Assembly (NCBI GenBank): GCA_002269645.1
Contig: NIVC01002257.1
Location: forward strand, 124,001-188,000
DNA: 64,000 nt
Direction of reading: 5' to 3'
From: Macrostomum lignano
Taxonomy: Eukaryota
In this document: positions 1-64,000 of the stretch, piece after piece
Layout of the letters: each line of letters begins with the position of its first letter
Numbering within the stretch: the first letter of the stretch is position 1
Notes under the pieces: model-generated
Databases searched by the model: none
What the model was told of the DNA's origin: nothing
What the model saw: the letters and a program-made list of their open reading frames with translations, nothing else
Program-made: the position numbers and the translations under genes

Positions 1-57
1 CATTGATTCTTGACTGTTAAACAACGCTAATTATCGTTGCATGAGGATCCATCACCA

Positions 58-1089
58 TTACATTACGATACATCTCCACCTGGCCGACAGCTGAGCTTGG
101 AGCTCTTGATGGCTTCGGAGCAGTTCATTCTGACGAGCTTCTGATTCTCGGAACTTTTCCTCTAGGTTGCGCATGTTTGACGACTGAACCTTGAAAGCTT
201 GGTACTGAGCTTCTAATCTTTCCTCCTTCTCCAGAACCCGGTGCCGTTCCTGGTACATGTCTATCATATCAGAAATGGCGTTAATCATGTCGTCGGAAAA
301 CTGGATTTTCTCCGTTGATGACTCATATACCCTATCGAGCTGACGCAGGTTAGCCGACAAACTATCGATGATTTTAAGCAGTCCGTCGGCCTTCCTGTCC
401 AACTCCTGAACGTCGAGGGTAGTTTTGATCCCCTTGGTAACAGATCCGATTCCAAGTCCTGTGCCAGCTGCTACTCCAGAAGCCAAGGCAGCTGCAGGAG
501 CCCATGTAGCACCCAAAGTGAAAAACCCAGCGATTCCAAGAGCCACGGACACACTGGCAGCAACTGCCATTCCGGCTGTTGCGCCATATCCTTTATTTTT
601 TCGGCTGGAAACCTCTAATTGGGCTTTCTTGTGCTCATCTTCCAGGTTACTTCGCAAATTTTCGGCGCTCTTGATAACTTCTTCAAGACAGGTGCGAAAA
701 CTTTGATATTCCTTTCCAAATTCGTTTGCTGAATCCAGTACTTCATGCAGCTTGTCAAGACAGTCCTTAACTTTCTTTGATGTCTTTTCATGGGTCGCCA
801 CAATTTCCCGTAGAGTTTTATTCATGCTTTTTCCACTACTTTCGAGATTTGAAGCAGCATCTTTGATGGCATCACATTGTGTACCCAAAGAAAGCAAACG
901 GTGCCGAAAATCTTCCAGTAACTCTACGCTTCGGACATCAATTTCGTCAGCGTTTTTAGCAACAGATCGTATGGTTTCAATATCAACTAAGAAAGTTCTG
1001 TTGATACTAATAATGTCATTGCTCAGTTTCAATGCTTCTAGCGTTTTTTTCGCATCAAAAATCAAATCGGACGCTTGAGGCGTGGCCAT
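58..1089 (-). CDS. 343-aa helical protein with Gly/Ala-rich hydrophobic hairpin, C-terminal coiled coil and CaaX box (family member A; APOL/alpha-PFT-like architecture)
   Basis: Uninterrupted ORF from ATG 1089, preceded by an acceptor-like ccatttcag. Contains GYGATAGMAVAASVSVALGIAGFFTLGATWAPAAALASGVAAGTGLGIG and ends RWRCIVM*. Aligns by eye with members B, C and D. Confidence 0.8.
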   Translation of the reverse strand: MATPQASDLIFDAKKTLEALKLSNDIISINRTFLVDIETIRSVAKNADEIDVRSVELLEDFRHRLLSLGTQCDAIKDAASNLESSGKSMNKTLREIVATHEKTSKKVKDCLDKLHEVLDSANEFGKEYQSFRTCLEEVIKSAENLRSNLEDEHKKAQLEVSSRKNKGYGATAGMAVAASVSVALGIAGFFTLGATWAPAAALASGVAAGTGLGIGSVTKGIKTTLDVQELDRKADGLLKIIDSLSANLRQLDRVYESSTEKIQFSDDMINAISDMIDMYQERHRVLEKEERLEAQYQAFKVQSSNMRNLEEKFRESEARQNELLRSHQELQAQLSARWRCIVM

Positions 1090-1263
1090 GGTTCTGAAAT
1101 GGTCAAGTTCAAGTTTAAAAGGTCGAAAAATTTACCTAAAAACGCAATAAAATGCTTTACCTTTTACGAGACGCGAAAACTTATTCTGAACTTATTTTTC
1201 ATGTACAAATTGTAGTTTTTTGATGCTTTTCCTTTCATGGTTTGGTCTGTTTTAGAGCGAGAA

Positions 1264-1318
1264 TTTATATAGGGCTCTCAGCTCATGCACTTCTAGACTT
1301 CTTGGCGAAGTTCCCTTT
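1264..1318 (-). promoter_or_regulatory. Putative promoter of member A: kappaB-like motif AAAGGGAACTTC (1318-1307) about 35 bp upstream of a TATATAAA box (1271-1264)
   Basis: Minus strand reads tgaaagggaacttcgcc...gccctatataaattc, about 180 bp upstream of ATG 1089. The same 12-mer recurs elsewhere in the window. Confidence 0.45.
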
Positions 1319-1322
1319 CATA

Positions 1323-2632
1323 CGAGGGTCACTCAGAAAGTTCTTAGCTTGAACACGAAAACAGCAACAAATGAACTAAAAAACGACTACAAGTGCTCAA
1401 AATACTCTCCACCGGCATTGATACAGGCTTGCATCCTGTGAAACCAGCTGTCGAAGCACTGCCGCCAATCCTCATCCCGGAGCTCCTCGATGATGTTTTT
1501 AAACTCATTCACAGCTTCTTCCGGTGAAGAAAAGACCTGGCCCTTCAGAATTTCCTTGCACTTCGGAAACAGAAAAAAGTCGCACGGTGCCAGGTCTGGA
1601 CTGTAAGCAGGGTGAGTCATCAGCTGGACCCCACAGTCAGCCAGAAACTCCAGAGTTTGAGCCGCCGTGTGCGCGCTGGCGTTGTCGTGGTGCAGAAGCA
1701 CCCCACGCATTCCGCACCTTGGGCGCCTCTGGCTCACAGCAGAAAAGACCTTGGGCAGGCAAACCGTTGTGTACCAGTCAGCGGTGACTGTCTGGCGATC
1801 TTCAAGTGAAACGGAAGCCACATGCCCAGTGCGCATGAAGAAACAGGCCACCATCTGCTTGCCGACACTCCGGCTGCGTCGAAACTTGGTGGGGCTGTCC
1901 TCGTCTCCAAAGGTCCACATGGCTGACTGGCGCTTGCTTTCGGGGTCGTATTGATAAATCCAGGTCTCATCGCCCGTGAGGATGTCCCAGATACGCCGGC
2001 TGGTCCCGGATTCGAATTTCTGCAGCATGAATCGGCACCAAGCCACCCTGGTGTCCTTCTGCACGTCCGACAGCTGATGGGGGATCCACCGGGAAGCCAG
2101 CTTCCGCACTCCAAGGTGTTCGTGCATAATGGCGTGCACACTCCCCGATCCAATACCGATCTCCTGCTGGATCTGCTGGTAGGTCACTCGCCGGTCAGCG
2201 GCAATCATGCTGGACACAGCGCAGATATTTTCTGGAGTCACTGCGTCACAGGGTCTCCCGGATCGATGTTCATCTTCGAGGCTTTCTCGACCTCGGCGAA
2301 ACTCAGCGAACCAGTTTTTGACGGTTGCGTATGAAGGACATACATGGGTGAAAACGTTCTGTAAAGTTTGATACGATTCGGCCGGCGACTTGCCTTGCTT
2401 GAAGTGCAGGTACATCATTGCTCTGAAGTCGCGATTTTCCAGCTTCATTGTTGAATTGAAGATCTCAGGGGGTGAACTGACTTTAACTCGCTGCAGTGGA
2501 CTCAAAAGTGGCTGCTTCTGTTTGAAATTTTTGCTGCGATACTTTTAAAAGTTGGTCTTTACCATAGACAAATTTCATGCTTCTACGTCTCGTGGATCCT
2601 ACTCAGGCTAAAGACTTTCTGAGTGACCCTCG
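1323..2632 (-). mobile_element. Full-length mariner (Tc1/mariner, DD34D) DNA transposon, 1310 bp
   Basis: About 30-bp TIRs cgagggtcactcagaaagt... at both ends, TA target duplication at 1321-1322 and 2633-2634, intact transposase ORF. Confidence 0.95.
1387..2448 (-). CDS. Mariner transposase (353 aa from first ATG)
   Basis: N-terminal HTH region, WIPHQL, TGDETW, LHHDNA, then HPAYSPDLAPCD with 34 residues between the second and third Asp. Confidence 0.93.
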   Translation of the reverse strand: MKLENRDFRAMMYLHFKQGKSPAESYQTLQNVFTHVCPSYATVKNWFAEFRRGRESLEDEHRSGRPCDAVTPENICAVSSMIAADRRVTYQQIQQEIGIGSGSVHAIMHEHLGVRKLASRWIPHQLSDVQKDTRVAWCRFMLQKFESGTSRRIWDILTGDETWIYQYDPESKRQSAMWTFGDEDSPTKFRRSRSVGKQMVACFFMRTGHVASVSLEDRQTVTADWYTTVCLPKVFSAVSQRRPRCGMRGVLLHHDNASAHTAAQTLEFLADCGVQLMTHPAYSPDLAPCDFFLFPKCKEILKGQVFSSPEEAVNEFKNIIEELRDEDWRQCFDSWFHRMQACINAGGEYFEHL

Positions 2633-3804
2633 TATGTACAGACTTAGTACAGACTACAGACAAAATTTAACTTTGTATCTCCATTGAGGCTTCTCGAAAT
2701 ATGAGCGGGAAACAATATTATAATAAACCAAAGTGCATATGGCTGTACGGCATTGTGAGACCAGCCAGATTTCATTACCTTAGCAAAGGAGAAGCAAAGT
2801 TTCTGATTGCTGGGTATGAACTTGCTCTCTATGCTTTCTGCCGCGTAGATTCGTAGCAGTTTTCTTTCCAACCATTTCTTGATTAGTTGTTTACTGTAGA
2901 GATGCCATTAAAATAAGGGACGAATAATAAATAGCATTGTACATTTGATAGATAAAGTTCTCTTTTCCGTATATATGCGGTGCACAATGGGGCACAATGC
3001 ACTGAAATATTAAGCAAACTACTGCTACAATTTACGTAGTGTCAAAAAACAGTGAAGACCGAATTTCAAAACATTTTTTCTACAGGTAGTGAGTGAGCGC
3101 TTTAAGGACGAGAATGGGTTAGCAATAAGCAATGATCAGTACCCAATCAATGATTAGCAACGGAAAAGACAGGATTTTGCAGCTCGTATAGATGATGCAA
3201 GCTATCAGTACATGTAGTAAAATCTACTCTTCACTGATCGTTGTCTACTAGTACTCATTATCTAAGACGAATTATATACTCAATGCTCAAACTTGTCACT
3301 TGGAAATATAAATAACGCGTGTAAGCCAGGTTCTCTCTGAGGCAGATTGATGCTGGTTCAAGAGAAGTCCTTGGTTCAAGAGTTGAAAATTCTATGATTG
3401 GGTACTCAGACGCTTGATATCCCAATTGCTACTCAATAGGGGAAAAACCTGCAACCATTTTGGTACCATTACTGAATTTCACACCCAAACAGTTTAGTGT
3501 ACGCTGTATACTGCTTGAGACAGGCTGCAAATACAAAAAGAAGGCAAAAAATGTGAAAAAACACTCTGCCTCATACGTAGTGTTTTCGTTGTCCTGGCCA
3601 TTACGAGCTATGCACTGTACGTAACCTATACGTACATGCAAATGCCCATCTATCTAACTACTGCTATGAGCATTGGCGAAAGACACTCGAGACAGGTGAG
3701 ACAGACAATAAAGACTTCGTACGATTCAGCTCTTAAAACTCGCTAGGGTAGGGCGTTGATAAACTTATTGTCACTGTACATCCAGTTAAATGATGCGCGT
3801 ACAT

Positions 3805-4835
3805 TGGACGAAGTTCCGTTTATTTTCGTACAGTTGATTTATGATTGTTTGTCTATCATAAATCATCCCTAGTGTCTTGCAATTGTGCCAACAACATTAA
3901 GTTCGATGATAAGTATAATGACGTTCTATATAACTGTCGTAAGTTAATATCTAGAGCCATTTTCGCTCATCGCTATACATTTTACAGACTTTTGCTCATG
4001 CTCGAATTTCCCTGCTTGAGGAAGTCTAGAAGAGTTTAATATTTGCAGAAGGCGCAACGCCTCCCACGACATCATTCCACAACCAGTGCCGAGGCAACCC
4101 TGCCCATTCCGCTGGCTCCTGAGCACATGCAGGCGCGCCAATACTGTAAGCAGGCACAGCACTCATGCACACGCTCACAAACTTTCTAATCGTCAAGCAT
4201 TTACACTCTCTGAGCCAAAACACCCTTAGTGCACTTTTCTTCTCCCATCTAACTTGGCACTACTGATGAATTTGCTGTGCTGTTGTGTCTCTCGGTTGTC
4301 TCTGTATATATTGGCATTTTTCTCTATCTCGCGGGGGTCTTCGAAGAATCGAAACTTTCGAGTTGACAACCTGCAGAAATTGAATACAGCGTATTTCAAC
4401 GTATACCTTACTGGATAAATTTAGGAAAAAAACTTAAGATATGCAGTAAAATTGAAGTGTATACTCGTATTTCTGCGAAACTCCTAAACTGCAGAAGCTC
4501 TGTACTGTTCTCTGGTGTGAGGTGGCTAGAGTAATCTGTTTACTCAAAATCGTACATTGGAGGAGACAAAAGGGAACTTCAAATTCGACTTGCTGTACAG
4601 AATACCAAGGAATGAGCTCTAATGTTGTACGGGGCTCATCTGTGCATCTCGGCTCTATCTTTTCTCAATCCGTTAAGCCTTCGAAGAATGCGTAGCTAAG
4701 CTAAAGGTGGCAATCTGCAGCAGTGGTTGAGAGAGCCCAGCCGCTGTACAATGGCTTTACTTTATTGGATGAGGTTACGCGTGAAACGCAGGTATAGAAG
4801 CTCGCAAAATATCTCTACCACATGAAGTTCCCTTT
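3805..4835. promoter_or_regulatory. Three copies of the recurrent motif GAAGTTCCCTTT (3810-3821 with one mismatch; 4569-4580 reverse; 4824-4835)
   Basis: Exact or near-exact matches to the 12-mer at 1307, 26429 and 26749. They lie in the divergent intergenic region between members A and B. Confidence 0.4.
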
Positions 4836-5258
4836 AACTGTGCGCAGTCCAAATTTGCATTAGGAGCAACAAGTACACTGAATTCAAGTACTCAAATATC
4901 ATCAAATGCAATCAAATGCAGATTAAGTAAGAAAATTCTCTCCATGACTGAGTCAGTGAACATAGTAAGTGTTCACCCAGTACAGGTAGCTAGATGAACC
5001 CCCTTTTCTGTACTCGGATTGCTTTTGGTAGGAATCACGCGCAAAAATTGGATTTTTGGCCTGGCGGGCCAGTCTCTATGCTTGTTAATACCCATTGACA
5101 CATTAACGCTTGAAAATTGAGCACTAGAGAAAGCACGAAAACATGGACCCCTATACTAGAAGTTACCATTGTACAACGATTTGTCTGTAGCCAAAACTCT
5201 ATATTACATGTAAAATAGTCTACGGTGGTGGGTGGGGCTTTGCCACCAAACCCCCGTC

Positions 5259-5427
5259 CAAGGAGTTCTATAATTGGCAATCTGGAGTGGAAGCGAGTTT
5301 TACCTCATGAGGCCACGCCAATTGTAGAGATAAGGAGCCAGCACTGAATGTCTATGCTAGTCTGGCCTCATGAGGTAAAACTGAAAAACTCGTTTTCACT
5401 TCAGGTTGCTAATTATAGAACTCCTTG
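5259..5427. mobile_element. 169-bp MITE, probably P-element superfamily
   Basis: About 57-bp imperfect TIRs starting CAAGGAGTTCTATAATT, 7-bp direct flank ccccgtc at 5252-5258 and 5428-5434. CANRG termini and 7-8-bp TSDs are typical of P elements. Confidence 0.75.
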
Positions 5428-6883
5428 CCCCGTCCCTCACTCTTAAAGTGTAGCTTAAAACAAATATCTTTGGTACAATGCAGCACAATATCGATGTAAA
5501 CTTTTGTTCATAGCTGGTATGCCGGTTTATTGGTAATTTATAGATTAAAAATTAATTGTAGTCCATAAACTGCAGCTTAAAATGGTACAAATTCTTAATT
5601 TTTTTCTGCCGCTACAAGCTTTGATGTCTACAGTTTCCACTCATAATATCATCGAAGAAAGTTAGCTAGTAAAGTTTGCAAAACACTGGAGAGAAAGTGT
5701 GCAATGGCTCGCGTCATTCTATCCCGGGCCAACAGTGTCAATGCCATAATGATGCAACCAGGGACTCAACCAGGCGATTCACTCAGTCCATGTTGCCGCT
5801 AAGTACGGGTGTCGCATCGGGCAGTCTGCTGTTTGGTCGCAAATCAATATCACTGTTCTGAGCCTTCAGCACTCGCGACCCCGCCATCAGCAATCAGGAT
5901 CGCCAGTCTGAGAGGATTTACGAGCTAAACGACATATTGAGACGGACAGACCACGTCATTCTGACAGCAATCACCACAATCACCATGAAAGACCGACGCA
6001 TTTGAAGAGTCGGCTCCGTAGACCATATTAGGGGTGGGGAGCACGTCCGAAGTGCATGGGGACTCGCTGGTCATGCATCGGGGACGGCACCAGACGCCAA
6101 GCGACTGCCCTAGACGTCAGAGCAGCTCAAAAGACAGCCAATGGCAGCCGAAGGACGGCAAAAAGAGCTACAAGGAGATGGTTAATTATTAAGGACTGAG
6201 CTGACAAACTGACGCTTCCATTATTGAAGTATTTTTCCCAGATTTTTACCTTCCTATTTTTAATTTTAAGGAAGACATTGTTAAATATTGTGCCACCGGC
6301 CATAGCCCATCGATGCATCAGTGAAATCTTTCTCCATAACGCACCATTATAAATCAATGTACATCCACTACTCATTTACAACATAACAATCTCCTGTAAG
6401 TCGGCTTAGCACCAAAATATGCTCTAAATTTCGAGGGCTATGCGCTAGCCAATTCTATTATTTCTGCTTCAAGCCAAACCTTCCTGGAAAAATGGGCATC
6501 AGCGCACAGCGCACCCTGTCTCCAATGCCGTCTTGGATAATTCCATAGGAAAATAAAAACAAACCAAATATCCACATCCTCGTTGAAGTGGAGAAAAAAC
6601 TATGAGTTTTATGCTATGAGCTATGAGAAGCTATGAGTAAGTGAATTTCGGACGAAAATTTCTAAGAACAAGTGCTGCACTCTCATTGGACAAGAACTTC
6701 ATGTAAAATAGTAAATACATGTAAACGGCGCGCACACAATGTCACATGAGTGTACGTACCTTTAACACTATAAATAATAAAGAACGGGAGTTCTACATAC
6801 GATCAAAATTAGCTCGAGATCCTACGCTAAAAGCAGACTTGTAGTATTTTTTGAGACAAAGAATAACAAACAGGATCAAAACA

Positions 6884-7276
6884 ATGTCGCAAAAAAAGAC
6901 AGGCGCAGCCACGAACGTTATGAACATGATGAGCAACCTAACGACAGCGACTGAAGCTGCTAGCAAAATAGCAAGCACTGCAAGTAGCATCTATGATACT
7001 GTATCAGCTGTCACACAACAATCGCACGATATTCTGACGGAATTGACCAAGGAAGCCGCCAGCATCGCCCAAGCCGAGGTCAGTGATTTTCGAGACGCAA
7101 TGCGAGACACAAATGCTTCTGGAGAAGATCTGAGGTCAAGATGTCTTGAGCTGAGAGAAAAGTGGCAGTCCTTTGAAAATTACATTTACGAGACCTTTGA
7201 ACGAAAGGAAATTAGTCGCGCTGAAGTTCAAAATTGCATTCAGCTGCTGCAGTTAATGCTGGAGAGTGCCGGCAAC
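6884..7276 (+). pseudogene. 5' half (131 codons) of family member B, interrupted by a Chapaev insertion
   Basis: ATG 6884 (TATAAAT near 6768). Reads ...IQLLQLMLESAGN into the element TIR and joins in frame to 10563 when the element is removed. Confidence 0.85.
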
Positions 7277-10200
7277 ACAGCACCCATGGAACATCTTTTA
7301 GGGAGAAAAAAAGTACGAAGCAATCCATTCAACTTTTCTTGTTCCATAGACACCTGTAGATGAAAAAAATGAAAAACAGAAAAAAATTTGCGATAGCTTC
7401 ATGTTTTATTGCACTTTTTGAATTTTCATGTACTTTTAATTGGCAAAACAGGAAGACATTCCATAAAAACTGCCATTTCAGCTTACAGGTCATTAGCGAA
7501 ATAAATTCAGCTACCTTTCTATCCCATACAGCCAAATAAATAACTAAAGACTTGTTTACATTGAAGCTAGTATCTCTGCGAGTCACACACTGTTCAAATT
7601 AAAGTACCACTAGTCTTGCACAAAGTCTAGATTGATTTGAGTATTCAATGATCTACAGAGTAACTAAACCTTTATTTCTGGCTCACATAATCGATAGCAT
7701 TTGATTGGCCAAATCGTTGTACACGCAGCTAAGCTGAATGAAATCAACCAATCGATTGCTTAACTTTAGGCGGCCAGTTTTTAACTTAACAGATGTACAT
7801 CCACCAGACATTTACAATGCTGCACTCGTCTGAAAATTTCATGCCCGCAAGCAGGCCAACTATAAGGTTCAATGAAAATGTACAATCATGCACTACAAAC
7901 TCAGTAAACATCTCACAGTGATAGAAAAATCCACTCTATCCTAGCATAAAACAACGCCAACAAACTTCAAATAAAGTTATATTCTATCATCAGTTTTATA
8001 GCACTTTTGATAGCTCTGCAATGCCTTCAACGGCTTTAACTCATTCGGAGAATCGATTGAAAGTATGCCTGATCTGCTTTAAAAAAGGAGCATCTCATGA
8101 ACCTATTCGTGACGCAAATCTACAACGCATCAATCGAAATTTTATCGAAGATATTGACATCACTGATGAAAGTCTTCCAGCATCTTTGTGCGCTCGGTGT
8201 CGCAAACTTCTTCTTGATGTCGACAGTGGTAGAAAGCCAGTGGATGCTCTGCCCCAACCATATGACTTCTCAAAAGTGAAGCAGACAGCAGTCACACGAC
8301 AGAATCCCCTGTGCCATTGTGATCTGTGTGAAGTCGCCCGGATGACTCCGATTGGTCAGGGGCTTGGCTCTGCCAAAGTTCCGGCTCACCCGATTGGCCG
8401 GCCGAAGAAATCCAACGACCAGCTGCCTGTAGCTTTGCCAGCTAAAATCTGCCGACGCTGCCTTTGCATCCTCCGGCGAGGAGTCAGTCACTGCTGTACC
8501 ATCACTCAACGCAGGGAAAACCTGTGCACAGAGTACTCTGTGGACCAGCGAGGGGCTGAGATGCACGCAGCCAAAGTAATCAAAAGAAAAGCTGTCGATG
8601 CGCACGGTGCTGCTCCAATTCAACTGGCAACTCGTGGGCGTAATCTAACACTCAGTCTCCTAGCCCCATCACAAGCTAAAAACTCGGCTGCTTTTTACGA
8701 TTCGCCGATCTCAGCATCTGAAATGAGCTGCTTTCAGCAGGCGCTGAGTCTAAGCAGACGGCAAACGAGGACTGCAGCGCAATTCTTCCGTAAGTGGAAA
8801 GGGCGGAAGTCAATTGAAGCAGGCCTGGAGTCGAAGTTGCAGCAGCTGGACAGCAGCCTCAGCGAGTATTTTTCGGTGACCGATGCAGAGTTTGAGATCA
8901 GCGGCGGTCAGAAGAAGCGCTGCTCCGTCGTATTCTGCAGGGACCCAGCAGGTCTCATTGATTACATGCTGCAACACCGGAGGGCGCCTTTTGGTTCTGA
9001 GTTCGTTGCAAAAGTTGGAATGGACAGTGGTGGTGATTTTCTGAAAATCTGTCTCAGCCTCATAGTTGACACATCAACTGATGCAAGTGACTTCGAGACT
9101 CAGGCTGCCGATGTCTGCTCAAGCCACTTTGCCGAAGGAGGTGTCAAGAGACTCATGCTACTAGGAATTGTTCAAGGAGTGAAAGAAACGTATGCCAACC
9201 TTAAGACCATGCTGGATCTTTTGAATATGAAAGGCGTCCGATATTACTGCTCGATGGACATGAAGATGGCCAACATCTTCCTTGGGCTTCAGGCATGCAG
9301 CAGCTTGCATCCGTGTCCTTGGTGCGAGTGCAGGCGGAACCTTTTTGGTGATGCGCATCGTGACATCCAGCTGCGGACGCTCGGTGCCATTCGAAGAAAT
9401 GCAGCCCAGTATCAGCAGGCAGCTCGGCAGCATCGGGGCAGTTTGCAGCTTGGAGCTGCCAACTTCAAGAATTGTGTGCATGATCCACTAACAGATCTGC
9501 CTGACGACACCGAGGTTCTAACGATCGTGCCTCCAATGGAACTGCACCTGATGCTGGGAATTACCAACCGGCTGCTGGAAGAACTGGACACGCGACTCCA
9601 AGCGACAAATGACTGTTCGGTGCGCATTGATGACTGGCTTGCTCGACTGGGAGTTCAGCGACAGCCTCAGCATGGCAGGCAGATAAACGGCAATGACTGC
9701 GCAAAGGTGCTGGAGTCAGTAGATCAGTTGGAGCAGATGGTCCGAGACTGCGATGCTTGCCTGGGAATGCCCGTTGTGTTTGCTCTGCGGTGCTTTCGAG
9801 AGGTAAAGAGAACCTGCTTCAGCCTTGAACTGCGCGATGGCTTCGAGACCGCCGTGGCTCACTTTGCTCAGGCTTACGCGGATCTCGGTATTAGCACCAC
9901 GCCGAAGGTGCACGCGCTGATTGACCACGTGGTGCCTTTCCTCTCAAGCGCTGACAACAGGGAAGCCCGACATGGACTAGGCTTTTGGTCTGAGCAAGCT
10001 GGCGAAGCTGTGCATCGCGATTTCAACAGCCTGTGGTGCCGCAGCTACAAAGTTAGTCCTACAAATCCTCAGTATGCACAACAGCTGCTGAAGTGCACTG
10101 TTGCGTACTGCTCGCGGCATTTGTGACCTGCTTTAATAGTAAGAACATTTTCTTTTTCTAAGTCTTTTTTTGTTTGCAATAGCAGATAGAAAAAATGTGT

Positions 10201-10557
10201 CTTTAAGCTATCTATAATATTTGTTTATGGTAAAAACTTATTTAAAAAACACTATTTAAAGTAGCCTAATGCACTGCATATAAGTTTTTTTATCGGCCTG
10301 ATAGTTTAAGTTAAGCAGGTAGCTGAATTTAATACGCTGATGACCTGCAAGCTGAAATGGCAGTTTTTATGGAATGTCTTCCTGTTTTGCCAATTAAAAG
10401 TACATGAAAATTCAAAAGGTGCAATAAAACATGAAGCTATCGCAAATTTTTTTCTGTTTTTCATTTTTTTCATCTACAGGTGTCTATGGAACAAGAAAAG
10501 TTGAATGGATTGCTTCGTACTTTTTTTCTCCCTAAAAGATGTTCCATGGGTGCTGTG
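7276..10557 (+). mobile_element. Intact Chapaev-type (CMC superfamily) DNA transposon, about 3.28 kb
   Basis: 241-bp TIRs (7276-7516 and 10317-10557) starting CACAGCACCCATGG. 4-bp TSD gcaa (7272-7275, 10558-10561), equally readable as 6-bp ggcaac. One long transposase ORF. Confidence 0.88.
8021..10126 (+). CDS. 701-aa Chapaev/Transib/RAG1-related DDE transposase
   Basis: N-terminal H-x7-C-x2-C...LPASLCARC...CHCDLC zinc motif. Core KVGMDSGG (D), SMDMKMANIFLGLQACSSLHPCPWC (D plus CxxC), ELHLMLG, KVHALIDH, SEQAGEAVH (E). Confidence 0.88.
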   Translation: MPSTALTHSENRLKVCLICFKKGASHEPIRDANLQRINRNFIEDIDITDESLPASLCARCRKLLLDVDSGRKPVDALPQPYDFSKVKQTAVTRQNPLCHCDLCEVARMTPIGQGLGSAKVPAHPIGRPKKSNDQLPVALPAKICRRCLCILRRGVSHCCTITQRRENLCTEYSVDQRGAEMHAAKVIKRKAVDAHGAAPIQLATRGRNLTLSLLAPSQAKNSAAFYDSPISASEMSCFQQALSLSRRQTRTAAQFFRKWKGRKSIEAGLESKLQQLDSSLSEYFSVTDAEFEISGGQKKRCSVVFCRDPAGLIDYMLQHRRAPFGSEFVAKVGMDSGGDFLKICLSLIVDTSTDASDFETQAADVCSSHFAEGGVKRLMLLGIVQGVKETYANLKTMLDLLNMKGVRYYCSMDMKMANIFLGLQACSSLHPCPWCECRRNLFGDAHRDIQLRTLGAIRRNAAQYQQAARQHRGSLQLGAANFKNCVHDPLTDLPDDTEVLTIVPPMELHLMLGITNRLLEELDTRLQATNDCSVRIDDWLARLGVQRQPQHGRQINGNDCAKVLESVDQLEQMVRDCDACLGMPVVFALRCFREVKRTCFSLELRDGFETAVAHFAQAYADLGISTTPKVHALIDHVVPFLSSADNREARHGLGFWSEQAGEAVHRDFNSLWCRSYKVSPTNPQYAQQLLKCTVAYCSRHL

Positions 10558-10562
10558 GCAAC

Positions 10563-11240
10563 TGTGGCAAGTGCTACAAAGAGTTCAGAGAGAAACTGAA
10601 TCGTGCTGTTGACGTAGGGTCTCGCCTCGCAGAGCGGTGCAGAGTCGCAGCCGCGGAAAGCAGGTCCGAAGCCTCGACCACGAAGGCTCGCGGATATGGC
10701 GCTGCAGGAGTTCTAGGCGCTGCCGCTCTTGGCTTTCTCACCTTTGCTACAGGAGGCGTCGCTGCGGTTGGAGCTGCTGCAATGGGTGCAGCCGCGGCTG
10801 GCGCGGGAGCCTACACCTACGATAAGGCGAAAAAACTGGAAAAACTGGCTGGTGAGTTTGACGACCAAAGAGGAAAGCTTGATGATGCTCTGCGGGATCT
10901 GAACAGCTTGGGAGATTCCATCACTGGTCTGTTTACCGTCACCGAGAAAATGGTCGAGAACATGGAGATTGCCCTGAGGATCTTCAAGGAGCAGGAACGC
11001 CTGAAGCAAGAGAACGAGGACAATCGAATCAAGAATGAGAAGATGGCTCTGGAAAACGAAAAAATGAAGGAGGAACAGGAAACTCTAAAGCAGGAGGCGG
11101 AAAGAAGGAAGCAAGAAAATGATGAGATGAAGCAACAACAAGAAAGCATGAGACAGAGAAATGAAGAATTGGAAGAGCGGCTCAAGAAGCTGGAAATCGA
11201 AAAAAATAAGAAAAAAAGCAAGGCTTGCCGCAACATGTGA
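10563..11240 (+). pseudogene. 3' half of family member B: hydrophobic hairpin, coiled coil, polybasic tail plus CRNM
   Basis: CGKCYKEFREKL...GYGAAGVLGAAALGFLTFATGGVAAVG...KKNKKKSKACRNM*. The reconstituted empty site gives a 356-aa ORF. Confidence 0.85.
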
Positions 11241-12430
11241 GGAGCAAGCAAGACTCATAGGTACAATTAACTGACACTTGTGATGCGGTTTTTTTTAAAG
11301 TTAAGACTTTAATTCTGGCTTGACAGTTACAGCACTGGCTTGCAGTTTATAATTAAAAGTACTCACTCCTATAAACTTTTTGAGGCCTTAGTTAAAATGG
11401 CACCATCTTAGCTAACTAGCCGACTATTAAGCTATATGCTATTACTGTTTTTATTTTTAAGTTTCTCTTACAGTAGCTAGATACGCTAAAGTACGAGCAT
11501 ATGTGTTGCAGGTCTTTAATGTAAGCCTTCTCAAACGGAGTCGTAATGCTTCGATTCACTTGTAGCTGATTAGCTCGTATTCTTCAAAAACTGTCATTTA
11601 TTATAATTTAAAAACTTTATTTATCTATGCAATTTTTTTCATCTTTTTTAACGCAATTAATATTACGGTAATCTTTCTGCAATAATTTTCCTGTACAGTA
11701 TGTCAGAAAGAATCATGTTATACCAAAGTCGAAAGGCGAAAATGTATCTTGTGAATTATTGTTTCAATCGTTTGATTCCAAAATTGTGTCTTCACGTCGA
11801 AGTACATTTCTGTAGTTTTAGACGAAATGTAATAGTGGTAGTTATATACTCTTACTAATATACGCTTGTATCTTTCTGCAATCGATTTTACCAAACCGCC
11901 GTCCATTTTTTGTAAGCTATTTTTTTGTCATAGTTCTGCTCCTTTATCAGAGGAAAAGGAATGCAAAGACTCGGAAGCAGCAGGCAAAGAAAGAAACAGC
12001 AAAGCAGACGAAACAGTACAGAAAATAGAAAAGGAGAACTTTGTCTACATGTACACTCGCTGACTCAGTGTTTAAAAGAATTCTCTCACTTGAGCTAAAA
12101 AGAGCTGCATTTCAATGCACATACGCTCGTATAACGTACTATTTACAGGCTTATAAACCCAAGAAGAATATAGAAACGAAATAACCCTGTTTAATGAGTT
12201 TGGAGATAGATGCGAATCGAACTTCGAGGAAAAAAGTTTGTCGTCACCAATTATGTAAATTAATAATGTATTAAAGCATTTAACACTGCCAAAATCAAGC
12301 TTTCTGTGTTTTCAAGTCTCTGCTACTTATATGCTGGAATCGGACATAATATACTTTCTTATGGTTGCAGCATTGGAGGTAGAAATTGATTGCTACGAGC
12401 GTAGCGCCTTTTTATCCAACTGCGAGTAGG

Positions 12431-12509
12431 TCTGCAGTGCGATGACATCACAGCTTGACATTACATCACATCACGCTCGGCGTAAGCTGTGATGTCATCG
12501 CACTGCAGA
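12431..12509. repeat. 79-bp hairpin (26-bp perfect inverted arms), possible tiny MITE
   Basis: tctgcagtgcgatgacatcacagctt ... aagctgtgatgtcatcgcactgcaga, flanked by agg on both sides. Confidence 0.6.
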
Positions 12510-12519
12510 AGGTGTCTAT

Positions 12520-14140
12520 CTTCTGCAGGCTCAAGACTTCTTCGAGCAGCTCTCGGTACAGGTGAGGGCAACGGCGCAGCGTGACATCCTTGTGATCATC
12601 CTTGGAGACCTGAACGCGGTTTTAAGTAGGTCCGAGCCGTCACTGTTCGTTACACCGCGTGAGAACGGCAACACCGGAGCGCTGGAGGACTTCCTAGAGA
12701 GGCAATACATGGTGTCGGCCAACATCCGCTTCCGCAAGCCGCCGGGCAGGCTCGCAACTTTTCTGGAGCAGCAAGCGCAGGCGGCGGAATGCGCGTGGTC
12801 AGAACGCAACACGCTTCCGCGAGCGCCGCCACGTAGTCAATTGCCACGCCATCACGCCGCTGGCTCTGCGGTCCGATCATCGACTCCACGTCTGCAACCT
12901 TCGTATTCGCGGTCCGCTCTACCGTCCGCCAAAGCGGCCACCGCGGCGCTACTACCATGCGCTCAGGGACGCCAACACGCACAGCCGCTTTGCTAGCGCT
13001 TTCATCACTGCGATTGGCAGCAAGCGTGGAGGTGCCGAGTGGTGCCGAGAACGCGGAGATGTGTGACTGCAGTTCGAGCCGCCGCGGAACAAGCAGTCCC
13101 GCTAATGCGACCGGCCCAGCGGGGGCAGCCGGTATGGCAAGACGACCTCGCGATTCGGCAAGCGAGGGAAGAGCCGGAGAAGCTCCGTTTGAGCAGGCAA
13201 CCAGCGAGGCAGAGGAGGCCTTGGCGGCTGTCTATCTGCAGCGCCAGCCGGCTGCTGTTGATGACGCCATTCGGGCCGTCTCTGCCGCTGGGCCCAATGA
13301 CAGAGGCCGCTTGGCCTTGTCGGCTATCAATGCTCTGACGGGGCGAAAGCAGCGCATTACGCTAAACCTGGCTGGCGACTCTTCGGACGAGCGCAGGTAC
13401 GAGCTGCATGAGTTTTTCGCCGAAATTATCAACGAGCCGCCACCCCCGCTACTTGACCGCTCTTCCTACCAACGACGACGGCTTTCTGTTGCGGCGGGTC
13501 GACGTCAACCGGAGAGGCGGCTCAGCGTGCTTGGCTACGCCGATGATCTCGCCCTGCTGTCCTTAACTATCGAGGGCGCCCAGTGACAACTGGACAAGCT
13601 AGTTGCTGTCGCGGCGAGTGTCAGCCTGGTGGTCAACACGCAGAAGACCGTCGTGCTCTGCGTGCCGGACGACTTCGAAGCTGCGATTTTGTGCCGAGGC
13701 GCTGATGAACAGGCGACAGAGCTTCCGCGTTGTCAGCAGTTCGTCTACCTCGGCGGTCTGGTTCCCGGCGTCCGCGAGGATTTGAGGCGTCGGGCTGCCT
13801 TTCGTTCTGTGAGGGCTGTCATGCAATCCGAAACCCTACCTGACCGCCGGAGGGCGGCGTTGTTCCAGGCGGTGATCGAGACCTGTACAACGCCGAGACC
13901 TGGACGCTGCCGGAGTCGCTCGAGCAACAAGTTGACGCGGCGCATGCTAGCCTGCTGCGCGCCGCCTTCAAGATTGGCTACGAGCGAGTGACCAACGAGG
14001 CTTTGTATCACCGCGCCGGCCTGGTCCGTCCAAGCGACCTGTTGAGCCGTCGGCGACTCCAGCTGGCAGGCCACATCATCCCCGCCGAGTCGTACTGACC
14101 AGAGCCGGTGCAGGAGGTGCTGCTGCTAACGCTGGCTGAC
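12520..14140 (+). mobile_element. Degenerate, internally deleted non-LTR retrotransposon (LINE) remnant
   Basis: APE-like endonuclease fragment ILGDLNA, RT motif VLGYADDLALL, C-terminal RRRLQLAGHI. Multiple frameshifts. Same family as 59280-60790. Confidence 0.85.
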
Positions 14141-16039
14141 GCTGGCGCCCCAGATTAGGCCGCCAGCGAGGTAGCGGTGGATCTTAAACTGCGGTCACCT
14201 TCTCCATCAGTGGCCCCAGGCCACGATGGCCCCAGGCCACGATAGCGTGTCGGCCCAGACGAATACAAATATTGCACATACCATGCATCCACAGGTCCCC
14301 TTTTTTGTGCTCCCAGGATTTCGACCTTCTTACTCTCTAGTTGACAAGTTACCGATTGCATTTGGTTTTGTTCAGAGCTTTTTATTATATGTACTTCGGG
14401 CTCCGTTTTGGCTCTGAATTTGACGTCTTTACAGTACGCTCGTTCAAAAAGCCCACACAAAAAGGCATTGCGACGTTGAGATGGATATCAAAAGGCAGAT
14501 TTTATGATCAAAGCGTGAAGCGCTTAGGAAAACTGAAACTCTATATTTATTAGTAAATATTGGACACAAGAATTGTGTGCCCCAGAGAAAACGGAACAAA
14601 TAAAGCTGTAAAATATTTCAGGAAAAAAAGTAAACATATGGAAAAAAACTTCAATAGATGTCCGCGTATAAACGTTCGCGTTTAGATAGATGTCGTACAT
14701 AGATACGATCGCTATTTATAACAGACAAATTTCAGCAGTTCATGCGCATCACAATACGATTTAAGTAGCGATGTAACAGAAAAAACAATACCATAATTAA
14801 AAATAGGTGGTCCTGCTGTCCATGAAGCTTGGCAATGGCAATACGCACGTAGTCTTGGAATAAAAGTTTTATAGCTTGCGTTCGAGAAAAAGCTTATGCA
14901 TGTTTGAGAATTCTACTGGATAGCGAGGAAAAGTTTAAAAATGAGAAAGTTCGATGTTGATTTTTTCAACAATGATCAGTTGCGTGTTCGGCTTAGAAAA
15001 CCTGTAGTAATTGAACTTTAGCTTAAAAAGTACTGTACTAGACAGAAAAAAAAACAAATTACAGCGGTACATCTTAGGGAATTACAGAGAAAAACGAGGC
15101 ACCACGAAAGTTAGGAGGACTGTAAAGGAAGAAAAATATATATGCTTGAATTACATTTTAACAGCAAGAACTGCTAAGGGGCGTTCTGCGCGCAGAGAGC
15201 TACAGGCGCTTCATGAAAACTGTCAGTTCGAAATCTTGTTAAATACGTTATTCATTACTCGATATTCGATCGCTATTTACGGTATACTGAGTATTTCTAA
15301 GAACGTCTAATTTTCATATCAAAGATCATAGTCATAGTCAAAAAGCATTAACATCGATGAATTTGCAAATGTTCAGAGTCAAAATAGAAATAAGAACCTG
15401 GAAAAACGGTCTGGTAGTAATACCGTCAAAATTAGCAGCATTTAACCCAACCAATTATTGCGAAAATTCGTGAACTTTTAGACTTAAAATTCGAATAGTA
15501 TTTTGTAAGTATGAATGGGCGCTAAAATTACTCGGAGATTACACGTGAAAATCCCAACTGTAATCTGATCCTAAAATTAGCAAGCATAATTTTTTACTCG
15601 GTGCAGCTAAAAAACTGCTTGTAATTTTTCCGGACTTCATAAGTTTTAAGTGAGGGTATATAAAATTATCTTGTAGAAGCGGAATAGATTGCATGACTAG
15701 CTAATTGGTATAGTATATTTCACCGAAATAGACGAGTGTATCGCATGGTAGCATTTCAAGAATCAACTTTTTATTTTGAATTCCCATTTGAATTCGTTTA
15801 TTAATCAAGAAACTCAGTGTTTTTCAACCCAAGAAATTTATGCTTCTAAATTAGAAATTTAAAGCCACAGAAAGGGCTGTCTAATAGCTATTTACAATCT
15901 TATAAGCTAAATATATATGATATTGGTATTTGTATTTGTATAATACTTGTGTAAGTATACGCTCGTATGCAGAAAAAATCTTTCAAAAACTTTATTTCGA
16001 GTGTCAAGATGCCTTAGATATTGTACATTAATAACTTCC

Positions 16040-19000
16040 TTACTGAGAGACAGTTTTGAAGATTTTATTTAGACTCTCCAGAGCTTTCTCCAGAGTGACT
16101 TCCTTCCACGCATCCGGTATTCTGGCGTACTCCTTTGAGGTTTCCATCAGAGAGTCTCGATATTTCCAGGCGATCCATTTCCAGTAGTCTGGCACTGGTG
16201 CCCAGAAAGTTGGCTCGATGTCCCAGTCCGGAAAGCATTTTTTGTATTCACAGCAATGGTGCAATTTTCTTTCCTTTCTCCCAGTACCAGCTACTGCAGC
16301 CTCCTGATCACCTTCTTCTGTAGTAGATAAATCAACCTCGGCGGAACATTTATGACACTTAAAATTTTTGTTCCTGAGACCTGGAAACAATTTTGCGATA
16401 CGGCTCTGGCTAATTCCTGTGGAAAAGTAGCCACAAGCGTACGGTGCGAACTCATGTCGAGACTCAAGCTTTTCTCCAGTCAGGCCCATTGGTCTGTGCC
16501 CAATACAGCGGTGCTTGCATGAAGCTTTGTCTTCGGTAACATGGTCAGCTTCCATCCGAATGCAGGGCTCATTGCAGAGCGGGCAGCAGTGATCACAGCC
16601 CCAGAAGTAGCTTATCGCGTCTTGATAAGCCTTCTTCATACCTGGGATATTATCATAGTCTTGTCTGCCCTCTACAGTTTTTTCACAAAAGGACTCAATC
16701 AACTCAAAAGCTTTTTTGTCAGTAAATGATTCTAAAAATTCTTTCAAATCCACTTCTGAGTTTTGCAGTAGGCTTGCATCAAGCAGTTCAATTGACAAGG
16801 GGAATTCAAACTCATTGCAAATGTCGCAGAACACTTTCAGCCATTCTGTCACTGATGTATTATCATTCTTGGCTTTATTGGCTGCAGTAAAAGCATTTTG
16901 AATGGTGTTTCTTGACGGCTCAAAAAATTCAGCATCAATAATCAATATATAGAGCGAATCGTGTCCGTTTTTGTCAAAAAGCACCTCTTGTACTTGCATT
17001 TTCAAAAAATCAGCTGCTGCTTGTTTCGGAGAGAGAATGTAAGAACAAAGGAGTTGCTTACCATCGCTCTCCATCCCATACACAAGCAACTTCTTTATCA
17101 ATGCTGCTTTGTTACCTATGGATGCCTGTAAGTGCTCGAGACACTTACCTGGAATTTTGTCGATAGTTTCTTCAAATGATCGCGTTAGCACTTTCTTCAG
17201 CGCGTCAAGAACATCATCAGCAGCCATGATTGAATGTCGCAACTTTGACACATGGCCTTTGAAGATTTTTAGCAATTGTTCTTTCTCTTTTTCAAGCTTT
17301 GACTTTAGACTGAATCGCTCTGCAAACCGGGTTTCCATTTGTTTGAACGTGGGGTATGCCAAACGACATGCGTACACTACCACAGCTTCTTTTAATTTAT
17401 TCGTGAGAACGATTTGCCCTGACAATCGGCCTGAAGTTTTTTCAAACTCGCAGCAAACTGTTTTAACCACTTTTTCCGCATCCGATTTCCAGAAGGATCT
17501 GTTCTTCTCTGAAAGATCTCTGAGAATTGGACCAATCGAAGACAATATGCATTTAACAGCATCCAAAACGACATTTTGGTACTTGCTATGTCCTCTGTCA
17601 ATAAGACCCCTAACTAGACCTTTGACCTGATAGAGCTCATCAGTGCTACTATGGGGCATGACTTCAGATAGATTTGTTAGTTTCTCAGGCTCAGAAGGTT
17701 TCAGTGTGATTTTGGCAGTCCAAGAGCAATCTTGATTGAACTGCAAAGCTTCCATTGCACAATTCCTCACAATTTTTTCAATGGGCTCTGAAGGGACTGC
17801 TGAATCCTCACTAATGGTCAATGCCTCAGTGGTCCAAAACTTGTCAAAGTGTTTCTGAATCTGTTCGTCAGAAAGTAGCTGGCTTTGATTTGTCATATTT
17901 AGCTCATCTGCACTTTCCTTTAATTTCTTCTTTACTGTCTCGATCTTCGCATTCTGATTTATTCTGACATTTTGTACCTTCACAAACTCCCTCAAGCGGT
18001 CGGAGAGTTCTTCATCTAATGCCTCTTTTTTAGTTACAAGAGCACTCATTCGATCACAGTGGTGTTGACTGATATACTGCTTGCGCTTACTTTCTTCAAA
18101 GTATTTGTCGAGCTTTTTCTCAGCCTCCTTAAAAGCTGACTGTATCGCTTTGGGCATTTCATCACGAATTTCCTTTTCGCTACGATCTAAATCTTTTTGA
18201 GAATGAATATTCGACTCTCGTGATGTGACACGCTTTCTTGAAAATTCGTAGACTTCCTTTTCAAACTCGAAGGCTATCTTCTTAAATTCGACTTCAAGTT
18301 TATCGAAAGCCTTCCTTTCAATGCTATTTCGATAGCTAAATACAAAGTTTTGGGTTAGAACGGCGTTCCAAATGTCTTCAATTCGGCAGGCAAAGTCTTC
18401 AAAAGAGAGAAGCGGTACATGAGGATCTCTCGATAACTGAATAAGATGTTGCTTTAAAGCCTGAACTTTTTCTGAATATACTGTGTTCACAGGATCAGCA
18501 GGTGGGTTGCCAAGCCATACACCAGGCAACAGAAATACGTCGGATTCAGGTGAAAACGAAATAATATCACAAAAGCTTTTTTCTCCGAGACCTGCATTGC
18601 CTGATTCAGTCTTAGTGAATTCGTCAAGTTTCTCCTGCCTTGCAGCAATACCACTCTGCAGTTTATGAGCTGCTGTTGCTTCACCCACATGCTGATGCGT
18701 GAAGATGCAATGTCTTTTTAAGTTTAACTCTTTGTTGACTTGCATCATCTGAATAAACGCTTTGATGACAATCGGTAAGACATTTCGCATCTCAGGGGAG
18801 TCCTCTCCGTTCACCGTAATTAGAGTGACGTCTGCCAATCCAATCACTAGTGTGGCGAATTCGCTATCTCGGAAGTTATCTGAACTTTCTTCAACAGACA
18901 TAATGCCTTCAGTGTCAATGACAGCAAGGTAGTCAAACGGAAGCTTTGAGCTCTGATGTGCGTGCACAAGCTGTGAGCTGTGAGCGTGCACAAGCTGCAG

Positions 19001-21599
19001 AAAAGCTCCTCGAGTGCAGCGACCTGCACTCACTGGGAGTCTCATGCCAAACATTGTGTTCAGCAGAGTGGACTTTCCTGAGCTTTGAACTCCGAGAACT
19101 GACACGACAAATATCTTTTTGTCACCAGCTTGCCGCTTGCACTCGAGCAAGACAGCTGAAATCCATTTCATGGGAATGTTTCCGAGAGTTCCATCTAACA
19201 GTTCAATGGGCATTCCTGACAGCAATAGGGACGCGAATATGCCTGGCAGGCGTTGAATCTGATGCGGCATTTTTGTCTCACTGATCTGAGCATAGGATTC
19301 AAATAAAAGGCCAACTTCTCTAAGTAGGCAATTCAAATCAATCGATGCTTCAAAATAAGCCTTCTTTGCTTTTTCTACATATTCTTCCAGACGTTTTTTC
19401 TTATTAAAATCGCTATCAGGGCACCTTTTTAGTTCTTTCTCCGCTTCTAAGAGCTTTTCGTTTTGATTGAATGAGTGCTCATCCAGCGCAAATTTTAGTG
19501 AAAACAAACTTATTTTGACAAACACTGCTTTTGTTCTGTGGAGCTCGTGCAGTTGCGTCACAAAATTGGCTAAGAAAGTACCATTGGTTTCATAGGCGGT
19601 TACTTGGGATTGGTACAGCTTCTGCTGAGCTGTCAAAACTGACTCAGGATCTTTTCCACTGGTAATTAGCTTTGCCATTAATTTGAAGTAACGAAAAACT
19701 TTCTTTCCGTCTGTATGCGCATGCGATTCAGCTAAAGATTGAAGTGCAAGGATATTTTTACGTCCAAATTTTCCACTCATCACGTAGCTAAATACTTCTC
19801 TTGCGGAATTCATCACAAAGTCAGGAAAATCTTTAAGCTTTACGGCGTCCTGAACTCTTGGCATTTGCTGAAAATCGCCTGCAGGTGAACGAATTTTGTC
19901 CAGAGCGGAATGAACAGTTGAGCAGATTTCTGCAACGGAGGGAGAGTTATTCAATAAAAACTCTGTCTTCAAATGTAGATCTTCGTACCTTTGAAAAGCG
20001 TCTCTGTTTTCCACTTCTTTTAATGACTCGAGGACAAAAAGCAGAACTTTTTTTGCTTTGTGGTGAAGTGTCTCCACAAATTGGACGGTTTCGGGTTTAG
20101 AAAATTCGTCTAAATAGCCAAACAAGACACAGCACTGTGACAGCTTTGCCATTTTTTCTGTCTGCGCATTGTGTTTTTTGGCATCTCCTCGCAAGTTTAA
20201 CACCAAGTATGGTGTTGCTTTGTGGTGCTTGTCACCCACAGGTTTTTTAAACCAAACAGCCGCTTCCACTAGTCCACTTGAACAGATCCGCAATGCCTTT
20301 CCGTTTGTGCACTCTCGGTGGAAGAATACATGCATATCGAGTGTTTCGGAGCTCAACAGTTTGCTTAAAATCTGAGACTTCGAAACTTTTAAGTCTCCAG
20401 TTCTTAGGAAGGATATTACTGGAAGTTGCTTGTTGTTGCTTGTGCTTGTGCTTGTGTCATCAACAACAGGTGCTTGTTGTTGAGGAGCTAAACTGTCTGT
20501 GATTGATTGCTTCTCGATTTGCATTGCAAAAGCAGATCCAAGACAAATTCGTTTCAGCTCTTTATCAAAACCTTCAAATTCCAAAGCGATATCGCCCAGA
20601 ATCCAGTCACTCTGAACGAGCTCGTTGAACTCATTCGCGTAAAGAAATGGAAAAGCCAGCTTGCATTGGAACAGCCGCTGGCACAGAAACTGTTTCACTT
20701 CCGCATCACAGCACAAGAAACTGGCAAAGAGTACATCGACTGGATGCAACTGTTTAGCATTGCTTTTCTGGGCATGAGCAAAGGAACTTGTTTTCTGCAA
20801 CGTTATCCAGGACACTTTTTCTTTTTCTTTTGGTCGGATCGCATCATGCACTTCTGTCGAACCGCCGATTGTATTTCGAGCTCTTAAGTCGAAAACAGCC
20901 AAAGAGCTCAGCATTCTCAAAGCTGGAGATACTGCAGGTCGGCCGTCAGTGCACCTGATCTCCGTGATTTTGCTAATGCAAATTTTATCAAATACATATT
21001 CCAGCAATCCTGCCTCTTTGAATACTTGTACGAGATCTTCTCGAATCGGTAGCAAGGCAGGACTCAGTTTTAACAGAGCTGCAAAAATATCGAATAATTC
21101 GAAATCTAAACTGCACCAGTCCGGTAATTCCTTCATAGACTGGTGAAATTGATGCAAATTTTGCAGACCTCGAATTGACTTTTCAAATTTTTCATGGTCG
21201 TTGATGGTCAACTTCAGTTTTTTTAGAATTTCTACGAGTCGTTTGAGCAGCTCGATTTTGCTCTTTGTGTCGCGGCCGGAAAGCAACTCCAATAGAATTG
21301 CTTCTACATCTTCTATACATCCAAGATACTTGACTTCGTTGAGGTACTGAAAAAAGAACTGCCTGAGGGCTTCCTTTGTTTTCTCATTGTCTGTAGTAGG
21401 GAGAATCTGTGATGTAGCAACTTCAGCGTCAACGCTAAGAAGATCCTGGTCTTCTGTTAGCTTCAGTTTGTCTATTATAGTACTGCTCCATTGGTCCACT
21501 GGCTCCAGCCCCTCTCCATCCTCTTCATGCTGCTGGTTGAAGCATTCCAGTGTCTGCTCGATTTCTTTTTTGCCAGACACGGAAACTGTGGAAGAAGCC
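16040..21599 (-). CDS. GVIN1: Main coding exon of a GVIN1/VLIG-like very large GTPase (about 1853 aa)
   Basis: G1 VLGVQSSGKSTLLNTMFG, G2 GRCTRGAF, G3 IDTEG, FTHQHV. URGCP/VLIG motif HPVDVLFASFLCCD...LFQCKLAFPF, C-terminal CPLCNEPC...HRP, GVIN1-like N-terminus. Acceptor ttttctgtatttcag ends at 21600. Confidence 0.9.
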
Positions 21600-22182
21600 C
21601 TGAAATACAGAAAACACATCCTCATGTTAGACATCGAGTTGTACATGAACAGTAGAAAGACCATGGGGGTGGGTGTATTTCAAATACACACATTTTCCCT
21701 TTGTCTGGATCTCCAAAAATATTCAACCAGTTGCCATGAAAATCCAGATCACTAGCTAAAATTTTCCGCTCTATTCGATGAAGCAACTTCAAAAATCACG
21801 GAAAATCGGCACCGTCGAGATATTCAACAATTCTCCTCATGGTGCCTGGTGGCAAAAACCACCAAAATTGGCAAGATTTTTCTGCTCACGAAATCTCATC
21901 ATGAAACCACGTCGGCTCAACAAATTTTGCATATCAGTCGCAGCGACATTTGCTCTCAGCATCCCAGGCACCAGGGTCCCCTTCATCACCGTCTGGAGCA
22001 TCGGCGGCGACCGTCAAGACCTTCAACAAAAGCATCCGATCGGCATCTCAGAGACGGCTGCGTTCCCAAAACTGAAATGGAAGAATCCTCTTTCTTCTGC
22101 ATGCAGCATTCAGTCAGTAGACATAATCAGTGAATGAAATGGACAATGGCGACCCTCTAGGCTGACCTGTAGACATACAGGC

Positions 22183-22600
22183 GACCTTCGGGACCTTCAA
22201 CGGAGTGCCACCACGCGGCCCCGACGAGCTGCACCCCCAACATCGTGATTTTTCTATCAAGGCAAAAAACCAGGCATGTTTGCGTATTATACAATGGTCC
22301 TGTTCCATGTTCAGCATTCAGCTCTGTCTGGACGACCTTCGGGACCTTCAACGGAGTGCCACCACGCGGCCCCGACGAGCTGCACCCCCAACATCGTGAT
22401 TTTTCTATCAAGGCAAAAAACCAGGCATGTTTGCGTATTATACAATGGTCCTGTTCCATGTTCAGCATTCAGCTCTGTCTGGACGACCTTCGGGACCTTC
22501 AACGGAGTGCCACCACGCGGGCCTGATGAGCTGACACCGCCAACATCGTGATTTCTTCATCAAGGCACCAAAACCAGGCATGTCTGCGTATTATACAATG
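22183..22600 (+). repeat. 151-bp tandem repeat, about 3 copies, mirrored by about 2 inverted copies at 23975-24260
   Basis: Unit start gaccttcgggacc at 22183, 22334 and 22485. The reverse complement occurs in the right arm. Confidence 0.85.
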
Positions 22601-22774
22601 CTTTTGCACTGTGTTAAATCGGAGAGTTACAGATTTAATTGGCGACCGAAAAATATAAAATCTTCAATTTGTCAAAAATGATATTACAGCAAATTCAGAG
22701 CGGAAGGATCTGAACACCGACACATAGACACAAAAGCGGAGTCAATTGTCACTGTTTACTCGTAATTTGGTGCA

Positions 22775-23960
22775 CAACGTGCGCAGTAATGGTGACTCAC
22801 TGTCATTTCCATCGCAGTGTGTCTTCGGCAAATTCCTTCGTCACATATGCAACACTTCCTTGTTGTCCCACTCAAGGCACGCTTCTCGTCCTTTGACTTT
22901 TGTCTCGCGCATGTTACACAGCTTTCTGCCACCAACTGACACCACAGCCACCGCTTCGCGTGCCTGTTCCTTAATCATTTGCTCGTCGTTGATTTGACAA
23001 CCTGCGAGCTGGAACATGAGCCGGTGATGATTGGACAGGTTCTGAAGAAGAGCGGCCGATTACGAGCGCTCCTCGATCAGAGGTTGCAGAAGTTGCGCAG
23101 CTGCCTTGCACTGGAACTCGTTGCGATAGTTCGGCGAGGCGCAGAGCTCCGGGTGCGCCAGTCTCCAAATGGCAGCGGCATTCACAGCTGCTATGTTGAG
23201 TACGCCGCCGGAGAAGATTGCCTTCTCGCATGAGTCGGACTTTCGCTTGCAGTCGGATGTGCGGAACATCCTGTTGCAGGCGTCCGTGCCACTCTTGGTA
23301 GAATTGTAGTACGTGACTATTGCTACCGGCTTGCCATTGGGAAGCAATTGTCTGTCGTGGTGCATGGTGGACAGCAACATCACGTTTCGGCCCGCCTTGG
23401 GGCAGTAGTACACACACGTGAGCTCCTCAGAAAACCGGAATTCGCTCGTGTGTGGAGCCACGTTTTGAGTTGAATTCTTGATATCGGCTGGCAGGCCACC
23501 ACGAGTGCGCACCACTGTTCCAAGAAACGTGAATCCCATTTACTGTACCAGTGTCGTCTGAATGGATCAGCCATGCGGCAAACAACTTGCTCACCACTCA
23601 ACACCTCTGAGCCCTTGGCCACCCGAGCATCAGATTCCTGTGATGCAAAAGTAGTAGACAGCAGTGTTCCTTTACCAGTGCAGATTTCCGCATTGAACAC
23701 ATAGCGGATGTCCTTGTCATCCTGAATCTCTGGATTCCCAGCCGATGTCAGCAGGAACAGCTTTTCACCATTGCGACCGGGCTTCTCCTTCAGAAAGACC
23801 GTGAAGTCACAGTTCACACCCCAGTAGACAACCAGAGTTTCGTCGACGCAGGGGTATGGCCCAGAAAGAACAGGATGGCGCAGCTGACTGAAAAAGGTGT
23901 CCTACAGGCGTCGGATGCCGCAGAGCTTGTCCGTTGTGGCAGTCCGCTGACGATGTTCGG
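22775..23960 (-). pseudogene. Frameshifted piggyBac transposase remnant
   Basis: TDKLCGIR, PCVDETLVV, KPGRNGEK, KPVAIVTYYNSTKSGTD, LNIAAVNA, and C-terminal Cys-rich CCICDEGICRRH...YCARC. Confidence 0.85.
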
Positions 23961-25507
23961 CAGTTTCAAATTTAACATGGTGCAGGACCATTGTATAATA
24001 CGCAGACATGCCTGGTTTTGGTGCCTTGATAGAAAAATCACGATGTTGGGGGTGCCCGCTCGTCGGGGCCGCGTGGTGGCACTCCGTTGAAGGTCCCGAA
24101 GGTCGTCCAGACAGAGCTGAATGCTGAACATGGAACAGGACCATTGTATAATACGCAAACATGCCTGGTTTTTTGCCTTGATAGAAAAATCACGATGTTG
24201 GGGGTGCAGCTCGTCGGGGCCGCGTGGTGGCACTCCGTTGAAGGTCCCGAAGGTCGCCTGTATGTCTACAGGTCAGCCTAGAGGGTCGCCATTGTCCATT
24301 TCATTCACTGATTATGTCTACTGACTGAATGCTGCATGCAGAAGAGGATTCTTCCATTTCAGTTTTGGGAACGCAGCCGTCTCTGAGATGCCGATCGGAT
24401 GCTTTTGTTGAAGGTCTTGACGGTCGCCGCCGATGCTCCAGACGGTGATGAAGGGGACCCTGGTGCCTAGGATGCTGAGAACAAAGGCCTCTACGCAGAT
24501 GGACCCAGATTATTGAGCCAATATGGATTCACCATAAAGGTTTATACAGTGTAGTGTTGGTTGTTCTTGCCACGAGTGTCTTCGACAAGAATCGCTGAAT
24601 ATCTCGACGATGCGGACGTCGGGTGACTTTGAAAGTTAGTTCGTCGGAAAGGGCGGAAAATTTTGATCCACATGGTGGGCTTTTACGAAAATCGGTGGTC
24701 TTTCTACTGTGAATGCTTCTATAGAAGTGAGGTCCCGAATCAAAAATACACATTCCGTACAAAAGGCTGTTTTAATTGGCATTCTTGGGTGAGACTGAGA
24801 CTTTCAGTGCGGAGATAGCGAGAATGTCACTAACTTTTTCCAGAAATAATCTATCAGCTTCTTGCACTCCCCAAGACAGAATTGAATGCGGCCCTTATTT
24901 GAAGTATTAACTAAAATGGTTGATTTTGACAAGGTCTTTACTGTGATATTGTTCAGACCCGGTTTGTTTAATTCTTGAAACCCAGATGCTAACAAGTGGT
25001 TACGAGTAAACGATAACGAGTTAAACGAGTTGAGTTCCTTTTTGTAAGTGTCGTGAATTATTTTCTATTTCATGAGAAACTGGTAAAAGATTTTTATATT
25101 CAGGGAAAAAACTCCTTAGAATTTCGAGTATGAAGAGAAGCTGTGTATACTTAATTGAAAACAATTTAAAAGCAATATGCGAGCATTGCGAGCAATATGT
25201 AAAAGCATTGTAAATACAGACTGCCTTAACTTACTCGGCCTCGGACTACAAAGATCATGGCTTCAAGTAGATGACGGTCAGAAACTTCTTGAAATTTAGA
25301 CTGTTTATACTCGTATAAATACTTGGATTACAACTGTGTAAATATTATTTTTTCATTAGTGGTCCTTAGTTTTCACTCATAGTATCTTAACTAAAAAATT
25401 ACTACTTGTAGAATGTACATACACACAAGTTTGAGCATTAACAAGCTTTTTTACTAAAACTCGTTATAAAAATTATAAAAATATAGCACGACACTGGCTG
25501 CACTTAC

Positions 25508-25601
25508 ATATCTCCGTTGCCGCTCGTAGCGGCGGCAGCAACCAAATTTTGACTGCTGGCTTGACTTGAAACGATAACTTGTTATGTCTCTAGCGCTAAA
25601 T
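25508..25601 (-). other. Predicted 94-nt 5' exon of the GVIN gene, ending in the AT of a split start codon
   Basis: Acceptor ttcttctctctcttacag before 25601 and donor GTAAGT at 25507. AT|G gives ATG GCT TCT (MASSTV); an in-frame TAA lies upstream. Confidence 0.65.
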
Positions 25602-25799
25602 CTGTAAGAGAGAGAAGAATGGATTGATATTCATAGGAAAGATAAATTGTTTGGAGTAGTACGTGTACAATACATCATTGTCTAATAGCGGTAGTGCCTT
25701 TGGAAGTGGTTCTAGTGTCGAGTTGTGAGTTATTGTGTAACTAAAGAGCTATTATTCCAAGTAGCTTTGCTGCAGCAGCAGCAGTAGGAAGTATTAGTT

Positions 25800-26288
<489 letters not shown>

Positions 26289-26428
26289 TATAATCCTGAG
26301 ACTTACACACTAGAGTAGCGTTTGTAGTGGCTCAAACTTACAAAATGTAAGAGCTTGAACTTGGTCGTACCGCGGACACTACTTGATTTTCGAGACGAGC
26401 TGCGACTTTAATAGCAATTTATCAAAAG

Positions 26429-26772
26429 GAAGTTCCCTTTTCATTGTACAGTTACTTACGGAAAAACCCGGGAAAATTCTCGGGTATTCTATCGTTCGAA
26501 TACAATTGCCTGACTGCTTCTGACTGGATCCGCCACTGCTCTTGAACATGGATATTGAGCGCCCACTGCTCTTAGGGTAGAGTAGACTGCATGCGGGTGA
26601 AGAAGGATTAATCATTTTTCGTTCTATTGATTTCTACTTTATCCAATGCAATGAAATTGGCCTGGGCTTATCGCCACAACCCTTGACGGCCAAATCCTAC
26701 AAGGGCCAAACTGGCATGTGCAAAGTTTTCAAGGGATTTTAAATTGACGAAGTTCCCTTTATTTTGTACAGT
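26429..26772 (-). promoter_or_regulatory. Two copies of GAAGTTCCCTTT-N4-5-TGTACAG upstream of GVIN (26429 reads GGGAACTTCC on the minus strand)
   Basis: gaagttcccttttcattgtacagt at 26429 and gacgaagttccctttattttgtacagt at 26746. GGGAACTTCC fits the Rel consensus GGGRNWYYCC. Confidence 0.45.
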
Positions 26773-27061
26773 GGCTGGGTGTACATTAGAAAACAAAACA
26801 AATGAGATTCCACATCGTTTTACTCTCATAAGCTCTTACATTGAATACGAGTATTTTACTCTGAATAGATTAGTTATGCGACGTAAGGACGAGAATCACG
26901 AAATCGAATTCTTTAGACATTAAAAGTACATGTACATGTAGAGCATATGCTACTTCTAAGGTAAATGTGAATAAAAAAATTAAAAACAAATAATAAAATC
27001 CTCGAACAATGGACAAAAATGGACAAAAACAATGCCTTAAATATGCATAAAAAGTCAGGTA

Positions 27062-27308
27062 GGTGAGTTCGACGGCATAGGAGGAGAACTCGACAATGCT
27101 CTGGATAGTCTGAGCGATTCGGTGATATACATGTACAGTCGCCGGTTTATTCACGGTCGCCGAAAGTATGGTTAAGAATATGGAGATCGCGATGAAGTTC
27201 GTCAAGGAGAACGATAGGCCGAGAGAGGAGCAGGAAAGCCTGCGAAAAAGAAATGGATAGGAGCTAGAAAGACATCGTGCTTCTGGCGATGCAGCTCCCA
27301 AGAAGTAG
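27062..27308 (+). pseudogene. Pseudogene fragment of the hairpin/coiled-coil family (member D)
   Basis: GEFDGIGGELDNAL../frameshift/..VAGLFTVAESMVKNMEIAMKFVKEND matches member B GEFDDQRGKLDDAL...ITGLFTVTEKMVENMEIALRIFKEQE. Contains an internal stop. Confidence 0.8.
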
Positions 27309-28821
27309 GGCTGAGTGATATTCTGGCGGCGACACATGTTTACTGATAAGATTTGGCTTACAAATTTATTTTTAATAAAATTTCTCAAGACTGTATACGA
27401 ACTATTAATTAGTTTTTACGTGTTTCTGGAGGCTTTTGTTTCTGCTGTGCTGTTATTTGTATCATGCATCATGAACCAGCTGAATTTTATTTTTACTGAT
27501 TTTTTTCTTGCATGCGTCTTGAAAAACACTGTATTACAATGAGTACGAGTATAACAGTGACGGTTCCCTAAAACAGTTCAGCCCCCAAAACTGTTATTAG
27601 TTAGTTTTTTTATATTTTCGCATGTGCCTGCAAAGCTTAATGAAATATAATCCTCATTTAATTGATAGGTTGGAGTAATTAATGACAAACCTTTTTGCTC
27701 GTCAGTATATGAAGGCTAACCACAAAAGTTAAGGCAAAGCAAAGGTTGCAACATGGATAGCTCAAAACCATTAATGCAACATACAAAAAGCGGATTATCA
27801 GATCTCAAGCGTCAAACTGCCATTAGTGTCATAGTAACATTAAAAATATGAAGAATTGACTTGTGACAGAAATTGGTAGAAAATTTGATCTATAAACTGA
27901 TTATGAAGTTAAAGCTTTTAAAAGTGACCGACCATCTTTTTCTGCCATGTGAAACTTCGAGCTAGAGTTAATTAGGTCGAGCTTGTGTCGTATGTAGTTT
28001 TGAGCCTGTACTGTGTGAAGCTTTGAGCTAAGGAATTTTACTTCGGCGATGTGAAATTTTCAGCTTGTGAAATCAACATAAATTCATAAGTTGTAATTTC
28101 CAGAAATTTTGTAATTATACATTTAAACCCAACAATCAGCTAACACGCAACGAAAAAGGGGAATGGCATCTGACTGCTCGATTAATTAACAAATTGGTCG
28201 AGCTAATGTGTAAACCCATACATGCTTGGTCGAAGTTTGAACCTCAATATTATTAACGAAGCAGCCGTAACCAAGACAGATAGGACCGCAGTAGTTGCGC
28301 CACCGACCGTGCACGCTTGCGCACACTTTGGACTTACAGTTTAAAAGCTTTATCTTTAAAACAAAGTAAACACTTTTCTGCTTCGGAGTTTAGAATACTT
28401 ATTTATTATTTCAGTAATAAAGTGGATTTATCATGTATTCACTTGCGATTAATAAGGCGTATTGAAATTTAAAGGTTCAGCATTAAAAAGTAAGTTTTTT
28501 TAAAACGAAGCTTTCATCGAAATGATCCCACCTCATGGAGTCATGGGCCACGCGTGCGTGACATAATACATGTAGTCACAAACCTAGATTGTAAACTGCG
28601 ACTCTGCACCACACGCTAAGACTGCCACCTTTCTTACTGTACTGCTGTGCAGCCGTACTGACTATTCATGTATTGAGAAAGGCTTCCACGTTCCACTCTT
28701 ATTATACGGAGTTCAGTGGCTACTGGCTGTGGCCCAGCACCAAGCAGTCGCAGACAACAGTGGCAAGCAAAACAAAATCGAGAAAGAAACTTCATAACAT
28801 ACAAAATATTACTATTCAACG

Positions 28822-31800
28822 GATATAGTGACCTTCAGTATTTCAGTTAAAACATTTTATCCCCAGGGACCTGGGATTCTTTGCTTAACTTCCTAAATAA
28901 GTAATTTATTTACTATATACACCTATGCTATGACTATATAAATAACAAAGCTGTAAAAAGCAAAATGGCTATATTTTATGTTTTTACAGTCATAAGAAAA
29001 TATTTCATTAATGAATTGATACTGAGTTTTAGTTAGTTATAAATGGTGTATGCAAGGGAAGGGGCCAAGGCCAAGGGGCTATGCTATGCCTTTTCCAATT
29101 GCTTAGGGGATAAGAAAGGTTTGTGGTATGGCAGCCAGCAGGCTGAGTACCACTTTCCACTGTTCTCCACCTTTTACTGTCCTGCCAGTACATGAAAAAA
29201 GCTCTTTTATAGTTGCACCTCCCCAAAAGTCCTTTATTGTTGTATTAATAATGGTCTGGTCTTCCAATGGAAAATCCTATATATACCAACATATTAAATT
29301 GTTTTTTTAATTTTAATTAATATAAATATTTTTATAGCCTCATGATGAATAAAGCAAGAAGATGGCTTTTTTGTTATATAGCAGATAATTGGATTAATCT
29401 ATGATCTAGCAGATTAGTAGCCAATTTCACCCTTAGCATAAATTTGCAGATCTAGTTATATAGATTGATACTTAATTTGATGTACCTTGCAAAGGCCAAC
29501 CAGGATTCAATTGATTGGTTGGCAGGTAGGCCTAGGCCAAGGTAGACAGTAGAAAGGTTGAAGGCAAGGAGGCTAAATAGCTAAGGGGCCTGCAAGCTTA
29601 GAGTAAGAAAGTGCAGGGTTTTCTTTTTGTCCAGACAAAGATAAGATGCAAAACCACACCCTATGCTCACTTTCATGGTGCAATTTTAAGACTCAGAGTG
29701 CAATTTCTCTTATTTTATAAAGGCAGTACAAATAAGACTTCAGTGGAAAAATAGGTTATGAGTGTATATGCACATTCTGCGCGCAAAAAATAAACCTAAA
29801 TAAAGTGAGAAGTGCAGCAAAGAGGCAAAGGGAAAGAGCAGCTGCTGACTGCTTAAAGAATATAAGTAATGGTATATATGTGAGATAAGGAGATACAATG
29901 AATATGCTTCTACAAATGACATTGCCATAGCTTTTTGTTACAGGCATCTTTATTCTCTGATTATAGATCCCACTGATGTCACCAGCTGTTACAGGTGTCT
30001 TTGTTCTCTGAAATCTTATAGATCCCATTGATGCCACTAGCTGTGATAGGTGTTATTTCTATCCTCTAAAACAATCCTATACCAATTTAACCACCAAAGT
30101 TGGCCTACTATTAATGTGTCTAATTATTTTATTTCTTAGAATCAGTTGGCTTAGTGCATTTCTGGGTAGCATTCTATGTATAATTCTGGTAGCATCTAAT
30201 GTCTAATTCTAGAAGCATCTAATGTATTAAAGGGTCTGAGCAGTCTAGTACTGGTATAGATATATGTCCAATTGGGCATTACCAAGATCAGAGTGTCACA
30301 GCAAAAACTCTCAGTATTCCTTTGTATAATTCTCCAACTCCTACTCTTAATAACCCTTCTATACTATTCTTAAGTTGGGCTTTGAAATAAAAAACACTTG
30401 ACTTTGAACTCTGAGTATTTGAATTGAACCACTAGAGACTTTTAGCTCATGAATAGGTTGCTTTATTTGTTGCAAAAAGCACTCCCATAAATAGCAGATT
30501 TTCCTTTACTCATTAAAACAAAAAATAATTCAGCTTTTTATTCAGAAAGTCTAATAAAAAAACTTAATTTTGGTATCATGCACAAATTCAACTTCCTAAT
30601 AAAAAGTAGAATATTATTAGTGCTACTTAAAAAATTCTATTCTAGACTAAAAACTAAGTGAAAAAGAAATTTATAAATATCAACTAGTGTATAGTCTAAA
30701 CTATTTTAGCTAGCTGACTAAGATGCAAAATTATACTTTTAGTTGCCTTCAAACTTGCCTTGCTCTATCTTTTTTTTCTTTACTATGCTTTTCCCTATCA
30801 TACTATGCTGTTTTACTGCTAAATTGCACTATACCATTCCATACTACTAGATATACTATACTATATTGTATTGTTACTAGGCTGCTATACGCTAGATATA
30901 TCAAAACTGCCTATGTATATACACTGCAATTGTGCTTAAATCTTATTTGTGCTTTTAAATTAATGTTAAAATATCTTGTTCAATGACTAGGAACTAAGAC
31001 TTTTATCTCCCTTAGCAAAAATGATCTATAGTGCCTAATCATATTAATATTATTGATTTTGGATATTGAAGTTCTGGCTTATGATCCCATAAAAAATACA
31101 TCAACTATTCTAACTATGTTAAGCTATTCATGGCCACACTAGTTTGAAACTAAAATAGTGTCAAAGCTTATTGCCCAAAATAGTTATATAGATTGATGAC
31201 ATTAGCCCCCTTAGTATGTTATCTATGGCATAAGTTTTTTATATTCTATTTATATAGGCTCAATAATTTAGTTTTATTGTCAACTCCAAAGTAAAAAAGG
31301 CTAATGAACTAGCATAATTCTAACTAATATATCACTTTTAAATTTAATTAATTCATTATAATAATTTTCAATAACTTATACAATTGTCCCTTATAGTTAT
31401 GAACAATTTTTTGCCTATTTTTAGTAGCCTTTTAAATTTTTTAAGAATGTATGAGCTACAAGTATCAAGTGCATTTATAATGCACTTCATGTCCCCCTTC
31501 AAATGGGAGCCGCAACAAGTACATGTATAGTAAAACAGTTTAAATATCAATAAACTATTTATATAAACAGTATGCTTCAGCTCTAATGCCAGTATTGAAA
31601 ATTTAAAGCCTTTGCAAACTTTCCAATTATATACTCTATTTTTGTAGATACATTCTAGACATTCTAGATTATAATATTCTAGATAATTAAAAATAAGCAT
31701 AAGCTTATTTTGTTTTAATATTCTTAGAAAGTCCTTTTAGGTTAAGGACTTGTGCAAAAATATTTTTGCTACTATGTATATGCTATGTGTTTGAAATAAT

Positions 31801-32329
31801 TGGGGCTGAAGACTAAAATTAAGATAAATATTTTCACTTCCAATGCAAGGAACTCTCAAGTCCCTAGGGTCAGAGACTCCAGAAGCAGAAATTTTCTATG
31901 CCATATGCACATGGTATGGTTAGGGTGGTAGGGTAAAGTTATGAATCCTTGGAAAACTTAGGATAAATGCAGTCTATCTGCAATGTCTTCTTGTACAACA
32001 GGGCTAGCTGAGTGTTGGTTCAGTCACTTCCAAGTACTGAGCATCTAAAAAGGGGATGAGTAGCTTGTATTGAGTAACAAGTACTTTTCAAGTCTTTTAT
32101 ACAACATATATTGCACAAATACAATACAATAAGCAAAATCAAAAAGTTTACTGAGCTGTATAGCTATTTTAAAAATTTTCAACTTCACAGGAAAAATCAC
32201 TTCTTTTGAAAGTAGATTTCCTGCCTTTTCCAAGGAACAAAAACTGTGAAATTTACTTTTGGAAGTTTCAATTCTTTTGACATCAAAACTTGTTGCAAAT
32301 TGATTATAATTAATTACTCATCTAATACT
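28822..32329. other. 3.5-kb AT-rich block almost devoid of CpG; probable hypermutated old insertion
   Basis: Manual scan found 4 CG dinucleotides (29780, 29782, 30890, 31511). Flanking DNA has frequent CG. Confidence 0.75.
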
Positions 32330-32579
32330 CGTCAAAACTCTATTATAAACAAGCACCAAGTATCCCAAGTACCTAGTACTGAGTACAGGTGAAGGTCTTC
32401 TTGTGGAATTAAGACACATTTAGAAGCTCAATACATGTGCGTATATAAAACAACAACAACAAATAAAAGTTAATTGAGAACATTTTTACAACTAAAACCC
32501 CGCGCACTTTACAGCAGTTCAATAGCGCTATTCAGAGCCTGCTCAACTAAATAATAATAACAATAGTAATAATATCCAA

Positions 32580-33172
32580 ATGGCCAAAGCGCACCAGCTT
32601 GACGCAAAGCTGCGCACTCAAGACGTTGCCCAGGGCGACGCGGCCAACTTTGCCGATTTGCTACTGTCCGAGCCTGTGCTGGCCGGCCTGTCCGAGGCTG
32701 GCTACCGGACACCGTCGCCAATCCAGCTGAAGGCCATCCCGCTGGGCCGGTGCGGCCTGGACCTGGTAGTGCAGTCCAAGGCGGGCACCGGCAAGACCTG
32801 CGTGTTCGCCGTGTTGGCTCTGGAATCGCTGGCGCCAGATTTTGCTAACAACCACCGCCAAGGCGAAGTTGTCGCTGGCGTGCGAGTTCTGGCTCTGTCG
32901 CCCACTCGCGAAGTGGCTCTGCAGAGCCGGCGGGCTATCGAGACCATCGGGCAGCGTCTGGCTGGACTGCGCTGCGGCCTGTTCATCGGCGGCCTCGGCG
33001 CCGGGGTCAAGGAGGCTGAGGCTGAGGCGGCGGTCTGTCAGGTTGCCGTGGGCACGCCCGGCCGCGTACGGCAGCTCATTGAAGCCGGCTGTCTGAAGAC
33101 TGACAGAGTCCGCATGCTGGTGCTCGACGAGGCGGATGCACTGCTTAATGAGTCTTTTCAGCAGGATATTAA
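32580..33172 (+). CDS. DDX20: DEAD-box helicase DDX20/Gemin3, exon 1
   Basis: Q motif FADLLL..PSPIQ, QSKAGTGKT, SPTREVA, GTPGR, LDEAD. Donor aa|gtgaga, phase 2. Confidence 0.85.
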
Positions 33173-33329
33173 GTGAGAGTTGCTTATTTGCTACTTGTTA
33201 GTAGGCTAGCATTTCTTGATAGGGTAACTTGATTCATGGATCTTGATGTAGCATACTTGGAGAATCCGCCTCCCCTTCCTTTGGGGGGGGGGGTATAACC
33301 CCCAAAAAGATTTTAAGATGGAAAATTCC

Positions 33330-33607
33330 CTCTCAGATCAGATGAAGAATCCCCCAGATTCCCAGATGAAAAAAACCCCCAGATCCCAGATGAAGAATCG
33401 CCCCAGCTTTCCAGATGAAGAATCTCCCCAGATTCCGCAGATGAAAAAATCCACCAAATAGACCTAACAGATAAAGAAATCCCCCGATTCCAAGATAAAT
33501 AATCGCCCTAGATTGCCAGATGATGAATCTCCCCAGATTCCCAGATAAAGAATCACCCCAAATTCCCAAATGAAGAAATCTCCCAGATTCCCAGATGAAG
33601 AATCATT
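33330..33607 (+). repeat. About 21-bp minisatellite (cccagattcccagatgaagaat), about 13 copies, DDX20 intron 1
   Basis: Degenerate tandem array; reverse complement of the intron 2 array. Confidence 0.85.
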
Positions 33608-33682
33608 CCAACTTTTCGAGCACTGCATTCCCACCTTCCTCCCACTCACTGATTGCCAACCCCCACTTGCCCTTGTTTGCAG

Positions 33683-34159
33683 CTGTATCTACTGGAAGCT
33701 GCCGCAGAACAAGCAGGTGCTGGCCCTGTCGGCCACCTACCCGGACTCCATGGCCCAGCAGCTGTCGATGTACATGCGCGATCCAACGCTGGTCCGTCTA
33801 AGCGGCGGCCAACTGCTTGGCGTTCGACTCTACTGGCACTCCGTGCCGGACAGCCACCTGCCTAATCTTGTGCTCGAACGGAAAGCTCGAATACTTGGCG
33901 ACTTATTAGCCCAGGTGCAGTTCGGCCAGTGCCTGGTGTTCTCCAACTATCAGGAGCGGGCTAGGGAGCTGTGCCAGCGGCTTGAGGCAGCCGGCTGGCC
34001 GGTGGCCTATCTGGCTGGCCGGCTGCAGCAGTCCGAGCGAATCGGGGCCTACGATCGGCTGCGCGACTTCCGCTGCCGAGTTCTGGTTGCCACCGACGTG
34101 GCCGCCAGAGGCGTCGATGCGGAGAATGTCGATCTGGTGGTTAATTTGGATCTGCCAAG
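33683..34159 (+). CDS. DDX20: DDX20 exon 2 (477 nt)
   Basis: Acceptor ttgtttgcag. N|CIYWKLPQNKQVLALSATYP, VFSN, ATDVAARGVD. Donor ag|gtaaaa. Confidence 0.85.
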
Positions 34160-34314
34160 GTAAAATACAAGTGCTTGTGTAATATCTGACTCACTTTTCT
34201 ATTGTACAATAGTTTAAGGCAAAGATCCATATTCATACTACTTACGTCGTAATTAAGTCGCTTAAATTCAAACCCCAAAAATGATCTTTTCAAAACTGTT
34301 TTGAAACTGTAATA

Positions 34315-34885
34315 AAATCTGGAGAGTTCTCCATTTTAGAATCTATTTAAAGAGGATTCTCCATCTGTTAATCTAGGGGGAATTCTTCATCTGGAAATCT
34401 AGGCGATTCTCCATCTGCGAATCTAGGGGGGATTCTCCATCTGGGAATCTAGGGGGATTCTCCATCTGGGAATCTAGGGGGTTTCTCCCTCTGGGATCTA
34501 GGGGGTTTCTCCATCTGTGAATCTTAGGGGGTTTCTCCATCTGGGAATCTAGGGGGTTTCTCCATCTGGGAATCTAGGGGGTTTCTCCATCTGGGAATCT
34601 AGGGGGGATTCTCCATCTGGGAATCTAGTGAGATTATTCATCAGAAAAACTAGGGAGATTATCTATCTGAAAATCTAGGAGGATTCTTCCTAGGAGGGAT
34701 TCTCCATCTGGGAATCCAAGGGTGATTCTCCATCTGGGAAGCTTAGGGTGATTCTCCATCTGGGAATCTTAGGGTGATTCTCCATCTGGGAATCTAGGGT
34801 GATTCTCCATCTGGGAATCTTAGGGTGATTCTCCATCTGGGAATCTAGGGTGATTCTCCATCTGGGAATCTATTGGGATTCTGCA
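34315..34885 (-). repeat. About 21-bp minisatellite (attctccatctgggaatctaggg), about 26 copies, DDX20 intron 2
   Basis: Same unit as 33330-33607 in the opposite orientation. Confidence 0.88.
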
Positions 34886-35022
34886 ATAGGGAATCCGTAA
34901 AGCACCGACATAGTGAAAGTCTAAGGTGTACTTAACTGAAAGTGTTGAACACTCGCTCCAACAACTAAAGCTACATGTACTGAAGATACTTCTGATACTA
35001 GCTTAACCCATTTGGCCGCCAG

Positions 35023-36244
35023 GGACCACCGCACTCTGTTGCACCGGATCGGCCGGGCTGGCCGCTTCGGCAGCTACGCGGCCGCCGTCAGCCTAGTCGG
35101 CGACGGTCCCGAGCTCCGGCAGCTGCACGAGTTCGAGCGCCTCGCCGGCCTCCGCATGTCGCCGCTGCCGGAGCCGCCGCCGTCGGATTTGGCCAACGCC
35201 CCGCCTGTTGGCGACTCGGCCGCGGCCGCTGCCAGCTTCATTGAGGTGGCCGCCGACTCTGACGACAACGGCGACGACGTTGTGTCAGTGAAATCCGCCG
35301 CTCCGACCGATCGGTCGATGTTCGAATCCGACTCGCCAATCAGACCGCCCAGGCCGCAGAAGCAGTCGGGCGGCAGAAGTGGCAAAGGAAAGCAGAAATT
35401 TAAGCGCGGTCGTCAGCACCGACAGGAGGCCGAAGAATTGCCGCAGGCTGACGATGCGGACGACTGGGCCGCCTTCGAGGCGTCGGCTGGGGCTGCAGCA
35501 GCTTCGTCGGCTGAGGATGCCGAAGTGCTTCGACTGCGAGCTTTGCTGCACGGCGGCGCTGGAAGCTCGAGCGAGACGGCTCCGCAGCCGCAGGTTGCAC
35601 CGCCGGCGCCACAGCCGCAGGTGGCACCGCCAGCGCCGCAGCCAGCAGCACCTGCGCCCATAGCGAGCGCCGACTTTAGTTGGATTGCTGAAGAATCCAG
35701 CGCGCTAGCCGGCCTGCTGAGTGACTGGCTTGATGGTGCGTCGGGCCGTCGGGATTCTGCGGCTAAGATGCCGGCTGATATGCTAGAAGCCCGGCGCATC
35801 ATCGACAAGACGGCAGCTGCTAATAATAGAACCCAGAAGTTGCCGCTGGAGCTGTTGCTATTTCCAGATTCAACTGCAGCTGACTGCCTGCCCGCTGATC
35901 GGCTGCTGGCACTCAATAAGCAAATTCAATGCCTTGCGTGCCGGTCTAGTGGTCATACTGCCGCCCCTACTGAGCCTACTTCCGCCCCTACTGAACCTGC
36001 ATCCGCCCCTGCTGTGCCTGCATCCGCCCCTGCTGTGCCTGCATCCGCCCCAGCAACAACAACAGCAGCAGCAGCAGTCTCTAGCGATCCGCTGTCCCCT
36101 AGCGATCGTCAGCTGCTGCACGAGTTGCTGGCCGCTGATGCCGAGCTGGAGCAGCTCAGGCAACTTGTTGACTGGCATCGGCAGAGCTGCGAACGGGAGT
36201 GGGCGCTTATGGAGCACCTGCGACAACAGCTTTACGAGTATTAA
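35023..36244 (+). CDS. DDX20: DDX20 exon 3: motif VI plus low-complexity C-terminal extension (total 763 aa)
   Basis: Acceptor ccgccag. R|DHRTLLHRIGRAGRFG. Exon lengths 593+477+1222 = 2292 nt, in frame. Confidence 0.82.
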
Positions 36245-36696
36245 GATTATCTAGTTTTATAAAATTTGCATTTATAATGGACAAGGCATTTGCTAATTAT
36301 TGGTTTTGATTACAAAAACAATAAATGAAACGGAAATGTAGTGGACTTTTGTAACTATATAATTCATATCGTCTCTTTGTTGCTACCTAGTGGTGAAACT
36401 TTTCATAGAATTTTTATTGTCGAAGTTCATATTGTAGAAAAAATTTCTAGGATATCTGTTACCATAACGAAGGTTGGATTCGACTTTGATTAGCTTTTCT
36501 AGGGTTGGAGAGAACCAAAAATGTCTGTTGACCTACCCTATTCGAGTGTTTCGTAGTGCAATCAAAGTTTTTGCTGTCAAATCTTGAAATCCAATTAGCT
36601 AGTTATTACGAGCGTACAGAGTTAAAAACACAACACAATCGTAGTTTATCATTAATTATCAGATCCATAGCCCATTTCTCGACCGTGACTCTCAAC

Positions 36697-36835
36697 TTCC
36701 TTCAGATTGCCTGTCCATTCACCTTGTGCCCTGTGTCTGCCCCTTCGTCCTTCAACACCACCTTCGACCACAGCCTCCAGCACTCCATCACTTCTCGCAA
36801 CATGCCAGAAGAAGCGGAGAATTTCCTTCTCCGCA
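36697..36835 (-). mobile_element. RTE-like LINE 3' fragment
   Basis: Minus-strand translation ILRFFWHVARSDGVLEAVVEGGVEGRRGRHRAQGEWTGNLKE resembles the RTE C-terminal L.FFGH.R...G.VEG.R.RGRP..W motif. Confidence 0.6.
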
Positions 36836-38500
36836 TATTCTTTTAATTTCCATTTTTAATCCTGTCGTTAGTCGTTAGTCGTTCCTTTCAGGAAATGTCC
36901 AGCATCCCACTGTAGGTCTTCATCTCGAAGACTCTCGAAAGCAAAAAATGCTGCTAATGAAATCGGTAGTCATGACAACTCTTCTCTATGGTAGTTACAG
37001 TTTACAAATAAGTGTTTTGAGTTCTTCAGATTCTATACTATATTGAAAACGTTATTTTAGTTTGTGTCTTATCTTAATTAATATATTTCTGCAACTTTGC
37101 TCCGAGCCTTCTAATCTGACATAGAAATACCAATTGAGCTACTACTATTAGTAGCACTAGCTGTCAGCCTGGTCCCTGTTATGCTACTGAATCTATCTGC
37201 CTAATGCCTGGACTTCTGTAGTTGGCTATCGCAGTGGACTCGAGATGATGAGCATTATGGGCCCTCTGAGTTGCCCTGTGGAATGGACAGCTGATGTCCG
37301 AGTTGGTTATGACGCGTTCAGATCAGACTAGTTTAAGCCCAGTGCTAAGATGGCAATTGCTGCGTTTTACAAGATGTCTTTGCGACCTTGGCTAGGTGAG
37401 CTGTGCTGCGCTTGTCTAAATTATATCGGCTTATAACCACAGATACTAGAATAACTGGATGTCACTGGCAGAAAATGCCTTTTGCCTTTATTACAAGTAA
37501 AACAAAGAGCGATGAAATTCAACTCGATATTTAAACTTTGTATATATAGCGAGCAAGAGAGAAAACCCCAGCCAGGCGATAAACAGTTGAGCTTTCTTCA
37601 TCTTGCCCGCTGGTGTCTGACTTTGACCTCTGTCCTTACTGCTCTCTCATTGGCTGAGCTAGATTGGGCCTGCCTCCTAGACTTAGTTTCCCACTGAGAT
37701 TCAGTATAGGGGATGGGAAACTACAAATTTAGGTTTTACCTACTTACCTACCGACAGACCATTTTTAGTATATGGGACTTGTTATTGCTTTTGATAGTAG
37801 GCAGACCAAATGTTCATCTTTTGATATACATGTATATTGCCTTTTTTGTAGCTCTATTGATTTTAATAGAGCCTTTTGTTTAGAAAATTGGGATTATACG
37901 AGTGTATCTTTATTTTATATCCTGTGCCTAAAAATAATGGCACAGCTCGACTCATTGGTATTATGAATCTATGAATCTATGTACTCCATGTGTAAGTGTG
38001 TGTATTTACGACTATGTACACGGAGCAATAGTTGACGTAGCAGCTAAATTAAAATATCGGTTGATTACCATCCTTATAGGGGTACAAGAAGAACCACCAA
38101 CACAGCTGTCTTGATTTTTTTAAGGCAGCAGCCTCCTGCTTCTGAAGGGCGAAGCTGGGCACTCTCATCCCGGTGATCGGGCGCACCTTGAACTCGTAGA
38201 TGATGCGTCTGCATGGCCACCAGCTGCAGACTGTCAGGCTCAGTCTAGCCGTGCCAAATCTGCAGCTTGCACTGAGGCTTCACCTTGTTTGCGAATTTAA
38301 TACAAGCCATTTGGCTTTGGTGCTGTTTAACTTTACTAATTGCTATTGTTAGATATTGGTTTTATTTATTACCAAATAAATAATAGATCACTTTTGGTCA
38401 GTTATTTTAACGTGACTTTTAATTATACACTTTTAGGAACACTTGTTTTGGTCTTTTAATTCTTAAATCGCTCTAGCATTTTTCGGATTGTTACTAGCAA

Positions 38501-39030
38501 TATACGCCCCCCTTGGGGAGCAAGCAAAGAATGTAATAAATTTTTTATTAAATAAACTACATTTAGTTTCCGATCTCCGCCTTTATATCTTAGCAATTCG
38601 CCCCAAGCATTGCCATCTCGAAAATTTCCCCCGTAAGCCTTGACATCTCAGCGATTCCCCTCCCTCCTCTGAGACTTGACGTCTCAGCAATCCCACCCCA
38701 AGCCTTGCTATATCATAAATTCCCCAAGCCTTGACATCTTAGCGATTTCCCCAGCAAGCCTTCTATGTCTTCTATGATGCTTCTTCTATGTCTACATGAC
38801 GCTTCTTTCGTGTATTGCATGATGCTTATTTTAGTCTGACGTGACGCTTCTTTTATGTCTGACGTTACGCTTCTTTTATGTTTTACATGACGCATTTATG
38901 TATTACATCTACGCCCCCGTTGGGGAGCAGACAAAAAATGTAGTATAATATTTTAAATAAACTACATCTAGCTTCTGGCCTCAGCCTTATATCTTAGCGA
39001 TTCCCCGTGAACCTTGACATCTTAGCAATG
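38501..39030. repeat. Imperfect direct duplication (about 410-bp period) with internal about 25-bp repeats
   Basis: acgccccc.ttggggagca...ctacat.tag...atatcttagc at 38504 and 38911; repeated ccttgacatcttagcgattcccc. Confidence 0.6.
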
Positions 39031-39193
39031 CCCCCCATTAGCCCCTTTCAAGACCCCTTTACTCCTAACACTGGATTAGAAGTTGTCAGAAACTATAAGC
39101 TTTATAAGGTGCAATAAACTATTAAATTGTCTTAATGCATTCAATTTCTATTTCATTTCAGTATTAACTAAACCGCCGTCCTGTGCATCATAT

Positions 39194-40150
39194 ATGTGGC
39201 CTTTTGACAGTCAAGAAGTTCACTATGCCGTCCATGCGCTCTGCTGTTGGATTATCTGCGGCTTAGCTTGGGAGATTTACGTATTTCGCGGCCAGATCAA
39301 TGCACTACGGACGGAGTGTGCAGATATTGAGAAGAAAAACGAAAAATTGGAACAGCGAAATGAAGTATTGGAGAAACGGTCTGACGTAGTTGGGGAGAAA
39401 AATGACGAATTGACTGCTGAGAACAACACGTTAACAAAGGAGAAGTATAGGCTTCAAAGTGAGAATAGCTCGCTTGAGTTAGTAAAGCAAGCATCGGATT
39501 CCAACTACGAATTTTTGAACAAGAGACTGTCAAAGCTCGAGCTTAAGAACTCTCAACTTAAAGCAAAAAATAACGCATTAGAAAAGACCAATTCAGCCGT
39601 AGAATTCTCCGTTACTCCACCAATCAACGGACAATACAACGCCAGTGCCAACGATGTCTCACTGCGGGAAGAGTTCGAGACATTGGAAAAGGAGAATCAA
39701 GAATTCAGGACTCAAATCGCTTTGCACGAGAAAGACAGAAGTCTATTTGAAGAAAAGCTGGACAATATGAGCCTGACGGCAAAGGATTACGAAACCAAAA
39801 ACTCCGAATTGCGCATGGAAGTAGACCGATTAAAAGATAAAAACAAAGTACTGAAAGACAAACTGGCTGCTTTGCGCAGAGAGTGCTCTGAGCTTGAAAA
39901 TAATCAAAACGCTCTGCAGAGAAAGTATGGCAATGGAAACGGGCGCCAAACCTGCTCCGTGAATGTGACCCATGTCGGTCAGATGGTGCTCAACACACAG
40001 GTGCCGATTCCTTTGAGTTCACCGAAGCATAATCCGGTAGCTTCAGCTGATGTCCAGGAAACTTCTGCTGATGAAGCAGCTGGTGGCAGCTGGACAGATG
40101 TGCCACGGAGGCGCAGGAACAAACGGCGTGGTTTGAATCGGCTGCAATAA
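39194..40150 (+). CDS. 318-aa orphan: N-terminal TM segment, long coiled coil, basic C-terminus
   Basis: ATG 39194 after acceptor catttcag at 39160. AVHALCCWIICGLAWEIYVF hydrophobic helix, about 230 aa of heptads, ends RRRRNKRRGLNRLQ. Confidence 0.7.
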   Translation: MWPFDSQEVHYAVHALCCWIICGLAWEIYVFRGQINALRTECADIEKKNEKLEQRNEVLEKRSDVVGEKNDELTAENNTLTKEKYRLQSENSSLELVKQASDSNYEFLNKRLSKLELKNSQLKAKNNALEKTNSAVEFSVTPPINGQYNASANDVSLREEFETLEKENQEFRTQIALHEKDRSLFEEKLDNMSLTAKDYETKNSELRMEVDRLKDKNKVLKDKLAALRRECSELENNQNALQRKYGNGNGRQTCSVNVTHVGQMVLNTQVPIPLSSPKHNPVASADVQETSADEAAGGSWTDVPRRRRNKRRGLNRLQ

Positions 40151-41806
40151 GTCCAACTTTGATATTCGGTGTCTGCAGTGCTTATATGCTGTTGCATTTC
40201 TATCAAATCAATATTTTTACACAATTCACCATGCTCAAAATTACTACAACTAGAGCTAAATTAAAGCAGCTGCTCCGAAAGAACTCATTTACGGAGGCCA
40301 AAGTCACGAACTCGCATCTTATTTTTTTCGTTTTTGTGGTCCATTCTCGACGAAGAAAGTCTGAGCCGGTTCCAGACAATTTTGAGGATTCTGCCGTCTC
40401 CATTATCTTCTATTTCTCCCTGACTCGGCTCTGAAATTATATTTAGCTGACTTGACTGTCGCCGGCTGCCTGTGCACCTGATGCTGTGTTATGCTACATC
40501 ATTTATTCAAGAATCTTATACACTTTTTAAGCCTTTCTTTAGCAGTCTAAGTCCGTGCTCCTGATTTTACTGTAAAAAATGACAAGCAGGCAGTGTGTTA
40601 AGTAAGGCGTTTGCGGTAGGATTCCAGGCAGATTGTCTCTGATTCTGAAAGACATCAATATGTGCTGAAAAATCTAGCCAACTCAATATGTAACTGTTTA
40701 TCTGCCACAATCCATGTCACATTGAAATGGCGAAGGTTGAAGGATCTGGTTGAATTTACGAGTGTATATATTTGTAGCGCGTATAATAAAATGCTGCTCG
40801 TACTTAAACTTGAATTCAAAAGTGCACTTGACTGTACTGACTATTTACTTAAAAGTTATTTGAATAACAGAAGAAACACTCATTCTCAGTGATGTTAGAA
40901 CGAGTAGCAAGTCGTTCGAGCACCAATTAAGACTGCGAGCAGTATTAAGAAACACTGGTTATTAACAGAGTCTTGAGACCGATTTAATGAACTACCAATA
41001 ATAGATACAAGTCCATGTCTATCTAAAGTAACCGCTGTCAAAGTCTCATAAACGGCTAATGGATTTTCTTGCTTTTATTGACACCTCTATTCTAGGCAAT
41101 TGCAATTCTCTGGTCTGTAACCTGTTATTCCTGTTAAGGACATTAAGGACTAAGGACATTTTTTCCTTGTAAAGAATAATTTTAAAAAATCGGATTATGA
41201 ATTCTAAAAAAACTTACTTTCCAGTTGATTTTTATCTATGCGTCAAAGGTGAAAACACCGTTTCCAATGAAATGTTTTTGTGCGATTGCTATCTGAGCTC
41301 GATCTATACGTTCTGGTCTTTTTATTGGCTTCGTTTGATTGCAGAAATTATCGTATATTTTATGCGGGTTCATATCTACAATTATTTATTGTTATTTGTT
41401 TTGTTTTAGGCTGTACTAAAATACAATTTCATTGCTTGATATTTGCTTTTAGAAGGAAAGATTCTGATAATTTACAGTTTATTTATTCTCACTAATGACC
41501 AAGAAACCTTGTCACTTCGAATGCCAAAGTCTCAGCGTTTCAGTGCTAGCCCGCCTTTTTTGTTTGCAAATACAAATATGAATATTTGCCCATATTGTTC
41601 TGCTTTCTTGCTTAGCTGTAATACTCGTAATTGTGCCTAAATTATCCGTATTTAATTATGTACAAATGATTTGCTTTAATAAATATTAAGCATTACTTTT
41701 TGTCTTCAATCCTTGATTATTATGGCTTCAGTGTTTTCTGGGTATTTTCTCTAATGACTAGTAGCTTAGTGGAATCATTACTCTTTGCAGTCTCTGTTGT
41801 AGCATA

Positions 41807-42027
41807 GGTTGTAGCATAGGCCTACTGGTCAGAGCATCGGACTCATGACTTGAAGGTCGAGGGTTCGATTCCCGATCCCACTGGAACAATTGTGTGGCGA
41901 CCCCCCAGTCCTTGGACTTGAACAGCCGAACGCAGCCTTCAGATGCGCCGCGCAATAGCTGCGGCTGAGCTGTCGGTTGCACATTTGGCCCAATTGAGGC
42001 AGGTGTAATCAATTATTATTATTATTA
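41807..42027 (+). mobile_element. tRNA-derived SINE, internally deleted copy
   Basis: A box tggtcagagcatcgg, B box ggttcgattcc, 3' part shared with 45988-46253, (att)n tail. Confidence 0.8.
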
Positions 42028-42145
42028 AGTCTTTGTAACTTAAAAGTGACTTATTTGATAATAAAACTAAAAATTATTTGAATTGTTAGTTTCTTTTCAA
42101 ATCAGTGAAATTGAATTTTAACTGCCCAATATTTCAGCCGCCACA

Positions 42146-42457
42146 ATGTTCCGCTGTTATTTTGACCTCTGCGGCAGTGCGGCATGCCTGCTGATGATGC
42201 TCAGCAGCATGGCAACAGTTTCCTTCGTTGCTATGGAAATTTCTCGCGAATATCGCTTACAATCGACGCTGGCCCGTGCTAGCTGCTCCGATGATTGGTT
42301 CTGGTGGCCAAGTGAGCGCAGCCAATCAGAATGCTCCGTTGGGCCGCTAGCAATTTTGTGGCGAATTTCATTACCAAAAATGCTAATATTTAGCCTGCGG
42401 GATCTACTTGTGCTTCCGGTGGAATTTGGTGGCCTCATTGCTGGCAGGTGTGTATGA
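42146..42457 (+). pseudogene. Truncated/degenerate CLCC1(MCLC)-like paralogue 1
   Basis: REYRLQSTLARASCSD..SQSECSVGPLAILWRISL..DLLVLPVE matches paralogues 2 and 3; early stop. Confidence 0.65.
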
Positions 42458-42813
42458 ATTCGTTCTTCATATGTGTAAACTTGTTCCTGAAGGCCATTTT
42501 ATCTGGCTTAAATGGAAGTTTCCTTGTTCGCTTCCCTTACCAGAAATTATGGTCCAGATTTCTGTTGTGAAAACAGAAACAAGCTATGACGATGAAGCTT
42601 CTCTATCCGGCCCTCGGGTCCTTTGAAACTTCACAATAGCAGTCTGGTTGGGTCAGGGTTTGTGTCTCTTCTCTCTTTTCTCCCCTCTCCTCTCCCTGCC
42701 CTCTCTCGTCTCTCCTCTCCTCTTATCTTCTTTTTTTATCTCTTCTCTCATCCAATCTCTCGCCTCGTGTCTTCTCTCATCTCTCATCTTCTATTCCCTC
42801 TCTTTTTTACTCA

Positions 42814-43721
42814 CATCTGGCCCGCAGCCATGAGCTGGATTCTTCATCTGGCCCGCAGCCATGTGCAGGATTCTTCATCTGGCTCGCAGCCATGCGCAGG
42901 ATTCTTCATCTGGCCCACAGCTATGAGCAGGATTCTTCATCTGGCTCGCAGCCATGAGCTGGATTCTTCATCTGGCCCACAGCTATGAGCTGGATTCTTC
43001 ATCTGGCTCGCAGCCATGAGCTGGATTCTTCATCTGGCTCGCAGCCATGAGCTGGATTCTTCATCTGGCCCACAGCTATGAGCTGGATTCTTCATCTTGC
43101 CCGCAGCCATGAGCTGGATTCTTCATCTGGCCCACAGCTATGAGCAGGATTCTTCATCTGGCCCACAGCTATGAGCAGGATTCTTCATCTGGCCCACAGC
43201 TATGAGCTGGATTCTTCATCTGGCCCACAGCCATGAGCTGGATTCTTCATCTGGCCCACAGCTATGAGCTGGATTCTTCATCTTGCCCGCAGCCATGAGC
43301 TGGATTCTTCATCTGGCTCGCAGCCATGAGCTGGATTCTTCATCTGGCCCACAGCTATGAGCTGGATTCTTCATTTGGCCCACAGCTATGAGCAGGATTC
43401 TTCATCTGGCCCACAGTCATGAGCTGGATTCTTCATCTGGCCCACAGCTATGAGCTGGATTCTTCATCTTGCCCGCAGCCATGAGCTGGATTCTTCATCT
43501 GGCCCGCAGCCATGAGCTGGATTCTTCATCTGGCCCGCAGCCATGAGCTGGATTCTTCATCTGGCCCACAGCCATGAGCTGGATTCTTCATTTGGCCCAC
43601 AGTCATGAGCTGGATTCTTCATCTGGCCCGCAGCCATGAGCTGGATTCTTCATCTGGCCCACAGCCATGAGCTGGATTCTTCATCTGGCCCGCAGCCATG
43701 AGCTGGATTCTTCATCTGGCC
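42814..43721. repeat. 31-bp minisatellite (catctggcccgcagccatgagctggattctt), about 29 copies
   Basis: Direct tandem array with few variants and no unique spacers. Confidence 0.95.
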
Positions 43722-43826
43722 ATTGACCCCTGGGCTCTGAAACTTGCCTTTCATTGGTAAGCAAAACAAACGAAAAAGCAAAGAGCAGCTTCTCTGGTTA
43801 AGCTCACAATATGCTTATAATTTCAG

Positions 43827-44493
43827 ACCCATTTACCAGTGGCTAAATGGGCCTGTCATCAAGGCAGAATCTGCAACAGTCTTTTCCGGTGCAGATATCT
43901 TACGGTGCAGCTTATACGCATGCTTTACTGTTGGATTGATTTTCTATATTCGGTTTTGTAAGCTGGATTATCGGCACCTGCACTATGAGGCCTTCCTACT
44001 TGCGATGGTTTTCGCCTTTGTATTTCTAATTGTTCCTGTGGAATTCTACCGAGAATACCAATGGCAAAGGGAGCTTGCTCAAGCCCGCTGCTCTGATTGG
44101 TCAGTGACAAGCTTGCTGTCTAATTGGTTGTTTAGTGTTAGCCAATCAGAGTGCTCCGTTGGCTTGCTCACCATTCTGTGGCGTGTGTCTATTCTTCGCG
44201 TGCTGCTGCTCTGTGCTTGGGATCTGCTGGTATTTCCTGTTGAGGTTGTCACCAATGCGGCTGGAAGTTTGCTATCGGTGATTGTTGCTTTTGCGCTGTG
44301 GCAGCCGTTGGTAGCTGTTGCTACGCTGGTTGTTGCTCTAGCAATTCTGGGCTACGGGCTACGGGCTCGAAAGCGACGCCTAGAGGTGGCGCGGAAAATT
44401 GAAGATTATCAACAGATGCAGCTTCGTCAGTCTCTGGCTTCCTCTGGCTGTAAGTTTGCTCAAGGCAACAATATCTATTATTCGAGGTACTGA
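43827..44493 (+). CDS. CLCC1(MCLC)-like multi-TM protein, paralogue 2 (5' end uncertain)
   Basis: Acceptor aatttcag at 43826. Two TMs, REYQWQRELAQARCSDW..SECSVGLLTILWRVS..DLLVFPVEVV..WQPLV..ILGY. Confidence 0.6.
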
Positions 44494-45987
44494 TATTTTT
44501 TTACTTCAAAAATTTATTTTGGTTTTTGGCTCATTTTATCTGTTAATTCACTTAGCTGTGATTTTTCAAATACATTCGATGATTCGAACAATAAGTTTTA
44601 ACTTTACATTTTATTATCACTAATGCTTGTTATAACTATTTACTCCACTTTAAAACGAGTGAAAACGAGTAAGCAATCCTGGTTTCAAAGCAAGTCTAAA
44701 TTGATGCTTCACCACTCGCTTAAAACTCGCCTGTACTTTTTTGCTCTGACAACTTTAACAGATCGAACTTGGAAAAAGACAGAAAAGTATGTAATCTCGA
44801 TAAATTGCGATGTAGGTGTTTTATTCCAATATCCAGCTGCATTTCCTCTCTTTCTCCTCTACTCTCTACTCTTTACTCTTCTCTTTCCTCTCCTCTCTTC
44901 TCCTCCTCTGTCCTCTCTCCTTTCCCCTATTCGTTTTTAAGGCAAATCAATCCAATTGAAACGAATCTAGGCTGCCAGAAGTTTTTTATTTTGTGATTTA
45001 GGTTCAATTACCGTTCAAAAGTTAGTGAACTTTTAAAGAGTTATGATTTTTATTTGTAACAGAACACTGTCGGTGAAATATAAAGCGAGGTTAAGATTAA
45101 AAATACTGTTTTGATTATTATGATTGATTACATGACACGTACTGGTAATTTAGTTGTTTGAAAAAAAAATCGGTTCAGGCTTTCAGGCCTGAAAGGTTAG
45201 TATATTGTGATGATTTAGTTGTTTTGTATTTAGTTGTGATACCCGGATAGGAGTTCTGGCCACTCGAGCAATAAACTTGAAACTCTAACTATGACTGAGA
45301 TTTTTACTATCAATTTAACTCAAAATGCAAGTTTATACACATTCTTGTACTTTTATTTATTAATGTTTACTGTTTTATTTTCTATCGGTATTTATTACTT
45401 ATTGTAGCTATATTGGCTATTCTTTTTATTTATCTACTTTTGCACATTTTAAAGCTTGAAACAGCGAATATTTTTTTAATCTTTTGATTCTTTTGAGCAC
45501 CGTTTTCGTTTTTGTTTCGCTCGATGATAAGCTCTGAAATACTCGCTTATCTTTCGTTGGAAAATAAAGATTATAATTTTTAAACACTTTTTACTACTTA
45601 ATATCATTGTGTTCTATTCATTTGGGGTTCACTAAAGTTAGACTTTAGTAGTTTGTTGTTACTATTGGTATAACCCTTTTGCCTACAATACTTAATTAAA
45701 ATTTCAATAATTACACATGTACGTGTTGCTCACAGATTATCAAAGTCATTTCTGTTACTCTGTTCTGTCAGCTATAAACAGGATATCTAATAGTCTTTCA
45801 TTCTCGATTTATAATGTTTCATACTTCACACTGGCTAATTGATAGTAACAAATTGCCAGCTTATACATCGATGAATTGGCCACATATGCTCATGCAGCTC
45901 AGACAGGCTCAGGTCTTCTCTCTCCTTTCCTTTCCTTTCTTCTCTCTCTTTCCCTCTTCTCTCCTTCCCTCTCTTCTCTCCTTCCCT

Positions 45988-46253
45988 AAAGCATCAGACT
46001 CACGACTGAAAGGTCTGGGGTTCGATTCTCGACCCACACAGAACAATTTTTGTCCTTGAGCAAGACACTTAACTCTGCATTGCTTCAGTTCACGTTCAGT
46101 TGAAGGGAATATGTGCGAGCATTAGCTATGGTAATTGAGGGTGTGTGTGGCGACCCCCAGTCCTTGGATTGAACAGCCGTAAGCAGCTTTCAGATGCACT
46201 ACGCAATAGCTGCGGCTGAGCTGTCGGTTGCACATCTATTGTTATTATTATTA
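45988..46253 (+). mobile_element. tRNA-derived SINE with CORE-like segment
   Basis: B box ggttcgattc, gtccttgagcaagacacttaac resembles the CORE-SINE core, same 3' end as 41807, (att)n tail. Confidence 0.75.
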
Positions 46254-46393
46254 ACTTCACTTGATTTCGACTCTTGCTTCCCTTTACCCTCCTCGTCCTC
46301 TAGATAATTTATGCTTAGGTTTCATGGGTTTTCGTGTAATCTATACCGCAAAATTTAACTGATTAGCCATGCCATAACACTGCTTCCAGAGTG

Positions 46394-47128
46394 ATGCTTC
46401 AGTGGCTATCCAGCCACCTCAACGCCGGATCTGCTGCCTCTCCCGCCAGTAGCTCAGGCAGTCACGCCTCAGCCGTTATCCTATTCGCCTGCGCACTGGG
46501 CACCCTCATGTACTTTCTGTGGGTCTCCGGCCTCGCCTGCCCCGGCTGCGCCTACTTAAAATTACGTCGGCGTCTCAGACTGTGGCTTCTGCTTTTATTC
46601 ATCTTCGCCTTGATGACTTCCATCGCCGTGGAGCTGGTGAAAGAGTATCACAGACAGCTGGATTTTCTGAGGAACGACTGTTCCAGCTGGTCTATAGCCG
46701 GTCTCTTGAATAGTTTGGTTAGCTGGCGTTCAGAATCCAGTCAGGTTGATTGTTCAGCGAGCTTGTTGAGTCCACTGTGGCGGATTTCACTACTGCGGGT
46801 GCTGCTGCTAAGTCTGCAAGATCTGCTAGTGCTGCCTGTTGAGATTGTTTGCAGAGCGGCTGGAAGAGGCCTGACCGCATTTATGTCCTCTGTGCCTGTG
46901 CTATGGCAGCCGGTTGTACTTGTAGCTCTCGTGCTTCTGTGCTGCATCTGTCTGTTCTGCTTCTTTGGCTACCACTTTCGAGCTCCGCTGATTCACGTTG
47001 GACCGGTAGCTCCTGCAGCTAGAGCAGTCGACAATGATAGAGGCAGCGACAGTGTCTGCAGTATCTGTGTCCGTCGGCGAGAACGACGTCGAATGCAGCG
47101 CCCTCCGAGAGTGGGTCGGCGAGTTTGA
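46394..47128 (+). CDS. CLCC1: CLCC1(MCLC)-like multi-TM protein, paralogue 3 (244 aa)
   Basis: C..W...L...C...LLSPLWRIS...LVLPVEIV..A...F...VPVLWQPVVLV..FGYHFRAP follows the CLCC1 C..W..C..L..PIW.V.P..PL..IG..F..P...PVL pattern. Assigned by eye. Confidence 0.55.
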   Translation: MLQWLSSHLNAGSAASPASSSGSHASAVILFACALGTLMYFLWVSGLACPGCAYLKLRRRLRLWLLLLFIFALMTSIAVELVKEYHRQLDFLRNDCSSWSIAGLLNSLVSWRSESSQVDCSASLLSPLWRISLLRVLLLSLQDLLVLPVEIVCRAAGRGLTAFMSSVPVLWQPVVLVALVLLCCICLFCFFGYHFRAPLIHVGPVAPAARAVDNDRGSDSVCSICVRRRERRRMQRPPRVGRRV

Positions 47129-47280
47129 ATTTTTGAACTGCTGGGTATTCGGTAACTTCTAGCAATTGATGTGTTTTGGTTAGAGGCAGGGGGTGGACTT
47201 TCAAGCGAAATTGTCCCAATTAGCATTACTGCCCATTCCGCCGACTCCCCTGAGCAGCGCACAGAAGCGCGCGGATACGT

Positions 47281-47395
47281 ACGCAGTCATACGCACAGGC
47301 ACACACTTAGGAATGTCACACAGGAGTGTACAGCGACCCTAACTTTATTTATCGTTATGCATGTACACTTCCCTGTGCCCTGGGGGTTGGCCCTC
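47281..47395 (+). repeat. Dispersed repeat, 3 diverged copies (also 48839-48895 plus, 54717-54825 minus)
   Basis: Shared acgcagtcatac / gcatgtaca..ctgtgccctgggg.ttggccctc blocks. Confidence 0.55.
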
Positions 47396-49236
47396 AAAGG
47401 CCTTAATTGCACGAGCAGAGCCAAGCCGAGCACATCAGAGCGCCGCGCTAGACCGATGTATTATTCGATGAAATTTTTCTCATGATCATAGCTTACTGAG
47501 CACCATATTACGAGTATCCAGTAAAGGTTAGCCCACGAAGCCTCTTTTACCGATTTTTAGGTCCTTTGAAACTCACCACAGCAATTCGGCCCACTCAAGT
47601 CAAGGTTTGTGTCTCTTCTCAGCTCTCTTCTCTTCCCCCCTTCATCTCATTTCCTCTCCTCTCTTCTCGACTTTCCTTTCAACTCTCATCCCATCTATCC
47701 TTAAATCTACTCTCCCGCCTCTCTTCTCATATCTAATCTATTTTTTCCTCACCTCTCTCCTCTATTCTCTCCTTTCCCCTCTCGTTTGGCCCTTGGACTA
47801 AAAAAGATTGCCGAAAAGAATCAAATGTTGGTTTGGATTTTACCGAATATACGTACTCGAAATCTGTTGCAATTCTTTTGAACCCATTGATACTATATAA
47901 AAACTAGATAGTTCACTTTGAAATTATGTTGGATCTTTGTTAATACTGAAATGGAAATGCTGATAACAAATTTCTTTAAAAAAGAATAATTAAACATGCT
48001 CGTTCAAGCTACTAAATCAAGAGTAGCTTAAATGAGTATTACTATCGGAATGTGAGTAAACTAGCTAGGGTTTTGGTATCTTTTAATTAGAAGGAAATTT
48101 ACTTAGTGCATGTATTTATATCGATAAGCTGCTTTTATTCCCAATATAAATGAAATCATATTTTTATTATCCAGCAACTTTGATCTCTATGTTTCTCTTT
48201 CAACGTCTTTCAGTCACTAATAGGATATTTTCTTGCTCCTACAAGTTTTACTAATAAATAATGAGGTGTCGGTAATGCAATAAAAGTTTTCATGCGTTGA
48301 GCGCTTTTAATAAGCACAGTAAGTTTTTAGGTTTTCTAATCCTTCAAGTGCGAGCGAGTACTTATTGACAGACTGAGTCTCCATGCACCTATGCTGAATT
48401 GTGCTTATTATTGATTGACTATAACACGAACTTTAAACTTGAACATGTCAATAAACGATAGTCCTCTGAATGTATCAATATAATGTGTTTTACTTGTGAT
48501 TTTGGCATTGGAAATTTATTTTTTGTAAATATTATACTTATATTTACTCGAATATTCCATTTTTTGTACATACGCATTTTAATACATGAGCATGTACTTG
48601 GTAACTGGCTGGCATGGCCGAACTATAATGTCTTAAGTTCTCATCGTTTGCTTGTTGCATAATTAATCGAACAGGAACTTTTCCTGGTGGAAATCGGATA
48701 TGATCAATAGAATCTCTGACTTTGATTCATTTTGTAATAGTGCTGTTGCTACTCCATGCACATGTTTGCTCTTAAAACCTTTGCTAGTTAACTAAGTTTA
48801 TACGTATAGGCGGGGGGCTTCAGGCACTGCCGCATCTCACGCAGTCATACGTACGGAGGCAGCATGTACATTCTCTGTGCCTTGGGCATCGGCCTTGATG
48901 TGAATAAATCGCATGGCAAACTCCAGGTGTAGGCCAATATTTTCGCGTACACGAGATTAGCCCAAAAAATGAGGAATGACACGGGAATAAAAGTTTAAAA
49001 TAGAAAAATAGCTGTTAACTTCGAAGACGGCCACTCAAATTTTCAAATATTGCGGAATATTCGAATAGTTCGGAAAAGGTCTCTATTGATTCTATTGGTA
49101 ATAATTTTCGTTTCTAGCGATAAACTAGAATTCAATATTGACAGCCAGCAATGCTCAAAATGTTTCTTTGGATCAAAGCTCAGCGTATGGCGCTTGAGAA
49201 AATGTCATATTAAATAAATGGTTTTGTCCGCGTCGA

Positions 49237-49751
49237 TCAACCGCAGTAGGCAGCTATTGCCGCTTCGATCTCGGCCGGTGACAGGGCCGCAGCGGCTGCG
49301 CCGAAGCAGCCGATGACGCCGCCGAAGCCGTCGCCATTAGGCGGCGCAGCGCCAAGCCAGAGACGCGGCCGGTCGGTTGGCAGCGCGGCGGCCGGACTAG
49401 CGGAATCCACGGTCGCGTCGGCGTCGAAGCCAGCAGTCAGCGGCCTGCCGTCGAGCACAAGCGCGCCAATCGGGCTGATCACAGCGACGCTATGCCAGGC
49501 TCCTGGCAGTATAGCCGAGGTCAGCGCCGTGTAGCTGGCAACGGATTTGAGGTCTCCAAACTTCGGTGCTGCAGACGAGCGTTCCGATGCGAGCACCGAG
49601 GCCAGGCGGCTGGCCCCGACCGACAGCTGGACGAGTCGACGGCTGCCGGAGTTCCAGAAGGTCATCAGGGGCCGAGGCAGCGGGCTGGCGGTTTCCGTCA
49701 GCTTGAACTTGGCGAAAAAGGTCCAATCTGTGTCTTCCTCGTCCATTAGAT
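49237..49751 (-). CDS. Secreted protein exon 4: LamG/concanavalin-A-like domain
   Basis: Acceptor tttatag, phase 1. WTFFAKFK..AWHSVAV..LVLDG..LWLGA..FGGVIG pattern. Confidence 0.7.
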
Positions 49752-49922
49752 CTATAAATGGTTAAGTAAAATGTGGTACAACTTTTAACAAACGGCTAAC
49801 TACAATAGTTTTCAGAACTTTAAAAAGCATTGGTATGCCGTTGGACGGGACACATGTTACAAGCCATGTGACCACACAGAAATAATAGCGCTGTGAAAGA
49901 GTATCAGGTCGCCAAATCTTAC

Positions 49923-50613
49923 CGCTCATCTCTCCGCCAGTCTCATCCGTTACAACCAGACCGGCGTTTACCAGCTCAGAGAATCTGGCACCGTCCGATC
50001 CCAGCAGTCCGACAGCCGCAGATTTTGGCTCCGGCCGGGCCCGCAGGCGTCGACTATCCAGCAAGCTGTGCGTCCGGCCGCCCGCCAGGCTGTACACCGC
50101 TCGCAGAGCCAATCGGTGCCTCAGTGGCTCGGTCGCCGACAGTCCTCGCAGCTGATCCAGCAACTTGGTCAAGTTTGCAAGCAGCGCGGACGTCGTCGAG
50201 GCCGATGGCGGCAGTCGATCACAGGCGGCGCGGGCCCGGCGCAGAGCAGCGGTCAGAGCCGGCGAGTAGCGGCCCTTCTCCAGACGGGACACGTCGCAAG
50301 CTAGTCCGGACAGGTTCGAAGCTACAGAGTTCAACTCCCGAGCCAGCGTCCCCTGCGTCGGGGGCTGCCATCGTCGACAGTCGCTGCCGGTCACGCCGCC
50401 GCCGATGTTGATCCCATTGTCCGGCGGCACCGGCAGGACGGAGCTCTCGGTGATGTTGGTAGCGTTAGCATCGCCAGCGATTTCGTCGGGACCGGCGTCT
50501 ATGCTGAGGCTGCTCAGGCAGATGCTGCAGGGCACGCTCATGTCCGGGTCGTCGATGAGGCGCTTCTCAAACAGCGAGCGGGACTCGCTACCAGGTGGTG
50601 ATTTGAACTCCAC
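49923..50613 (-). CDS. Secreted protein exon 3
   Basis: Acceptor ttggtttgtcag (phase 0), donor g|gtaaga (phase 1), GC-rich open frame. Confidence 0.75.
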
Positions 50614-50700
50614 CTGACAAACCAAAGGGAGTGCCGTCAGCTTTATAGTACTTCAAAGGCTATGATAAAGAGCCCAGCTCCTCCCCCATTAAGTCGTCAC

Positions 50701-51034
50701 CTTCAGCGGGAAGCGATCGAGTCTCGACGGTGCGCCAGTGATTTTAACGGAGCGCCTGTCGGTGTCGCGCAGGTCCATGACGCAGGTCAGCTTAGACAGC
50801 AGCAGGTGCCGCACCTGGCTTGGAGCAATTGGCAGTCCGTATTTTAGCACGGCTCGTTTGGCTAGCAGTTCCGAGTCCTCCTTGGTCTTCAGCTGCATCA
50901 TCATGTAGAAGCCGGTGTCAGTGAAGTGGAACACCTTCTTGCTGGTGTTGAACCCCGTGGCAGACAGAGCTTCGGACTTGATTATGCGAGGATCGCCAAC
51001 CGTTGCCCATAGCAACTGGGGCGCGATATCAGAC
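50701..51034 (-). CDS. Secreted protein exon 2
   Basis: Acceptor ctcccctag (phase 2), donor aag|gtgacg (phase 0). Confidence 0.72.
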
Positions 51035-51774
51035 CTAGGGGAGTATGTATTGGTCTAGGAAGTAGAATCCTTGATCTTGTAAGACTTGAAGGACTATAAC
51101 AAAATTTAAATTCAATGGAGCCCAGTAAATTAATCCCAGTTAGAGGATTTTAGAAAGCCTGAGAGGTACGAGCGTACCAGCGTGTTTGCAAATTATCTAT
51201 CTAGATATTTCTCTGTCCGCTCCATGAAGTCTGTTACTGCACCCGTTAGGCTTGTGACCTGACATCACCGCCATCGAATGGATTGTATGAAAAAAGACGT
51301 TTTGCTTTATCTTCTACCCATCTGCCGCGAGTAATATCAAAATCATTGAATCGAGTAAAAACAAAAACAGGCCAGTGTACTTCGGAGCAGGATTGGAAAG
51401 GGTCAGAGTGTCTTCTCTGCATCTTTCATTCTATCTATTCAACTCAATGGATGAGATTGTCTTTCTTTCAGCTCTCACTCTCTTCTGCGTACTGTTGTCA
51501 GGCAACGGCTACGGGTCGGGGGGGGCCTCAGTGGCGCGATTTTCTCGTCTCATCCAAGGCACACACGCAGTGGGCTCGTGCTGCAGCACTTCGTTGTCAA
51601 ATTTTGCAGTAGCGTATCACTGCATATCATATCTACTAAGATATCTATAGCTAAACAAGCGCAGTTAGGAGCAGTAGAAAGAACAGAGTAATTAGAATGG
51701 AGCGAAGTCTAAAGGAAGTGCATTGCAGTTGAGACCAGGACATTAGATTTGCTCATTGCAATAATACCATTTAC

Positions 51775-51956
51775 CTGTTAGTAGCCAACAAAGCCTCATT
51801 GGTCGTGGCCCTGTAGCCTTTGATAGTGACCTCGCCGTCCTTTGTCCGTTTAGTCGCTATTAGGTCGGGCAGGCCCAGCTCAAAGTGCACAGCCAGGCTG
51901 GCTAGAGGGCCGCTAAGCAAGAGCAGCAGAGGTAAAACAGTGGTTTCAATGGCCAT
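51775..51956 (-). CDS. Secreted protein exon 1 with signal peptide (total 573 aa)
   Basis: MAIETTVLPLLLLLSGPLASLA signal-like start, donor ag|gtaaat. Exons 182+334+691+515 = 1722 nt, in frame. Confidence 0.72.
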
Positions 51957-53080
51957 TGCACACCTGCCGTTTTCCTCCTGCCTCTGTTGCTGGTCAACAT
52001 TTTTACTTTATCACTTTTCGCACCGAGTTTCAATGGCGATTTTAACTGTACTTGGCATCGTGACTGAGACCGGAAGTTAAAAATTAGATTAAATGTGCAT
52101 TAATCGCGAGCCTTAATCAGCTTTCCATCGACAAACAAGCATGCATCTTCTATATGCATATGTACAACTTTACAGTTCTTAGAATTTTATGGAGTTTATC
52201 ACGCTTTGGCCCTTAAGATTTTCGTTACGCGCTTCACTCATTTCAGCTTCGCTTTCAGGCGCACAATTTTGTCTAGCATTTGGTAAATATCGTTTGACGC
52301 AAATGAACAGCGAGGCTTTCAAGTTTTATGCATTGTATCCCAAAAAACAACTTGAACGTGTGGCGCCACTTGAGCTGCAGTAGATGACAGTTTCAGTAGT
52401 TGATTATTCTTTCGGAAAAACCGCGCAGCTCAGCAAAATTTTCTGTCCGAGGGCTTAGAAACTCCATGCATAGAGAGACACTACTAGATGTAATCTAAGA
52501 ATTCTTACAGTGCGTCTGGTCGTAGTGCTGGCAAACAGAAGCCTTTCGTTCTCGTCTCAGTAAGTCGCGCGCAGTTTAACTGTCTTATTGAGCATAAAAG
52601 CACCAATCCAGTCTCTACAAGTATAAGGAAGATTTCTGCTTGAGGCTAAACAGAAAAGTAGCGAAAGAGCAACTACTGATGAAGTCTTGTGGGCCCTGCT
52701 GTTACTCGTAATTGTCAGTTTGTTACTTAAGTCACACCAGTCGCTTTTTTTAATTGATACATTGAGCTTTACGAAACGAAATCAAATTTCCATGCAATTT
52801 CACAGTGTACTTTGTACGAGTTTCTGAGATCAAAACATTAAATTCTTTGTTTTAACTCATTCCTCTCGAATCTCGAAAGAAATTTTCATTATCATTTATT
52901 TCTCCAAGGACTACTAAAAAGTTCCATTTGGCTTCTTTAATTTGTTGTCGCTAAAATTTTCGTTTATCCTTTCTCTATTCTATTTCTATTTTTCTATTTC
53001 TTTTCTATTCTATTTCTTAAAAAATCTTAATACTATCAAGTATGCTCGTAATATTGATAACAGACACTATTTTGTATCGC

Positions 53081-53987
53081 CAGGGGCGCCATCGCTACAC
53101 AAGGGGCGCGATTGCTATCCAAAGGGTGCCGTCGCTTTTCAAGGGACGCGATTGCTATCCAAAGGGTGCCGTCGCTTTTCAAGGGACGCGATTGCTATCC
53201 AAAGGGTGCCGTCGCTATTCAGGGGGCGCGATTGCTATCCAAAGGGTGCCGTCGCTATTCAGGGGGCGCGATTGCTATCCAAAGGGTGCCGTCGCTATTC
53301 AAGGGGCGCGATTGCTATCCAAAGGGTGCCGTCGCTATTCAAGGGACGCAACTGCTATCCAAAGGGTGCCGTCGCTATTCAGGGGGCGCGATTGCTATCC
53401 AAAGGGTGCCGTCGCTATTCAGGGGGCGCGATTGCTATCCAAAGGGTGCCGTCGCTATTCAGGGGGCGCGATTGCTATCCAAAGGGTGCCGTCGCTATTC
53501 AGGGGGCGCGATTGCTATCCAAAGGGTGCCGTCGCTATTCAGGGGGCGCGATTGCTATCCAAAGGGTGCCGTCGCTTTTCAGGGGGCGCGATTGCTATCC
53601 AAAGGGTGCCGTCGCTATTCAGGGGGCGCGATTGCTATCCAAAGGGTGCCGTCGCTATTCAGGGGGCGCGATTGCTATCCAAAGGGTGCCGTCGCTATTC
53701 AGGGGGCGCGATTGCTATCCAAAGGGTGCCGTCGCTATTCAGGGGGCGCGATTGCTATCCAAAGGGTGCCGTCGCTTTTCAGGGGGCGCGATTGCTATCC
53801 AAAGGGTGCCGTCGCTTTTCAGGGGGCGCGATTGCTATCCAAAGGGTGCCGTCGCTTTTCAGGGGGCGCGATTGCTATCCAAAGGGTGCCGTCGCTATTC
53901 AAGGGACGCGATTGCTATCCAAAGGGTGCCGTCGCTATTCAAGGGACGCTATCCAAAGCGCGCCATCGCTATTCAAGAGGGCGCCAG
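53081..53987. repeat. 40-bp minisatellite (two related 20-mers), about 22 copies
   Basis: Unit gattgctatccaaagggtgccgtcgctattcagggggcgc; stop-free in all three plus frames. Confidence 0.97.
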
Positions 53988-55409
53988 CCCAGAAGCACCT
54001 TTCTAGGTTTTCCTTATTGCTTTGGTGAATTTAGTAACATATTAGAGATTTAGTATATTGTGAATATATGTAAGTTCAATAGAAATACTCAACAGGTGAG
54101 CAGCAGAGCTCTCAGACTAAAGTAACATATGGCAGAATACAAAAATGAAGACCTTTTCTATTAAAAATACAACAGTGACAGGATCGGGAATTTTCAATAA
54201 GCCAGACAAAGTTAATTAAAATAACTCACTGAAAGAAAAAGAGGGTAACGACAGACGCGCAATAATTACTCAAGAACACTAAAGTCGTGCTTGTAGAAGC
54301 AATGAAGTGATTGATATCCAGAGCTTTTACGAGCAATTCTATGTGGGTAACCAGCTGTGTGCTTTAAAATACAACTACTTGCTCAGTAAAAGTATTAGAA
54401 GTATTATCCCTTAATTTCCCAGATCCGCTATAGTTTTAACAAAGGCAGTTAACAAAATTACTGCTGCATGAGCATCAGAACGTGAATAAATAGCAATAGA
54501 AGTTTCAGTTAGCAAAGTTAAAAATATTAATGTCATTACGCTCGTAAAAAAGATTAAAACACAGACATATATTCTTTGCATATTACTGCGAACAACTGTC
54601 GCTGCAGATAAGTTACAGCATTGGAGCAGAGCAGCCTATCGGTTAACAGTCCTAGTCCTAGCTCTAAAGCCACACCAAATTGGCCCAGGGCTTTTTGTCG
54701 CGCGAATCACAACCACGAGGGCCAAACCCCAGGGCACAAGACTGTACATGCCTGATGATGAGAAAGTCAGGACCGCTGTAAACCCTGTGTGAGAGTGTGT
54801 GAGTGCTTTCCTGATCGCGTATGCATTTTGCCCAGCGCAGATATCATTCCATTATACTGTTCCGCCTATAATAATAATTGTGGTAGAGCAGTCACATGAC
54901 GAAATTTGTATACAGGGTAGATTTACACATTGGGAGCGATTGGGAAATAATGGTGAAAAATACTTGCTATCTTGTCTGGGTGAAAGTACGTATTATACAA
55001 TGCTGGTTTGGGACAATGTCTTCGAAGGCGTCGCCCTCGTGCAAATATTATTAATGAGATACATAAAAAGAAATAATTTTTTAATCAGCGGATTATTGCG
55101 GATTTAAAAAAGCCTTACCACCAATAAACAAAGATTATAAGTAATAATGTGAGGGGCTATACAGAGCTGAGCAGGAAAACGTTGACACGATCTGTGCTTT
55201 CTGTAGATTTATGTAGATTAGGGCCTAATTCAGCCTACTGGGAAGAAAAATATAAGCATAAGTTGTTATACTAATGTATATTATTTTTAATAAGGCGCGC
55301 AGTATTTTCAAATAGGAGATTTATGCTGACCAATTATGTCCACAAGCCTGAGTGTTACTGGCCTTCCGATGTTTGTTTGGCTTTCTGGAAAAATGCGAAA
55401 TTATTACAT

Positions 55410-56720
55410 TTAGTCAGTGTTACCATTTTTTCGCAAGAATATATCAAATACTTCGAATAATCCTTTGCTCACCTTTATGGTAGGAGCAGATTCAGGAGTA
55501 TTTTCTGGGTTAGTACAGAAGCACGCCAAGTAATCTTGAATATGCTTTCTGATAGCGAAACTCCTGGGAATGTAAGTTGGCTGAAAGCTTTGCATGGCAG
55601 CCCTGACATCGAAGAATATATGGCCAACGACGAAGATTCCTTTGTAGGCGTCTTTTTCAACACGAGCTCTTTGCTTGATTCCCTCGCAAAGAAATTTCTT
55701 CCTTTCGTCACAAGTGCACGCCATTGTCCTGAATATGTCATACTCATTGACTCCTGTCGACTGCATGCCACTCGAGCACCAAAACTGCACTCTTTTCTCC
55801 TTGCAGCGTTTCCCATCGCAGTTGTAAATAATTGCTGTCAGCACTCTTCCCTCCGTCGGTTGACACGGCTGGCACTTTTCCGCTAAGCCTTGAAGCATTA
55901 CTGAACTTGATGCGGGGCTTGAGTCCATGGAGCTGTCGCCTCGCGAGTAGTGTAAGATGTCGCTCTGCCTGTCCGAGTAAGTTTTCACCGACGCTAGCAG
56001 AGATTTCCGGTTTTTATAGCGATCCGATTCCGATTCATGCAGCGAGAAGTCAAACTGTATCTCGATTTGCTTATACCGCTTGTATCTGAAGCCGATCGGA
56101 GCCACCTCATTTCCTGTGTCATCACTAAATGGAATACGCTCGTGGCAGCACGTTTCAATGAGGCACAGATACTCGCTCAGTAGTGTTTCTGGGTTGAGTT
56201 TTGCCTTTTTATTACGGCTAGATACTTCAGAAACTTTTCGCTTCATAGCAAAGAACTCCACCAGGCATGGAATTTCAATGCATGCATTGGCTTTCACAAC
56301 TGAATCAAGTGAGCCAGCTGCGTCACAAAGGGTCAGGTAGAGAAGCGCATTGTGCACAGGCTCGTTTTTCAGTGCCCGCGACGGCTCCAAGAAAATTTTT
56401 CCCAATTCTGCATCGGGATCAACAAAAATTTCCCAGGACTCCTCCTTCGGTGATTTTGATACTCGGTGTTTAGATGTCCGGTTTGGTCCTGGCTGTGTTT
56501 CTGAGCTCGGTTCGCAGGCAAAGCGCAGTAACTCATAGATGCAGTCTGAGTAGCGGTCCTTGCCTTCTAAGTTCAGCCCACTGTAGCACAGTATTGTCAG
56601 CAGAGCCAGCCGCAGCCTCAGCCGATGCAGCTGACTCGGCAGCAGGCTCTGTCTGATGCTCACTTCTTTGGTTAACTTTGTCAGAAAGAATTCGGCGATC
56701 CAGTTTTGGAGTTCCTCAGC
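55410..56720 (-). CDS. 758-aa orphan protein, exon 3
   Basis: Acceptor attttcag, phase 0 (AEELQNWIAEFF), long open frame to stop at 55410. Confidence 0.72.
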   Translation of the reverse strand, partial: AEELQNWIAEFFLTKLTKEVSIRQSLLPSQLHRLRLRLALLTILCYSGLNLEGKDRYSDCIYELLRFACEPSSETQPGPNRTSKHRVSKSPKEESWEIFVDPDAELGKIFLEPSRALKNEPVHNALLYLTLCDAAGSLDSVVKANACIEIPCLVEFFAMKRKVSEVSSRNKKAKLNPETLLSEYLCLIETCCHERIPFSDDTGNEVAPIGFRYKRYKQIEIQFDFSLHESESDRYKNRKSLLASVKTYSDRQSDILHYSRGDSSMDSSPASSSVMLQGLAEKCQPCQPTEGRVLTAIIYNCDGKRCKEKRVQFWCSSGMQSTGVNEYDIFRTMACTCDERKKFLCEGIKQRARVEKDAYKGIFVVGHIFFDVRAAMQSFQPTYIPRSFAIRKHIQDYLACFCTNPENTPESAPTIKVSKGLFEVFDIFLRKNGNTD

Positions 56721-56820
56721 CTGAAAATATTTACAAATTCATGGATTTCAACATGCACAGAAAATTTTATTCCACCTGAACTCATGAACCTTCTGCACTG
56801 CAGTGAAGCTGAGCACTTAC

Positions 56821-56854
56821 CTGTTTATTAGGTTCCGTGTGTTCTTCGTTGTAG
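56821..56854 (-). CDS. 758-aa orphan protein, 34-nt microexon
   Basis: gtttcag|ctacaacgaagaacacacggaacctaataaacag|gtaagt converts phase 2 to phase 0, which is required to join exons 1 and 3. Confidence 0.7.
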
Positions 56855-56961
56855 CTGAAACGTTAAGATATCAAAATTTTTCAGTATGCATGATTTCTTA
56901 ATTGCATTCTAATTTTCAGTATGACAGCAATTGCTGTGTTGCATTTATAAATCAGACTTAC

Positions 56962-57893
56962 CTGAAGAAACAAAGTGTAGCAGCGCAGGGAATGAGAACG
57001 AACTGAACAATTTCTGTTTGATCTTCTGTCGACTGATTTTCCTTGCTCTTGTCATCAAGAAGTTTCACAACTTCAATTAAAGGTGCTCCATAAAGCTGCT
57101 CAGCGGGCAGCTGGTGTATTTTTAGTGATTCGGAGTAGAGATGCTCTTCGGCTCGTTCTTTATAGGTTTTAGCCAAATCGATATAGGTGTCTGTCTCGTC
57201 ATAGAGCAAGCAGACCGGCATTTTGTACAGAGCAGGCAGTTTTTTAGGTATTGCTCTGCTGCACTCAATCATGGTACCAAAGGTCAAGAAATTCCCGTGA
57301 TTTACCTTCTGTGGTTCATTCGACTGCATGAGCTTTGCACAGAACAGGCCGAACCAGGCCAAAAACTTCTTCATTGTTTCACCATTTTTTCCAGAGAAAA
57401 TGTCGACAATAGAGTCAGGTTTGCAATTTATCACAATTTCCTTACATTTTCCTGCGTAAAAAAGCCGCAACGCCAAGTTGCACAGATCGTTGAGCAAAAC
57501 GGTGGTCTTGGCTCGGTCTTTTTCACTTGTCCTGTCGTAGTTATTTACACTCAGTGTATATATGCATAGTGGATGGAGGGGAGCCATCCAGTGAGTCGCG
57601 AAAGTTTTAGATTTAGATCCTGGGAAGAAAGTTTGCTTAATCTTCTCTTTAGTTTTGCATTGTTTGGCCTTACCATTTTCAGGAGACTCGCAAGCAATAA
57701 TAATAATCATGTCGTCAGCAGCTCCTTGATCGAAGGAAACTTTCAATGGATCAGCTTTAATTCCGGTAGCATTCCTTGTTCGGTTGCACACTGCATTTCC
57801 GAGTGCTAGCAGTGATCGAATTCTCAATTCTTGGGCTCTCCGTATCTGTTCTGAGGCTCTTTTGCTGTCAGCAACTTCTTTTGATTCAGCCAT
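56962..57893 (-). CDS. 758-aa orphan protein, exon 1
   Basis: ATG 57893 (MAESKEV), donor ag|gtaagt. 932+34+1311 = 2277 nt, in frame. Confidence 0.72.
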
Positions 57894-58304
57894 GAACTGT
57901 TTACGCCTATTCAACTACATGTATTTCTATTGCTTGAATTTCTAAACCTGCAAATACTTGAAGCTTTAAAGTGTTTTAAGATGCTGGGTTTTACGAGCTA
58001 ATTGCCTGGCAGGAATATGTGCATGTTTGGATGGATGGAACTAGCTTTCATTGGATGGATTCCGTGTTGACTGACTGGATTGATTCTGCCGAATTAAACC
58101 TGGCAAGAAAGCATTTTCGAATATACGAGGCGTATTTCAAGAAGACTAGCTCATAGTTTCCTCCAGTCTAGGGGTGGACATGCAGTGCATTCTTACTTGG
58201 ACAGGAAATTTAATATTAATTTAGCCAGCAACTTCTACACCCATCATCTATCTCTGGTAGTTCAGTGCGCTATTCCACTGTATTTTGACTAAAATTTTCG
58301 GTTC

Positions 58305-58981
58305 ATGGCATCCGCAGATAGTACCAGTGCTGAAGCCGACGTTTCAAATGTTGAAGCAGAATCAAAGAGAAAAGCCGAACTAGAAGCCGTGTGTGTGATG
58401 GCAGCCGAAGGGTCTCTCAGAGAGCTGAAGTTGAAGATTGAAAGCGGAGCGACGATCGACCGCTTCATGAAAGAGTCGATCGATGGAAGAACGGCGCTAC
58501 ACTGCTGCGCAGCAGCATCGGTGACAGAAGTTCTGGTGAGCACTCAGCTGCACACCCGAATTGCAGAAATTCTGCTCCAAAACGGTGCTGACGCTTTCGC
58601 CAGAGACAAGGATGGCCGATCGGCCCTACACCTGGCAGTGATGTCGTCCAACCCGAGCCTGGTAGACCTGCTACTGACAGCACGTCCTGGCAATCCGAAC
58701 ATCCAGGACATTCGTAGATCTTGGACTCCATTGATGTATGCTGCCAAATGCAAATCATCGACAATAACAAAACTTCTTCTGAAGAACGATGCGAGACACG
58801 ACATCGCCGACAAGGACGGAAACACTGCTCTCATCATCGCGGCAGAGAACCGCAACACGGAAGTTTTTAAACTGCTCGTGAAGCGCGGTGCAGACTTGGA
58901 TCACCGCAACAACAGTGGCGATTCAGCAAAGAGCATTGCCTCCGATCAAAGATGGGAACTCATGAAGAAATGGATTCAAGA
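58305..58981 (+). CDS. Ankyrin-hairpin fusion gene (member C), exon 1: about 6 ankyrin repeats
   Basis: GRTALH, GRSALHLAV, TPLMYAA, GNTALIIAA repeats. The apparent stop gag taa overlaps a perfect donor ga|gtaagt. Confidence 0.85.
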
Positions 58982-59065
58982 GTAAGTTAAAAAGGACTCG
59001 TGTGCTTTTTAGACCACAAAGACAAACAAAACTAAAACTCGGAAAACAATTTACTTTTCATGCAG

Positions 59066-59096
59066 GTATCTTCGTCTCGCTAACAATCAGGAGATG
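59066..59096 (+). CDS. Member C, 31-nt microexon (E|YLRLANNQEM)
   Basis: ttacttttcatgcag|gtatcttcgtctcgctaacaatcaggagatg|gtaagt; phase 2 in, phase 0 out. Confidence 0.7.
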
Positions 59097-59279
59097 GTAA
59101 GTTATCTATCATGCCTTTTCAAGTGAATATTAAACGCAGAAGGCAAACAGACTATATAGGATAAGAAAGAGAGCCTTAAAGCGTTTGGCTTTAAGCTACT
59201 CTTCCTCTAATCGACTACATAAGTAATCGTTTAGCTGGGGTACGAACAACAACAACAAAAAAACAACAGCGAGTTATAA

Positions 59280-60790
59280 CAGGCAAAGATAATGCTGCAG
59301 AGCACGTTTCAGGGCCTGGGTGCGAACGTACGAGCTAGTCCGGGGGATCGGCATCAGCCAGAAGGCACGGCGCGGATGATGCGGCCTGCCAACTGGAGTC
59401 GCCGACGGCGCAAAGGTTTGCTCGGACCAGACAGGTCGGTGCGGCTGTGTCCACTGGTGGCGGTGACTCGCTCGTAGCCGATTTTGAAGGCCAGCTTGCG
59501 CCGCATCGATCTCCTGTTCGAGCAAGTCCGTCGGCGTCCAGGTTTCGGCGTTGCACCAGACCGCTGAGGTATACGAACTGCTGACAGTGGGGAAGCTTTC
59601 TGACCTGCCCGTCAGGGCCTGGCAGAAAACTGCAGTCTTGATGTCGTCTGGCACACAGAGCACGACGGTCTTCTTCGTGATATCCATCAGACCGACGCCC
59701 GCCGCAACGCTCACCAGCTGGTCCAGCTGTCGCTGGGTGCCATCGACGGTCAAGGAAAAGCATGCTGAGCCGCCTCTCTGGTTTGCGTCGACCCACGCAT
59801 CGCTGCATCACTGCAGCAGGAAGCCGTCGTCGTTAGAAGGGAGAGCAGTCCGCAGCACCCAGTCAAGCACCAGGACGTACAGGAACGGCGCAAGCGTATC
59901 TCTCTGAAGCATCCCAGAGGATGTCTCAAAGAAATCTGACGGGCCTTCCGGTGTCAGCACAGAAGCGCTGGTGTGTCATATAGCGCCTTGACACAAAAAA
60001 CCTGCTGTTCTGGCACTTACAGCCCTCACGACCGAGTCGAAAGCCTTCCTGAAGTCAATAAAGAGAGTAATCAGGTTTGACTAGTGTGTCTGCACCCTTC
60101 CTCGATAATTCAGCGAAGAGCCAGGATATGTACCACTGTGCCGCGATGGAGTTCTGCTCAGGCCGCAAATACGGATCCAGCACGGGGCTGAAACCGCGAT
60201 AGCATCATTCGGTCGAACAGCTTCGTATAGCACGAGGCAGATGCCTCGGTGCTCCTCAATCCGTGCGGTGCCCGGCTTCTTCGGAATAACGACAATGTGC
60301 GCTGTGGTCCATTCGATATGTGCCGCCTCGCCGAAAAGCAGGCGGTTCATCACACTGGGGACCTCGCTGGCCACACAGTGGAGTCGCAGCACCTCGTTCG
60401 GACCCAGCGCTTTGCCGCCTGGAGTATCACAACGTCGGCTCCTTTTTTGCGGGCAACGGCGTCCCCGGCGGCAGTCTCCGATCGTTTGGCAGCAGGGGCG
60501 ATGGTGCGTTGATAATGACGGCGAAGAACTCTCGCAGCTCATTTGGAGTGTCGTCAGCCAGGTTGAGCGGGATGTGCGGCTTCCTCACGGTCAGAGCGTT
60601 GATGACAGACAAGGCTACGCGCCCTTTGGCGTCGGGTCCAGCGGCGTGTTGGTGCGGCAGTTGACGGCGCTCACGAAGACGCACAAGCACGTAGTCGAGC
60701 TTCCTCCTGCAGCCCGCGAAGGTCGGAAGTCTGTCAGACTTGAGTTGAGCTTCGCTCGCCTCAGGACCATTAAATGCACCTCAGACATTC
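59280..60790 (-). mobile_element. Degenerate LINE remnant in the member C intron (same family as 12520-14140)
   Basis: RT motifs IVVIPKKPG..HRGI, FIDFRKAFDSV, GMLQRDTLAPFLYVLVLDWVL. The segment GRVALSVINALT..ELREFF is shared with copy 1. Confidence 0.85.
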
Positions 60791-60870
60791 TAACCACAGA
60801 ATGTAAATTAAACGGCATTTATTATTTACAGATCCTGTGCCTGTGGCAAAGACAGAGTCAGACAGAACCT

Positions 60871-60966
60871 TAGGCATTCAGTGCTGGCTCCTTATCTTTA
60901 CAATCGGCGTGGCCTCATGAGGTAAAACTCGTTTCCATTCCAGATTGCTAATTATAGAACTCCTTG
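60871..60966 (-). mobile_element. Half copy (one TIR plus spacer) of the P-like MITE at 5259
   Basis: Near-identical reverse complement of 5259-5354, ending gaactccttg. Confidence 0.8.
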
Positions 60967-62788
60967 ACATGGAGTCTCGTGTTGGTTGACTAAAGTATGG
61001 AGTGCATGTAATTTCCTCCATGGACTAAAGTCGCATTTAGATTGTCAAAAGCGATACTAAAGCATCACAAGCTGGAATATAGAACTGATGATTATTGCGC
61101 TCCTTTACATGCTTTCAGCCTCTTACGGTATGCTAAAACACAGAAAAGTTTATTTTACGAGCTACGAAAGCACGTGCTAACTAAACAAAATTAACGTAAA
61201 CAAATCTGAACGAATATGATTCATTGTACGAGTACAAACCAGGAAAAATGCGCTAAAGTGAAAGGCACAAATGGGAGGAGAGAAATTCCTTATTTGGAAA
61301 TTTGTTATGAAATGAAGGGCACAGGAGAGTTGCAAATTTTAGCTTAACAAATTCAGACGATAACAGCTATAGCAAAATTTTATTGCATGCTGCTGATGCG
61401 ATATCTTTCCATGGTTGTGATATACAAGCACCATGTGTTTTATAACTCTACGTAGCAACTACTACAATACAAAAGTAGCAGAATTACGCCCTTAACAGTA
61501 CGACAATTTATTCTATCATCTTGTCGAACTTTTTGCTGCACCAGAACGGAACAACGCATGCAGACCCTTTCCCCCGCCAAAACAGCAAGCATTAATAGAT
61601 TATGCCAGAATGATGCGGAATGCAATTTTTCTTTAGCAATACAGGCATTTGGATTTTACGTCTATGCGCTCTACTGCTAGTAGAAGCACGAATCGATTTT
61701 CTTTTATTTCTCAACTGTCTCTCAATCCCTCAATCAGTCCATGAATTCAGTTAGCCAGATCTGCATTCTAGTTGTACACCAGGTAGCAAGCGGTGAATTT
61801 CTTAATACAAGCTACAATGATTTTAATGCAACGTCTATTGTTCTGTACCGTTATAGGCAGCGCAGTGTTTGGCGACACACACAAAAAATCGGTTTAGAAA
61901 ATCATTCGGAGACATCTCCGTGTATCTGAGTTTCTTCAATTAGGCGGGCGCGGGGCGCCATGGGCGCCGCCGATCTCTGTGTGTCCTCAATCTCTAAGGC
62001 GAGGGGCCCGCATATTCCATATATATATAGATATAAATATAGCCGCATGCTCCCAGTCTTTGAAATCGGAGATTCACAATTGAACCTGCATGCTGCGCCA
62101 CGGTCGGGTTGCTCTTTGGTAGATCGAAAGATCGCCGACTTAAAGACCTCTCGGAGGGGAGCCCGCATGTGGGAGGTGGGGTGGACAGGATTCGATAGAA
62201 AAAATCGGTGAACAGCATCATGGGGTATTAAGCTGGCATGCATCGAAAAACACAAACTGTTGCCTTGATGAAATAGCCGCTATAATGTGCCGCAAGCAAC
62301 CCACCCCCCGCGGTGCGCCACTGCCGCCTCGTTTGAGTTGCTTCTTCGTTCGCGCCACCCGCTGTCGGCCTTCCCCAATTTCGTTTCTTCCCAGATTTTA
62401 ATCGGGGATCTTAGTCTTAAGCTCATTAAACCCGAGCCGGTGCACTGACAGTTTAACAAATTTATCATTGGAAGACTGAAGAAGCTTTATTTTAGCGAAA
62501 TCTTTTAAGAACCAAAGCGTGGAGATTTAGTGAATTGGGCGGACGTGCATCTCTTTTTGTTATTATTGTATAGTTACGGTTGCTATGCCAACGGTACTTC
62601 CATCTATATTTCCAACTGGGAGCAGGCATGAGGGGAGAATTATTACAAAACTATGAATTGCGGTAGAAAAATTGTTTGCAAAGCAAAAACTAACTTAACA
62701 CACAGGGCGCACACGCATGAGGTGCATAAAAATCACACTATACATACTCGCAGTACACTCTGGCGTTTGTTTTTCCCCATTATTTCAG

Positions 62789-64000
62789 GCAGACACAAAA
62801 CGCTTGTGCAGATTGGCCAGCAAAGGCGAACACGAAGCTATGGGAAATTTGCTCCGAAACAAGCCGTCAATTGTAAGCAGCAAATACCCGCTTTACTCAG
62901 ACCGCAGCGCTCTGCTGTGCGCCGCAGCAGCTTCAAAGCGCCACTACTCCCAGGGCGGTGAGGATCACACGAAATGTGCTGAAATCCTAGTCAGGTTTGG
63001 AGCTGATCTGAACGGCCAAGACTCCAAGTCTAACACGGTCCTGCACCTCTCAGTGAAGTCCAAAAATGATTCTTTGCTCAAGTTTCTACTTGGAAAAGAT
63101 GTCAGAGTTGCTGACAAACGGAATAGTGACAGCAGCACTCCGCTTATGCTTGCCGCCGAATTCGACTACGAACAGCACGCGGAACTCCTGCTTGAGCACG
63201 GTGCGAGAACTGGCTCTGTAGACGAATTGTTTTATCACGCAGCAAAAGAGATTGCAGAATCTGAAGGAAGCGAACGGGTGCTTGAAGTCATGCGCAACTT
63301 TGACCAAAGGCAAAGGGAAAAAGAGAAAGTGAGGGACAGAGAATATTTTTGCGGAGCACAAGTACCTCGATTTGAAAATATTTTTGCTGGCATTCAAGGA
63401 TGCATTCATCAGATCACACATGAAGCAAATACAATTCGAAACAGCGTAAGCCATGCAGTGCAAGAAAGCTATGAAATCTATATGGAAATGCCAGCATATT
63501 TCGACCACAATGCACAGCCACTTCGGAATGTTTTGACAGAAGCAGAAAGGCTGGGAAATGTGTTTCACGAGAAGTGCGAACGCTTGTCACAGCGGTGGGC
63601 ACCAGTGGAACAGAAGGTGCTGCAATTGCTCGGACGTCCGCAATTAATCAACAAGACCGATGTACTGAAGTCTATCAGTGACCTGAGAGAATGCATTCAA
63701 TCGGCCGATGAGTGCAAACACAGCCTCTCACAACTGAAAGAAAAACTGTCAGACGCCGCTCGCCTCAGTCGAGAACTGGCGGAAAAGTGTCGAAAGGAAA
63801 GCAGTGATGTTAACAAGCGGAGAGAGGAAAGGAATCAGGAGATCAGGAATCAGGAATCAGGAACCAGGAATCAGGAGAGAGGAATCTGGAAACAGGCATT
63901 AATTGCCGGCGCAGTTGGTGGAGCTGTAGGAGGCCCTTTAGGATTAATTGCTGGGCTGTGGTTAGGATCTGAAGATGCTGCTACGAGTGCTACGAGTGTG
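62789..64000 (+). CDS. Member C, exon 3 (runs off the window): about 4 ankyrin repeats, helical domain and Gly-zipper hairpin
   Basis: Acceptor ttccccattatttcag and 404 open codons, hand-translated: ADTKRLCRLASKG...NTVLHLSV...TPLMLAA...CIQSADECKHSLSQLKEKLSDAARLSRELAEKCR...ALIAGAVGGAVGGPLGLIAGLWLG. Confidence 0.85.

Follow-up and report, generated by a model that had tools for sequence, protein, structure and literature searches.

The APOL proteins (PF05461; human APOL1-6 and mouse APOL7C) are described in the literature that we searched as a vertebrate, interferon-linked family, and how they reach membranes is a matter of debate. Cytosolic bacteria are killed by human APOL3 acting with prenylated GBP1. 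The GBPs are dynamin-like GTPases without a membrane hairpin. Human GBP1, GBP2 and GBP5 end in the CaaX motifs CTIS, CNIL and CVLL, and the lipid, with an added polybasic patch in GBP1, docks these cytosolic defence proteins on pathogen or vacuole membranes. Elongated helical bundles that hide a hydrophobic hairpin are also known from bacteria, in the secreted, non-lipidated toxins of the ClyA/Hbl/Nhe/AhlC type.

The window analyzed here, the whole stretch of 64,000 nucleotides, carries a group of genes that we place, with a probability of about 60%, in a divergent and hitherto unnamed branch of the APOL superfamily with a Cxx[ML]-tailed subset, whose products would be lipidated, attack membranes and serve in cell-autonomous defence. 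A first-pass annotation, made from the letters of the DNA, had pointed to two of these genes, copies A and B. Both copies and all further elements that it listed are present where it placed them, and the peptides that it quoted match the open reading frames and the rejoined B frame exactly. The features are as follows.

58..1089, minus strand: copy A, an intact single-exon coding sequence (ORF with ATG start, 343 aa, last residues ARWRCIVM)
61..72, minus strand: canonical CaaX box of copy A, CIVM, with the stop codon at 58-60
436..591, minus strand: hairpin of copy A, residues 167-218, GYGATAGMAVAASVSVALGIAGFFTLGATWAPAAALASGVAAGTGLGIGSVT, with the turn motif FFTLG
6884..7276, plus strand: 5' part of copy B, residues 1-131, with the first copy of the target-site duplication at its 3' end
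7277..10556, plus strand: DNA transposon inside copy B, with 241-nt terminal inverted repeats (TIRs), an intact 701-aa ORF at 8021-10126 and a GGCAAC target-site duplication
10563..11240, plus strand: 3' part of copy B, residues 132-356, with the hairpin at 10692-10820, an E/K-rich putative coiled coil, the polybasic stretch KNKKKSKA and CRNM at 11226-11237
16040-21664: URGCP/VLIG-type GTPase, intact, 1874 aa (PF25683, E=3e-88)
27047..27254, plus strand: B-like pseudogene fragment, post-hairpin helices only, with an internal frameshift and a stop
62699..64000, plus strand: copy C, an uninterrupted frame whose first ATG is at 62717, with ankyrin repeats and, directly after them, the family N-domain, extending past the window end

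In copy A a helical N-domain is followed by a single hydrophobic hairpin, a long helix on the C-terminal side and the terminal CIVM; full-length homologs align with both the N- and the C-terminus of the protein. The hairpin is an uncharged, Gly/Ala-rich stretch of 52 aa (mean Kyte-Doolittle hydropathy 1.25; 67% G/A/S/T; 18 small-xxx-small pairs), in which T191 and G193 are invariant in the family alignment A1. When 6884-7276 and 10563-11240 are joined, B reads through as one frame of 356 aa, in which IQLLQLMLESAGN runs directly into CGKCYKEFR and which ends with KNKKKSKACRNM; its hairpin is likewise uncharged and Gly/Ala-rich (43 aa, residues 175-217). Hydrophobic residues are enriched at heptad a/d positions in both copies (0.57 vs 0.27 in A, 0.50 vs 0.15 in B), and hydropathy and inspection reveal no N-terminal hydrophobic, signal-like stretch in either. 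An alignment-based AF2 model of A is all-helical (mean pLDDT 67.3, pTM 0.50), with helices at residues 5-22, 31-47, 55-99, 104-166, 215-260 and 266-342, the last a single long helix with pLDDT 70-93. Values of 70-93 hold outside the hairpin in general, and the hairpin itself, at about 30, is in effect unmodelled. A single-sequence AF2 model (pLDDT 59.7) was set aside.

The similarity between A and B gives E=0.003 at 22% identity in BLASTP with composition correction, and E=7e-17 over 279 aa in tblastn without it. Weak as it is alone, it exceeds chance, because the two sequences are collinear and match the same outside homologs. An exhaustive phmmer search of 1.84 billion representative proteins with A returned eight matches, two of which are Pfam ApoL proteins (P0002 and P0006); nine outside homologs were found in total, seven of them family members. 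The family is known from invertebrates, including the flatworm Macrostomum lignano, and the named members are annotated as hypothetical proteins. Its description as an unnamed family was confirmed, as no Pfam family covered A, B or six homologs and no ApoL match appeared even at E<=10; the positive controls for the ApoL model passed (P0002 at 71 bits, P0006 at 368 bits), and the family defined here escapes current Pfam models. Sub-threshold matches of A, B and the family profile in Pfam, PHROGs and PDB sequences fell on assorted helical and two-TM families and were judged compositional. Word-indexed database searches with A, with the full alignment, and with the alignment minus hairpin and coiled coil returned nothing or P0008 and P0009 only, an index that does not reach this family. 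No relatives of the B subfamily were found on metagenome contigs, and the contigs carrying the homologs have no DNA in common with the window.

The connection to APOL runs through P0002. In the phmmer search A matched P0002 at E=3e-7 and the sheep APOL3-like protein P0006 at E=2e-5, and these two match PF05461 at E=1e-19 and E=4e-110, respectively. By BLASTP, A and P0002 share 30% identity over 166 aa (E=1e-10), which is as strong as the match between P0002 and sheep APOL (30% over 150 aa, E=5e-9). The family HMM scores P0002 at 54.2 bits, against -1.4 +/- 6.9 bits (maximum 16.1) for segment-wise shuffles, a z-score of about 8. The 50-residue flank preceding the hairpin scores 13.6 bits by itself (p ~2e-6), with the common motif Y-Q-S-F-x-T-x-L. 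In hhalign, the family aligned with ApoL over 159 columns at 95.4% probability (E=1.9e-8), the FT.G turn and flanking helices being in register. This turn reads GFFTLG in A, FATGG in B, FFTGG or LLTGG in other homologs and APFTAG in ApoL proteins, with the T and G invariant in alignment A1. The direct score of the family HMM against mammalian (sheep) APOL is 17 bits, within the shuffle range (maximum 20 bits), and the APOL link is therefore transitive, via the one intermediate P0002.

Such a score inside the shuffle range is what would be expected if the APOL similarity were convergent, that is, if these were unrelated coiled-coil proteins whose Gly/Ala-rich hairpin draws composition-biased matches. 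The lack of a Pfam ApoL match and the weak Pfam matches to many two-TM hairpin families (SLATT_1, Holin-X, FUSC) point in the same direction. Convergence is nevertheless difficult to reconcile with the score of the pre-hairpin flank by itself, the segment-shuffle z-score, the hhalign register and the identical domain order, and we regard it as highly improbable. The phmmer, shuffle, flank, hhalign and BLASTP results all indicate that the APOL resemblance proposed in the first-pass annotation reflects real homology, beyond appearance.

This homology extends through the helix-hairpin-helix core. Both groups have a helical hairpin of some 50 aa that is rich in Gly, Ala and Ser and turns at F-T-x-G (P-F-T-x-G in APOL), as well as multi-copy, fast-evolving gene clusters. 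The long C-terminal helix of the family may correspond to the coiled coil or leucine zipper of APOL, and most APOLs are cytosolic and without a signal peptide, as is predicted for the family. The family differs from APOL in that it falls below the Pfam threshold, occurs in invertebrates, lacks a membrane-addressing helix of the GxFxxLDVxxLV type, ends in a canonical CaaX box in A and in Cxx[ML] in the B subfamily, and has one copy (C) fused to ankyrin repeats. A second hydrophobic helix follows the hairpin in P0006 (258-281) and P0002 (300-331), whereas hydropathy places none in A, B, P0001, P0005, P0008 or the P0004 module. The mechanism may therefore differ from that of APOL.

The first-pass annotation had also linked the family to the ClyA/Hbl-type alpha-pore-forming toxins, and the proteins might be toxins of this kind, possibly secreted, venom-like or bacterially acquired, instead of APOL-type. 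ClyA monomers (4pho and 1qoy) are indeed the top Foldseek matches of the A model in the PDB (E from 2e-3 to 2e-2 and probabilities reaching 0.98), with AhlC among the further matches. None of these matches reaches E<=1e-3, however, and they have TM scores of 0.23-0.34 and an rmsd of about 15 A for a query model of pTM 0.50 with an unmodelled hairpin; the ClyA-like fold signal is weak and lacks significance. Sequence comparison gives no support: when PDB sequences were searched with the family profile, Hbl B came up at E=0.52 and ClyA was not among the matches listed, and A, B and the homologs have no Pfam HBL or HlyE matches. No signal-like stretch was seen in A or B, a CaaX box functions only in the cytosol, and both gene context and homologs are eukaryotic. 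What these toxins would share with the family is the elongated helical bundle with its hidden hydrophobic hairpin. That the proteins are toxins of this kind is extremely unlikely, and that part of the earlier description was not upheld.

The C-termini observed are CIVM in A, CRNM in B, CSVL in P0005 and CAIL in the P0004 module, each with Cys at position -4. B, P0005 and the P0004 module are about 31% identical (30-31% to B, E ~1e-30), and this Cys never changes among them, although the sequence immediately before it varies in length by 18 residues. A (I, V, M), P0005 (S, V, L) and P0004 (A, I, L) conform to the aliphatic/X rule of the CaaX box. In CaaX processing, M, S, Q or A at X specifies FTase and L or F specifies GGTase-I. 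The terminal residues thus make farnesylation of A likely, and CIVM resembles the Ras boxes CVIM, CIIM and CVVM. The tail of B had been likened to that of K-Ras4B, and the charge pattern of KNKKKSKA-CRNM does correspond to a polybasic stretch plus CaaX of this type. The box itself does not fit, with Arg at a1 and Asn at a2 in place of aliphatic residues; CRNM is a poor CaaX box, and Asn at a2 makes it a poor, non-canonical farnesyltransferase substrate. Copy A departs from the K-Ras4B-type signal in having just two Arg residues upstream of CIVM.

The earlier view of the family as prenylated holds in part: A has its canonical box and the B subfamily retains the Cys at -4 across species, but the box is missing in six of the 10 complete aligned family members, and the Macrostomum, P0008 and P0009 branches are without it. 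As judged from these termini, "prenylated" fits a subset of members and not the whole family. The literature searched on APOLs in relation to prenylation, CaaX boxes, invertebrates and Macrostomum yielded no description of such proteins or of an invertebrate branch. The first-pass remark that CaaX tails are not known from APOLs may still be too strong, since a 2025 prenylome study (PMC12315405) lists human APOL3 as labelled with farnesyl-azide in a farnesyltransferase-inhibitor sensitive manner. A CaaX-tailed APOL branch is in turn a reason to take this single proteomic report of APOL3 farnesylation seriously.

The number of copies in the window was determined by running the family HMM over its six-frame translation. 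The scan matched A, the two halves of B, a third copy, a fragment at 27126-27257 and nothing else. The third copy, C, has ankyrin repeats (Pfam Ank_2, E=1e-17) in frame with the family module, whose N-domain begins at about 63410 and is followed by the hairpin start GIWKQALIAGAVGGAVGGPLGLIAGLWLG; B and C match at E=5e-11. The fragment was recovered by the HMM at E=0.003 and was not among the sequences used to build it. By tblastn, it corresponds to B residues 223-256 and 250-289 at 38-50% identity, in frames running from 27047-27139 and then 27135-27254, and a frameshift is needed to join them. The window holds four copies in its 64 kb, two of them broken, and duplication, fusion and loss shape the cluster. 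This agrees with the birth and death described earlier, in which one copy is intact, one is split by a transposon, one is a fragment and one is an ankyrin fusion. A coiled-coil ORF at 39083-40150 was rejected as a member; its match to B reflects E/K-rich composition, and it has neither a hairpin nor a family HMM hit. An Rfam scan of the window gave no match.

This turnover is relevant to whether the genes, as true APOL relatives, could be housekeeping membrane or lipid organisers and not immune effectors, the CaaX box merely fixing them on endomembranes. They could in that case be hairpin proteins of the ER/Golgi or of lipid droplets, or could regulate membrane fission or lipid kinases, roles that have been put forward for intracellular APOL2, APOL3 and APOL6. 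The homology evidence would be identical, and a lipid-anchored hairpin would fit a monotopic protein that resides constitutively in membranes. Copy A is also without a polybasic or palmitoylation "second signal", and CaaX proteins lacking one usually stay on ER/Golgi. Furthermore, the Macrostomum family gene is single; a kinase gene and an LRR gene flank it, and the 10 kb to each side contain no further copy. An intact copy, a transposon-split copy, a fragment and a domain fusion within 64 kb would, however, be rare for housekeeping genes, and the extreme divergence of the paralogs (22-31% identity) and the neighbouring URGCP/VLIG GTPase also count against such a role, which we consider rather unlikely. 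Vertebrate relatives of this GTPase are interferon-induced. APOL biology, the gene turnover and this neighbour together suggest membrane attack and an immune role, and cell-autonomous defence is the most likely biological role of the APOL-type proteins described here.

Given the homology, the architecture, the presence and conservation of the tail and the copy-number turnover established by these comparisons, a working model can be proposed. The proteins would be made in the cytosol, because they seem to have no signal peptide, with the hairpin kept shielded within a soluble helical bundle. Copy A would be farnesylated on Cys340, and the proteins ending in CSVL (P0005) or CAIL (P0004) would carry a geranylgeranyl group and probably also a palmitoyl group on the adjacent Cys. 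The lipid would provide a first, reversible attachment from the cytosolic face, helped in B by the polybasic stretch. The hairpin would then insert and the coiled coil drive oligomerisation, and the target membrane would be permeabilised or remodelled, as by APOL1, APOL3 and APOL7C. In copy C, the ankyrin repeats may serve in targeting or auto-inhibition. The logic proposed for A and B is the same as that of the prenylated GBPs, to which they have no homology, except that in A and B the lipid would be attached to the membrane-damaging module directly.

More tentatively, the genes may represent an ancient, so far unrecognised invertebrate APOL branch in which a prenyl anchor, with or without a palmitoyl or polybasic component, replaces the membrane-addressing helix and can be wired to ankyrin recognition domains. 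If so, a lipid would direct the membrane-damaging module itself to its target from the cytosol, one polypeptide would unite what vertebrates divide between prenylated GBPs and APOL3, and APOL-type cell-autonomous immunity would date back to early bilaterians. A branch that keeps the helix-hairpin-helix core, lacks the addressing helix and has a lipidation signal is a natural experiment bearing on which APOL parts are required for membrane insertion, how an intracellular pore-former is aimed from the cytosolic side, and how old the APOL arm of cell-autonomous immunity is.

The 701-aa ORF of the transposon in copy B has no Pfam or PDB match. A weak match (E=0.037) between the 5' part of B and the C-terminal end of the GTPase ORF was dropped, as the query was partly read-through of the transposon TIR. 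The terminal inverted repeats lie at 7276-7516 and 10317-10557 and are 98% complementary, the GGCAAC duplication is found at 7271-7276 and 10557-10562, and excision of the transposon restores copy B exactly.

Four copies of the family, whose members share a helical N-domain, one Gly/Ala-rich hydrophobic hairpin and a long C-terminal helix, are present in the window. A family HMM run on its six-frame translation matched only copy A, both halves of copy B, copy C and a short fragment, which agrees with the tally of four copies in 64 kb in the first-pass annotation.

58-1089, minus strand: copy A, an ATG-initiated ORF of 343 aa ending ARWRCIVM
6884-11240, plus strand: copy B, split by a 3.3-kb element; removal of 7277-10562 gives a single 356-aa frame
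7277-10556: DNA transposon in B, with 241-nt TIRs at 7276-7516 and 10317-10557 (98% complementary) and a GGCAAC target-site duplication
27047-27254: family fragment, post-hairpin helices only, requiring a frameshift
62699 to window end, plus strand: copy C, an open frame in which ankyrin repeats (Pfam Ank_2 E=1e-17) are followed without a break by the family helical domain and the start of the hairpin

With the element removed, B reads ...LESAGN joined directly to CGKCYKEFR... at the junction, exactly the peptide reconstructed in the first-pass annotation, and ends KNKKKSKACRNM. The insertion is its sole defect. Because B is otherwise defect-free and the TIRs are nearly identical, the insertion is recent and the transposon is apparently a young element. 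It encodes an intact 701-aa ORF with Cys-rich motifs near the N-terminus and no match in Pfam or PDB. The window is eukaryotic DNA, containing a Mos1/mariner-type transposase ORF, piggyBac-like fragments, satellite arrays and an exon-split DEAD-box helicase gene. The Mos1/mariner-type ORF (1387-2505, minus strand; 372 aa, uninterrupted; HTH_48 E=6e-12, Transposase_1, DDE_3) adjoins A. A stand-alone ankyrin ORF of 226 aa (58305-58985, plus strand) is paralogous to, and collinear with, the ankyrin repeats of C (33% identity, E=1e-9). Retroelement-like ORF fragments lie just downstream of it (59274-60873), so it may be what is left of another ANK/APOL-like fusion gene.

A and B are 22-25% identical (E=0.003 by BLASTP with composition correction, 7e-17 by tblastn without it), collinear, and have outside relatives in common. 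A was the query in an exhaustive phmmer search of 1.84 billion representative proteins, which returned eight matches: three Macrostomum lignano hypothetical proteins, three proteins from other assemblies and two ApoL proteins. A profile search recovered a ninth relative (P0009), so that seven of the nine outside homologs are family members. The first alignment, of A, B and six relatives, ran end-to-end, with F131, G167, T191, G193, T223 and R284 invariant (A numbering). B groups with a B-like homolog (P0005) and with the P0004 module (31-32% identity over about 300 aa, E about 1e-30). P0004 (MetaClust UPI0007A1A69D) is a 1171-aa model with an aminotransferase class I/II domain and a complete family module ending CAIL, followed by sequence of repeat origin; the model probably results from mis-merging, and the module alone entered comparisons. 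The Macrostomum family gene is intronless like the window copies and stands alone at its locus, with a kinase gene on one side and an LRR gene on the other.

Both ApoL relatives are genuine: P0006 is a sheep APOL3-like protein (PF05461 E=4e-110) and P0002 (PF05461 E=1e-19) comes from a metagenome assembly, where its gene lies on a eukaryotic contig and has no introns. No family member matches Pfam ApoL, even at E<=10. As the aligned stretches contain the compositionally biased hairpin, shuffle and flank controls were run. P0002 scored 54.2 bits against the family HMM, compared with −1.4 ± 6.9 bits (maximum 16.1) for 300 shuffles in which flanks and hairpin were shuffled separately. Its 50-residue pre-hairpin flank alone scored 13.6 bits (p about 2e-6), and the motif there reads GYQSFKTRL versus EYQSFRTCL in A. 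Alignment of the family and ApoL profiles with hhalign gave 95.4% probability (E=1.9e-8, 159 columns), with the FT.G turn in register. By BLASTP, A matches P0002 (30% over 166 aa, E=1e-10) and P0002 matches the sheep APOL (30% over 150 aa, E=5e-9). Scored directly against the sheep APOL, the family HMM gave 17 bits, below the best shuffle (20), so the direct link to mammalian APOLs does not hold up robustly, and the family is connected to them transitively, via P0002. The APOL likeness noted earlier is thus borne out as homology through this intermediate, and from these comparisons we place the family within the APOL superfamily, as a divergent branch, with a probability of roughly 0.85.

Structure prediction by AF2 was poor for A as a single sequence (pLDDT 59.7); with an 11-sequence alignment it gave an all-helical model (pLDDT 67.3, pTM 0.50) in which the hairpin is unmodelled (pLDDT about 30) and helix 266-342 reaches pLDDT 70-93. 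The top Foldseek matches in PDB were ClyA monomers (4pho and 1qoy; E=2e-3 to 2e-2, TM about 0.3, for a query model of pTM 0.50), AhlC was also among the matches, and nothing was found at E<=1e-3. With the family profile, neither Hbl nor ClyA gave a sequence signal, and the solved APOL1/APOL2 N-terminal domains (7l6k, 7lf7, 7lf8) were recovered neither by this profile nor by Foldseek. A plain coiled coil or an ordinary TM protein, either of which would have told against the initial proposal, is not what the model shows, and A is clearly predicted to be neither; an alpha-PFT fold is one possibility.

The family departs from APOLs after the hairpin. Hydropathy profiles of both ApoL proteins contain a second hydrophobic helix (P0006 258-281, ...GIFIGLDVYSLVK; P0002 300-331), which in APOL is the membrane-addressing region, whereas in A, B and every other family member there is one hairpin only, and a long helix of heptad character takes the place of the membrane-addressing helix. 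Four members end in Cys-x-x-M/L boxes: CIVM (A), CRNM (B), CSVL (P0005) and CAIL (P0004 module). In the latter two, an extra Cys lies two residues upstream of the box Cys (CVC...), a pattern that is usual where prenylation is combined with palmitoylation. In the B subfamily the Cys is kept exactly four residues from the end despite 18 extra residues just upstream in B, and a position conserved in this way is, judging from sequence, characteristic of a working CaaX box. The A box is canonical for farnesyltransferase and the B box is not, because its a2 residue is Asn. Hydropathy shows no N-terminal hydrophobic signal in A or B, which fits putative cytosolic proteins whose C-terminus is accessible to prenyltransferases. 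The earlier description of a prenylated family therefore holds in part: it stands for the canonical box of A and the conserved Cys of the B subfamily, but among the members compared the Macrostomum, P0008 and P0009 branches are without the tail, so predicted lipidation is a feature of a subset.

Human APOL3 may itself have a Cys at position -4 from its C-terminus. In a 2025 Th1-cell prenylome (PMC12315405), APOL3 was captured with farnesyl-azide and labelling was lost under FTI-277; the text counts it with those "not known to be prenylated", with no further discussion and no motif named. Full-text literature searches turned up no account of APOL-like proteins of this type with a CaaX box or from invertebrates. 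Given the prenylome entry and the possible Cys at -4, the statement in the first-pass annotation that no APOL has a CaaX tail needs checking. Overall, the family is a divergent, unnamed part of the APOL superfamily that is predicted to anchor itself to membranes in a different way.

Between the APOL-like copies sits an intact single-exon ORF of 1874 aa (16040-21664, minus strand) for a URGCP/VLIG-type very large GTPase (PF25683 E=3e-88, PF25496 E=2e-33; P-loop GVQSSGKSTLLNTMFG), which may mark an immune gene neighborhood. The related GVIN proteins of vertebrates are induced by interferon. Established APOL activities are channel formation (APOL1), dissolution of bacterial membranes (APOL3) and rupture of phagosomes (APOL7C). 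The main rival reading is that the family proteins are housekeeping membrane organizers; we favor the view that they act in cell-autonomous defense as cytosolic effectors directed at membranes, because of the APOL homology, the rapid duplication, fusion and loss in the cluster, and the neighboring GTPase. In such defense effectors, the lipid tail would give the first membrane contact, which canonical APOLs get from the membrane-addressing helix.

Elsewhere in the window, two ORFs, each of about 245 aa (43744-44493 and 46391-47128, both plus strand), are paralogs (40% identity across 121 aa, E=2e-13). They contain several hydrophobic segments and gave no significant family match, the one hit being a weak one to MCLC. 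Repeat arrays are also present. At 53084-53986, a 40-bp satellite (21.6 copies, 97% identity) is open in three frames, which yields spurious ORFs 313-354 aa long. A 31-bp satellite at 42814-43721 has 29 copies, and a trinucleotide repeat of 166 copies at 25790-26288 produces a poly-Thr ORF. The piggyBac-like (DDE_Tnp_1_7) fragments are flanked by inverted 151-bp repeats (22182-22600 and 23974-24256). The DEAD-box helicase gene (32580-36244, plus strand; DEAD E=1e-24, Helicase_C E=1e-19) has at least three exons, introns with 25-bp tandem repeats, and a long, low-complexity C-terminal exon.

What the first reader, a model, noticed from the sequence alone, without database searches (positions are those of the whole stretch)
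58305..64000. Hidden fusion gene: about 10 ankyrin repeats spliced to the same hairpin effector domain
Seen: the apparent stop of the 226-aa ANK ORF overlaps a GTAAGT donor. A 31-nt microexon (59066-59096) converts phase 2 to phase 0 and joins a phase-0 acceptor at 62789, which opens 404 codons missing from the ORF track. After 4 more ANK repeats the protein aligns with member B across its N-domain (VSHAVQESYEI vs VSAVTQQSHDI; CERLSQRW vs CLELREKW; CIQSA..LKEKL..LAEKCR vs LESA..FREKL..LAERCR) and then enters a Gly zipper AGAVGGAVGGPLGLIAG. The two ANK blocks share an unusual insert, AL.C.AAAS-x10-HT..AEIL, so the ANK module was duplicated. Established: repeat-sensor plus effector fusions are typical of immune receptors such as NLRs. 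Inference: a one-polypeptide sensor-executioner in which ANK repeats bind a ligand or autoinhibit a membrane-damaging domain.
Basis: partly seen in the sequence, partly recalled or inferred. Interest (0 to 1): 0.85.

Follow-up and report, generated by a model that had tools for sequence, protein, structure and literature searches.

The report
Ankyrin repeats fused to ApoL-like domain
A flatworm (Macrostomum lignano) gene that current annotation mostly misses puts ankyrin repeats in front of a distant relative of the membrane-inserting apolipoprotein L domain; the fusion is real in the DNA, but whether the upstream ankyrin exon is spliced onto it has no transcript support yet.

Summary
GTAAGT (58982-58987) overlaps the TAA of the 226-aa ankyrin ORF. 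A 31-nt microexon (59066-59096) restores the frame. The acceptor at 62789 opens 404 codons that run to the window end.

That last exon encodes four ankyrin repeats and the "hairpin effector" N-domain in one uninterrupted frame, so the ankyrin-effector fusion does not depend on splicing. The post-ankyrin domain is homologous to member B (BLASTP E 6e-12). The whole flatworm family is a remote relative of apolipoprotein L (profile-profile 95%, E 4e-8), although Pfam's ApoL model does not hit it directly.

The join to the upstream ankyrin exon is probable (about 0.6-0.7). The microexon is the only good frame-restoring exon, and none as good appeared in 300 shuffles. 62789 is the best acceptor in the interval.

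No transcript was found. The only database model (UniRef, M. lignano, 349 aa) joins the two ankyrin blocks, but differently, and it skips the effector.

A serious rival is spliced-leader trans-splicing at 62789, because the M. lignano leader ends in ATG and would be in frame.

The "sensor-executioner" reading is speculation. The C-terminus lies outside the window.

The parts
58305..58981 (+). Exon 1 of the proposed gene: start codon and first ankyrin module (N-cap, four canonical repeats, C-cap). It would end in phase 2 at the donor.
   Evidence: ORF and translation; Pfam Ank 7e-29 and Ank_2 4e-27; AF2 pLDDT 85-97 over most of the block.
58982..59065 (+). Proposed intron 1 (84 nt), GTAAGTTA...TTTTCATGCAG. 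Its first codon-frame TAA is the apparent stop of the 226-aa ORF.
   Evidence: Sequence; donor score 3.2 and acceptor score 3.7 on a generic scale.
59066..59096 (+). Proposed 31-nt microexon encoding (E)YLRLANNQEM. It converts phase 2 to phase 0 and ends ...GAGATG|GTAAGTTA.
   Evidence: It is the only good frame-restoring internal exon; 0 of 300 shuffles were as good. In the AF2 model it lies inside one continuous helix (residues 218-247, pLDDT 65-80). No transcript evidence.
59097..62788 (+). Proposed intron 2 (3692 nt). It carries an antisense degenerate LINE-like fragment and a short dispersed repeat. ATTAAA at 59129 is a possible alternative poly(A) signal for an ankyrin-only transcript.
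   Evidence: 59368-59850 matches 13455-14087 on the opposite strand at about 70%, and 60871-60966 matches 5259-5354 at 94%. The RT-like motif VIPKKPG appears in the minus-strand ORF 60081-60542, with no Pfam hit. Poly(A) motifs.
62789..63337 (+). Exon 3, first part: second ankyrin module (N-cap, three canonical repeats, C-cap) and a linker helix. It starts at the acceptor ttatttcag|GCAGAC.
   Evidence: Pfam Ank_2 1e-17 and Ank 4e-12; 99% identical to residues 158-339 of UniRef model P0001; best acceptor in the interval.
63338..63904 (+). Exon 3, second part: helical N-domain of the ApoL-like 'effector', in the same reading frame as the ankyrin repeats.
   Evidence: BLASTP to reconstructed member B E 6e-12 over 132 aa. 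hhalign to the family gives 86.7%, E 4.4e-6. The family including the target against the ApoL-positive set gives 95%, E 4e-8. AF2 predicts long helices with pLDDT 63-87.
63830..63896 (+). Heptanucleotide microsatellite (AGGAATC x 9.4) inside the coding sequence, encoding ...ERNQEIRNQESGTRNQERG... just before the hairpin. It is an insertion relative to member B.
   Evidence: TRF; gap in the family alignment.
63905..64000 (+). Start of the glycine-zipper hydrophobic hairpin (ALIAGAVGGAVGGPLGLIAGLWLG...). The window ends here, so the rest of the hairpin and the C-terminus are unknown.
   Evidence: Motif scan; aligns with the hairpin columns of the family; weak Pfam C19orf12 glycine-zipper hit, E 0.056.
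58..1089 (-). Member A: stand-alone ApoL-like paralogue, 343 aa in a single exon, ending in the CaaX box CIVM.
   Evidence: ORF. phmmer finds M. lignano hypothetical proteins, sheep APOL3-like (2e-5) and the ApoL-positive P0040 (3e-7). AF2 predicts five long helices with an unresolved hairpin at 167-220.
6884..11240 (+). Member B: stand-alone ApoL-like paralogue ending in the CaaX box CRNM. Its single coding exon (6884-7275 plus 10562-11240) is split by a 3.28-kb transposon.
   Evidence: 241-nt terminal inverted repeats at 7276-7516 and 10317-10557. GCAA flanks both sides, and removing 7276-10561 restores a 356-aa ORF.

Best explanation
The window comes from the flatworm Macrostomum lignano. 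Its last 1.2 kb is a large coding exon of a gene that is absent from the protein sets searched except for one truncated model.

Shown: in one uninterrupted frame this exon encodes a self-capped block of four ankyrin repeats, a linker helix, and a divergent apolipoprotein-L-like (ApoL-like) domain. That domain has about 170 helical residues followed by a glycine-zipper hydrophobic hairpin, where the window stops. Two other genes in the window (A and B) encode the same domain without ankyrin repeats. They add a C-terminal coiled coil and a CaaX prenylation box.

Inferred, probability about 0.65: the upstream 226-aa ankyrin ORF is not a complete gene. It is exon 1, spliced through an 84-nt intron, a 31-nt microexon and a 3.7-kb transposon-bearing intron onto this exon. 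The product would be at least 640 aa with two tandem ankyrin modules.

Inferred from family knowledge, probability about 0.4: like vertebrate APOLs, the domain inserts its hairpin into a membrane from the cytosolic side and forms a channel or otherwise perturbs the membrane. The ankyrin repeats would then act as a protein-binding module that targets or restrains it.
For: Organism: the best hit is a 99%-identical UniRef M. lignano protein, and the family hits are M. lignano BOX15_ proteins.

Fusion in one exon: 404 open codons, with Pfam Ank at residues 58-142 followed by the effector.

Homology of the effector: member B E 6e-12 and the family profile E 4.4e-6.

ApoL link: member A hits sheep APOL3-like (Pfam ApoL 368 bits) at E 2e-5 and P0040 (Pfam ApoL 1e-19) at E 3e-7 in a library of 1.8 billion proteins. 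hhalign of the family against P0040 gives 95.7%, E 8e-9. The family including the target against the ApoL set gives 95%, E 4e-8 over 137 columns spanning the pre-hairpin helix, the hairpin and the next helix.

Splicing: the stop lies inside a phase-2 GTAAGT, which always creates xxG|TAA. The microexon is unique and absent from 300 shuffles. The best acceptor is at 62789 and is in frame. P0001 independently places both ankyrin blocks in one CDS. AF2 models the junction as one continuous helix.
Against: No transcript-derived protein covers either junction or the effector, and exact look-ups found no annotated gene. P0001 omits the microexon, and its junction (SAKSI|ADTKRL) has no GT donor in this window. 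It also removes the effector through a frame-shifting GTGAGG...CAG intron.

Each ankyrin block has its own N- and C-caps, as tandem duplicate genes would. ATTAAA at 59129 could end an ankyrin-only mRNA. The acceptor TTTCAG|G fits the M. lignano trans-splice motif, and the spliced leader ends in ATG, which would be in frame (PMC8629364).

Pfam's ApoL model does not hit any window protein. The fold search found nothing significant. Splice scores used a generic metazoan matrix, not an M. lignano one. A frameshift-prone 7-nt microsatellite sits in the coding sequence.
Confidence: 0.6

Rival explanations
1. There are two separate tandem-duplicate genes. The first is an ankyrin-only gene that really ends at TAA 58983-58985. 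The second is an independent ankyrin + ApoL-like gene whose first exon starts at 62789 and receives the spliced leader in trans. The leader's terminal ATG (or Met18, HEAMGNLL) serves as the start codon, giving M-ADTKRLCRL...
For: About 30% of M. lignano genes are trans-spliced. The leader ends ...TTGCATG, and the acceptor motif is [T/C]TNCAG, which TTTCAG|G matches (PMC8629364). Flatworm leader AUGs can initiate translation (PMC9851317). ATG|GCA GAC is in frame. Both ankyrin blocks are self-capped paralogues. ATTAAA lies 145 nt after the stop. The intervening 3.8 kb is partly repeats, as in repeat-inflated operon spacers.
Against: It leaves three features as coincidences: a stop codon embedded in GTAAGT, an 84-nt intron-like AT-rich segment ending in a good acceptor, and a frame-restoring 31-nt segment ending in a perfect donor. 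No such exon appeared in 300 shuffles. A strong donor at 59097 with no partner would be unusual. P0001 joins the two blocks.
Confidence: 0.3
2. The locus is a decaying or unexpressed duplicate. The open frame is a recent relic and no functional ankyrin-ApoL-like protein is made.
For: The effector part has no homologue or annotated protein in 5.8 billion sequences. The GenBank M. lignano annotation in the collection has no protein for it. The family here is being hit by transposons: member B is split and a fragment lies at 27135-27254. A 7-nt microsatellite sits inside the coding sequence. The target departs from several family-conserved residues.
Against: 404 codons remain open. The chance of that for random sequence is about (61/64)^404, or 4e-9, which is my own arithmetic. 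The frame survives the microsatellite, and both the ankyrin and effector parts still give confident helical AF2 predictions. A 99%-identical second copy is modelled as a gene (P0001).
Confidence: 0.1
3. The true product is the ankyrin-only protein of the UniRef model P0001. The two ankyrin blocks are joined, but the ApoL-like part is removed by a 440-nt intron (63329-63768), ending ...REKEK-SRTGGKVSKGKQ*.
For: P0001 has exactly this structure, and the GTGAGG donor and ctcag acceptor are canonical in the window.
Against: The removed segment is an open frame homologous to member B. The donor is weaker (3.7) than the others. The splice shifts the frame to a stop after 12 codons. P0001's other two junctions are non-canonical here, which suggests a model forced around errors in an older assembly; that last point is an inference.
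Confidence: 0.07

Closest known systems
Apolipoprotein L family (Pfam PF05461; vertebrate APOL1-6, interferon-induced membrane-inserting channel or detergent-like proteins)
   Same: Same order of elements: a helical N-part, a conserved helix of the type [F/Y]xx[F/L][K/R]xxL...L..LA, a Gly/Ala-rich hydrophobic hairpin of about 40 residues, then further helices or a coiled coil. Profile-profile similarity is 95%, E 4e-8, and phmmer hits sheep APOL3-like at 2e-5.
   Different: There is no direct Pfam ApoL match, and identity is about 15-25%. Members A and B carry a C-terminal CaaX box; to my knowledge mammalian APOLs do not have one. The target has N-terminal ankyrin repeats, an architecture I found in none of the hits or the searched literature. 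Channel activity is untested.
Macrostomum lignano hypothetical proteins BOX15_Mlig027034g1/g2, Mlig013608g1 and Mlig028092g1 (PAA93849.1, PAA75889.1, PAA93855.1, PAA78324.1)
   Same: These are the nearest named relatives of members A and B, at 281-323 aa with the same helical-hairpin-helical layout.
   Different: They have no ankyrin repeats, they are unannotated as to function, and some lack the CaaX box.
UniRef ANK_REP_REGION domain-containing protein of M. lignano (P0001, 349 aa)
   Same: 99% identical to both ankyrin blocks, and it joins them in one protein.
   Different: It lacks the first 31 residues, 23 residues of repeat 1, the last 14 residues of the ankyrin ORF, the microexon and the whole ApoL-like part. 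It is therefore an incomplete model of this gene or of a second copy.
ClyA / AhlC-type alpha-helical pore-forming toxins
   Same: Long helical bundle with a central hydrophobic hairpin. These proteins appear among the top fold matches to the member A model.
   Different: The matches are not significant (E 0.02-0.1, TM about 0.25-0.3), and generic designed helical bundles score equally well. This is a loose analogy only.
Repeat-sensor plus executioner immune proteins (NLRs, and fungal HeLo/HET-S-type NLR partners)
   Same: A conceptual resemblance only: a repeat domain sits next to a putative membrane-targeting domain in one polypeptide.
   Different: There is no NACHT, NB-ARC or other STAND NTPase, and no HeLo, CARD, PYD or TIR domain. 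Ankyrin repeats are general protein-binding modules.

Membership tests
Ankyrin-repeat proteins (PF00023 / PF12796) | Tandem 33-residue helix-turn-helix repeats matching the Pfam models above the gathering score | tested here: met
   Block 1: Ank 98.7 bits and Ank_2 94.9 bits. Block 2: Ank_2 64.8 bits and Ank 46.1 bits. The AF2 helix-pair pattern agrees.
Apolipoprotein L (PF05461) | Match to the Pfam ApoL model at or above the gathering score | tested here: not met
   No ApoL hit at E <= 1 for the target exon, member A or member B.
Apolipoprotein L (PF05461) | Significant remote homology to proteins that do match the Pfam model | tested here: met
   Member A against sheep APOL3-like P0044 gives E 2e-5, and against P0040 (ApoL 71 bits) E 3e-7. 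hhalign gives 95.7%, E 8e-9 and 95%, E 4e-8. A direct comparison of the family with P0044 alone was weak (24.6%).
Apolipoprotein L (PF05461) | Helical domain, then a hydrophobic helical hairpin, then a C-terminal helix or leucine zipper | tested here: inconclusive
   Members A and B have this layout. The target is cut by the window end 26 residues into the hairpin.
Apolipoprotein L (PF05461) | Membrane insertion with cation-channel or membrane-disrupting activity | not testable with these tools
   Needs expression and a bilayer or toxicity assay.
Window family A/B ('hairpin effector' proteins) | Collinear sequence similarity of the post-ankyrin domain to members A and B | tested here: met
   Member B E 6e-12, 26% identity over 132 aa. 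Family profile E 4.4e-6. Member A alone is not significant (E 5.5).
CaaX-prenylated proteins | C-terminal Cys-aliphatic-aliphatic-X | not testable with these tools
   Members A (CIVM) and B (CRNM), and relatives P0043 (CSVL) and P0041 (CAIL), have it. The target's C-terminus lies beyond base 64000, and no look-up reached the flanking DNA.
NLR / STAND immune receptors | Central NACHT or NB-ARC NTPase domain | tested here: not met
   No such Pfam domain in either exon product.
ClyA-family alpha pore-forming toxins | Significant fold similarity to ClyA, Hbl, Nhe or Ahl structures | tested here: not met
   Foldseek best E values are 0.017-0.1 with TM 0.25-0.3, no better than designed helical bundles. 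The model has mean pLDDT 70 and an unresolved hairpin.
Single spliced gene (three-exon model) | Transcripts spanning 58981|59066 and 59096|62789 | not testable with these tools
   No transcript-derived protein was found in the collections. Only sequence signals support the join, plus one discordant automated model.

The most novel reading that the evidence does not exclude
The gene encodes a one-polypeptide, cell-autonomous defence or death effector. Two ankyrin modules would hold an ApoL-like membrane-permeabilising domain inactive until a ligand or pathogen factor binds. It would belong to a flatworm immune gene cluster that also holds stand-alone prenylated ApoL-like proteins and a giant URGCP/GVIN-type GTPase. 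This would be an invertebrate counterpart of the interferon-induced APOL and large-GTPase arsenal of vertebrates.
Probability: 0.12. Interest if true: 0.75.

Novelty: new variant of a known kind. Interest (0 to 1): 0.5.

Why it matters
APOL proteins are known mainly from vertebrates, where they act as interferon-induced channel-forming or bacteriolytic effectors. Their regulation and deep evolutionary origin are poorly understood.

This window adds three things. First, it shows a divergent ApoL-like family in a basal flatworm. Second, some members carry CaaX boxes. Third, one member is fused to ankyrin repeats. Ankyrin repeats plus an ApoL-like domain is an architecture I did not find in the hits or the searched literature.

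M. lignano is transgenic-tractable (PMC5730564), so regulation of an ApoL-type domain by an attached protein-binding module could be tested there.

In practical terms, the locus is an annotation gap. The only database model is truncated and mis-spliced. It also shows how phase-2 GTAAGT "stops", microexons and spliced-leader acceptors can hide genes in this genome.

Tried and rejected
- tblastn of the effector against the window found no significant paralogue (E 0.4-0.9). The cause was member B being split by a transposon; after reconstruction the similarity is clear.
- A word-indexed search of 5.8 billion proteins with the effector alone gave zero hits.
- Searches with exon 3 and with the ANK1 + microexon + junction peptide found only P0001 and generic ankyrin proteins, so nothing tests the microexon.
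- Exact-product look-ups for P0001, the 226-aa ORF, the neighbouring 311-aa ORF and member A found nothing, so I could not reach DNA beyond base 64000. One search used wrong coordinates and was repeated.
- The locus around P0039 (L001) shows no ankyrin neighbour.
- The Pfam scan gave no family for the effector, only noise and a weak C19orf12 glycine-zipper hit.
- A profile search of PDB sequences returned only generic helical proteins such as apolipoprotein A-I and designed bundles, and no APOL1.
- Foldseek of the member A model against the PDB found nothing significant.
- Rfam found no RNA family in the window.
- Pfam found no RT domain in the intronic minus-strand ORFs. The LINE assignment rests on the VIPKKPG motif and the repeat at 13.4-14.1 kb.
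- I considered a signal peptide from the in-frame upstream ATG (MRCIKITLYILAVHSGVCFSPLFQ). I rejected it because the hydrophobic stretch is the translated polypyrimidine tract of the acceptor, and ankyrin proteins are cytosolic.
- I considered an NLR and rejected it (no NTPase domain).


Full report
**What is in the sequence.**
- The region 58305-64000 was read directly.
- The ORF 58305-58985 encodes 226 aa with four Pfam ankyrin matches (Ank 7e-29).
- Its stop codon TAA (58983-58985) is the second to fourth base of GTAAGT (58982-58987). If this hexamer is a donor, the exon ends at 58981 in phase 2.
- Eighty-four bases downstream, after ttttcatgcag, lies a 31-nt segment (59066-59096). It ends ...GAGATG and is followed by a second GTAAGTTA.
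- With the two carried bases it reads EYLRLANNQEM and returns the frame to phase 0.
- At 62789, after gtttttccccattatttcag, a frame opens that stays free of stops for 404 codons up to the last base of the window. It is missing from the ORF list only because that tool drops ORFs that run off the end.

**More than chance?**
- GTAAGT is not enriched in the window (19 observed, 18.8 expected). Only two copies lie in the last 6 kb, both extended to GTAAGTTA and 115 nt apart.
- I enumerated every internal exon between 58990 and 62770 that has acceptable acceptor and donor scores (generic metazoan matrix), is stop-free, and converts phase 2 to phase 0. Only the microexon and one much weaker candidate appear.
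- None of 300 block-wise shuffles of the interval produced a candidate as good.
- Among all AG sites in the interval, 62789 has the best acceptor score (4.6). It is the only one followed by a long open frame.
- A phase-2 GTAAGT donor always creates an in-frame TAA. A genuine TAA stop is flanked by G and GT only about once in 64 times by chance; this figure is my own arithmetic.
- The splice signals are therefore real features, not the product of searching many paths.

**Organism and existing annotation.**
- The best database hit to either ankyrin block is P0001, a 349-aa UniRef "ANK_REP_REGION domain-containing protein" of Macrostomum lignano. It is 99% identical.
- Relatives of member A are M. 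lignano BOX15_ hypothetical proteins. The window is therefore M. lignano DNA.
- P0001 matters because an independent automated pipeline put both ankyrin blocks in one CDS. It is a poor model of this sequence, though:
  - It joins ...DSAKSI directly to ADTKRL..., where the window has no GT donor.
  - It deletes 23 residues of the first repeat, with boundaries that are not GT-AG here.
  - It removes the whole post-ankyrin domain through a canonical but frame-shifting intron (63329-63768) that ends the protein 12 codons later.
- I read P0001 as a model of a second copy, or of an error-containing older assembly. This is an inference.
- No other protein in 5.8 billion clusters matches either block closely, and none carries the microexon peptide.
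- Exact look-ups for P0001, the 226-aa ORF, a neighbouring ORF and member A found no annotated gene. The flank beyond base 64000 could not be obtained.

**The fusion that needs no splicing.**
- Ankyrin repeats and this domain are therefore encoded in one polypeptide whatever happens upstream.
- The two ankyrin blocks are paralogous (38% identity, E 8e-11). They share the insert AL.C.AAAS-x10-HT..AEIL in their first repeat.
- Each block has its own N-terminal and C-terminal capping units.

**What the post-ankyrin domain is.**
- A first tblastn against the window was not significant, because member B is split.
- Member B's coding exon is interrupted by a 3.28-kb element with 241-nt terminal inverted repeats (7276-7516 and 10317-10557), flanked by GCAA on both sides.
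- Removing 7276-10561 restores a 356-aa ORF ending in CRNM.
- Against this reconstructed protein the target domain gives BLASTP E 6e-12 (26% identity over 132 collinear residues). The match runs from VSHAVQESYEI/VSAVTQQSHDI to LAEKCR/LAERCR.
- Against a profile of eight family members it gives 86.7% probability, E 4.4e-6. Member A alone is not significant.
- An exhaustive phmmer search of 1.8 billion representatives with member A found only eight proteins:
  - M. lignano hypothetical proteins;
  - two short Logan-assembled sequences;
  - a chimeric 1171-aa model;
  - P0040, which matches Pfam ApoL at 1e-19;
  - sheep apolipoprotein L3-like (Pfam ApoL 368 bits), at E 2e-5.
- Profile-profile comparison gives 95.7%, E 8e-9 for the family against P0040.
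- It gives 95%, E 4e-8 for the family including the target against an alignment of ApoL-positive proteins.
- The matched 137 columns cover the helix before the hairpin (YQSFRTCL in member A, YQSFKTRL in P0040), the Gly/Ala-rich hairpin and the next helix.
- Pfam's own ApoL model does not hit any window protein.
- I therefore call the domain ApoL-like: a remote relative, not a demonstrated family member.
- AF2 models member A as five long helices with an unresolved hairpin at 167-220 (mean pLDDT 70).
- Foldseek against the PDB gives nothing significant. ClyA and AhlC appear only at E 0.02-0.1, among designed helical bundles.
- A sequence-profile search of the PDB returned only generic helical proteins.

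**Is the upstream ankyrin exon part of the same gene?**
- Evidence for:
  - the stop embedded in a phase-2 donor;
  - the unique microexon;
  - the best acceptor being in frame;
  - the P0001 precedent;
  - the AF2 model of the 640-aa fusion (mean pLDDT 76.5), which runs one continuous helix (218-247, pLDDT 65-80) from the C-cap of block 1 through the microexon into the N-cap of block 2. This mirrors the long helix that follows block 2 (398-423).
- Evidence against:
  - no transcript evidence;
  - self-capped blocks that look like tandem duplicates;
  - an ATTAAA 145 nt after the stop;
  - the biology of this species, covered under trans-splicing below.
- Trans-splicing in M. lignano:
  - About 30% of M. 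lignano genes receive a 35-nt spliced leader that ends ...TTGCATG.
  - Trans-splice acceptors carry [T/C]TNCAG.
  - Operon spacers are inflated by repeats (PMC8629364; PMC5730564).
  - TTTCAG|GCAGAC fits the motif.
  - The leader's ATG would be in frame, giving M-ADTKRL...
  - Such leader AUGs can start translation in flatworms (PMC9851317 citing Cheng et al. 2006).
  - The microexon also ends ATG|GTAAG, so both routes give Met-Ala-Asp-Thr.
- My estimates:
  - about 0.65 that the cis-spliced three-exon mRNA exists, possibly alongside a trans-spliced short form;
  - about 0.3 that the genes are separate;
  - about 0.1 that the locus is not expressed at all.

**Mechanism.**
- Shown: the domain order, the homology, the glycine zipper (ALIAGAVGGAVGGPLGLIAGLWLG), and the CaaX boxes of the stand-alone paralogues (CIVM, CRNM; relatives CSVL, CAIL).
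- Inferred from what is established for vertebrate APOLs: the hairpin inserts into membranes and the protein forms a cation channel or disrupts the bilayer.
- The CaaX boxes argue for action at the cytosolic face of membranes.
- The ankyrin modules would then provide protein binding for targeting or for holding the domain inactive.
- Nothing here shows ligand sensing, autoinhibition or toxicity. There is no NTPase domain, so the NLR analogy is only conceptual.

**Context.**
- The window also holds a 1874-aa single-exon ORF with URGCP-like GTPase domains (296 bits), a fragment of a further family member at 27135-27254, and several transposons.
- ApoL-like genes next to a giant GTPase recall the interferon-induced effectors of vertebrates. 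This is an observation, not evidence of shared regulation.

**Verdict.**
The ankyrin-effector fusion is real at the DNA level, the 10-repeat three-exon form is probable but unverified, and the sensor-executioner function is speculative.
- The domain belongs to a known kind (ApoL-like) in a new architecture.

Noticed in passing
window 7276-10561 (+), inside member B: A 3.28-kb DNA transposon with 241-nt terminal inverted repeats (98% complementary) and a GCAA target-site duplication interrupts the single coding exon of member B. It carries a 701-aa ORF (8021-10126) with no Pfam family. Precise removal restores a 356-aa ORF, so the insertion is probably recent.
   Followed up: yes
window 16040-21664 (-): A single 1874-aa ORF with URGCP-like GTPase (296 bits) and URGCP domains, i.e. 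a giant GVIN/URGCP-type GTPase. It lies between the ApoL-like genes. In vertebrates both protein kinds are interferon-induced.
   Followed up: partly
window 63830-63896 (+): A heptanucleotide microsatellite (AGGAATC x 9.4) lies inside the coding sequence just before the hairpin. Because 7 is not a multiple of 3, a change in copy number would shift the frame. A 9-nt repeat (TGCTACGAG x 2.2) follows at 63979-63998.
   Followed up: partly
window 27135-27254 (+): An isolated 40-codon fragment is 50% identical to residues 250-289 of member B (tblastn E 2e-7). It looks like a relic of a further family member, with no open frame around it.
   Followed up: partly
window 59097 versus the M. lignano spliced leader: The microexon ends ...GAGATG|GTAAG, the same ATG|GTAAG as the 3' end of the M. 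lignano spliced-leader exon (...TTGCATG|GTAAG, PMC8629364). Cis- and trans-splicing onto 62789 would therefore both give Met-Ala-Asp-Thr.
   Followed up: no
window 59368-59850 (-) and 13455-14087 (+); also 60871-60966 versus 5259-5427: Degenerate LINE-like repeat copies (about 70% identical; RT-like VIPKKPG motif in the ORF 60081-60542 minus strand) and a short 94%-identical dispersed repeat. Both lie in the proposed 3.7-kb intron. Pfam found no RT domain.
   Followed up: partly
window 1387-2505 (-): An intact 372-aa mariner/Mos1-type transposase ORF (HTH_48 6e-12, partial DDE) sits directly next to member A.
   Followed up: partly
window 53084-53986, 42814-43721, 25790-26288: Three large simple arrays: a 40-nt satellite x 21.6 (open in three frames, which produces spurious ORFs of over 300 aa), a 31-nt satellite x 29, and (AGT)166, which produces a poly-Thr 'ORF' on the minus strand.
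   Followed up: partly
window 32580-36244 (+): Several exon-sized ORFs carry DEAD-box helicase motifs (VLDEADALL, SAT, HRIGRAGR), separated by 25-nt tandem-repeat arrays in what look like introns. I identified these by eye only, not by a family search.
   Followed up: no
protein P0041 (MetaClust, 1171 aa): A family member (CaaX-type CAIL motif internal to the model) appears fused to an aminotransferase-like N-terminus and a long low-complexity tail. This is probably a chimeric gene model rather than a real architecture.
   Followed up: no
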